From Acidobacteriota bacterium (GTDB taxonomy: Bacteria > Acidobacteriota > Vicinamibacteria > Vicinamibacterales > CAVVIG01), in assembly GCA_023265155.1 (NCBI GenBank), contig JAHFUL010000002.1:36188-78967 (forward strand): a stretch of DNA of 42,780 bases, given 5' to 3'. Position 1 is the stretch's first letter. Every line of letters starts with the position of its first letter. The notes beneath the pieces were generated by a model that had not been told where the DNA came from, did not search any database, and saw nothing but the letters and a program-made list of their open reading frames with translations. Shown in pieces: positions 1-42,780 of the stretch. Made by a program: the position numbers and the translations under genes.

Positions 1-1712
1 ACGGCCCTGCCGACCCCGAAGCCTTCAGGCCCGCCCGGGATGGCGAACGCCCACCTCGTCGTGGATTTGCGCTCGTCGTCTCACCGCTCATTTCTCTCAT
101 GAAAGATCAGGTGGACGGCCTGCGCGTGGACGGCGTGGACGCGGCGTATCTGAACAGCACGCTCACGTCCAGTGAACGTGACAACGTGCTCGCCAGCCTG
201 CGCGAGGATCGCTGCCGGCTCCTGTATGTCTCGCCGGAGCGGCTGGCCGGCGAAGGCAGCCAGGGCTTCCGCCGCATGCTGCAGCAGTCGGGCGTCCGTT
301 TCGTCGCCATCGACGAGGCTCACTGCATCAGCCAGTGGGGCCACGACTTCCGGCCGGAGTACCGCCAGCTCGGATGCCTCCGCGACGATTTCCCGGACGT
401 CTCGCTCCATGCCTTCACAGCGACCGCCACCGAGCGCGTCCGTCGCGACATCGTCGCGGAGCTGCGGCTGAAGAATCCGGCGCTGCTCGTCGGTTCCTTC
501 GATCGACCGAACCTCACCTATCGCGTTCTGCGGCGCAGCAACCTTCACCGTCAACTGCTGCAGATCCTGGAGAGACACGAGAAGGAGGCCGGGATCGTCT
601 ACTGCTCGTCGCGGCGCGAGGTCGAGTCGCTCGCGGAGTGGCTGCAGGGCGAGGGCCACCGTGCGGTACCGTATCACGCGGGGCTGTCAGACCACGTGCG
701 CGCGCGGCACCAGGAGGAGTTTCTCGACGAGCGTGCCGACATCGTGGTGGCGACAGTGGCGTTCGGGATGGGGATCGATCGGTCCAACGTGCGCTTCGTG
801 ATTCACGCGGGTGCGCCGCGATCGCCCGAGCACTACCAGCAGGAATCCGGGCGGGCCGGACGCGACGGGCTTCCCGCCGAATGCGTGCTGACGTACTCAG
901 GCTCCGACTTCGCGCGGTGGCGGCAGATGCTGGAGTCGAACGGCGAGCTCACCGAGAGCGCGAAAGCGCTGCTGCGCGAGATGGAGCACTATGCGTCCAG
1001 CACGCGCTGCCGGCACAGGTCGCTCGTGGAGTACTTCGGCCAGCGGTACGAGCGAACCGACTGTGCCGCGTGCGACTGGTGCCTGAAGGAGCTCGACGCG
1101 GTCCACGATTCGACGACAGTGGCGAGGAAGATCCTTTCGTGCGTGGCGCGGGTGAAGCAGACGTGGGGCATCGGGCACGTGGCGGATGTGCTCGCGGGCA
1201 AGGCGAGCGAGAAGGTGATCGCCGCGCGGCACCAGGAGCTTTCCACGTTCGGGTTGTTGAAAGACGAGTCCGTCGCAGCCATTCGCGGCTACATCGAGCA
1301 GCTCATCGGCGAGGGACTTCTGCTCCGCGACGGCGACCCCTATCCGGTGCTGCGTCTGACGGCTGCTGGTCTGTCGATGCTGAAGGGCAAAGGGGAGTGC
1401 GCGCTGTATCGCGAGGTGGCGCCGCCGAAGGTGAAGGGCGGCAAGGGACGCGGAAGGGGTCGAGAGGCGGCGCCGCTCGTCGTCGATCCCGAGTTGTTCG
1501 ACGTCCTTCGCGGCGTGCGCCTGCGCCTGGCGCGCGAACGCGGAGTCCCGCCGTACGTCATTTTTCACGACCGCTCGCTGCAGGAGATGGCGGATCGGCG
1601 CCCTCGCACAATCGACGATCTGCATGACATCTACGGAGTGGGCGTGAAGAAGGCGGCCGACTTCGGGGATGCGTTTCTGGATGCGATTCGAGAGTTTCGG
1701 CGGCCCTATTGA
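1..1712 (+). CDS. recQ: ATP-dependent DNA helicase RecQ (5' end lies outside the window)
   Basis: Frame is open from position 3. Motifs: VVSPLISLMKDQ, DEAHCISQWGHDFRPEY, ATVAFGMGID, YQQESGRAGRDG, Zn-binding CRH...CAACDWC, RQC winged helix, C-terminal HRDC (LARERGVPPYVIFHD). Confidence 0.96.
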   Translation, partial: GPADPEAFRPARDGERPPRRGFALVVSPLISLMKDQVDGLRVDGVDAAYLNSTLTSSERDNVLASLREDRCRLLYVSPERLAGEGSQGFRRMLQQSGVRFVAIDEAHCISQWGHDFRPEYRQLGCLRDDFPDVSLHAFTATATERVRRDIVAELRLKNPALLVGSFDRPNLTYRVLRRSNLHRQLLQILERHEKEAGIVYCSSRREVESLAEWLQGEGHRAVPYHAGLSDHVRARHQEEFLDERADIVVATVAFGMGIDRSNVRFVIHAGAPRSPEHYQQESGRAGRDGLPAECVLTYSGSDFARWRQMLESNGELTESAKALLREMEHYASSTRCRHRSLVEYFGQRYERTDCAACDWCLKELDAVHDSTTVARKILSCVARVKQTWGIGHVADVLAGKASEKVIAARHQELSTFGLLKDESVAAIRGYIEQLIGEGLLLRDGDPYPVLRLTAAGLSMLKGKGECALYREVAPPKVKGGKGRGRGREAAPLVVDPELFDVLRGVRLRLARERGVPPYVIFHDRSLQEMADRRPRTIDDLHDIYGVGVKKAADFGDAFLDAIREFRRPY

Positions 1713-1730
1713 ACGCGAAAGGCTCCCCGC

Positions 1731-2174
1731 CTAGTGCACCGTGTACGGCTCGTGGAGCGCGAAGGGAGCGATCTCCACGTCGAAATATCCGCCGTCCTCG
1801 TCCACCATCTGATAGGTGCCGCGCACCAGTCCCGTCGAGGTCTTCAGCGGACAGCCCGAGGTGTAGTGAAACGACTCGCCCGGCGCGAGCACCGGCTGCT
1901 CGCCGACGACCCCGGGGCCCTTCACTTCCTCCGCATGACCGCTGGCGTCGGTAATGGTCCAGTGGCGGCTGAGCAGCTGAACGGTTTCATCCCCTTCGTT
2001 CGTGATGCGAACGGTGTAGTGGAAAAACCACTGATTCTGGAACGGCTGAGAGTGCTCCGGTGCGTACTGCGACTCGACCTCGACGCGGACGTTGTTCGTA
2101 ACCGCCTCGGACGAGGACGCATGCATCTGTTGATCTCTGAACTCGGACATCAACTCCTCGCGCCGGGAAGACAT
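1731..2174 (-). CDS. apaG: ApaG domain protein
   Basis: YTVRITN, QLLSRHWTITD, VKGPGVVGEQPVL, YTSGCPL, GTYQM are ApaG hallmarks. Confidence 0.93.
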   Translation of the reverse strand: MSSRREELMSEFRDQQMHASSSEAVTNNVRVEVESQYAPEHSQPFQNQWFFHYTVRITNEGDETVQLLSRHWTITDASGHAEEVKGPGVVGEQPVLAPGESFHYTSGCPLKTSTGLVRGTYQMVDEDGGYFDVEIAPFALHEPYTVH

Positions 2175-2232
2175 GTCAATGATACCAGCCTTTGGCTGGC
2201 TGATGGAGAGTGCCCGACGCTAGTATGGGTAC

Positions 2233-4305
2233 GTGCAGCGCGTGGAACCCGTGCGGTTCAAATCGGGCGCCCCTGATGGCGTGGGAATTCCTGTGAACCC
2301 CGCGAGCTCCGTGAACCCCTCGAATGGCGTGAGCCCCTCGAGCTCGGTGAACCCCGCGAACCTCGTGAGAGGTAAAGCCCTGATTTTCTGGGACCTGAAG
2401 GTTCCCGGGAAACGGAAGAAGCTCGACGCCATCGATACCGATCAAATCACCCCCGCCAGCGACTGCGTGTCCGAAAGCCTCGACGCGCTGGACGCGCGCT
2501 GGAAGGCGGGAGCCTTCCGCTACCTGATGCCCGATTTCCGCGCCCGCGTCCATCGCGGCGAAACCTTTCTCGTCGCCGGCGACCGCTTCGCCATCGGATC
2601 CTCACGGGAAATGAGTCCGGCCGGGCTGAAAGCTGTCGCCGAAGAAGTCGGCCTGCAGATGGTCATCGTCTGCGGCCAGAACATGGGCGACATCTTCCGC
2701 CGCAACGCGTTCAACCTGGGACTCGAGGTCGTGCAAAGCCCCGAGGCTGTCGCGGACGCACGCGACGGCGACGCGTTCAGTTTCGATCCGTCGTCGCGCC
2801 GTCTGACGAACGAGGCGCAAGGCAGGACCTACGATCCGTTGCCCCTGACGCCCAAGGAAGACGAGATCCGACGGAGTGGCGGCATCGTCACGATGGGCCG
2901 GCGCGAGCTCCGCGCCTCGATCTCCCGCGTTCCGGTCGTGGAATGGCCCCGCGCAGACGAGGCGCGCCACATGACGTCGACCGAGCAGGTGATCTGGGCG
3001 CATCGCATGAGCAAAGACGCTGGGGTGACGCCCGGCGCGACGCTGGCCGTGTACGCGGATCTGCTGCCCGCATCCGACGGGACCGCGCCGTTTGCGATTC
3101 ACACATTCAATCAGATCACCGGCGGAGACGTCATCTTTCCGAGGCAGGCGGCGATCGCGAACGACCACTTCGTGTTCACGGGAAAGGCAGCTGACGACAA
3201 GCAGACGAACATCGGGCGCGCATTCGCGGTCCTGCACGGGATCGAAAAGCCGTACTACGCGACGCCGGGTGACGGCATCTTTCACTTCTACTTTCCGGAG
3301 CAGGGCTTGATCCTGCCCGGGCAGTTCGTGCCGGGCGCGGATTCGCACAGCCGCGCGTACGGCGCATACGGAGCGGTCGGCATCGGTGTCGGATCGACGA
3401 CGCTGGGGTTTGGATGGTCGACGGGCTACATCTACGCCACGGTGCCGCGGTCGCGACGTGTGACGTTCCGCGGCGCCCTGCAACCCTGGGTGAGCGGCAA
3501 GGACATCGTCCTCGAGTTGCTGCGGCGATGGGGCGCGGCGCAGGCGCAGGGGATGTCCGTGGAGCTGGTCGACGCGGGCCGTCAACTGCCGATGGGGTAT
3601 CGCAACACCATCGCGAACATGATGGCGGAGGCCGAGGCGTTCAACGGGATCTTCGCGCCCGACGAGGTCACGGCCGCGTGGTACCAGGCGAGGGGATTTC
3701 TGGATCTCCCATACCCGCGGTTCGGCCCCGGCGCTGACGCCGCGTACGAAATCGATGAGGCGATCGAGCTCACCGGCGTCCGCCCGATGATCGCACGCCC
3801 ATTCAGTCCTGGAAACGCGTGCGAGGCGGAAGAGATCGCCCGTGAGCGCATCACGTTCGACAAGGCGATGATCGGGTCGTGCACCAATGGCAGCTACGGG
3901 GACCTGCTGAGCGCGGCACTCGTCATTCGCGCCGCCGCCGGCGGGAGCCCGATGAAGGCCGCAAAGCCACTCGTGATCTTCCCGGGCTCGGGCAACGTCG
4001 CCCGGCAGATCGAGCGGCCCGACGCCCGGCTAGGCGGCGAGTCGATCGCGCAGGTCTTTCGAAGCGTCGGCGGCCAGATTCGCGAGTCCTGGTGCGGACC
4101 CTGCTTTGGCCAGGGCCCCGACGCTCTTCATCGCGGAGAACGAGCGATCACATCGTTCAACCGCAACTGGCAGAACCGGATGGGCATCGGCGGCGAGGGT
4201 TATCTCGCGAGCCCCGCCGTCGTGGCCGCGTCCGCGCTCGTGGGCTATATGGCCCCGCCGAGCGAGCTCGGCCTCGAGTGGAATCCCGAGGTGTTCGGTG
4301 TCTGA
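2233..4305 (+). CDS. Aconitase-family hydro-lyase with N-terminal swivel (LeuD-like) domain fused to a LeuC/HacA-like 4Fe-4S catalytic domain
   Basis: Swivel motifs [16 protein letters not shown] and [11 protein letters not shown]. Large-subunit motifs NDH, GIFH, GADSH, TIANM, GSCTNG, CGPCFG (three Fe-S Cys), NRN and YLASP. Confidence 0.88.
2293..2368 (+). repeat. In-frame 9-bp tandem repeat (GTGAACCCC/GCGAACCTC type), about 8 units
   Basis: gtgaacccc gcgagctcc gtgaacccc tcgaatggc gtgagcccc tcgagctcg gtgaacccc gcgaacctc; encodes [24 protein letters not shown]. Confidence 0.85.
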
Positions 4306-4711
4306 ATCTTCGCGCGATTCATTGCGTGCCATTGCGGCCGCCGTCGGCATTCCAGTGGCGCGGCGTCACATGTTTCTCTGCTGCGATCAGACGACCCCGC
4401 AATGCTGCGAGAAGGAGCGGGGTCTCGAGGCGTGGGAGTTTCTGAAACGCCGCCTGAAGGAGCTGAATCTCTCGGAGCAGGGAGGCATTCTCCGCAGCAA
4501 GGCAAACTGCCTGCGAATCTGCGAGGGTGGCCCGATTGCCGTCGTGTATCCGGAAGGCGCGTGGTATGGCTCCTGCGATCCGCCCGCACTCGAGCGGATC
4601 ATCCAGGAACATCTGATCGGCGGCCGCGTCGTGCACGCGCTCCTCATCGTCGAGCGGCCGCTCGGGTGGTTTGTCCCCAGCGAAAAGGGACCCGGTGCTG
4701 GCGGGCGTTGA
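4298..4711 (+). CDS. Thioredoxin-like [2Fe-2S] ferredoxin
   Basis: RHMFLCC...[35 protein letters not shown]. The GTG at 4298 overlaps the end of the upstream gene. Confidence 0.9.
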
Positions 4712-4750
4712 CACAGACACGATCATAGTATTATAAATATATGATATAGT
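4708..4750 (+). promoter_or_regulatory. AT-rich sigma70-type promoter/operator region of the TA operon
   Basis: TTGACA at 4708-4713 followed by TATTATAAAT. A second TATAGT at 4745-4750 lies 6 nt before the ATG. Confidence 0.65.
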
Positions 4751-4756
4751 ATATGT

Positions 4757-5092
4757 ATGAAGACTGCTATTTCGGTCACGCTGAAGGAGGACAACGTCAG
4801 CTGGTTGAAGGGCCGGGCCCGGACCGCGGGGCTCCGGAGCGTGAGTGAGCTGATCGATCGGCTCGTGTCGCAGGCCCGTACCTCCGGCCACGACGGCACG
4901 CGGCGCTCTGTCGTCGGGACCGTTGATATCGAGCCCTCGGATCCGCTGCTGAAGGAAGCCGACGAGGCGATCCGAGCGATGTTCGATGCGTCGCTGGCGC
5001 GACCCAGTCGCGTAAAGGAACAGAGCGACGCGTACGGCGGCCAGCCGGCGAAGGCGATCACGCCGGCAAGAAAGCGGCCGCCGCGTGGCTGA
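4757..5092 (+). CDS. Putative antitoxin, ribbon-helix-helix-like N-terminus
   Basis: MKTAISVTL (beta strand), a helix, then SVSELIDRLV. Overlaps the downstream PIN gene. Confidence 0.72.
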   Translation: MKTAISVTLKEDNVSWLKGRARTAGLRSVSELIDRLVSQARTSGHDGTRRSVVGTVDIEPSDPLLKEADEAIRAMFDASLARPSRVKEQSDAYGGQPAKAITPARKRPPRG

Positions 5093-5486
5093 CGCCGCCG
5101 TCACGGACACGCACGCGCTGGTGTTCCACGCGGCTGCCAGCGGGAAACTGGGCCCGAAGGCGGCCGCGTTCTTCAAGCGCTGCGAAGAAGGGCAGGCGTC
5201 GCTCTACGTGCCAGCGGCGGTCATCTGGGAGTGCAGCCTTCTCGCACGGGTCTCGCGCATCAACCTGCGCCGCACGGTGCGCGCGTTTTTCGACGACCTG
5301 TTCAGCAATCCGGCTTACCAGCCGCTGGACCTCAGCGTCGAGCAGGTGTACGCGGCTGACGAGCTTCGGTTCAGCCGCGACCCCTTCGACGCCCTCATCT
5401 GTGCCGCCGCGCGCACGATGAAGCTGCCCCTCATTACTCGCGACGCGGAGATCCGCGGCTCGGGCGCCGTGACGGTCATCTGGTGA
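5085..5486 (+). CDS. vapC: PIN-domain toxin, VapC family
   Basis: Acidic tetrad in TDTHAL, IWECS, RDPFDALI and LITRD; 133 aa. Confidence 0.88.
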   Translation: MADAAVTDTHALVFHAAASGKLGPKAAAFFKRCEEGQASLYVPAAVIWECSLLARVSRINLRRTVRAFFDDLFSNPAYQPLDLSVEQVYAADELRFSRDPFDALICAAARTMKLPLITRDAEIRGSGAVTVIW

Positions 5487-5508
5487 GATGTCGCGGCACG
5501 CTGGAGCC

Positions 5509-6207
5509 ATGAGTCGTCCGATCCGCGTACAAGTGGTTCCAACGTCGACGCACGGGCGCTTTCTGGTTCGTGAGCCGGTCCAATCGCGGTCTGCGCCCAT
5601 GCTTGTCGGGTTCCACGGCTATTCGGAGACCGCGGAGGCGCAAATGGATCGGCTCGCCTCCATTCCTGGAGCCGATCGCTGGATGCTCGTCTCGATTCAA
5701 GGATTGAATCGCTTTTATCGCGGCCGCACCGAGGACGTCGTGGCCAGCTGGATGACCCGCCAGGATCGCGAGCTGACGATGGCCGACAATACGGCCTACG
5801 TGTCGGCGGTGGTGGAATCGGTTGCGAAAGCGTCGGATGCAACCGCGCTCGTGTTCGCCGGCTTCTCACAGGGCGCCGCAATGGCGTTCCGCGCGGCCTG
5901 TTCGTCGTCGCGGCGCGTCTGGGGCGTGGTCGTGCTGGGCGGCGATGTGCCTCCGGAGCTCGATCGCGATGTGCTGTCGCGGGTTTCGCACGTGCTGCTC
6001 GGGCGTGGTGAGCGCGACGAGTGGTATTCCAGCGCGAAGCGGGCGGTCGACATCGCCCGTCTCCAGGAGGCGGGCGTGAACCTGGAAGCGCCCTTGCTCG
6101 ATGCCGGGCACGCATGGACCGAGACGTTCAGCCGCGCAGCAGGTGTGTTTCTCGAGCGGCTCGCGCCTACTTCTCCAGCGCCTCCCGAGCCTCCGCGTCA
6201 GTCTTGA
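5509..6207 (+). CDS. Alpha/beta hydrolase (phospholipase/carboxylesterase family)
   Basis: GFHGY, nucleophile GFSQG, GERDEW and AGH catalytic triad pattern. GGAG upstream of the ATG at 5509. Confidence 0.88.
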   Translation: MSRPIRVQVVPTSTHGRFLVREPVQSRSAPMLVGFHGYSETAEAQMDRLASIPGADRWMLVSIQGLNRFYRGRTEDVVASWMTRQDRELTMADNTAYVSAVVESVAKASDATALVFAGFSQGAAMAFRAACSSSRRVWGVVVLGGDVPPELDRDVLSRVSHVLLGRGERDEWYSSAKRAVDIARLQEAGVNLEAPLLDAGHAWTETFSRAAGVFLERLAPTSPAPPEPPRQS

Positions 6208-6736
6208 GGTTGTTGGTCACCTGGCCGGCTCCAGCCTGCATGGCCAGCGATTGCGCGAGCTTGCGGTCGAGGTCACTGTGGACGATGCCGGCAAGTGTGA
6301 CGCGATTCCCCTCGACGATGATGTGAATGGGCGGGTTCCTGAGCGTCGAGTACGCCCAGAAGTTGGAGTCCCCGTAAATAGTATTGCCGATTCTTACCCG
6401 GAGCTCCTCGTTGAACTTCGAAGGCGGCAGCACCTCGATCTGGTTCCGGACACTACTGACACCCTTGATCTTCGTGACCCGCTTCTCGATCTCGTTGCGC
6501 TTGGACGGCAGGGTGACTTTGCCCGTCAACGTGGCGACTCCATCCTTCACATTGACCGTCACATCGTCGAAGATGCCGTACTGATCGTAGGTCGTAACGG
6601 TCGAGAGAATCTCGAGCGCGATTTGGAAGTCTTTCCGCGGCTGCTGCGCCTCTACCGCGATCGAGCTCCGCGCCAACAACGTCCACGCGGCCAGCAGGAG
6701 GCCAAGTGTCAGTCCGGTCCTTCTCATCCTGTCCAT
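6167..6736 (-). CDS. Secreted dual BON-domain protein (OsmY/DolP-like)
   Basis: Signal peptide, then two BON repeats: VKDGVATLTGKV...GVSSVRNQIEV and VEGNRVTLAGIV...VTNNL. Start is 6736 or 6727. Confidence 0.88.
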   Translation of the reverse strand: MDRMRRTGLTLGLLLAAWTLLARSSIAVEAQQPRKDFQIALEILSTVTTYDQYGIFDDVTVNVKDGVATLTGKVTLPSKRNEIEKRVTKIKGVSSVRNQIEVLPPSKFNEELRVRIGNTIYGDSNFWAYSTLRNPPIHIIVEGNRVTLAGIVHSDLDRKLAQSLAMQAGAGQVTNNLKTDAEAREALEK

Positions 6737-6776
6737 CCTACAACTCCCCGAAGTTTGCCTAAACCGCAATCTTGCG

Positions 6777-6792
6777 GGCAAATGAGGTGCCA
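6777..6792 (-). promoter_or_regulatory. Sigma54 (-24/-12) promoter upstream of the BON gene
   Basis: Minus strand reads TGGCAC-CTCAT-TTGCC, an exact TGGCAC-N5-TTGC match about 40 nt upstream of the start. Confidence 0.8.
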
Positions 6793-6899
6793 GGGCGCTG
6801 GCTGGGAATGGTCAGCGAACGGGAGGCGAGCAGAGAGGCGGGCGGGGCCGTATGTCCTGTCGCGAGGACGCGAAATCGGCAGGAGGGCGTTGGCGGCGG

Positions 6900-8039
6900 T
6901 CAGGAGCCGGTGGCGAAGGCCCTCCCGAGACCATAGGTGATAGCCGCCTCGAGGATTCCGACGATGGTCATTTCGGTGCCGCTGGCCCACCACGACCGGG
7001 TGGTCACGAGCGACTTGGCGGCGCCCACCGCGAAGTGCGCTAGGGTGCTGATCACGAATGACGCGATCACGGCTGGCATCCCCACCGCAAAGAAGAACGG
7101 GATGATGGGAATGAAGCCGCCGATCGCGGTTGAGACGCCCGCGGAAAGCGTGGCCTTCAGCGGATTGGGAAAGTTTTCCTCTGCCAGACCCAGCTCTTCG
7201 TGAACGAGCGTGCGCAGGAACTGTTTGGGCTCCTTCTGAATCTTCTCGGCCATGGAACGCGCTTCCTCGGCGGAGAAGCCCTTGAGCTGATAGAAGAGCT
7301 CCAGCTCCAGGAGCTCTTCGTGAGGATCTTCTTCGATCTCGGCGCGCTCGCGGGCGACCTCGGACTCGTACACCTCGCGTTCGGACTTGGAGGCCAGATA
7401 GGCGCCGGCTCCCATCGACAACGCGCTCGCCATGGTGCCGGCCAGGCCAGCCGCGAGCACCACTTCGCTGCCGCCCGTATAACCGGCCATACCCGAGACG
7501 ATGCCGAACACGGCGCCGAGGCCGTCGTTGACGCCATAAATCGCGCTGCCGATCCAGCCGGTGCCGCGCACATGCCAGCGCTCGCGTTTGAGAAGCGCGT
7601 CGAGCGCCGATCGGGGGGTCGGCATGGAGCCGCCGGCAAGCGTCCGAAGCACCACCGCATGGTCGCGCTCCTCGAACATCGCCTCCTCGGCGATTTGGCG
7701 ATCGGCCGGATCGGTCAGCCTCGCCATCAGGTGGTTGTACTCGGCTTCGGCTCTGTTCTCCTCCTGTTCGAGGCGGTGGAGGACAACGTTCTGGTCCGAA
7801 ATCCGCTGGAACCACGTGAGACCGCTCTCCACCGCCGTCCGATCCGGCGCGTGGCCCGTGGCGAGCGCGATTCGTTCGGACCAGCGCGCTGCGTGCTTGT
7901 CCTCCTGGTCGGCGAGGCGGAGGAGAATGTTCTTCCGCTGCTGATCGGGTTCCCGCCCGGCGAGATGCCGATATGTGGTCGCGGCTTCGACTTCGCGCCG
8001 CCACATTTTCTCGACAGTGGCGAGGTTGTGTTTGTCCAC
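6900..8039 (-). CDS. Ferritin/rubrerythrin-like domain fused to VIT1/CCC1 transporter (MbfA-like metal exporter)
   Basis: N-terminal E..Y, EDKH, EE..Y and EERDH di-iron pattern. VIT1 motifs IYGVNDGL, ASALSMGAGAYL and HEELG. The GTG at 8039 overlaps the ZIP stop (TAGTG). Confidence 0.88.
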   Translation of the reverse strand: MDKHNLATVEKMWRREVEAATTYRHLAGREPDQQRKNILLRLADQEDKHAARWSERIALATGHAPDRTAVESGLTWFQRISDQNVVLHRLEQEENRAEAEYNHLMARLTDPADRQIAEEAMFEERDHAVVLRTLAGGSMPTPRSALDALLKRERWHVRGTGWIGSAIYGVNDGLGAVFGIVSGMAGYTGGSEVVLAAGLAGTMASALSMGAGAYLASKSEREVYESEVARERAEIEEDPHEELLELELFYQLKGFSAEEARSMAEKIQKEPKQFLRTLVHEELGLAEENFPNPLKATLSAGVSTAIGGFIPIIPFFFAVGMPAVIASFVISTLAHFAVGAAKSLVTTRSWWASGTEMTIVGILEAAITYGLGRAFATGS

Positions 8040-8785
8040 TATCCAATGAACCTTTCGCACACGACGATGGTGATCACGCCCGCGCCGATGAGCGCCACCT
8101 GCCGTACACCGCTGTTGTCGAGCTGACCGCGGTGCAGATCGGGAATCAGGTCCGACATGGCGATGTACATCAGACTTGCCGCGGAGAACGCCAGGACGTA
8201 GGGGCGAATGCCTGGCACGAGGTCCACCGCCGCGTACGCGATGAGCGCGCCGGCGATCCCCGACGCGCCGGACGCGATATTGAGGATCAAGGCGCGCTTG
8301 CGGCTGTAGCCGGAAGCGAGCAGGATGGCGACGTCGCCAATCTCCTGCGGGATCTCGTGCGCGGCAACGGCGATCGCCGTGCTGATGCCGAGCGGCACAG
8401 ACGTCAGGACCGCCGTACAGACGAGCGCGCCGTCCAGAAAGTTGTGAAACGCGTCGCCCAGAATGACGAGGGGCGCCGCGGCGCCGTGCACGTGGCAATC
8501 ATCGGTGTGGCAGTGCCGCAGGAGCACGAGTTTCTCGAGGACGAAGAACGCGAGAATGCCGGCGAGCAGCGTCGCAAAGACCGGGACGGGCTGCAGCGTG
8601 GCGAGCGCCTCCGGGAGCAGTGCGAGCAGTGCCACGCCAAGCAGGGCTCCGACCGCATAGCTGACCAGCCACGGCACGATCCGGCCGCGCACGTCGTCGT
8701 TGAAGAGCAACAGGCCGGACGCGACGAGCAGACCGCCACCGCTGCCCAGGAGGCTGAGCCCGAGAGCGGTCGCGAGGAGTGGCAC
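8039..8785 (-). CDS. ZIP-family metal (Zn/Fe/Mn) transporter
   Basis: GDAFHNFLDG, HEIPQEIGD, His-rich loop HCHTDDCHVH, and multiple TM segments. Confidence 0.93.
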   Translation of the reverse strand: MPLLATALGLSLLGSGGGLLVASGLLLFNDDVRGRIVPWLVSYAVGALLGVALLALLPEALATLQPVPVFATLLAGILAFFVLEKLVLLRHCHTDDCHVHGAAAPLVILGDAFHNFLDGALVCTAVLTSVPLGISTAIAVAAHEIPQEIGDVAILLASGYSRKRALILNIASGASGIAGALIAYAAVDLVPGIRPYVLAFSAASLMYIAMSDLIPDLHRGQLDNSGVRQVALIGAGVITIVVCERFIG

Positions 8786-8793
8786 GCCGTATT

Positions 8794-9903
8794 CTAGCTT
8801 GCGACGTATCCGCGCCGGGCGCGGACCCGGTAGTTCCCTCGGTGCACTTCCACGCGGATCGCGTGCCAGCGGCCGTCCTTCTTCCCGCTGGCGGGATAGC
8901 CCAGGTAGTACTGCTTGCTCATCTCGTCGGCGATGCTCGAGGTCGCCGGGCCGAGATCCCGTGGGTCGCGAATGATTTCCGTGCGGCCGCCGCTGTCGTC
9001 GGTCAGATCCCGCAGTGCCGTGACGTTGACACGTTCATTGGTGCTGTTCCGACCGCTCTGTGTCTGCGGGCGCTTCGGGAGCGGCCATTGCCACTGGGTG
9101 GACCGAAGGAGACCCGGCCTTCGTGGAAATGGCTGCGGCACCGGAACAGGGAATCGGGGCGGCGGCGGCTGCGGCTGGGGGCGTTGTGGAGGCCGCGTCA
9201 CGTAGGTCGTTTCGCCGTCGCCGTCGATGCCGATGGCATAGACGAGCACTTCGCTTTCGCGAATGATCCTCCGTGTCTCGTCGACTCGGGGGCGGATCGA
9301 CGAGTCGTTGCCGTCGGAAATCACAACGATCGCCTTTTTCGTGTTCCGGCCCGTGGCGGCCAGAGGGATCGCCCGCGCGACGGCGTCGTACATCGCCGTT
9401 CCACCGTCGGGTGAAATGCGCGACAGCGCGCGGGAGATCGCCTGCCTGTCCTTCGTCCACCCTTCCAGGAGCAGCGGGGTCTCGTTGAATCGATAGAGGA
9501 AGAACTCGTCCTCCGGGTCTTGAAGCTCGTCGAGGAACTGCTCCAGTGCGGTTCGAGCGGCGCGAATCTTTTCGCCTGCCATGCTGCCGCTCGCATCGAC
9601 CACGATGCCGAGGCTCACGGGGACGCGATCGGCACCGAAATGCGACACACTCTGCAGCACGTTGTCTTCGTACACGCTGAAGTCGTCTTTGGCCAGACCC
9701 GGCACGAACCGGCCGCTCGAATCCGTAACCGTGGCCGTGACGTTGACCAGCTCGACGCCGCTCTTGAACTTGAAGCCTTCAGGCTGATCAGGCGGCGGCT
9801 CGGTCGGACGCTGCTGCGCCTGCACCGAGACGACAGCGAGGAACACGAGAGCGGCGGACATTCTATACGTTCTATGCGCCATCGCGTTTATCCTATGCGC
9901 CAT
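8794..9903 (-). CDS. Secreted VWA-domain protein (acidobacterial VWFA-related type)
   Basis: Signal peptide; FKSGVELVNVTATVTD; MIDAS residues DASGS, GGTAMYDA, ISDG; QYYLGY; VRARRGY. Start is 9903 or 9882. Confidence 0.9.
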   Translation of the reverse strand: MAHRINAMAHRTYRMSAALVFLAVVSVQAQQRPTEPPPDQPEGFKFKSGVELVNVTATVTDSSGRFVPGLAKDDFSVYEDNVLQSVSHFGADRVPVSLGIVVDASGSMAGEKIRAARTALEQFLDELQDPEDEFFLYRFNETPLLLEGWTKDRQAISRALSRISPDGGTAMYDAVARAIPLAATGRNTKKAIVVISDGNDSSIRPRVDETRRIIRESEVLVYAIGIDGDGETTYVTRPPQRPQPQPPPPRFPVPVPQPFPRRPGLLRSTQWQWPLPKRPQTQSGRNSTNERVNVTALRDLTDDSGGRTEIIRDPRDLGPATSSIADEMSKQYYLGYPASGKKDGRWHAIRVEVHRGNYRVRARRGYVAS

Positions 9904-9913
9904 CGCGTTTATC
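9872..9913. repeat. Perfect 21-bp direct duplication of the stop/start junction between two genes
   Basis: ctatgcgccatcgcgtttatc at 9872-9892 and again at 9893-9913. Confidence 0.95.
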
Positions 9914-10618
9914 TACGTGCGGGACGACGTGGTCGTCGCCCGTCCTGAAGCTGACACGATACCGGCCGATGTCGGCCGCGCCTGGCACGCTGACGGTGAA
10001 GGGCGCCTCGGCACCAGGCATGAGGTCGTTGGCCTCGACTACGGCCCGTCCGGTCGTGACAACAGCCCCCGCACTATTGAACAGTAGCACTACCGCGGTG
10101 AGATGGGGGACGTCAATGCCGTTCGCCGGGTTGCGCACGACGCCATGGACGGTCAGACGATCGGCACTCCGATCGTGACCGAGCGCGACGAGCTCGATCG
10201 GCGCGCTCACCGCTCGATCGGCGACGGCAGAACCCGCTGAGCCCAGGGACCCCAGCGAACCCAGCGAACCCGGTGAACCCAGCGAACCCGGTGAACCTAC
10301 AGTCCCCTTATGCCCTACAGGCAGGACGAGGGCAAGCAGGATGACGGTTCCGACGATCAATCCGCCGGCCGCGACAGCAATCGCCATTGGCGAATGCCCT
10401 TCGGACTCCTCATCGACGACAAACATGTTGGCGGCGCGCCGGAGTCCTGGGACCGGTTGAGCGGAAGGCCAGCCTTCATCCCCGATTTCAGCAGCGAGTG
10501 CCGCGATCCGCGCCTCAGACCGGCGCCGCTCGTTACGCACGGAATGCCACGCAATAGCGCTCATCGCGGCGGCCAGACCCAGGGAGGCGAAGGTGATGAG
10601 GATCAGCATGCTATTCAT
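9893..10618 (-). CDS. Membrane protein with C-terminal FxLYD-like beta-sandwich domain
   Basis: Two hydrophobic segments, a GS[PL] repeat linker, then TVHGVVRNP...VVLLFNSAGAVV...LMPGAEAPFTV. Confidence 0.7.
   Translation of the reverse strand: MNSMLILITFASLGLAAAMSAIAWHSVRNERRRSEARIAALAAEIGDEGWPSAQPVPGLRRAANMFVVDEESEGHSPMAIAVAAGGLIVGTVILLALVLPVGHKGTVGSPGSLGSPGSLGSLGSLGSAGSAVADRAVSAPIELVALGHDRSADRLTVHGVVRNPANGIDVPHLTAVVLLFNSAGAVVTTGRAVVEANDLMPGAEAPFTVSVPGAADIGRYRVSFRTGDDHVVPHVDKRDGA
10230..10298 (+). repeat. In-frame 9-bp tandem repeat (GAACCCAGC/GAACCCGGT), 8 units
   Basis: Read on the minus strand as GSPGSLGSPGSLGSLGSLGSAGS. Confidence 0.9.
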
Positions 10619-10623
10619 GGGGG

Positions 10624-11664
10624 TTACCGCATCTTGAACTCGACTGACACTTCCACGATGACGTCGACGAGCGTGCCCAGTCGGCGGGCCGGCGAGAATC
10701 GCCACTGTCGTACGGCCTGAACCGCGCGGTCGTTGAGCGCTGACGAAGAGAGCCCCTTGAGAATCCTGACGTCGCCGACCGAGCCATCGCGTCGCACGAC
10801 GATTTCCATGTCGACGGTGCCTTCCCTGCCGCTCCGCCTGGCATCTTCGGGGTAGTCTGGCTTGACCTCGGTCAGCAGGCGGGGTGGTTCGATCCCGGAG
10901 CCAGGGCGGAACGGCCCTCCGCCCGTGCCGCCGCCCGAACCGGCGCCGATCCCGGATCCCCGTCCCTCACCGATTCCCGTCCCGGCTCCGCTGCCCACTC
11001 CCGCGCCGGTCCCGCGGCCGTTGCTCTCCTTCTCTGAGCGTGCCTCTTCCAGGATTCCGATGCGATCCTGAGTATCCGCCGGCGACACCGCAACAGGGGC
11101 CACAATCCTGGGCAATGCTTCGGCGCGGAGCGGTGGAGGGGGTGGTTCGGATGCCTTGACCTCCGGTTCCATCGGTGGTGGAGGCCGGCGAATCGGCAGC
11201 GGACTGCTGATGGCCCGCCTGCCTTCGCGACGAGCCTTCGGGGGTGGCGTCTTCTGAAGCAGTCCACCGCCGCCGCCTCCGCCACCGGGCCCCGGCGATG
11301 CCACGTACACCAACCGCATCTTTGTGAGCGGACGTTCGTCGGGAGCAAGGGTGGTCGCGGTTGGGGCGAGATCAAGGGTGGTGACCAGAATCACCGCTGC
11401 GATGACAACCGCGTGCAGCGTTCCGGATACGGCGAGTCTGACGCCGCCGCGACGAACCGGCGCGCTCGACGCGAAGATCGAGAAAAGAGAGCCTGGAGCG
11501 CGAACCGGCTCACGACGAAGCCTCCGAGCAAGGCGAACGGCATGCGCGTGGGGGATGACGGCGTCCGCGCCGCCGGCCGCCTCGATCGCACGCGCCTCGG
11601 GGACGCCGGCCGCTCGGGCAATCTCCGATGGCGTGTAGACGTCGATGACTGGACCAAGGTGCAT
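10624..11664 (-). CDS. tonB: TonB-family energy transducer
   Basis: TM anchor with SxxxH-type motif (VSGTLHAVV), Pro/Gly-rich linker, and TonB C-terminal domain PDYPEDARR...EGTV...DGSV...AVRQWRFSPA. Confidence 0.9.
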   Translation of the reverse strand: MHLGPVIDVYTPSEIARAAGVPEARAIEAAGGADAVIPHAHAVRLARRLRREPVRAPGSLFSIFASSAPVRRGGVRLAVSGTLHAVVIAAVILVTTLDLAPTATTLAPDERPLTKMRLVYVASPGPGGGGGGGGLLQKTPPPKARREGRRAISSPLPIRRPPPPMEPEVKASEPPPPPLRAEALPRIVAPVAVSPADTQDRIGILEEARSEKESNGRGTGAGVGSGAGTGIGEGRGSGIGAGSGGGTGGGPFRPGSGIEPPRLLTEVKPDYPEDARRSGREGTVDMEIVVRRDGSVGDVRILKGLSSSALNDRAVQAVRQWRFSPARRLGTLVDVIVEVSVEFKMR

Positions 11665-11687
11665 GGTGGCAGGAATCACTGCAGCGA

Positions 11688-11703
11688 GGCAAAACGCTTG
11701 CCG
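11688..11703 (-). promoter_or_regulatory. Probable sigma54 promoter of the tonB operon
   Basis: Minus strand CGGCAAGCGTTTTGCC (GG-N10-GC with TTGC). Phased T-tracts and a palindrome lie upstream. Confidence 0.6.
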
Positions 11704-11861
11704 CGGCAGCGCTGGGGCCGGCCTGATTTTCGGCAGGTTTTTCAGGGCTTTTCAAACGATCCCGCATGACTCCGGCACCGAGCCGTCGCTCGGGCTGTGC
11801 TCTCGTCGTGACAAGCTGTCACCTAATCCCATCTCGGCTCATCGTTGCATCATTGCCATGA

Positions 11862-11933
11862 GCCTCTCAGCTTTCAGCTTTCGGTCCTCAGCTTTCCGCT
11901 TTCGGTCCTCAGCTCTCAGCTCTCGGTCCTCCG
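11862..11933 (+). repeat. Heptamer tandem repeat tract (CTTTCAG/CTCTCAG/TCCTCAG), about 10 units
   Basis: ctctcag ctttcag ctttcgg tcctcag ctttccg ctttcgg tcctcag ctctcag ctctcgg tcctccg. Confidence 0.9.
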
Positions 11934-12036
11934 AGGTTCGCCGCAGCCCTCTTTGCCTTCGCCTTTCCTACCTTCGGTTTCACCCTCCTCCCTGAGTCCT
12001 TCGCCCTGTCAGTGAACCTGAGCATAGACTAGCCCC

Positions 12037-12804
12037 ATGTCATTCCATGGAAGAGTCGCCATCGTGACTGGCGCGACGAGCGGGATTGGTCTGGAAACGG
12101 CTCGTGCATTCGCACGCGAGGGCGCGGACGTCGTCCTGGTGGGACGCAACGAATCAGCCCTGCTGGACCTCAGCAAGGCGCTGGACCTCTCCGGCCATCG
12201 CTCGGTCGGCTGCTGCGCCGACGTCACGGCGCCCGATGGCCCTGAACGCATCGTGCGGACCGCGGTCGAGGCGTTTGGCGGCGTCGACGTGCTGGTCAAC
12301 GCGGCTGGCGTCATCGCCACCGGCTCGGTCGAAACCACGGACGATGAGGCGTGGGATTCGATGATGGCGGTGAATCTGCGCGCGCCGTTTCGGCTGATGC
12401 GTGCTGCGGCGCCGAACCTGAAGCAGCGCAAGGGCGCGGTCGTGAACGTGTCGAGCGTCAACGGCCTGCGATCGTTTGCGGGAGTGCTGGCCTACTGCGT
12501 CAGCAAAGCGGGTGTCGATCATCTGACGCGCTGTGCGGCGCTGGAGATGGCGCCGCATGGCGTGCGCGTCAACGGAGTCAACCCCGGCGTGACCATCACC
12601 AACCTTCATCGCCGCGGGGGCATGGATGAGGCGCAGTACGACGCGTTCCTGGCGCGGTCGAAGGAGACCCATCCGCTTGGCCGGCCGGGGCAACCGCAGG
12701 AAGTGGCGTCGCTGATTCTCTATCTCGCGTCCGATCGCGCCGCCTGGATGACCGGCGAGACGATCCCGATCGACGGGGGGAGGCACCTCACCTGCCTGCG
12801 GTAG
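12037..12804 (+). CDS. Short-chain dehydrogenase/reductase (classical SDR)
   Basis: TGATSGIG, VNAAG, NVSS, YCVSK, GVRVNGVNPG, TGETIPIDGG. Confidence 0.95.
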   Translation: MSFHGRVAIVTGATSGIGLETARAFAREGADVVLVGRNESALLDLSKALDLSGHRSVGCCADVTAPDGPERIVRTAVEAFGGVDVLVNAAGVIATGSVETTDDEAWDSMMAVNLRAPFRLMRAAAPNLKQRKGAVVNVSSVNGLRSFAGVLAYCVSKAGVDHLTRCAALEMAPHGVRVNGVNPGVTITNLHRRGGMDEAQYDAFLARSKETHPLGRPGQPQEVASLILYLASDRAAWMTGETIPIDGGRHLTCLR

Positions 12805-12824
12805 AAGGGCTGCGGACGACTGGA

Positions 12825-12940
12825 AATTTACAATTGGGAGTTTTTGGGAATTGAGAATTAGGAATGCGTGAGCCCTCGCAGTCCTGATCCTCAACTAGGA
12901 ATCACGACGAATTCCTAATTCCCGATGTGCATTGTAAATT
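12825..12940. repeat. AT-rich long imperfect inverted repeat between convergent genes
   Basis: aatttacaat (12825-34) pairs with attgtaaatt (12931-40); gaattaggaat (12855-65) pairs with attcctaattc (12911-21). Confidence 0.8.
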
Positions 12941-12955
12941 GACGAATGGGGCAAC

Positions 12956-13543
12956 TCACCTGGGCTTGATCGCTTCGACGAACAGGAGCCCATCGCGTTC
13001 GGCGAGCGTTCGCACGGACCTGAATCCATCCGCCTGCAGCGACGGACCGGGATCGAAGCGTGGTCCACTCCGCGCTGGCAGGTCGGTCATGAGCACGGCG
13101 AGGGCGCGGGTCAGGAGCGCGCCGGCGCCGCCGCGTGCCGTCGCGGCGATGACCATCACGCGCCCGCCAGGACGCAGAATGCGGAGGACCTCGCGAACGG
13201 TGGCCACGCGATCCTCGGCTCGCATAGTCGCGAAGAGGCCTCCGGTATCATCGACAATCGCGACGTCAAATGCGTCGGCATCCGCCGGCAGACGCGTCGG
13301 CGGCGCTGTCTCGATCTCAACGAGCACACCCGCCTGCGCGGCGCCCTTGTTCACACGCGCGGCCGACGCCTCATCGGGAACGATCGCGACTGCACGCCCG
13401 GATAAGCCCACACCCGCGGCGATCGCCCCTAGACGTCCCCCATGCGCGCAGCCAATCTGTACGATCCGGTCGCCCATCTTCACGCCGACCATGCCGGCGG
13501 CGAGCGTGGCTGCATCAGCGCTGCGCGATAGGAAGTTGAACAT
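12956..13543 (-). CDS. Class I SAM-dependent methyltransferase-like protein
   Basis: IVQIGCAHG (motif I-like, lacks the acidic residue), LPADADAFDVAI, EVLRILRPGGRV. Confidence 0.75.
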   Translation of the reverse strand: MFNFLSRSADAATLAAGMVGVKMGDRIVQIGCAHGGRLGAIAAGVGLSGRAVAIVPDEASAARVNKGAAQAGVLVEIETAPPTRLPADADAFDVAIVDDTGGLFATMRAEDRVATVREVLRILRPGGRVMVIAATARGGAGALLTRALAVLMTDLPARSGPRFDPGPSLQADGFRSVRTLAERDGLLFVEAIKPR

Positions 13544-13633
13544 GCCGTCGGCTTTTCAGCACCTTATACCACGCTCGCGCGGCTCCGGCGTCCCGCCGGA
13601 TCTGACAGCCGGCATCGAACCGCGGACCATTCA

Positions 13634-13702
13634 ACAGTGACAGATGACAGCTGAGAGCCGAGAGCTGACAGTTGAGCGCTGAAAGGCTGACAGCTGAGAG
13701 GC
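13634..13702 (-). repeat. Heptamer tandem repeat tract (GCTGACA/GCTGAGA), reverse complement of the 11862 family
   Basis: cagtga cagatga cagctga gagccga gagctga cagttga gcgctga aaggctga cagctga gaggc. Confidence 0.88.
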
Positions 13703-13724
13703 GAAGCTATATAGTCTGGGCTCG

Positions 13725-15038
<1,314 letters not shown>

Positions 15039-15073
15039 CAGTCGGTGGCGCAAGTGAGTTGCCGCCGGAAAAA

Positions 15074-15104
15074 GGGGTCAGACCCTGTTCTACGCGCGCA
15101 ACGA
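15074..15104. repeat. GGGGTCAGACCC-type REP-like palindrome (one full copy, one partial)
   Basis: ggggtcagaccc at 15074-85 and ggggtcag at 15097-104; the same motif recurs at 21046. Confidence 0.6.
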
Positions 15105-15208
15105 AAGGGGTCAGTGCTGGGGGTGGCTGCGCGGAAGTGCACACGATTGCACGGATCTTCGGGCTTCGCCTCTACTGACAATCGGCTCAGCTACCGAGAA
15201 TCTGAGAT

Positions 15209-16456
15209 GTGAAGCGGGTGCCACCGCGCGCATTTCTGACGGTCTGTCTGCTGACCGCGTCGGTGCAGGCCCAGGCGCCCGCCCCGCCCGGTCAGCTGCC
15301 GCCGTTGCCGCTGACGCAACTCGATGAGCGAGCGCTCGCGGCCGATCTCGATAACCGGACGTTCACGCTGATGTTTGCCCAGCCGGTTCCGATTCACGAT
15401 CTCCTGCTGCTTCTCGTGCGCGGAACGACGCTCAGCGTCGTTCCCGCGCCGGACATCGCGGGAACCTTTATCGGCGAGCTCAAGAGCGTGACCGTGCGCC
15501 AGGCGCTCGGGTGGATTCTTCCACCGCTCGGCCTCGACTACTCGATCGAGGGGTCGTTCATCAGGGTCTTCCACCGTGAACCCGGCACCAGAATCTTCAG
15601 CATCAACTACATCGCCACCGAGCGCACCGGCGACTCGGTCATCGGCGGATCCCGCGACTCGGCCGGAGGTTCCGCGCGGGTGACCAGCACGACGGGCTCG
15701 GATATGTTCGCCGAGCTGGCAAAGAGCGTCGGCACGCTGTTGTCCGATCGCGGCGTCTTCAGCATCGACCGGCGAGCGGGTCTGCTGCAGGTCACCGATT
15801 TTCCCGAGCGCCTGGACGCCGTTTCGCAGTATCTCGACGCGGTTCAGGAGCGCGTCCATCACCAGGTTCAGATCGATGCCAGCATCGTCGAAGTCGAGCT
15901 CAATGACGTCAATGGAGCCGCCGCGCAGACACTGGATTGGACGGCACTCGCACGCGCCGGTGTCGAGGCGGGCAGCCCGCCGGGCGCGAGGCCGTTGATC
16001 AACGGCCTGCGCGTCTCCGACGTCTCGCGCTTTTTCACGGCCCTCGCGACACAGGGCAAACTGTCGGTGCTCGCGCAGCCGCGCGTGCTGGCGCTGAACA
16101 ACCAGCCGGCAATTGTACGCGGCACCACCACGGCCGGCGGCGACGTCGAGGAGATCACGCTGTCGGTCACGGCTCAATCGGCGGACGGCATGGTGATGCT
16201 GAGTCTCAGCCCGATCGTGACCGTGCGCGCGGCCGAAGCGAACCGGAACGGGGCCGGCACGACGACCCGGGAGGCCGACACGCTGGCTCGGGTACGCGAC
16301 GGTGAAACGATCGTCCTCGCAGGCTTTACGCGCGACCGCGAGACGCGCGAGCCGAGGAGCGGCGGCATTACGGGAGGATGGTTCGGCCGCACGACGGTGG
16401 TGACGAAGAAGCGAGTCGAGCTCCTGATTCTGCTGACGCCGCGCATAGTGTCCTGA
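15209..16456 (+). CDS. Secretin, MshL/GspD-like
   Basis: Signal peptide; TRIFSINYI (MshL-type N-domain); QVQIDASIVEVEL; LAQPRVLALNNQPA; ARVRDGETIVLAG; ELLILLTPRIV. Confidence 0.88.
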   Translation: MKRVPPRAFLTVCLLTASVQAQAPAPPGQLPPLPLTQLDERALAADLDNRTFTLMFAQPVPIHDLLLLLVRGTTLSVVPAPDIAGTFIGELKSVTVRQALGWILPPLGLDYSIEGSFIRVFHREPGTRIFSINYIATERTGDSVIGGSRDSAGGSARVTSTTGSDMFAELAKSVGTLLSDRGVFSIDRRAGLLQVTDFPERLDAVSQYLDAVQERVHHQVQIDASIVEVELNDVNGAAAQTLDWTALARAGVEAGSPPGARPLINGLRVSDVSRFFTALATQGKLSVLAQPRVLALNNQPAIVRGTTTAGGDVEEITLSVTAQSADGMVMLSLSPIVTVRAAEANRNGAGTTTREADTLARVRDGETIVLAGFTRDRETREPRSGGITGGWFGRTTVVTKKRVELLILLTPRIVS

Positions 16457-16457
16457 C

Positions 16458-17813
16458 ATGTACGAAGACTATTACGGCCTCGCCGAAAAACCGTTCAGCC
16501 TGACGCCGGATCCGAAGTATCTCTACCGGAGCCAGTCTCACGCCAACGCCTTCGAGCTGCTGCAGTACGCGATCGAACGCCGTGAAGGGTTCGTGGTCGT
16601 CACGGGCGACATCGGCACCGGAAAGACCACCCTGTGCCGTGCCCTGCTCGAACAGATCGATCGCAACACGTTCACCGCGCTCGTGCTCAACCCGTTCCTC
16701 TCCGAAGAGGACCTGCTCAAGCGCATCCTGCAGGACTTCGGCGTCATTTCCCGGGACGACCTGAAGGCCGGCCGCACGGCCGGCGTGACCAAGCAGGACA
16801 TGATCGACACCCTCTACGAATTCCTGCTTGGGCTCGTCCCGCTCAAAGCCGGCGCGGTGCTCGTCATCGACGAGGCGCAGAATCTTCCCCACCATGTCCT
16901 CGAGCAGATTCGCATCCTGTCGAATCTGGAGACCGACAAGGAGAAGCTGCTGCAGATCATTCTGGTGGGGCAGTTGAATCTGCGGACGCTGCTGCGATCG
17001 CCTGAACTGCGTCAGCTCGATCAGCGCGTGTCGATCCGCTACGAGTTGCAGCCGCTCGACGAGGAGACCGTCGCGGCGTATGTGGCGCACCGGTTGACGA
17101 TCGCCGGTGGATCGGCGGCCGTCGCGTTCACTGCGAAGGCACTCGCGCAGGTCCATCGGCTGTCTGGCGGTGTTCCCCGGCTCATCAACCTGATTTGCGA
17201 TCGCGCCCTTCTGGCGGGATTCTCGTTGAGGGCCAGCCGCATCACCCCGGAGATGGTGCGGCATGCGGCAGAGAGTCTTGATCTCCCGTCGGCGGCGCTG
17301 CCTCGTGCCAAATGGCTGACGCGCCGCGCGCCGCTTCCCGTCGGTGCCGCAGTGGTGTTGCTCGGCGCCGCGCTGGCCGTGGGCGCGAGCGCGCTTCTGT
17401 ACGAGCGCCTCGAGATGGATGCCCTCGAGGCCAGCACGACCCCTTCAACGGCTGCGGTGCCCGAGCGCATCGGCGTCCCGGTGGCCAGCGACACTCATCT
17501 GCCGTCCGCCGCGCCGAATCGTCGTCTGCCACGCGACGCGGCGCTGACGATCCTCGTCGGGTCGTATCCGTGGCCGGACGGGGACTCGGAGATCCGATCG
17601 GTGACGGCCTGGCTCGAGGCGACGGGCTATCACGTCTACTACGTTCAGGTCGACCTGGGCAGTCAGGGTATCTGGCGGCGAGTGCTCGCTGGGGCGTACA
17701 CTGACCCGAACGTGGCCCAGGTCGAAGTGGCGCGCATGAACGCGGCGGCACCGGCGCTGGAGGCCCGGATCGTCACGTCGGCGATGGCAAGGGGAGCGGA
17801 AACGCGCCAGTGA
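16458..17813 (+). CDS. ExeA/MshM-family AAA ATPase with TM segment and C-terminal SPOR-like domain
   Basis: MYEDYYGLAEKPFSLTPDP, Walker A GDIGTGKT, IDEAQ, LVGQ, GGVPRLINLICDRAL; then a TM segment; then ILVGSY...WRRVLAGAY. Confidence 0.9.
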   Translation: MYEDYYGLAEKPFSLTPDPKYLYRSQSHANAFELLQYAIERREGFVVVTGDIGTGKTTLCRALLEQIDRNTFTALVLNPFLSEEDLLKRILQDFGVISRDDLKAGRTAGVTKQDMIDTLYEFLLGLVPLKAGAVLVIDEAQNLPHHVLEQIRILSNLETDKEKLLQIILVGQLNLRTLLRSPELRQLDQRVSIRYELQPLDEETVAAYVAHRLTIAGGSAAVAFTAKALAQVHRLSGGVPRLINLICDRALLAGFSLRASRITPEMVRHAAESLDLPSAALPRAKWLTRRAPLPVGAAVVLLGAALAVGASALLYERLEMDALEASTTPSTAAVPERIGVPVASDTHLPSAAPNRRLPRDAALTILVGSYPWPDGDSEIRSVTAWLEATGYHVYYVQVDLGSQGIWRRVLAGAYTDPNVAQVEVARMNAAAPALEARIVTSAMARGAETRQ

Positions 17814-19000
17814 GTGTCATTCTGGACGCGCTGCGACGAAAGTCGGGTCGCGACGGCGCGCCCGCAGACCCTGGAGACCCTGCAGACAATCTCCAGACCG
17901 TTCGATCGGAAGCAGTCATGGCGACGCTCGGTTACCCGCGTCGCGAAGGCAGGCCACGCAACACGAAGGGGCTGATCGTCCTTGGGTCGGCGGCGGTCGT
18001 CCTTGGTTTCATTGCCATCGCGCTCCCGGTCAACTACTTCGCGCGTAAATCGCCACCGTCGACGGTCAAACCGGCTCCGGCGAACGTGCCACCAGCGGCC
18101 GCGCCTTCGCCGCCCGTGGCACCTCAAGGCGCACCCGCCGTGCCGTCTGCTGCGTCGCCTCCGCCGGCGCGTCCGTTGACCCCGGCGCCATTCACGGCCT
18201 CGGCCGGTTCCCGAGCTTCAGTGGCGACCCCGTCGCCAGAGCCCGCAGTGTCCCCGGTGCCCACAGGGTCGTCGGCGCAGAGTCGAACGACGCAGACGCC
18301 GTCGATGCCACGGCCCGCACCGCAGGCGCCGCCGGCTCCGCGTACGACAACCGCGACCCCTCAACGGTCACCCGCGCCGGCGCCAGGTCCAGTGACGCCA
18401 TCGCCCGCAGCGAATGGACCGGTCACTCCGCCGCGGGCCGATCATTTCGGGCTCGCGCTGTACTACCACCGCGTCGGCGACTTCCCGAACGCGCTGGCTC
18501 AGTACACGCTTCTGCTCGAGCAGAACGAAGCAAGCGCGGAAGTGCACAACAATCTCGGAATTCTGTACCAGGACCATGGGGACCTCGAGGACGCCACGCA
18601 GCAGTTTCAGCGTGCGCTCGCGCTCGAGCCTCGATACGCCAAGGCACACAACAACCTTGGCGTCGTGTGGATGCGGGGCGGGCGCCTCGAGCAGGCAGCC
18701 GCGGAGCTCCGCATGGCGCTCACGATTGACGCGCGCAGCGTCGAAGCGCTCGTCAATCTCGCGCTGGTGCAGCAGTCGTCCGGGCGGACGGCGGACGCTC
18801 GCGATTTACTGCAACGTGCGGTGGCACTCGATCCGCGCCATCCCGGCTCTCACTACAATCTCGCTGTCGTGGCCGACGGCAGCGGCGACACGCCAACAGC
18901 CGTCGAACACTACCGCGCCTTCCTGAAGTTCGGTGCCGTGACCCGTCCCGACCTCGCCGCGCAGGTGCGCGCCCGCCTCACGGCGCTTGGGTCCACCTGA
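17810..19000 (+). CDS. Membrane-anchored TPR protein (MshN/ExeB-like N-terminus)
   Basis: MSVILDALRRK start, one TM, Pro/Ala-rich linker, about 5 TPRs (VHNNLG, AHNNLG, ALVNLA, SHYNLA). Confidence 0.85.
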   Translation: MSVILDALRRKSGRDGAPADPGDPADNLQTVRSEAVMATLGYPRREGRPRNTKGLIVLGSAAVVLGFIAIALPVNYFARKSPPSTVKPAPANVPPAAAPSPPVAPQGAPAVPSAASPPPARPLTPAPFTASAGSRASVATPSPEPAVSPVPTGSSAQSRTTQTPSMPRPAPQAPPAPRTTTATPQRSPAPAPGPVTPSPAANGPVTPPRADHFGLALYYHRVGDFPNALAQYTLLLEQNEASAEVHNNLGILYQDHGDLEDATQQFQRALALEPRYAKAHNNLGVVWMRGGRLEQAAAELRMALTIDARSVEALVNLALVQQSSGRTADARDLLQRAVALDPRHPGSHYNLAVVADGSGDTPTAVEHYRAFLKFGAVTRPDLAAQVRARLTALGST

Positions 19001-19049
19001 AGGGGTCCACCTGAAGGGGTCCACCTGAAAGGGTCCACCTGAAAGGGTC
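18989..19049 (+). repeat. 14-bp tandem repeat, 4.4 copies (GGGTCCACCTGAAR), containing the TPR gene stop codon
   Basis: Units begin at 18989, 19003, 19017 and 19031, with a partial copy at 19045. Confidence 0.97.
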
Positions 19050-19067
19050 TAGTGATATTCTCCGCGG

Positions 19068-21032
19068 ATGCCAGATCCCCAACCTTCTGAGTTCGCCGAC
19101 CTCCTTCGCGAAGATCGCACGTTTCCCCCTTCAACAGAGTTCCGCGCCGCCGCGCACGTGAGCGACGACAGCCTGTACGCCGAAGCCGAGCGGGATCCGG
19201 AAGCATTCTGGGCGGGGTTTGCCGGCGAGCTGGAGTGGTTCCGCAAATGGGACCGCGTGCTCGACTGGCAGCCCCCGAACGCCAGGTGGTTCGTCGGTGG
19301 AACGTTGAACGCCAGCGTGAACTGCCTGGACCGGCATGTGCGCGGTGCACGGCGCAACAAGGCGGCCATCATCTGGGAGGGCGAGCCGGGCGATCGGCGG
19401 ACGCTTACGTACTACGATCTGTATCGCGACGTCTCGGCTTTTTCCAACGTCTTGAAAACGCTCGGGGTGAGGAAGGGCGATCGCGTCGCCATCTACCTGC
19501 CGCTGATTCCCGAGCTCGTCGTCGCCGTGCTCGCCTGTGCGCGCATCGGGGCCGTGCATAGCGTGGTCTTTGGAGGATTCAGCGCCGAGTCGCTCTGCGA
19601 TCGCATCGACGATCAGAAAGCCAAGGTCCTCGTCACGGGAGACGGCGGCTTTCGGCGCGGACAGATTGTTCAGCTCAAGAAGGTCGCCGATGAGGCGATT
19701 GAGCGTACGCCGTCAGTCGAGCACGTCGTCGTCGTCCGGCGCACGTCGAGCACACCAATCCCCGTCACCATGAAAGAGGGACGCGACCACTGGTATCACG
19801 AGTTGATGGCCAACGCGCCGATGCGCTGCGAGCCGGAGCAGATGGACGCCGAGGACATGCTCTACATCCTCTACACGTCCGGCACGACCGGTAAACCCAA
19901 GGGGATCGTCCATACGACGGGCGGATATCTCGTCGGCACGTATGCGACGACCAAGCTCGTCTTCGACATGCGCGACGACGATGTCTTCTGGTGCACGGCC
20001 GACATCGGTTGGGTGACAGGCCACAGTTACGTCGTGTACGGCCCGCTGGCCAACGGCGCGACCGTCGTGATGTACGAAGGCGCGCCGGACTGGCCGGAGA
20101 AGGATCGGATGTGGTCGCTCATCGAGCGCTACGGTGTGACGATCTTCTACACAGCGCCCACGGCGATCCGCGCCTTCATGAAGTGGGGGACGGACTGGCC
20201 CGGGAAGCACGACTTGTCGTCGCTGCGCCTCATCGGCTCGGTGGGTGAGCCCATCAATCCGGAAGCCTGGGTCTGGTACTACCGCTTCATCGGCGGCGAA
20301 CGATGCCCGGTCGTCGATACCTGGTGGCAGACCGAGACGGGAGCCATCATGATTACTCCGCTCCCCGGCGTCACGACCTGCAAGCCCGGATCGGCGACCC
20401 GGCCGTTTCCCGGCATCGCCGCGGAGATTCGCACCGAGAAAGGCGAGAAGGTTGAAGTGGGCGGCGGCCTGCTCGCGCTGACGCGGCCGTGGCCGTCGAT
20501 GCTGCGCGGCATCTACGGCGATCCTGATCGCTACATGCGCCAGTACTGGAACAAGTGGGGGCTCGACGTGTACGTGACCGGCGACGGAGCGAAGCGCGAC
20601 GCCGACGGCAACTTCTGGCTGCTCGGACGGGTCGACGATGTGATCAACGTGGCGGGACATCGGATCGGCACGATGGAGGTGGAAAGCGCGCTGGTGGATC
20701 ATCCGAGTGTGGCAGAGGCCGCCGTCGTCGGCCGGACGCACGAGATCAAAGGACAGGCCATTGCAGCCTTTGTCACCGTGAGGGATGGCTTCGCGTCCAC
20801 GAAAGAGCTGGCGGACGACCTGAAGGCGCACGTCACCAAGAAGATAGGCGCCATCGCCCGGCCCGATGACATCCTCTTCACCGCGGACCTTCCCAAAACG
20901 CGTTCTGGCAAGATCATGCGCCGGCTCTTGCGCGACATCGCCGAAGGCAAGGTGTTGGGGGACACCACAACCCTCGCCGATCCGAACGTCGTCGCGAAGC
21001 TGAAGGTGGATTACGAGGATCGGGAGACGTAG
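19068..21032 (+). CDS. acs: Acetyl-CoA synthetase (AMP-forming)
   Basis: [54 protein letters not shown]. Confidence 0.97.
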
Positions 21033-21045
21033 AGATAGAGAACAG

Positions 21046-21069
21046 GGGGTCAGACCCCTGTCTGACCCC
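21046..21069. repeat. REP-like hairpin GGGGTCAGAC-ccct-GTCTGACCCC
   Basis: Perfect 10-bp inverted repeat just after the acs stop. Confidence 0.8.
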
Positions 21070-21087
21070 GTATCCGAACGTATCCGA

Positions 21088-22665
21088 ATGGCTGCCCGAA
21101 TCGGTATCGAGCTATCCGCCGGAACCGGTCGAATCGTCGAGCTTGCTCGTCCGGTCTGGGGACGCGGTCGAGCGGACGCCCGCGTCAGGTCATTCGCCTC
21201 GGTGGCCCTGACGGACCCTGAGTCAAGTGAGCGATTTGCGGCGCTGCGCGGGCGTCACGCCACCGTCGTCATCTGGACTCCACACTGCACCCATCGGCAC
21301 GTCGTCGTCGCCAACGGATCGTACGATCGCATGCGCGCGGAAGCGCTCGCGACGGCCGGAGGAATTGGCCCGACGACGTCTCCCGTGCTGTCGGACATCG
21401 CGCCGGCCGCACCTCTCGCATCCGGCCTGGAGCGACGCGAGCTGGTCGTGGCCACCGTGCCGAGAACGGAAGCCGCCGGTGTGCTCCGTCGGGTGAAGGA
21501 CGCCGGCATCACCATCGACGCGGTGCTCACGCCGGCGGCGGCACTCACGTCACTGGCGCGGCTGCGTCGCGGTTGCGCTTCTCTGGACGCCCTCGAGGGC
21601 CCTGAGGGCTACATCGCGCTCGAGGAATCCGCGTCGACGATCGCAGTCGTGCGCGATGGGCATCTGGTAGCTGAACGTACGGTGCCGTGGGGCTATCTGA
21701 GCGAGTCATCGGCGCATACCGTCGTCCGCGCGCGCGAAGAGATCGTGCAGCGCCTGGCAGCTGAACTGTCGATGTGTATGGCGTCCTGGCAGTTGAATAC
21801 CAGACCACTCGAGCACATTTGTGTATGCGGCGCTCTCCCCGAGCTGCGCAGTATGGCGGTCTCTCTGACGGAGCGACTGGACATCGAGGTCGAGACGCTC
21901 GACGGGCTTTTTGGGATCGACGCTCGCCGGCTGCCCGAGCCCGCGGCGGAATTCCGCGAACGAACGGCCGAACTGCGGATCGCCTGGGCGGCGGCGGCCG
22001 ATCGAGAACCGATCCTGGACCTGCTTCGAGAACGAAAACGGCAGGCGAGAAAGGCCGCCTTCTCGAAGGTCGCGATCATCGCGGGGGTGACGGTTGGCCT
22101 CGCAGGCGGCTGGGCATTGCAGAGGCAATGGCGTCCCGTCGAATCGGTGACCGATCGCACAGCGCCGGCCGGTTCGGTCGCAGAGTACCGCTCCACCCCG
22201 AATCGCAGCGCGCCTGCTCGGGTAGCTGTGCCCCGTTCAGCACCGGAAAAGGTAACAGCGGCTGCCCCGCGTCAGGCACCAACGTCCACGCCGCAGCCTG
22301 GAGCGCCGCGGACCGCGGCCGCCGCGCCTGAACAACCAGCAACGCGGCCTCCGGCTTCTGCGCCCGCACCGGCGCCGCAGTCACTGCCACCCCCAAGTCG
22401 TCGGAGTCTCGAGCCCATCGTGCCCCAACCCGCCGCTCCCGAGCCGACGCCTCGCGTGGAACCGCCGCCGCTTCCGTTCGACGCAACACTCGGGACGATT
22501 CTCTATGGGCCCGAACGGAAGCTCGCGATCATCGATGGCCGGATCGTCCAGGCCGGCGATGATGTGAGGGGCGCGCGGATCATCGAGATCACACCGACCT
22601 CGGTGTACCTCCGGGACGAGCAAGGTCGATTACGGCGTCTGACGGCTGGAGGATCCAGCCGTTGA
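21088..22665 (+). CDS. PilM/GspL/MshI-like cytoplasmic domain, TM segment, Pro-rich linker and C-terminal MshK/GspB-like domain
   Basis: RIGIELSAG, IAVVRDGHLVAER, HICVCGA...LTERLDIEVETLD resemble a degenerate actin-like PilM fold. C-terminus LGTILYGPERKLAIIDGRIVQAGDDVRGARIIEITPTSV. Confidence 0.65.
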   Translation: MAARIGIELSAGTGRIVELARPVWGRGRADARVRSFASVALTDPESSERFAALRGRHATVVIWTPHCTHRHVVVANGSYDRMRAEALATAGGIGPTTSPVLSDIAPAAPLASGLERRELVVATVPRTEAAGVLRRVKDAGITIDAVLTPAAALTSLARLRRGCASLDALEGPEGYIALEESASTIAVVRDGHLVAERTVPWGYLSESSAHTVVRAREEIVQRLAAELSMCMASWQLNTRPLEHICVCGALPELRSMAVSLTERLDIEVETLDGLFGIDARRLPEPAAEFRERTAELRIAWAAAADREPILDLLRERKRQARKAAFSKVAIIAGVTVGLAGGWALQRQWRPVESVTDRTAPAGSVAEYRSTPNRSAPARVAVPRSAPEKVTAAAPRQAPTSTPQPGAPRTAAAAPEQPATRPPASAPAPAPQSLPPPSRRSLEPIVPQPAAPEPTPRVEPPPLPFDATLGTILYGPERKLAIIDGRIVQAGDDVRGARIIEITPTSVYLRDEQGRLRRLTAGGSSR

Positions 22666-22731
22666 GGAGGAAAGCGCCAGACGTGCTCCCCCAGGAACAC
22701 TTCTCGGGCGCCTGGCGTAGTATTAAGAGCT

Positions 22732-23418
22732 ATGGCACTGATTGAGACCTTCGATCTCTGGAAATCGTACGTCATGGGTACGGAAGAGATTCATGCCCTG
22801 AGAGGCATCTCCATCCAGATTGAGCGGGGCGAATACGTGGCCATCATGGGTCCGTCCGGATCGGGGAAATCGACGCTGATGAACCTGATCGGGTGTCTCG
22901 ACACGCCGAGCAAAGGCTCGTATCTGTTGAACCAAAAACAGGTCGGCAAGATGAACGACAACGAGCTGGCGCGCATCCGCAACGAAGAGATCGGCTTCGT
23001 CTTTCAGACCTTCAACCTGTTGCCGCGCGCGACGGCGCTTCGCAACGTCGAGTTGCCGCTTGTGTACGCCGGCATTCCCGCGAAGGCGCGCGAGGAGCGC
23101 GCCAAGGCTGCGCTCGACAAGGTCGAGCTCACCTCGCGCATGAACCATCGTCCGAACGAGTTGTCCGGAGGTCAGCGCCAGCGCGTGGCGATCGCGCGCG
23201 CGCTCGTGAACGATCCCTCGATCCTCCTGGCAGACGAGCCGACCGGAAACCTGGACTCCAAGACCGGCTTGGAAATCATGGGCGTGTTCGAGCGGCTGCA
23301 CAAGGCGGGGAATACGATTCTGCTGGTCACCCACGAAGCTGACGTTGCGGCGTACGCCTACCGGGCGATTCACATCCGCGACGGACAGGTCGAGAACGAC
23401 GTGCGCCGCGCGGCATAG
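22732..23418 (+). CDS. ABC transporter ATP-binding protein, LolD/MacB (SalX) type
   Basis: [47 protein letters not shown]. Confidence 0.95.
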
Positions 23419-23420
23419 AA

Positions 23421-23478
23421 CCGCTCCACCACGCCGTCATTCCATCACCCCATCACCCCTTCACCCCATCACCCCATC
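23421..23478. repeat. Octamer tandem repeat (TCACCCCA) between convergent genes
   Basis: ccgctcca ccacgccg tcattcca tcacccca tcacccct tcacccca tcacccca tc. Confidence 0.85.
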
Positions 23479-23491
23479 TGTCGCCTAGTTC

Positions 23492-24343
23492 CTAGTGCGT
23501 CATCCCATAGATGAGCGCATTGATGCCAAATGCGTAGCCGATCACGGAGAACTGGTGGAAGTAGTCGGGGTCCTGATCCTCACGCTCGTAGGAATCGCCG
23601 AAGTCGGTGTTGAAGGTGATCAGCACCATGACGCGACCGTTTGGGTCGAGGATCGCGCGGACGTGCGGTGTCGCGCTCGCGGCTCCGCGCTCGGATGTCT
23701 GGCCGTAGCGCCAGTTGGCGCCGCCGATCGAGGGAATCTGCGGGACGTGATCGACGTTGAGAACCTGATGGAAGATCGGGTGGTCGAGGGGAAGGTCGAC
23801 GATCGGGTACGCGCTCGAGGGGAGCGCTTTTCGGATCTGGCTCTCCCAGATGGCCCACGCGTAGTCGCCCCAGAAGTCGTCCGCCCAGAGGAAGCCCCCC
23901 TTGAGCAGATATTTGCGGAGATTGTCGGACTCTTCGTCGTCGAGGTAGATGTTGCCGACCTCGGTCATCATGATGAACGGACAGTGGAAGAGCTCCGGCT
24001 GGCTCAGGTGTATCAGCAGATGGTTCGGCTCTTTGCGGTCGTCGAAGCTGACGGGCGTCTTGGTGAGCTCCGAGAGTCGAATGGAAAGGTTCTGATCGGC
24101 GCGCGGGTAATCCACGTCCCAACCGCCACCGTCGCCGTTCGATGCCCGTCGGAACTCGACGCGACAGAACTGGAAGGCTCCGTCGAAGCTGTCGGGCCTC
24201 GCGTAGCTCAGCGCGCTTGGGGACGGCCGATTTCGCCATTGTCCGAGCGCGACCGTCCCCATCGACGCAACCAACACGCCTACCGCTAACACGGCCACGA
24301 AAGGCCGGAGAAACCGCGCACGTGCCGCCTGGCAGGCTTGCAT
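23492..24343 (-). CDS. Secreted DUF4159-like protein
   Basis: Signal peptide; WDVDYPRADQN; LRKYLLKGGFLWADDFWG; LPLDHPIFH; NTDFGDSYE; GINALIYGMTH. Confidence 0.8.
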   Translation of the reverse strand: MQACQAARARFLRPFVAVLAVGVLVASMGTVALGQWRNRPSPSALSYARPDSFDGAFQFCRVEFRRASNGDGGGWDVDYPRADQNLSIRLSELTKTPVSFDDRKEPNHLLIHLSQPELFHCPFIMMTEVGNIYLDDEESDNLRKYLLKGGFLWADDFWGDYAWAIWESQIRKALPSSAYPIVDLPLDHPIFHQVLNVDHVPQIPSIGGANWRYGQTSERGAASATPHVRAILDPNGRVMVLITFNTDFGDSYEREDQDPDYFHQFSVIGYAFGINALIYGMTH

Positions 24344-24523
24344 GGGTCTAGTCTACGGCAAGACTCGGTCGTTGGTCACCGATGCTTGGTCAGTGACCGG
24401 TGGCCCCGGCCAATGTGTTTTGGGAGGTGGTCGTTGCCGGTTTATCCCGGCCGCATGCCGCGCTGGCCCGGCTAAACCCGCGTGGCGGCCGTGCCCCGAG
24501 CCGGTCACGACCAGACGGCCTGG

Positions 24524-26026
24524 TCATCTCTCTTCGAAGACGCCGAAAACGTCGCGCATCGCGTCAGAGATCTCACCGAGCGTCGCGCTCGCTTCCACGG
24601 CGGTGACGATGGCCGGAACGAGATTGGTGCCGTCGCGGGCCGCCCGGGTGACACCTGCCAGTGCGCTCGCGCATATCTGGGCGTTGCGTTTCGCCCGGAG
24701 CGCCTGAACGCGCTCGATCTGGCGTCGCTCGGCTTCCGGGTCGATGCGGAAGACGGCCGTCGGGCTCGAGCCAGGTTCTCCCTCGGCGTACTTGTTCACA
24801 CCGACAACGGCCGTTTCGCCCGAGTCGATTGCCGTTTGAGCGCGATACGCCGATTCCTGGATTTCACGCTGAATGAAGCCGCTCTCGATGGCGGCAAGCG
24901 CGCCGCCCGCGCGATCGATCTGGGCGATCAGATCCTCCGCGCCCCGTGCGATGTCGTCCGTCAGCTTTTCAATGACGTACGAGCCGCCGACCGGATCGAC
25001 CGTGTTGGCGACGCCGGTCTCGGCAGCGATGATCTGCTGGGTGCGCAGGGCGATGCGGGCGGATTCCTCCGTGGGCAGGGCCAGCGCCTCGTCGTGTGCA
25101 TTGCAGTGAAGCGACTGCGTGCCGCCGAGGACCGCCGCCATCGCCTGCAACGCCACCCGGACGATGTTGTTGCCCGGCTGCTGCGCGGTCAACGTGCTCC
25201 CGGCCGTCTGGGTGTGGAAGCGCAGCTGCTGTGCGCGCGGGTTGGTCGCTCCGAACCGGTCGCGCATCAGGCGTGCCCAAAGGCGCCGAGCGGCGCGGAA
25301 CTTTGCGATCTCTTCCAGGAAGTCGTTGTGGGCGTTGAAAAAAAACGACAGTCGCTGTCCGAAGCGATTGACATCGAGGCCGGCGTCGATCGCGGCCTGA
25401 ACGTATGCGATGGCGTGTGCGAACGTGAACGCCACTTCCTGGACGGCGGTCGAGCCCGCCTCGCGGATGTGATACCCGCTGATGGAAATCGTGTTCCAGT
25501 TGGGCAGCTCGCGCGCGCAGTACGCAAAGATGTCCGTGACGATGCGCAGCGACGCGCGTGGCGGGTAAATGTAGGTGCCCCGCGCCACGTACTCTTTCAG
25601 AATGTCGTTCTGGACCGTGCCCGCCAGCCTTGCCAGCGGCACGCCCTGGCGCCGCGCCACCGCGATGTAGAGCGACAGCAGAATGATCGCCGTGGAGTTA
25701 ATCGTCATCGACGTCGACACGCCATCGAGCGGGATGCCGTCGAACAGCGTCGTCATGTCGTCGATCGAGTCGATCGCCACACCGACTCGTCCGACCTCCC
25801 CCTCGGCGAGCGGATGGTCGGAGTCGTATCCAATCTGCGTGGGCAGGTCGAACGCGACGCTCAGGCCGTTGACGCCGTGCGCCAGGAGATAGCGGTATCG
25901 GGCGTTGGACTCGGCCGCCGTTCCAAACCCGGCGTATTGCCGCATTGTCCACAGCCGGCCCCGATACATCGTCGGCTGAATGCCGCGCGTGAAAGGGAAT
26001 TCGCCGGGAAATCCGAGCTCGCCCAT
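24524..26026 (-). CDS. Methylmalonyl-CoA mutase, large (substrate-binding) subunit, without B12-binding domain
   Basis: [62 protein letters not shown]. No DxHxxG motif. Confidence 0.93.
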
Positions 26027-26081
26027 GGCCGCTGATTGCGGTAATTGTAGCGCGACTCGAGGGGTGTGTGGCTGTAAGTGC

Positions 26082-26110
26082 TTGACAGCGCTGCAATTTG
26101 ACCGTACACT
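26082..26110 (+). promoter_or_regulatory. Sigma70-type promoter
   Basis: TTGACA (26082-87), 17-nt spacer, TACACT (26105-10). Confidence 0.75.
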
Positions 26111-26244
26111 TTTCCTCACATATAGGAGCATTTACACTCGATTTGCAGGCGCCCGATTCCTGCCACCGCTCGTTGCCTGCAGGTTTCGGAAGAGCAAGCG
26201 CCCCGGAACCCGGCCCGGCCCGGCGGCGGAGGGGAGGAACGAGG

Positions 26245-26559
26245 ATGGACGACGTCGTCAACCGGTTCGCGCGCGAACTGGCCGACGCGATCGCCGCTGC
26301 GGTCGCGGAGAATCCCCAGGTCGAAGCGTGCCGCGAGAAGGCGCGCGCCGCGGGTTTCGAGATGAAAGTGACGCTTGAAGCCGTGGTTGGCTTCGTGAAC
26401 CGATCGCAACAGACAGGGGCGCTCACCAAAGTGGCGGCGCCAGCTCACCCGGCCAAAGATGTGACGCCGCGCCGGGCATTGGAAGTCACGGCCAACGATC
26501 GGCGATTCCTCCGCTCGCTGAGGATCGCCGCCGACGAGGCCGCTGAGGAAGTGAACTAG
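26245..26559 (+). CDS. Hypothetical protein (104 aa)
   Basis: Strong GGAGG SD, genome-typical codon usage, own promoter upstream, REP and terminator downstream. Confidence 0.8.
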   Translation: MDDVVNRFARELADAIAAAVAENPQVEACREKARAAGFEMKVTLEAVVGFVNRSQQTGALTKVAAPAHPAKDVTPRRALEVTANDRRFLRSLRIAADEAAEEVN

Positions 26560-26563
26560 AAAC

Positions 26564-26586
26564 GTAGTGTCCGGCTTCGGCCGGAC
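26564..26586 (+). repeat. GTAG-type REP (GTAGTGTCCGGCTTCGGCCGGAC)
   Basis: GTAG foot plus GTCCGGC/GCCGGAC hairpin; near-identical inverted copy at 27458-27480. Confidence 0.88.
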
Positions 26587-26605
26587 CGTGAGTCTGACGA
26601 TCGAA

Positions 26606-26644
26606 GGGCCGGTCCACTGCGGTGGCGCCGGCCTCTTTTATTTC
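26606..26644 (+). terminator. Probable intrinsic terminator between convergent genes
   Basis: ggccgg-t-ccac-tgcg-gtgg-cg-ccggcc followed by tcttttattt. Confidence 0.55.
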
Positions 26645-27384
26645 TGAGCCGCCTGGTTGGCGACGCGGGCGGCGGCCGCCGCAATCTTTTCGGGATCCCC
26701 CAGGTAGTAGTGTTGGCCCGGCCTGAGGTCTGCGTCCAGCTCGTAGACGAGCGGACTCCCCGTCGGGATATTCAGCTCGACGATCTCGGCATCTGAGACG
26801 CCGTCGAGGTACTTGACCAGCGCGCGCAGGCTGTTGCCGTGCGCGGTGATGAGGACGCGTTGGCCGGTCTTGATGGCCGGAGCAATCGTGTCGTGCCAGC
26901 AGGGCAGAAAGCGCTCGACGGTGTCCTTGAGCGATTCGGCGCGCGGCAGATCCTTGGGGTCGATCGCAACGTAACGCGGATCGCGCGACGGGTGACGCGG
27001 GTCATCCTCGTCGAGCGGCGGCGGCGGAATGTCATAGCTTCGCCGCCAGGTCTTGACTTGCTCTTCACCGTGCTTCGCCGTGGTCTCGGCCTTGTTGAGA
27101 CCTTGAAGCGCGCCGTAGTGGCGCTCGTTGAGCCGCCAGTTCTTCGTGACCGGAATCCACAGGAGATCGAGTACGTCGAGAGCGATGTCCTGGGTTTTGA
27201 TCGCGCGCTTGAGGACCGAGGTGAAGGCCACGTCGAACACGTAGCCGCCTTCCTTGAGCAGTCGTCCCGCCTCGCGCGCCTCTTCGCGGCCGCGCTCGGA
27301 CAAATCGACGTCTTTCCAGCCGGTGAACCGGTTTTCCCTGTTCCAGCTGCTTTCGCCGTGCCGCAGGAGCACGAGTCGGTGCAT
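26638..27384 (-). CDS. gpmA: 2,3-bisphosphoglycerate-dependent phosphoglycerate mutase
   Basis: [39 protein letters not shown]. Confidence 0.97.
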
Positions 27385-27405
27385 GGCGGTCCTCTGAGTC
27401 GCGAC

Positions 27406-28871
<1,466 letters not shown>

Positions 28872-28890
28872 TCACGACGAACGCTCCCGG

Positions 28891-30180
28891 TCACCCACCG
28901 CCGCCGCGCTTGTCGGCGTTGATCTCGTACTGCAGTATCTGGGGGTCGAGCGAGGCGATCAGTGGGTTGTCATCCGGCGTGACAACCACGATGCCCGAGT
29001 CGGTGACGGTGTGACGCTTCCGATCCTCATCGGGGTCGTAACCGATGAGGGCGCCGCGCGGGATGAGCACGTCGCGGTCGATGATGGCGCGGCGAATCTT
29101 GGCGTGGCGGCCAATGCGGACGCCCGGCATCAGGATGCATCGCTCGATGTGGCAAAAGCTGTGCACGCGGACATTGGGACAGAGGACACTGCCCGAGACG
29201 GTACTGCCCGAGACGATGCACCCGGGTGAAATCAGCGAGTCGAGCGCCTGGCCGAAACGCTGGCCCGTTTCGGCAAACACGAACTTGGCCGGCGGGGCCT
29301 GCGGCTGGTACGTGCGCAACGGCCATTCCGGATCGTACAGGTTGAACTCAGGGCTCACCTGACACAGATCCATGTTGGCGTCGAAGTACGCATCGAGGGT
29401 GCCGATGTCGCGCCAGTATTTCGATGCTTTCTTGTTCTCGTCGTAAAAGCGGTACGCGTACAGGGGCTCGCGATGAATCAGCGCCGGAATGATGTCCTTG
29501 CCGAAATCGTGCGTGGTGGACTCGGTGGCGTCGGCCTCGAGCGCGTGAACCAGGACGTCCGTGTCGAAGATGTACACGCCCATCGATGCGAGTGCGAGCT
29601 CCGGGGAGCCCGGAATCGGACTTGGCGTCTGCGGCTTCTCCTGAAAGCCGGTGACGCGCTCCTGCTCTTCGATCGCCACGATGCCGAATCGGCTCGCCTC
29701 CGCGAGAGGGACTTCGATCGCCGCGAGCGTCACCGCCGCCCCGCGCTCCTGATGGAACCTCAACATCCGCGAGTAGTCCATCTTGTACACGTGATCCCCC
29801 GACAGGATGATCAGGTAGCGCGAGTTCTCGCGGAGGATGGAGTACAGATTCTGGTACACCGCGTCCGCCGTGCCCTGGTACCAGTGCTCACTGACGCGTT
29901 TCTGCGGGGGAAGGATCTCCACGAACTCGCCGAGCTCCTCGGAGACCACGTTCCAGCCCATCCGGACATGCCGGTTGAGGGACAGCGACTTGTATTGCGT
30001 CGCGATGAAGACGCGCCGCAGGCCCGAGTTGATGCAGTTGCTCAGGACGAAATCGATGATGCGATACGGCCCGCCAAAGAACACGGCCGGCTTGGCCCGA
30101 TCCTTCGTCAGCGGATACAGGCGCTCGCCGGCACCGCCGGCGAGGACGATGGCGAGACTGTCGTCGAGGAGGGCCGACAC
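28891..30180 (-). CDS. glgC: Glucose-1-phosphate adenylyltransferase
   Basis: LAGGAGERLYPLT, RAKPAV, WYQGTADAV, LSGDHVYKMDY, ASMGVY, DFGKD, YWRDIGT. Confidence 0.96.
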   Translation of the reverse strand: MSALLDDSLAIVLAGGAGERLYPLTKDRAKPAVFFGGPYRIIDFVLSNCINSGLRRVFIATQYKSLSLNRHVRMGWNVVSEELGEFVEILPPQKRVSEHWYQGTADAVYQNLYSILRENSRYLIILSGDHVYKMDYSRMLRFHQERGAAVTLAAIEVPLAEASRFGIVAIEEQERVTGFQEKPQTPSPIPGSPELALASMGVYIFDTDVLVHALEADATESTTHDFGKDIIPALIHREPLYAYRFYDENKKASKYWRDIGTLDAYFDANMDLCQVSPEFNLYDPEWPLRTYQPQAPPAKFVFAETGQRFGQALDSLISPGCIVSGSTVSGSVLCPNVRVHSFCHIERCILMPGVRIGRHAKIRRAIIDRDVLIPRGALIGYDPDEDRKRHTVTDSGIVVVTPDDNPLIASLDPQILQYEINADKRGGGG

Positions 30181-30182
30181 GC

Positions 30183-30809
30183 TCAGCTCCGCCGGAGGAT
30201 GACGCGCGCCGGCGCGCCGTCCGCGCCGACGATGCGCAAGGGGAGACAGAACATGTCATAGATTCCGGGCTCGACGTCGCGGAGATTCAGTCCTTCAATC
30301 ACGATCGTGCCGCCGCCGAGCAGAATATGGTGAGCGGGCGCGCCCGGCTTCTTGAATTCCTCGACCGACAGATAATCCACACCGACGACCTTCACGCCGT
30401 GATCGACCAGGTAACGGGCTGCCGCCTCGGTGATGCCGAGGTAGTCCGTGCGGAATTCAGATGATCCCCAGAGGTGGGAGTTGTGGGTCTTGAAGAGCAC
30501 GCGGAGATCCTCGGAGAGGTCGAGGGCTGCGAGATCGCCGGGGGCGATGGCTTTCCGGTTCAGCAGTTCGACGACGCGGGTTCGACCGAGGAGCAGCTCG
30601 AGCGCCAGCGACTCGACCCCGGGTCCGTCGTCGAAGAAGTGGCGGGGAGCGTCCACGTGCGTGCCGGTGTGCGCGCTCAAATGAAGCGTCGACACGTTAG
30701 AGCTGTCGCCACGGGCGATCCGCTTGATCGGCTCGACGTTGAAAGGCGTGTTCCCGGGGTAGACCGGAAGGTTCGCGTCGAGCGGCACCGTGACGTCGAT
30801 GAGCTTCAT
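30183..30809 (-). CDS. Cyclase-family metal hydrolase (kynurenine formamidase-like)
   Basis: HTGTHVDAPRHF signature, GVDYLS, IEGL, DGAPAR. Confidence 0.92.
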   Translation of the reverse strand: MKLIDVTVPLDANLPVYPGNTPFNVEPIKRIARGDSSNVSTLHLSAHTGTHVDAPRHFFDDGPGVESLALELLLGRTRVVELLNRKAIAPGDLAALDLSEDLRVLFKTHNSHLWGSSEFRTDYLGITEAAARYLVDHGVKVVGVDYLSVEEFKKPGAPAHHILLGGGTIVIEGLNLRDVEPGIYDMFCLPLRIVGADGAPARVILRRS

Positions 30810-30909
30810 GGCACGAACCGGCTGGCGATGATAGCACGCACGCGAGAACCCGCCCGGGGACACGCCACGGCCCCGAAGGAACCGACTGAAGTGCTGATGC
30901 TAGAACGGT

Positions 30910-30938
30910 TTGACATGGCGGGATCGGCCGCCTATGAT
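30910..30938 (+). promoter_or_regulatory. Sigma70-type promoter
   Basis: TTGACA (30910-15), 17-nt spacer, TATGAT (30933-38); GGAG SD before the ATG at 30983. Confidence 0.8.
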
Positions 30939-30982
30939 GAGCTGTTTAAATATCGTTTTTCTGTTACGCTGGAGACGATTTT

Positions 30983-32086
30983 ATGGTCATTGCGCGACGC
31001 GCGTTGGTTCTCGCTTCCATCGTGGCTCTCCTTGGTTCCGCGACGCTCGCGGCGCAGCGAGGCAACACAGCCCAGGGAGGCGGCCGGGGAGGACGTGGGG
31101 GCGGCGGTCTCACAGAAGCCCAGCGAAAAGCCATCCAGGCGATTACCGCGCTGGCTGACGACGCGGCGGCGGGACGTCCCGCACCAAACGATATGTCACT
31201 GGCGTGGGTCCACGACGATGTGCTGAAGGTGGCGCAGGAGGGGCAGGCGTTCGTGCCCTTCATCGTCACGATCGACCCCTCCAAGGTGGCTCCTGGCCCC
31301 GTGTCGGTTTACTGGCGCGTTGTGTCGAAGAACGCGCCTCCTGCGCCCCCTCCGTCAAGCGACAAGGACAAGAAGAACGACAAGAAAGCGCCGACGCCCC
31401 CGCCGTCCTTTGCATACGAGGCGCTCACCTCGGCGACCGTTGCTGCCGGACAGCAGCCGATGCGCATCAGCCGCTCGTTCACAACTCTATCGGGCAACTA
31501 CGACGTGTACGTCGTGGTGAAGGAAGGTTTGCCGACGGGAGACAACAAGAAGCCCGACAAGAATGCCCCGGCGCCGAAAGCCTCGGTCATCAGGCAGCCG
31601 ATCACGGTCCCGGATTTGTGGAATGGCGAGCTCAACACGAGCTCGGTCATCATTGCCGAGAAACTCGAGCCGCTGCCGGCGCCGTTGTCCGCGCAGGAAA
31701 AGATCAACCGCCCGTACGCGCTCGGCGGGATCGAGATCATTCCGTACACACGGACGAAATTCGTCAAGAAAGAAGAGCTCGACGCGTTCATCCTGATCTA
31801 CAACGCCAAGACCGACGCGGCCAGCCAGCCGGACGTGAAGGTCGAGTTCAACTTCTACTCGAAGCAGGCCGGCGGCGAGAAGTTCTTCAACAGCACGCTT
31901 CCGGCGAACCTGAATGGCCAGACCCTGTCGGCCCAGGACTTGGCCGCCGGGCAGTTGCAGGCGGGACAGGCCGTCCCGCTGGCGAGCTTCCCGGAGGGTG
32001 ACTACCGTCTGGAAATCAAGGTGACCGACAACGTCGCGAAGAAAGAACTGAAGCGCGACGTGAACTTCTCGGTGACCGGTTCGTAG
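30983..32086 (+). CDS. Secreted/periplasmic beta-rich protein of unknown function
   Basis: Signal peptide, two Lys/Pro linkers, and an Ig-like C-terminus (VPLASFPEGDYRLEIKVTD...VNFSV) reminiscent of the C-terminal part of acidobacterial GWxTD/VWA proteins. Confidence 0.75.
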   Translation: MVIARRALVLASIVALLGSATLAAQRGNTAQGGGRGGRGGGGLTEAQRKAIQAITALADDAAAGRPAPNDMSLAWVHDDVLKVAQEGQAFVPFIVTIDPSKVAPGPVSVYWRVVSKNAPPAPPPSSDKDKKNDKKAPTPPPSFAYEALTSATVAAGQQPMRISRSFTTLSGNYDVYVVVKEGLPTGDNKKPDKNAPAPKASVIRQPITVPDLWNGELNTSSVIIAEKLEPLPAPLSAQEKINRPYALGGIEIIPYTRTKFVKKEELDAFILIYNAKTDAASQPDVKVEFNFYSKQAGGEKFFNSTLPANLNGQTLSAQDLAAGQLQAGQAVPLASFPEGDYRLEIKVTDNVAKKELKRDVNFSVTGS

Positions 32087-32113
32087 CCGTAACCCCGCCG
32101 AGGCGAGTGAACG

Positions 32114-34051
32114 ATGAGAAGCACCATCAGACTGACAGCGGCGGCGGTCGGCGGGTTGGTGCTTCTGGGAACGTCCGCGATCGTGAGCGCGCAGGGCACC
32201 GGAGTGCGGGTGCAGCCTGTCAGCTGGACGGCTCCGATCGCTCCGATCACTCCGGGTTCCATCGAGGGCGTGGTGAGCGATGAGAAGGGCTCGCCGATTG
32301 CCAGAGCATTGGTGTCGGCTCTGGGCACCACGACCACATTCACGACCACCGATCAGAAGGGCCGATTCGAGCTGCGGTCTCTTCCGCCCGGCCGGTATTT
32401 CGTCCACGCGCGTCTGAGTGGATACGCCGCGGCGCGACCGCAGCTGGTCGAAGTTCACGCCAGCTCCCGTGCCGCGACGTCGATCGCGCTCCGTCGCGCT
32501 GATGTGGCCTCGGCGCCCGTTCTGGCCGCCGGCCTGGGGGCCAAGCCGACGAGTCCTGATCCCACCGATACCGACGCGTCCAATCCTTCCAACGATCGGG
32601 CTCCCGACACCGTCGCCGATCCGGATGAAACGGCCTGGAGGCTCAACCACGGGCGGAAAACCATCTTGAAAGACGCGTCGTATTTCGACGGACTTTTCGC
32701 GAGCGGAGCCCCCGCCACTGTTCTGAACCCTCTCGACTATGCTGCCCGGGCGGCTGGCTCGTCCTTGCGGCTGGCGTCGAGCTTCATCAGCGACACACCG
32801 TTCTCCGGTCAGGTCAACCTCCTGACGAGCGGTTCGTTCGAGGCGCCACGAGAGCTCTTTTCCCCGGGCACGGTTTCGCGCGGCATCGCGTATGTCAGCC
32901 TGTCAGCGCCGGCCGGTTCACAGGCGGACTGGACCGTCCGCGGCGCCTTGACCCAGGCAGACATCTCTTCCTGGATTGTTGCCGGGTCGTACGAGACCCG
33001 CGCGACGGCTCACCAGCAGCGTGGGTTCGGCCTTTCGTACAGCACCCAGCGCTACGACGGCGGCAATCCCCTGGCGCTTCGCGAAGTCACCGACGGGAGC
33101 CGCAACGTCGGCGAGATCTACGGGTTCGAGACGCTTACGCTGATGCCGGCGATGTCACTGACCTACGGCGGACGGTATGCGCAGTACGACTATCTCGAAG
33201 GCCGCAACCTGATCAGCCCAAGGGTCGAACTGGTCCTGACCCCCGGCGAGAACGTGCGCATCAACGGAGAATTGTCGCGACGGGCGCTCGCCCCTGGGGC
33301 CGAAGAGTTCCTGCCACCCGGCGACTCTGGGATCTGGCTCCCGCCGCAGCGGACGTTTTCGGCGCTCGAGCCGGGCCGCCCGCTGCAAGCCGAGCAGACC
33401 CTGAACGCCGCCGTTGGTGTCGAACGCGATTTCGGCGCGTCCACCCTCTCCTTCCGGGCGTTTCACCAACGCGTGAGCGATCAGCTGATGACGCTGTTCG
33501 GCGCCGAGATGCCGGATCAGCCGAGCGCCAAGCTTGGACACTACTTCGTCGGCAGCGCGGGGGACGCGAAGGCCACCGGCGGTTCGGCCACATTCGAGAC
33601 CGCCCTGTCCAAGCGGGTTCGCGGGTCCGTCGAGTACTCGCTCACGAACGCGCGGCTCAGACCCGTCGGCGACCTGAAATACATCATCTTGATGGCGCCC
33701 TCTGCCGTGCGCCCGGAAGCCGAACAAATCCACGATGTTGTGGCGTCCATCGAAACGAGCGTGCCCGAGACCGCCACGAGAATCCTGATGCTCTATCGCA
33801 TCGGCAACGGGTTCGCCCACGGATCGCAGGTGTCCACCGGCACAACCACGAAGCGCGCGCTGGACTCCCGCTTCGACCTGCAGGTCCGCCAGTCGCTGCC
33901 ATTCATGGATTTCCGGACGGCTCGGTGGGAGATGCTCCTCGCGGTCCGCAATTTCTTCCGCGAAACAACGGCCGACCAGTCCATCTACGATGAGCTGCTC
34001 GTCATTCGGCCGCCGAAGCGCATCGTCGGCGGTATCACGATGCTTTTCTAG
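32114..34051 (+). CDS. Outer-membrane beta-barrel protein with N-terminal carboxypeptidase-regulatory-like domain (TonB-dependent receptor-like)
   Basis: GSIEGVVSDEKGSPIARA...TTDQKGRFELRSLPPGRY; amphipathic strands (SPRVE, AVRN); C-terminal Phe (GGITMLF). Confidence 0.78.
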   Translation: MRSTIRLTAAAVGGLVLLGTSAIVSAQGTGVRVQPVSWTAPIAPITPGSIEGVVSDEKGSPIARALVSALGTTTTFTTTDQKGRFELRSLPPGRYFVHARLSGYAAARPQLVEVHASSRAATSIALRRADVASAPVLAAGLGAKPTSPDPTDTDASNPSNDRAPDTVADPDETAWRLNHGRKTILKDASYFDGLFASGAPATVLNPLDYAARAAGSSLRLASSFISDTPFSGQVNLLTSGSFEAPRELFSPGTVSRGIAYVSLSAPAGSQADWTVRGALTQADISSWIVAGSYETRATAHQQRGFGLSYSTQRYDGGNPLALREVTDGSRNVGEIYGFETLTLMPAMSLTYGGRYAQYDYLEGRNLISPRVELVLTPGENVRINGELSRRALAPGAEEFLPPGDSGIWLPPQRTFSALEPGRPLQAEQTLNAAVGVERDFGASTLSFRAFHQRVSDQLMTLFGAEMPDQPSAKLGHYFVGSAGDAKATGGSATFETALSKRVRGSVEYSLTNARLRPVGDLKYIILMAPSAVRPEAEQIHDVVASIETSVPETATRILMLYRIGNGFAHGSQVSTGTTTKRALDSRFDLQVRQSLPFMDFRTARWEMLLAVRNFFRETTADQSIYDELLVIRPPKRIVGGITMLF

Positions 34052-34096
34052 ATATTGTTCCCCTCCACGGCCCGATTGGATCCAAACTATTGAATG

Positions 34097-34122
34097 AGTG
34101 AATCCAGTCAACTGGATTCACT
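34097..34122. promoter_or_regulatory. Perfect 12-bp inverted repeat, candidate operator
   Basis: AGTGAATCCAGT-ca-ACTGGATTCACT in the AT-rich gap before the kinase. Confidence 0.6.
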
Positions 34123-34273
34123 GTCGTTTCCCTACGTTTTTTGTTAGCGCCGTGCGGCGTCTCGCGTGGCCGGGCTCACAATGTCTAACGTGGCGGTGTC
34201 TCCCTCAAACCGCGGCCTTCGGGACGACTCAGACTCCTTGGTGCGCTCCGAGCCTGTCGACAGGTCTGCATTG

Positions 34274-37180
34274 ATGGCCACGAAGGAGACCCGATGGTTC
34301 GCATGGGGCCGCTCCGTTCTGGCGGTCGCGCTGGTTCTGGTTCTGCTGGGGCTAGGAATCTCGAACATCGCCCTTCGTGCACGCTGGCATCCGGTCGAGG
34401 ACGGGGTGCTTTGGGGTGCGCGGACAGAGGGCGTGACGGCTGTCGAGGTCGCGCCGGCCTCCGGAGGTGCCGCCGCCGGCATCCAACGAGGCGACGTGCT
34501 GCTCGCTGTCGACAGCGTGCCGGTGCGCACCCCCGACGAGGTACTGGACTATCAACGGCACGCTGACCCGGGCCGTCCACTCACCTACACCCTCGCCCGA
34601 CTTGGCGACCAGAGGGTTCTCGACGTTTCTCTTGCGAGCGCGCCGAGACTCGGATCGCTGTATTACGTGCTCGCAACGGTCGGTCTCTTCACGCTGTTGG
34701 TCGGTGCGTCGGTCCGCCTGCGCCGGCCGCGCGACCAGGCGACGCTCCATTTCTTCTGGCTGTGCGTCGCCTTCTTTGGCACGTTCACGTTCTCGTTCAA
34801 TGGACCGCTCGATCGACTGGACTGGGTGTTCTACTGGGGCGATGCCATTGCCACGGTCATGCTGCCTCCGCTGCTGCTGCACTTTACGCTGGGGTTCCCT
34901 CAGCGCCCGTCCGCGCTCGATCGGTCCCGGTGGTCGCCGGTGTTATTGCCGATTTACCTGCCCGCGCTTCTCATCGCCGTCGCGCGGATCGTCGCCGTGT
35001 CGCGCGCCGCGGCAGATGGGCCGGCGTTTTCGCGGACGCTCGGCCTGCTCGACCGGGCAGAGCCGCTGTATCTGTTCACGTGCGCGATGGCCGCCGTCCT
35101 TGTTCTCGCCCGCGCGTCCGAAGAGATCGAGTCGCTGACGGGACGGCGCCAATTGCGATGGATCGCCTGCGGCACCGTGCTCGGTGTGGGTCCGTTCGCG
35201 TTGGGATACGCGCTCCCATGGGCGCTCGGTTCCGACCCGCCGTTCGGGCTGCAGCTCACGGCCATTCCGCTCTGCCTCGTGCCCCTCACCTTCGCGTCGG
35301 CGATCGTGCGCTATCGCCTGCGCGACGTGGAAGTGATCGTGAAGCGCGGCCTCGGTTATGCGGCGTTCCTGGGCGCGACGGCCGGGTTGTTTTTTGCCCT
35401 TCGCAGAACCGTGGGCTTCACCTTCGGCAACGACGCGGACGCGCACAACTGGGTCGTGGCATTTCTGGCGACCATTGTCGTGGTCCTATTGGCGCAGCCC
35501 GTCAAGGCGGCCGTCCAGACCGCGCTCGACCGCGCCTTCTATCGCGATCGCTACGATTACCGGCGTGCGCTCGTGGCGTTTGCGCGCGACCTCAACAGCG
35601 ATCTCGACATCAATCGGCTGAGCCAGCGCCTCGTGGATCGGATCGTCGAAACGCTGGTGCTCGATCGGATGGCGCTGATGCTCGCCGACGACCGCCACGG
35701 CAACTTCCGCGCGGTCGATGATTACGGGTTCGCCGGCGTCGTCCCGGCGCTCGAGCGCGGGTCGTCCTTCACGGCACGTCTCGACACCGGGCACATTGTG
35801 GCGCTCGACGGGTCGGATCCCATTGCGGTCGCCAGGTTCTCGGCGGAGGACGTTGAGTTCTGGCGCGATCAGGGGATCTACTACTTCGTGCCCTGCATTC
35901 ATGAAGGGGCGGCGATCGCCGTGATGGCGCTCGGACGAGAGGAAACCGATGAGCCCTTCAACAGCGAGGACCTCGCCCTCCTGGTGGCTGTCGCCGGCCA
36001 GGTGGCGACGGCCATCGAGAACGGGCGGTTGTACCGGCAGCTTCATGTGAAGGCCGAGGAGCTCGGCCGCCTCCGAGAGTTCAACGAGAACATTCTCGAG
36101 TCGCTCGAGGATGGTCTGATCGTGTTCGATGAGGACGAGCGAGTCGTCCGCTGGAATCGTGCCCTCGAGCACTTTTACGGCATCAGGCAGGCAGACGCGA
36201 TGGGCCGGACGCTGGAGGAGCTGTTCGACGTCCCCTTCGTCGAAGCGCTCCGCGCCGCTCGTCGAGAGAATCCGCTCGGCGCCAGGCTCTTCAAGGTGCC
36301 GCTGACCGCGCGGCGGCCGCGCCCCGAAGCCGGCGCGTCGGCCTCCGACCCGCTGCGGCTGCTGGTGAATGCGACGGTCGTTCCGCTTCGAGGCGGCGCG
36401 AATCCGGAGGCGGTTGCTGGAACGATTCTCCTCCTGGAAGACCTCACCGATCGCGTGCGGCTGGAAGAGCAGCTGCAGATTTCCGAGAAGATGGCGTCGA
36501 TCGGTTTGCTGGCTGCCGGCGTCGCGCACGAGGTCAACACGCCGCTGACGGGCATCTCGAGTTTCACGCAGATGCTGCTCGAAGGCGCCGTTCCGGGCGA
36601 TCCCAGGACGATCCTGCTCGAGAAGATCGAGCGGCAGACCTTCCGCGCGGCCAGGATCGTGAACGGCCTCCTCACGCTGTCGCGTCCGGGCACCGCCGGC
36701 AGCGAGCGGACGAATGTCGACCTCAACGACGTGATCACCGATGTCTTCTCGCTGCTCGAGCATCAGTTCACGGCCGGCAAGATCAAAGTACGCCGCGAGC
36801 TGTCACCGGATCGGGTGGACGTCCTCGGCATCGAGCACCAGCTTCAGCAGGTGTTTCTCAATCTGTTTCTCAACGCACGCGACGCGATGCCGCGCGGCGG
36901 CTGGCTCACGGTGACGACGCGGGCCGAGGGGGATCAGTTCATCGCCGAGGTGTCGGATACGGGCTCGGGAATTCCACCGGAGCACCTGGCGAGGATCTAC
37001 GATCCATTTTTCACGACGAAGGCGATCGGCCGTGGCACGGGCCTCGGCCTCTCGATTTCGTACGGCATCGTGCATGAGCACGGCGGGTCGATTCGCTGCG
37101 ACAGTGGCGTGGGGCAGGGAACCCGATTCACAGTGATGCTGCCGGCAGCGCGGACCGTCGCGCGCAGCGCGGCGCAGTGA
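34274..37180 (+). CDS. Membrane sensor histidine kinase: PDZ, multi-TM, GAF, PAS, HisKA/HATPase
   Basis: PDZ segment VAPASGGAAAGIQRGDVLLAVD; many TMs; GAF FNSEDLALLVAVAGQVATAIEN; PAS VRWNRALE; H-box AHEVNTPL; NLFLNARDA; DTGSGI; DPFFTTK; GTGLGL. Alternative starts at 34166 and 34181. Confidence 0.94.
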   Translation: MATKETRWFAWGRSVLAVALVLVLLGLGISNIALRARWHPVEDGVLWGARTEGVTAVEVAPASGGAAAGIQRGDVLLAVDSVPVRTPDEVLDYQRHADPGRPLTYTLARLGDQRVLDVSLASAPRLGSLYYVLATVGLFTLLVGASVRLRRPRDQATLHFFWLCVAFFGTFTFSFNGPLDRLDWVFYWGDAIATVMLPPLLLHFTLGFPQRPSALDRSRWSPVLLPIYLPALLIAVARIVAVSRAAADGPAFSRTLGLLDRAEPLYLFTCAMAAVLVLARASEEIESLTGRRQLRWIACGTVLGVGPFALGYALPWALGSDPPFGLQLTAIPLCLVPLTFASAIVRYRLRDVEVIVKRGLGYAAFLGATAGLFFALRRTVGFTFGNDADAHNWVVAFLATIVVVLLAQPVKAAVQTALDRAFYRDRYDYRRALVAFARDLNSDLDINRLSQRLVDRIVETLVLDRMALMLADDRHGNFRAVDDYGFAGVVPALERGSSFTARLDTGHIVALDGSDPIAVARFSAEDVEFWRDQGIYYFVPCIHEGAAIAVMALGREETDEPFNSEDLALLVAVAGQVATAIENGRLYRQLHVKAEELGRLREFNENILESLEDGLIVFDEDERVVRWNRALEHFYGIRQADAMGRTLEELFDVPFVEALRAARRENPLGARLFKVPLTARRPRPEAGASASDPLRLLVNATVVPLRGGANPEAVAGTILLLEDLTDRVRLEEQLQISEKMASIGLLAAGVAHEVNTPLTGISSFTQMLLEGAVPGDPRTILLEKIERQTFRAARIVNGLLTLSRPGTAGSERTNVDLNDVITDVFSLLEHQFTAGKIKVRRELSPDRVDVLGIEHQLQQVFLNLFLNARDAMPRGGWLTVTTRAEGDQFIAEVSDTGSGIPPEHLARIYDPFFTTKAIGRGTGLGLSISYGIVHEHGGSIRCDSGVGQGTRFTVMLPAARTVARSAAQ

Positions 37181-38691
37181 GCATGGTCACATCCGCGCAA
37201 ACGCGAAAAGGCACGATCCTCGTCATCGACGACGAAGAGATCATGCGGGAGATTCTCGAGACGCTCCTCGGTCGTGAGGGGTACGACGTGCGGTGCGCGG
37301 CGTCGGGCCCGGAGGGCCTCGATCTCGCGCGGGCGCTGCCCTTCGATGCCGCGCTCGTCGACATCATGATGCCCGGACTCGACGGCATCGCGACCCTCGA
37401 CGAACTGAAGCGGATCGATGAGGACCTGGCCGTCATCATCATCACGGCGTACGCGTCGGTCGGCAGTGCGATCGCCGCCATGAAGAGCGGCGCCTTCGAC
37501 TACATCGCCAAGCCCTTCAAGAACGAAGAAGTGCTCGTGGTCGTCCGCAACGCGATGGAGCGCCGGCGGCTCGTGCACGAGAACCGATCGCTCCGCCAGA
37601 ACATCCAGGAGCGCTATCACAAGTTCGCGAACATCATCGGCCGCAGCCCCCGCATGCGACAGGTGTTCGATCTCATCATTCAGGCGGCGCCCAGCCGGTC
37701 GACGATTCTCATTCAAGGCGAGAGCGGCACCGGCAAGGAGCTCGTGGCGCGCGCGATCCATGCCAATTCGTCGCGGTCGGACCGCTCGTTCGTCGCCGTG
37801 AATTCGGGGAACCTCCCGCCGGACCTCCTCGAGTCGACGCTCTTCGGCCATGTGAAGGGCGCGTTCACCGGAGCGGTCTACGCCAAGAAGGGGTTCTTCG
37901 ATCTCGCGGATCGAGGCAGCATCTTCTTCGACGAGATCGGCAACGTGCCGCCGGAAACGCAGGCCAAGCTGCTTCGCGTCATTCAGGAGCGCGATTTCAT
38001 GCGGCTGGGCGGCATGGAGACGATCAAGGTCGACGTGCGGATCATTGCCGCGACCAACGTGGATCTGCGCCAGATGATGGAAGAAGGCCGCTTCCGCGAG
38101 GACCTGTTCTATCGGCTGCACGTGATCTCGATTCAGCTGCCGCCCCTTCGCGATCGCAAGGACGACATTCCGCTCCTCGTTCAGCATTTTTTCCTGAAGT
38201 ACGGCGAGGACAACAGGAAAACGGACCTGGAACTGACCCCCGACGCCCTGGACCTGCTCACCGCGTACGACTGGCCCGGGAACGTCCGGGAGCTCGAGAA
38301 CGTCATCGAGCGCGCCGTCGTCTTGACGCCAGGACCGCGCATTGGGGTCGAGCTCGTGCCGGAGCACGTCCGGAAGGCGCCGAATTTCGCCATGCCGACG
38401 TTCGTCATGCCGCCAGAAGGCATCTCGTTCAAGGACGTCATCACGGATTTCGAAAAGCGGCTGATCGAGTCGACGCTCGAGACGGCGGGCGGTGTGCAGA
38501 AGCGGGCGGCGGAGCTCCTGCACATCAAGCCAACGACGCTCAATGAGATGATCAAGCGGTACGATATCCGGCCGCGCCGGAAACGTCACGTCAACGGAAG
38601 CGGGAGTGACCGGGAGCCGAACGCCGGCACCGAGGCGCCCGAGCTGCCGTCCCCCGTTGGCGATCCTCCGCCAGCGCTCAGCAACAAATAA
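37177..38691 (+). CDS. Sigma54-dependent NtrC-family response regulator (REC-AAA-Fis HTH)
   Basis: IDDE, DIMMPG, KPF; GESGTGKE; intact GAFTGA; FREDLFYRL; WPGNVRELEN; AAELLHI. Confidence 0.96.
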   Translation: MSMVTSAQTRKGTILVIDDEEIMREILETLLGREGYDVRCAASGPEGLDLARALPFDAALVDIMMPGLDGIATLDELKRIDEDLAVIIITAYASVGSAIAAMKSGAFDYIAKPFKNEEVLVVVRNAMERRRLVHENRSLRQNIQERYHKFANIIGRSPRMRQVFDLIIQAAPSRSTILIQGESGTGKELVARAIHANSSRSDRSFVAVNSGNLPPDLLESTLFGHVKGAFTGAVYAKKGFFDLADRGSIFFDEIGNVPPETQAKLLRVIQERDFMRLGGMETIKVDVRIIAATNVDLRQMMEEGRFREDLFYRLHVISIQLPPLRDRKDDIPLLVQHFFLKYGEDNRKTDLELTPDALDLLTAYDWPGNVRELENVIERAVVLTPGPRIGVELVPEHVRKAPNFAMPTFVMPPEGISFKDVITDFEKRLIESTLETAGGVQKRAAELLHIKPTTLNEMIKRYDIRPRRKRHVNGSGSDREPNAGTEAPELPSPVGDPPPALSNK

Positions 38692-38704
38692 CGCCCGCCT
38701 GTCC

Positions 38705-39988
38705 CTACCGTGCGTGTCGAAGCTTCGCGAAGACGCGCTCGTACTTGTCGAGCACGACATCCCACTGATAGTTCTTCTGGACGTACTCCCGCCCGTTGCG
38801 TCCCATCGTCTGTCTGAGCTGGCCGTCGTCGACGAGCAGCCGAAGGCATTCGACGAACTCATCGCGATTGGCGTAATAGAGCCCCGCGTTGCTTCGGACC
38901 GAATGTTCGACCAGTACGTCGCTGCGCGCGTTGGCGAGCACCGGTGTTCCAACCGAAAACGCCTCGAGCGCCAGAAGCGAGAGGCTTTCGTAGGGAGACG
39001 GGCAGACGACGACCGTCGCGGCTTCGAGCGCCTGAACGCGCTCGGGATCGGACAACAGACCGGCGAAGCGGATGAATGGCTCCTCCGGCAGGGCCATGAG
39101 CTTGACGCCCATCAGCGCGAGCGTGGCGTCGCCGCCGTCCTTCACGTAGGCGCTGAAGTATTCGATCAGCTCTTCGCAGCCTTTTCCGGGATCGATGCGG
39201 CCCCCGTAGAGCGCGATGGGGCCGTGCAGACGATGACGTCGGCGGAACACGGCGCCGCGGGCCATGAGATGGGATGGGAAATCGCGGATCGAACCGTGTT
39301 CGCCCGCCGGCTCCTCCTCTGTGTCGTGTGCGAGCGACAGGTCGTCGGTTGCAGGCATCCGAGGATACGGCTGCGGCTGCGGCACGTCGACGCCAACGCC
39401 CACCACTTCCTCGAGAAGCGGCCGCTCACTGAACCGGCCCTGAACGAACAGCCGTTCGCTGTCGGTCAGATAGCAGAGCGCGGCGGGGCGCTTGAAGACG
39501 TCCTTGTAGATTTCGAGCTGAATCGCCGGTTCGTCGTGGGCGGTCGTGACGACCGCGCTCTTGGCGGGGTTCGCCTCCAGGCCAATCACCGTCGGCGCGT
39601 ACAGATAGGTGAAGAAGATCAGCACGTCGTACTGCTGCTCGGTCCGTCTGAGGTACTCGATGAGGGGCGGACACCACGGGCCCTGTTGCTGAAGCCACTC
39701 CAGTTCGTCCGCGCGGGTGTGCGGGTTGTTGTAGATCCACTCCGAGTAGCGGTTGAACGCGTCGATGTCCCGGACGCGCGCGTTCGGAAAACGGCGGATC
39801 GTGACGCCGCGAATCCGGTCGGTCCCCTCCGGATACACGTTCGCCCACGTGACGTAGTCCCGCGCGCACGTCGTCAGCACCTCCACGTCGTGCTCCGAGG
39901 CGAGCCGTTCCGCGACGAGGCGGCAGAGGTGTTCGGATCCGCCAAGGACTTCCGGTCCGTAGCGCTGGACGATGAACGCGAGCTTCAT
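38705..39988 (-). CDS. GT4-family glycosyltransferase
   Basis: GGSE, GGRIDPGKG, SPYESLSLLALEA, C-terminal YQW. Confidence 0.92.
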   Translation of the reverse strand: MKLAFIVQRYGPEVLGGSEHLCRLVAERLASEHDVEVLTTCARDYVTWANVYPEGTDRIRGVTIRRFPNARVRDIDAFNRYSEWIYNNPHTRADELEWLQQQGPWCPPLIEYLRRTEQQYDVLIFFTYLYAPTVIGLEANPAKSAVVTTAHDEPAIQLEIYKDVFKRPAALCYLTDSERLFVQGRFSERPLLEEVVGVGVDVPQPQPYPRMPATDDLSLAHDTEEEPAGEHGSIRDFPSHLMARGAVFRRRHRLHGPIALYGGRIDPGKGCEELIEYFSAYVKDGGDATLALMGVKLMALPEEPFIRFAGLLSDPERVQALEAATVVVCPSPYESLSLLALEAFSVGTPVLANARSDVLVEHSVRSNAGLYYANRDEFVECLRLLVDDGQLRQTMGRNGREYVQKNYQWDVVLDKYERVFAKLRHAR

Positions 39989-41067
39989 GACGAAGGGAAC
40001 GATCCTCCCGAGTGTGCGAGCACGGCCGTCAATTCCCTGGTGAGTCTCGCGTCGCCGAAGTCCGACAGGCGACGGCGCTGTCCGGCAATGACGCTGGCCC
40101 TCAGGTCGTCGTCGAATGCGAGGGCGCCGGCCAGTTCAGCAGCGTACTCCAAATCCTTGGGCGCGAACTGAATCCCTGCCCCGCCCAGAGTCTCGGGGAC
40201 CGCGGCGGCCCCGTAGGCGAGAATCGGGACATCGGCAGCCATCGCCTCGAGCAGGGGCGCGCAGAAGCCCTCGTGCTCGCTCAGCGAGATGTAGACCGCC
40301 GCATGCCGGTAGTAGACCGCCAGGTCCTCGTCGGGAACAGGTCCGGTGAAGATGAAGCGCTCGTTGAGCAAGCGGTACTCGGTCATCATGGCGCGGATCG
40401 TCGAGTAGTAGCGGGGGACCGAGTCGCATCGCCCGACGAAGATAAACCGGTAGTACGCGTCAACGTAGCGCTTGTAATGCTCGGCGAGCCGGATGTGATC
40501 CTCGATCTTCTTGTTCGGAGCCATCCGTCCGACAAAGAGGAAATTCACGAATTCGTCGTCGAGAATCTTCTCGAGCGCCGGACGTCGCACCGGCCGCGTA
40601 ATTCTCGACAAGTCCACCGGCAGCGAGAGGACGCCGGTGGGGTCGAAGCCGAGCAACTCCAGTTCCTGTCGGTTGAACTCCGAGACGCCGAGGGCGAGAT
40701 CGACCCCACCGGCGAGCGTGACCAGCTCGCGTCGAGCCACTGTGGCGAGACGAAAGAGCCCCGGGTCGTACGGAGCGAAGAAATGAGCGGGCGTGACGTT
40801 GTGATAGTAGAGCACGCGGCGCCCCGGGAGCGCGCGGAAGGCGTCGGTCATCGGAGATGGCAAGGCGTAATGAAAGATCGTCAGGTCGCCGTTCTGCGCG
40901 GCGGGGTCGCTGAACGGACGCACATCGCGCTGCAGGTCGTCGTCGATGGTGAGCGCGTAAATCTCCGCCGCGTGTCCCATGCGGTGGAGCGAGTCGCGCA
41001 GGCACCTCGCGCTGTCGCCGACCGCGTCCGCGCGATGGGCGGCGGGAACCCACTGATTCACGACCAT
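39985..41067 (-). CDS. GT4-family glycosyltransferase
   Basis: YHNVTP, FVGRMAPNKKIED, SEHEGFCAPLLEAM. Confidence 0.92.
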   Translation of the reverse strand: MVVNQWVPAAHRADAVGDSARCLRDSLHRMGHAAEIYALTIDDDLQRDVRPFSDPAAQNGDLTIFHYALPSPMTDAFRALPGRRVLYYHNVTPAHFFAPYDPGLFRLATVARRELVTLAGGVDLALGVSEFNRQELELLGFDPTGVLSLPVDLSRITRPVRRPALEKILDDEFVNFLFVGRMAPNKKIEDHIRLAEHYKRYVDAYYRFIFVGRCDSVPRYYSTIRAMMTEYRLLNERFIFTGPVPDEDLAVYYRHAAVYISLSEHEGFCAPLLEAMAADVPILAYGAAAVPETLGGAGIQFAPKDLEYAAELAGALAFDDDLRASVIAGQRRRLSDFGDARLTRELTAVLAHSGGSFPSS

Positions 41068-42257
41068 GGCAGCGCCTTGTAGATCGACGGCCGATCCAGC
41101 CGCAGTTCTTCGAGCTGTTCGGCTGCATCGAATTGCTCCCAGAAATCGCGGGCAACCCGTGGCGGGACCGCACGGGGCGCCGCGATGATCTGGTCGACCA
41201 GACCGAGGAGAATGCCGCCGAAATCCTGCGAGTGCAGCCGCTCGAGAGCAGCGGCCTGGCCCGCCAGGATGGCATCCTGCAGGTCGGGGTCCGAGACGAT
41301 CGCGTCCATGAGCCCGGCGACAAGCTGCGGATCCTTGTCGTCGAACAGCACGCCGGCGCCGTCCAGTGTGGCCGGCACGGCCGTCGCCGCGTACGCCAGG
41401 ACCGGGACCTCGCTGTAGAACGCCTCGACCAGCGGCACGCAGAATCCTTCGTGTTCGCTGGCGCACAGGAAAAGGTCGGCGACGCTGTAGTACGCGACCA
41501 GTTCCTCGTCGGAAATGTGCCCGCTGAAGTGCACGTGCGACAGGCCTAGTTCCGCAATCAGGTGGTGGAGGGCGGCAAGATAACGCTCGAACATGCTGAA
41601 TGCGCCGACGATGAGCAACCGGGAGCGGGGATTGAACGCCGTGTGGTAGACGTGAAAGAAGCGGATCAGATCCTCGATCTTCTTGTTGCTGATGACACGG
41701 CCCACGAACAGAATATTCGTCCAGTCGTCATCGTACTGATTGGCCACGAACCCATCGGGCGGACGGTCCAGGTGCGAGAAGTCCGGCACGACTGGCAAGA
41801 CGGCCGTGCGCGAAAATCCGAACGCTTCCAGGTCCTGCCGGTTGAATTCGGAGTCGCCCATCGCCAGATCGCAGCGATCGATGTACGCCCGGATCTCGCG
41901 ACGGCCCCTGAAGCACTGCCGTGCGAGCGTGCGGTGGATGCCGGCGAAGTATTCGGGCGGCGTGATGTTGTGATAAATGAGCGCCATGCGATCGGGTAGC
42001 GCGAACGCCGTTCGAGAGGCCCTGGATCCGATGGAGAAGTGGTGCAGCAGCAGGTTGTCGGGATGGCTGGCGTCGACGAGCTCGCGGTAGTCGCGCGTCA
42101 GCGATTCCAGCGTGCGATCCGCTGTCTCGACGAAGATCTCGGACTCGTAGCCCGCTTCCCGCAGCACACGCTGAATGCCGAGCACCTCGTGGCCGATGGC
42201 ATCGCCATACGCGAGCGTGGCCAGCACCTGATGAATCGCCGGGGGGCGTGATGGCAC
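41058..42257 (-). CDS. GT4-family glycosyltransferase
   Basis: YHNITP, FVGRVISNKKIED, SEHEGFCVPLVEA. Confidence 0.92.
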   Translation of the reverse strand: MPSRPPAIHQVLATLAYGDAIGHEVLGIQRVLREAGYESEIFVETADRTLESLTRDYRELVDASHPDNLLLHHFSIGSRASRTAFALPDRMALIYHNITPPEYFAGIHRTLARQCFRGRREIRAYIDRCDLAMGDSEFNRQDLEAFGFSRTAVLPVVPDFSHLDRPPDGFVANQYDDDWTNILFVGRVISNKKIEDLIRFFHVYHTAFNPRSRLLIVGAFSMFERYLAALHHLIAELGLSHVHFSGHISDEELVAYYSVADLFLCASEHEGFCVPLVEAFYSEVPVLAYAATAVPATLDGAGVLFDDKDPQLVAGLMDAIVSDPDLQDAILAGQAAALERLHSQDFGGILLGLVDQIIAAPRAVPPRVARDFWEQFDAAEQLEELRLDRPSIYKALPWS

Positions 42258-42780
42258 TACGTGCTCCTCGGCCGGGGGGAGCCGCCACGCCGGTGATGCC
42301 GGCGGCGCTCGTCGGGGGCCGACCGTCGAGGACGAGCGGGCGCGTCCGGCGGTTGTGACGGCTCAACCGGCGGTGGATCGCGCGGGACGGGCGACGGGCT
42401 GCCCAGGCTGGACGACGGTCCTGACGGAATAGAAGCCAGGACGTCCACGGCCGGCCGGCAATCCTTACGATGCCGGTCGAGCCACCCGGGAAGCGGCTCG
42501 ATGTGGTGGCTCGGCGTGTCTTTGGAGAGCCTGTCGAACATTTCCAGGTACTTCCGCTCGATGATGGGCCAGTCGTAATGATCGCGGAAGAACTGGCGCC
42601 CGCTTCGTCCAAGAGAGCCGCTCACCCAACGGTGCTGCTCGATTGCCCGGAGCGCCCCGACAAACTCCGCCTCGTTCTCGTAGAAGAGTCCGGCGTTGCT
42701 GCGGATGCACTGTCCCTTCAACACGTCGCACCTGGCATTGGCGACGACAGGTCTGCCGAGCGCCCACGCTTCGAGGGCGA
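42257..42780 (-). CDS. GT4-family glycosyltransferase, C-terminal part (start lies outside the window)
   Basis: Frame is open to the window edge: ALEAWALGRPVVANARCDVL...SNAGLFY...YDW. Paralogous to 38705-39988. Confidence 0.88.
   Translation of the reverse strand, partial: ALEAWALGRPVVANARCDVLKGQCIRSNAGLFYENEAEFVGALRAIEQHRWVSGSLGRSGRQFFRDHYDWPIIERKYLEMFDRLSKDTPSHHIEPLPGWLDRHRKDCRPAVDVLASIPSGPSSSLGSPSPVPRDPPPVEPSQPPDAPARPRRSAPDERRRHHRRGGSPRPRST

Follow-up and report, generated by a model that had tools for sequence, protein, structure and literature searches.

A conserved acidobacterial locus predicted to link a PDZ sensor kinase, an outer-membrane barrel and a sigma-54 activator in candidate trans-envelope signalling

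Few bacteria are more abundant in soil than the Acidobacteriota, whose genomes are crowded with large TonB-dependent outer-membrane proteins of the CarboxypepD_reg type. Four co-oriented open reading frames at positions 30910–38691 of an acidobacterial sequence (the window, meaning the whole 42.8-kb stretch that was analysed) raise the question of whether these bacteria use a dedicated two-component system to signal across the envelope and, if so, what it would sense and which genes it would control. The PDZ domain of DegS senses exposed C-termini of unassembled outer-membrane proteins, and a first-pass annotation of the window had proposed that the locus could be a phosphorelay equivalent of the DegS/RseA/sigma-E response, in which a kinase PDZ domain would bind such outer-membrane protein tails (of aromatic-x-Phe type) and so switch on a sigma-54 envelope regulon. 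Our preferred reading, to which we give a probability of roughly 0.55, is that the four genes represent, in Vicinamibacterales, a two-component system spread across the phylum, in which a PDZ-bearing kinase and its sigma-54 activator would tune TonB-type outer-membrane proteins through putative dyad sites. The features of the locus are as follows.

30910..30938, forward strand: sigma-70-type promoter TTGACA-17-TATGAT, 5' of gene 1, matching 11 of 12 positions
30983..32086, forward strand: gene 1, a secreted protein of 367 aa with a signal peptide, homologous to GWxTD-domain proteins over their C-terminal (Ig-like) half
32114..34051, forward strand: gene 2, an outer-membrane protein of 645 aa with a signal peptide, a CarboxypepD_reg domain (residues 49–126), a disordered linker and a plug-less barrel ending in Phe
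34080..34095, no strand assigned: enhancer-like site 1, ATCCAAACTATTGAAT, with one mismatch to ATCCA-N6-TGGAT
34102..34117, no strand assigned: enhancer-like site 2, ATCCAGTCAACTGGAT, an exact palindrome that starts 22 bp past site 1
34239..34253, forward strand: degenerate -24/-12 element TGGTGCGCTCCGAGC, matching 6 of 10 positions with GG and GC kept, where relatives carry a sigma-54 promoter
34274..37180, forward strand: sensor histidine kinase, 968 aa from ATG 34274, with an alternative GTG start at 34166
37177..38691, forward strand: NtrC-family sigma-54 activator with REC, AAA+ (GAFTGA) and HTH_8 domains, its start overlapping the kinase stop by 4 nt

The gene arrangement and the consensus sigma-70 promoter of the first-pass annotation are both real. 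TTGACA-17-TATGAT is the sole match of its quality between 30800 and 38900 (shuffled sequences gave a mean of 0.9), and an equivalent of the form TTGAC[T/A]TG...TAnnnT precedes gene 1 in 67 of the 68 sequences compared, the window among them; a sigma-54 promoter was absent from this position in all 68 at up to two mismatches. An identical database entry of 968 aa makes ATG 34274 the likelier start of the kinase. One metatranscriptome run contained two exact short contigs, in the kinase (35525–35705) and the regulator (37182–37392), which may represent transcripts or DNA carry-over.

The regulator is indeed an NtrC-type activator with an intact GAFTGA. It matches the Pfam families Response_reg (6.4e-29), Sigma54_activat (5.6e-68) and HTH_8 (4.4e-10), and with GAFTGA and the Walker A motif GESGTGKE both readable it has the features of an NtrC-family enhancer-binding protein. 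Its partner is a class I (HisKA) sensor histidine kinase with a readable H-box, AHEVNTPL. NtrB/NtrC, AtoS/AtoC and ZraS/ZraR share this make-up of a HisKA and HATPase_c kinase with a REC, AAA+ (GAFTGA) and HTH_8 regulator, and AtoC, NtrC and ZraR are the best NCBIfam models for the regulator, with scores that all lie below the equivalog cut-offs (488.4 vs 714, 418.9 vs 558.6 and 395 vs 760, respectively); the kinase reaches 268 against a cut-off of 646 for AtoS. PrsK and PrsR, of the XrtA/PEP-CTERM system, are also among the NCBIfam matches and likewise pair a multi-pass membrane kinase with an NtrC-type regulator. PrsK carries a GAF domain as well, and to our knowledge it has no PDZ domain. 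Identity with this pair was rejected on scores of 136 vs 300 bits (PrsK, TIGR02916, with a match that covers the C-terminal kinase core only) and 381 vs 503 (PrsR).

In contrast to the NtrC-type systems, the acidobacterial sensor carries a PDZ domain predicted to be periplasmic, ten membrane helices, GAF and PAS, and is linked to a barrel gene. The kinase runs from a first transmembrane helix through the PDZ (nt ~34403–34639), nine more helices, GAF and PAS to HisKA and HATPase_c, and Pfam matches to PDZ, HisKA_7TM, GAF, PAS, HisKA (9.1e-13) and HATPase_c (7.1e-26) bear out the domains first annotated, while their extracytoplasmic PDZ holds by prediction; the loop behind the first of the nine post-PDZ helices, RLRRPRD, fits the positive-inside rule. 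The N-terminal 444 aa were modelled with AlphaFold2 (pLDDT 83.8). The best Foldseek matches of the PDZ are the PDZ domains of DegS, DegQ and DegP (E 8e-6 to 3e-4), and phmmer against the PDB returned DegQ (3.9e-6) and DegS (1e-4), so that both searches identify an HtrA-type PDZ fold. The best DegS structures were solved with YQF or YRF outer-membrane protein peptides and align at 27% identity with an rmsd of 1.6 Å over 86–89 columns, which, with the predicted periplasmic location, favours the DegS-like proposal. The carboxylate-binding loop of PDZ domains usually has the form x-hydrophobic-Gly-hydrophobic. Here the motif (D/E)G-x-x-W, like a further G-D, shows little or no variation across the phylum and stands before the first PDZ strand; with an acidic residue in the loop and a third position that is not Gly, a free carboxylate would not necessarily be bound. 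DegS-type loops carry a basic residue where the acidic one sits here, and this difference counts against the proposal. The kinase resembles DegS of E. coli in being a membrane-anchored protein with an HtrA-type PDZ, probably periplasmic, and in its link to an outer-membrane protein; it differs in its loop sequence, in matching no Pfam protease family (E≤0.01), trypsin-like or other, and in a predicted phosphotransfer to a sigma-54 activator instead of anti-sigma proteolysis.

The outer-membrane side of the locus would be gene 2. Described at first as a short beta-barrel ending in Phe, it does end in GGITMLF, but at 645 aa, with a CarboxypepD_reg domain and a TonB-transporter-like barrel, it is not short. 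The barrel matches Pfam TonB_dep_Rec_b-barrel (7.2e-11), and its AlphaFold2 model (pLDDT 77) has ~19 strands by DSSP, too few to establish a 22-strand barrel; the best Foldseek matches are Cir, PirA, FrpB and BtuB, with E values of ~1e-12 at low TM scores (~0.32). No Plug match (PF07715) was found by Pfam in gene 2 or its homologues, and where a plug would be the model has a disordered linker and low-confidence helices. This linker contains a basic motif conserved in the homologue alignment, WRLxHxRRxILKD (motif peptide WRLNHGRKTILKD), which we take to be unlike a TonB box. All 47 aligned homologues (47 of 47) keep the terminal Phe, and each of the 19 sequences displayed ends in hydrophobic-x-Phe. 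Such an invariant terminus would suit tail sensing of the DegS kind, although a terminal Phe is generic to outer-membrane proteins and so singles out no mechanism. A complex prediction for gene 2 (residues 44–645) with the PDZ returned 'no answer' with a score of 0.00, and weighs neither way.

Gene 1 is less easily named. The signal peptide behind its first description as a secreted Ig-like protein is present, whereas the Ig-like part rests on weak Pfam matches (Y_Y_Y in 28 of 45 members, TcfC E-set in 12 and Big_13 in nine, all at E≤0.1). By hhalign it is related to a GWxTD protein (L107:9778-11505; probability 97.4%, E 1.2e-11, 268 columns), aligning solely to the region behind the GWxTD domain; the domain itself (PF20094) had no match in gene 1 (P0001), nor was it among the 20 families listed for 45 aligned homologues (E≤0.1). 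A protein-atlas search with gene 1 returned unnamed acidobacterial clusters only, plus GWxTD at 0.77.

Is this set of genes a unit? The PDZ-membrane module occurs in 248 of 301 sampled Acidobacteriota genomes (E≤1e-10; two unpublished genomes, G049 and G024, are counted), mostly as a single copy. Every Vicinamibacterales locus with enough flank has genes 1 and 2 followed by the kinase and then the regulator. In 40 distant loci, drawn from families and classes outside Vicinamibacterales, the regulator is directly downstream of the kinase in 37, and the gene immediately upstream is a co-oriented gene-2 homologue at 27 of the 39 assessable (16/20 and 11/19), whereas the gene 1 profile matches at two of the 40. 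Synteny of the four genes across the phylum, put forward at first as a check, stands for barrel and regulator and fails for gene 1. Barrel, kinase and regulator thus form the conserved core, with gene 1 outside it and mostly restricted to Vicinamibacterales; because the barrel–kinase–regulator linkage is conserved far beyond the window's own order, a real envelope-spanning unit is indicated.

A quite different account would have no contact across the envelope at all: the barrel would merely be co-expressed or co-regulated, input would enter through the nine-helix domain or through GAF/PAS, and the PDZ would be structural or a scaffold. Conservation of the membrane domain, in which many polar and aromatic residues are invariant, is no lower than that of the PDZ, and the same PDZ-membrane-GAF module also occurs with a SpoIIE (PP2C) output (P0253), both of which fit this account. 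So do the 12 of 39 distant loci in which the barrel is not adjacent to the kinase, and the two of five such genomes (G207, G287) in which no full-length barrel homologue was found. We nevertheless consider it very unlikely, given that the barrel is immediately upstream in the other 27 loci, from many families and classes, and that no full-length gene-2 homologue was found in five kinase-less genomes (95–100% complete), which hold only CarboxypepD_reg-domain matches in ORFs of mostly ~1000 aa. The near-invariant (D/E)G-x-x-W of the PDZ also argues for a conserved PDZ ligand.

The genes that the pair would control are suggested by the spacer between barrel and kinase, in which an NtrC-like enhancer and a -24/-12 promoter are new to this analysis. 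At up to one mismatch, ATCCA-N6-TGGAT occurs at two sites in the entire window, both in this spacer. Among distant loci 19 of 36 have it, and among Vicinamibacterales sequences 28 of 71 (the window counted), against 50 of 3000 random windows. The dyads are often paired, 20–22 bp apart, with the promoter-proximal copy mostly ~90–110 nt upstream of the -24 element. Tandem dyads upstream of a -24/-12 promoter are the classical NtrC enhancer layout, and the likeness to NtrC-type systems extends to their position here, ~100 bp 5' of such a promoter and before the system's own operon. Of 38 distant loci, 19 have a sigma-54 promoter scoring at least 9/10 at 31–105 nt 5' of the kinase, a score reached in 11 of 2000 random windows; in most lineages, kinase and regulator thus appear to have a sigma-54 promoter of their own and not to depend on sigma-70 alone. 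A first sigma-54 scan of 80 Vicinamibacterales loci at up to one mismatch gave no conserved site, and it missed the GGGTAT-type variant. In the window the element is degenerate (6/10), and self-activation may therefore be weak or lost in its lineage. A hairpin at 34096–34121, considered as a terminator, went unreported by the terminator scan and is better read as a dyad site.

A regulon search with TGGAT-N85-112-TGGYAY-N5-TTGC in 41 genomes of another class gave 73 matches, against seven for the reversed control. Fourteen are the kinase's own promoter, and 57 others were examined (two further matches in the unpublished genome G049 were left out). Full dyads are present at ten of the 57, nine of them at CarboxypepD_reg+OMP_b-brl_4 genes and one at a further kinase gene; three more CarboxypepD_reg+OMP_b-brl_4 genes carry weaker dyads, in a family with 2–42 matches per genome (mostly 13–42). 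Because the enhancer–promoter pairing precedes both the kinase and these Oar-like genes, the likely output is self-activation together with control of TonB-type outer-membrane protein genes by putative dyads, which could instead be bound by another sigma-54 activator. Oar belongs to the TonB-dependent transporters and carries a CarboxypepD_reg domain. The predicted targets share with it this domain and a large barrel, as do the genes behind the regulator in three loci (L098, L099 and L106), the likeness being one of domain make-up alone; gene 2 differs in being much shorter and plug-less. Oar of Myxococcus xanthus is reported to be needed for PopC secretion (PMC6434023).

Closer to the window, the searches yielded no regulon. 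In its own genome (66% complete) a second enhancer-plus-promoter site was not found: none of 28 loose palindromes is credibly paired with a -24/-12 site, and none of 26 half-site-plus-promoter candidates lies 5' of a CarboxypepD_reg-domain gene. Across five complete or nearly complete Vicinamibacterales genomes, the strict pattern found only the kinase promoter of one (G218). In Vicinamibacteria the dyad's second half-site is degenerate. Two sigma-54 promoters before envelope genes of the window had been put forward as evidence of an envelope regulon. The BON site, TGGCACCTCATTTGC (6792–6777, reverse strand), is a good one, among five perfect sites in the 2.5-Mb assembly, whereas the TonB-gene site, CGGCAA-N5-TTGC, exceeds two mismatches and falls outside the sigma-54 scan at that threshold. 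Neither has any of the enhancer elements of the kinase gene, and the window's genome, incomplete as it is, holds at least 13 sigma-54 activators, so that there is no ground for placing the BON and TonB genes under this regulator.

The missing enhancers weigh against the DegS-like proposal as well. Its predicted regulon of outer-membrane protein genes would suit feedback on outer-membrane protein assembly, and in an updated form it could throttle or boost synthesis of the large TonB-type proteins; raising their synthesis upon misassembly, however, would be positive feedback, unless the kinase is inhibited when a tail binds. On this evidence we regard a phosphorelay equivalent of DegS/RseA/sigma-E as unlikely.

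The genes next to the regulator bear on a further possibility. ExbB-ExbD-(ExbD)-TPR genes stand behind it in seven of the first 20 loci; like the Oar-like genes behind it in L098, L099 and L106, they also fit the preferred reading. Downstream of the regulator, in the stretch before ExbB or the Oar-like gene, no sigma-54 promoter was found in nine loci, and sigma-70-like TTGACTTG...TAnnnT motifs are there instead. With logic comparable to SusC/RagA-type loci, the system might sense nutrients: the barrel would admit oligopeptides or other substrates, the PDZ or membrane domain would sense them, and TonB-type transporters would be induced. The Exb neighbours and the resemblance of the predicted targets to TonB-type transporter genes are consistent with this, PDZ domains in general bind peptide C-termini, and peptidase genes (M1, M28, M14, S15) recur beside the system or its targets, albeit as raw occurrences that vary by lineage. 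A barrel without a plug, and with no TonB box identified, makes energised uptake doubtful, and we think nutrient sensing improbable. FecA-FecR-FecI and SusC-like signalling, the latter in Bacteroidota, works through an anti-sigma factor and an ECF sigma factor. The acidobacterial locus is similar in linking a TonB-transporter-family barrel gene to an inner-membrane sensor and an activator of transporter genes, in its ExbB/ExbD neighbours in some lineages and in its predicted TonB-type targets; it differs in having a histidine kinase and sigma-54, and a barrel whose N-terminus is CarboxypepD_reg only, with no plug by Pfam.

The kinase, barrel and regulon features therefore point to a cell-surface or trans-envelope signalling device that would tune TonB-type outer-membrane proteins. 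In the preferred reading, a polytopic kinase would expose its HtrA/DegS-type PDZ to the periplasm and phosphorylate the NtrC-type activator, the pair being genetically coupled to a dedicated barrel and, in Vicinamibacterales, also to the secreted GWxTD-related protein. The activator would most likely bind the tandem ATCCA-N6-TGGAT dyads ~100 bp upstream of -24/-12 promoters, and so turn on its own kinase–regulator operon and a subset of the large CarboxypepD_reg+OMP_b-brl_4 genes. Input would enter in the periplasm through the PDZ, whose ligand, a peptide or beta-strand, could be supplied by the partner barrel, by imported peptides or by tails of unassembled outer-membrane proteins. More tentatively, and on balance doubtfully, the locus may represent a new class of trans-envelope signalling, in use throughout the Acidobacteriota, in which the plug-less, TonB-transporter-like barrel reports to the kinase PDZ and the sigma-54 partner activates itself and Oar-like proteins via the dyads; the report could pass through the conserved basic linker motif or the C-terminal tail.

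A literature search for the combination of barrel, PDZ kinase and sigma-54 activator found no paper, and in the excerpted text of a PDZ census the sole PDZ-kinase family named is the ComP type (PMC6411480). The acidobacterial unit would join a DegS-like periplasmic PDZ, a phosphorelay and sigma-54. Should the PDZ monitor the outer membrane or its partner barrel, this would be a third solution to trans-envelope signalling beside regulated proteolysis (DegS, FecR) and the RcsF/IgaA relay, and with a candidate DNA site, ATCCA-N6-TGGAT, and candidate targets in hand the system is directly testable.

Individual peptidase genes near the system or its targets are of family M1 in L086, L104, L105, L108 and L110, M28 in L083 and M14 in L088; an S15 peptidase gene stands beside a target in L123, and oligopeptide ABC genes are present in L081.

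On our best reading, the four genes studied here encode a trans-envelope, sigma-54-dependent two-component system that takes its input through a periplasmic PDZ domain and governs both itself and TonB-type outer-membrane proteins. The features concerned are listed below.

Genes and cis-elements in the window
30983-32086, co-oriented with the other three genes: gene 1 (secreted), 367 aa
32114-34051, co-oriented: gene 2 (outer-membrane barrel), 645 aa
34080-34095: dyad site 1, at most one mismatch
34102-34117: dyad site 2, at most one mismatch
34166-37180, co-oriented: kinase ORF
34239-34253: best -24/-12 element, TGGTGCGCTCCGAGC, scoring only 6/10
37177-38691, co-oriented: regulator ORF
6167-6792 (-): gene for a secreted double-BON-like protein, perfect sigma-54 promoter TGGCACCTCATTTGC upstream

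The four ORFs lie on one strand between 30983 and 38691, as the first-pass annotation had described, and the consensus sigma70 promoter that it placed before them was found as TTGACA-17-TATGAT at 30910-30938, the sole such match in 30800-38900; a TTGAC[T/A]TG...TAnnnT equivalent lies 5' of gene 1 in 67/68 sequences (window counted). The identical database protein has 968 aa, so ATG 34274 is the probable start codon of the kinase. Pfam recovers the PDZ, GAF and PAS domains originally described in the kinase, in the series PDZ (86-156), HisKA_7TM (170-388), GAF, PAS, HisKA and HATPase_c, and assigns REC, Sigma54_activat and HTH_8 to the regulator, in whose sequence the intact GAFTGA of the first-pass annotation is readable. 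The nearest NCBIfam families for the pair are AtoS/AtoC, NtrC and ZraSR, every score being below the equivalog cut-off. The 5' flank holds a cyclase-family gene, a GlgC-like gene and enolase on the opposite strand, and the 3' flank three convergent GT4 glycosyltransferase genes. Two DNA runs labelled groundwater metagenome (X1, X2) contained 95% and 70% of the words sampled from positions 30850-38750, and a metatranscriptome run (X4) yielded two exact short contigs, one on the kinase and one on the regulator.

The first 444 residues of the kinase were modelled (pLDDT 83.8, pTM 0.78) as TM1, a PDZ fold and nine more helices. An odd number of helices separates the PDZ from the cytoplasmic GAF domain, and a strongly positive loop, RLRRPRD, comes after the first helix following the PDZ; the domain is therefore predicted to be periplasmic, in agreement with the earlier description of an extracytoplasmic PDZ followed by many TMs, and would be the input of the kinase. 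Its best Foldseek matches are structures of the DegS PDZ in complex with OMP peptides (3gdv, 6ew9; rmsd 1.6 Å over 86-89 columns at 27% identity), followed by DegQ and DegP, and phmmer agrees (DegQ 3.9e-6, DegS 1e-4 to 4e-4). The PDZ may read OMP tails, as in the DegS/RseA/sigmaE-like phosphorelay first proposed. Phylum-wide, there is little or no variation in a (D/E)G-x-x-W motif immediately preceding PDZ strand 1 and in a G-D pair. One protein (P0253, 834 aa) joins the PDZ, membrane and GAF sensor module to a SpoIIE/PP2C phosphatase, with no kinase core, which makes the module a portable sensor. No published description of a PDZ-kinase/sigma-54/barrel system was found, the acidobacterial TonB, CarboxypepD_reg and GWxTD literature included. 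The HisKA_7TM (PF16927) literature found, as far as accessible, deals with archaeal or eukaryotic kinases only, and in the accessible part of a PDZ census the sole PDZ family that includes a kinase is of ComP type and carries HisKA_3 (PMC6411480).

Gene 2, at 645 aa, is not the short beta-barrel of the first-pass annotation. Pfam finds CarboxypepD_reg (49-126) and TonB_dep_Rec_b-barrel (217-499) and no Plug domain, and the AlphaFold2 model (pLDDT 77) runs from an N-terminal beta-sandwich (48-128) through a disordered linker (131-169) and low-confidence helices (170-227) into a barrel of ~19 strands without a plug (231-644). The best PDB matches by Foldseek are the TonB-dependent transporters Cir, PirA, FrpB and BtuB (E ~1e-12, TM only ~0.32). 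The C-terminal Phe is invariant in an alignment of 47 sequences, and the linker carries a basic motif, WRLxHxRRxILKD, conserved across classes. Besides OMP tails, the PDZ may read a segment of this partner barrel, or imported peptides.

Conserved synteny had been named as a check, and it holds for part of the unit. The 80 closest loci are all in Vicinamibacterales-type MAGs (some mislabelled), and wherever the flank suffices the order gene 1, gene 2, kinase, regulator is always kept; the GlgC and glycosyltransferase neighbours are likewise retained, so this order-wide synteny is not independent evidence. Among 40 distant loci from other families and classes, the regulator directly follows the kinase in 37, and the gene 2 profile matches a co-oriented ORF directly 5' of the kinase in 27/39 assessable cases (16/20 and 11/19), but gene 1 is matched in only two, L102 and L107. 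Both matches are GWxTD-domain proteins. Gene 1, which has no Pfam family above threshold, shares homology with the last 277 residues of the L107 protein (hhalign probability 97.4%, E 1.2e-11), a region placed after the GWxTD domain, and L107 has the complete order GWxTD protein, barrel, kinase, regulator.

The PDZ-membrane module, in ORFs of about 940-1010 aa, was matched in 248/301 sampled Acidobacteriota genomes (a tally that takes in the unpublished G049 and G024), mostly once per genome; the kinase family comprises 2362 clusters at 50% identity (E<=1e-30), with a Candidatus Fischerbacteria member. Five kinase-less genomes (95-100% complete) gave CarboxypepD_reg-domain matches only, mostly in ORFs of ~1000 aa. 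The barrel was also sought in five kinase-bearing genomes lacking an adjacent one: a full-length homologue lies elsewhere in G279 and G189, an N-terminal match falls within a 604-aa ORF in G062, and no full-length homologue was found in G207 or G287. Because of this pattern of presence and absence, the barrel is a frequent accessory and not obligatory. Downstream of the regulator come ExbB-ExbD-(ExbD)-TPR in 7 of the first 20 loci and large CarboxypepD_reg+OMP_b-brl_4 genes in L098, L099 and L106. A peptidase M1 gene of opposite orientation lies just past the regulator in L086, L104, L105, L108 and L110; other peptidases adjoin the kinase-regulator pair or predicted targets (M28 in L083, M14 in L088, S15 in L123), with no baseline count. 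In L104, L105, L108 and L110, which have no adjacent barrel, type II/IV secretion F genes lie divergently beside the kinase, with E also in L104.

The cis-elements of the barrel-kinase spacer are new in the present analysis. A sigma-54 promoter, TGGCA[C/T]-N5-TTGC, lies 31-105 nt 5' of the kinase start in distant loci, scoring at least 9/10 in 19/38 of them vs 11/2000 random 360-nt windows; many Vicinamibacterales have a variant -24/-12 such as GGGTATGAGCTTTGC (7-8/10). Farther upstream, the dyad ATCCA-N6-TGGAT (at most one mismatch) occurs in 19/36 distant loci and in 28/71 Vicinamibacterales sequences, window counted, vs 50/3000 random windows. The dyads are often paired, 20-22 bp apart, and the distance between the -24 element and the nearer dyad is mostly about 90-110 nt; we take this to be an NtrC-type enhancer layout. 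The window's 42.8 kb holds no such dyads beyond sites 1 and 2. Separately, TTGACTTG-N(13-16)-TAnnnT, present 5' of gene 1 in 67/68 sequences, recurs in the regulator-ExbB spacers of L084, L089-L092, L095 and L096. It is apparently a housekeeping promoter across Acidobacteriota classes, and its recurrence therefore suggests an extended -35 consensus, TTGACTTG.

Acting at these dyads through sigma-54, the candidate regulator would control its own system and TonB-type outer-membrane protein genes; the dyads may be bound by some other activator instead. Exact palindromes number 7, 1, 9, 9 and 1 in five near-complete genomes of another class (reversed control 1, 1, 1, 1, 0), four being the kinases' own. 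Ten of the other 23 were fetched, chiefly with AT-rich spacers; for five, a sigma-54-like site lies no more than about 130 bp away, and all five precede CarboxypepD_reg+OMP_b-brl_4/TonB_dep_Rec genes, the element order being atypical in one (L122). In 41 genomes of the same class, the enhancer-promoter pattern TGGAT-N85-112-TGGYAY-N5-TTGC gave 73 matches vs 7 in the reversed control, 14 of them the kinase's own promoter by kinase coordinates. Examination covered 57, two in the unpublished G049 being left out. A full dyad (at most one mismatch) accompanies ten, before nine CarboxypepD_reg+OMP_b-brl_4 genes and, in L142, a further kinase, and weaker dyads precede three more such genes (L131, L152, L160); the remaining 44 are intragenic or before unrelated genes, e.g. 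thyA. This gene family has 2-42 matches per genome, mostly 13-42. A strict pattern found one kinase promoter only in five Vicinamibacterales genomes, and no regulon sites were found in the window's own genome (66% complete).

Of the two sigma-54 promoters that the first-pass annotation placed before envelope genes, the BON site is perfect, one of only five in the 2.5-Mb assembly, but the TonB site is weak. Neither has a dyad and the genome encodes at least 13 sigma-54 activators, which leaves no basis for counting either among the targets of this regulator; no activator gene adjoins the double-BON-like gene. Two further perfect sites in this genome lie at C59:2788 (+), with an activator domain match (C59:1713-2213) ~600 nt upstream, and at C68:8341 (+), whose contig also carries an activator (C68:3024-3524). 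By eye, we take the gene after the former to be type IV pilin-like (FTLIELL N-terminus) and the protein after the latter to be GvpA-like. The TonB_C protein, a 270-aa protein lacking any Pfam match and the VWA protein form one operon (8794-11679, -), with short tandem repeats (gagctgaggaccgaaagc-like) 5' of it at 11860-11960. Positions 15209-19000 (+) encode a secretin (PF00263), an AAA_22 ATPase, presumably ExeA-like, a TPR protein and then an acetyl-CoA synthetase-like protein; the secretin/AAA_22/TPR cluster may form a module for secretion or one related to pili.
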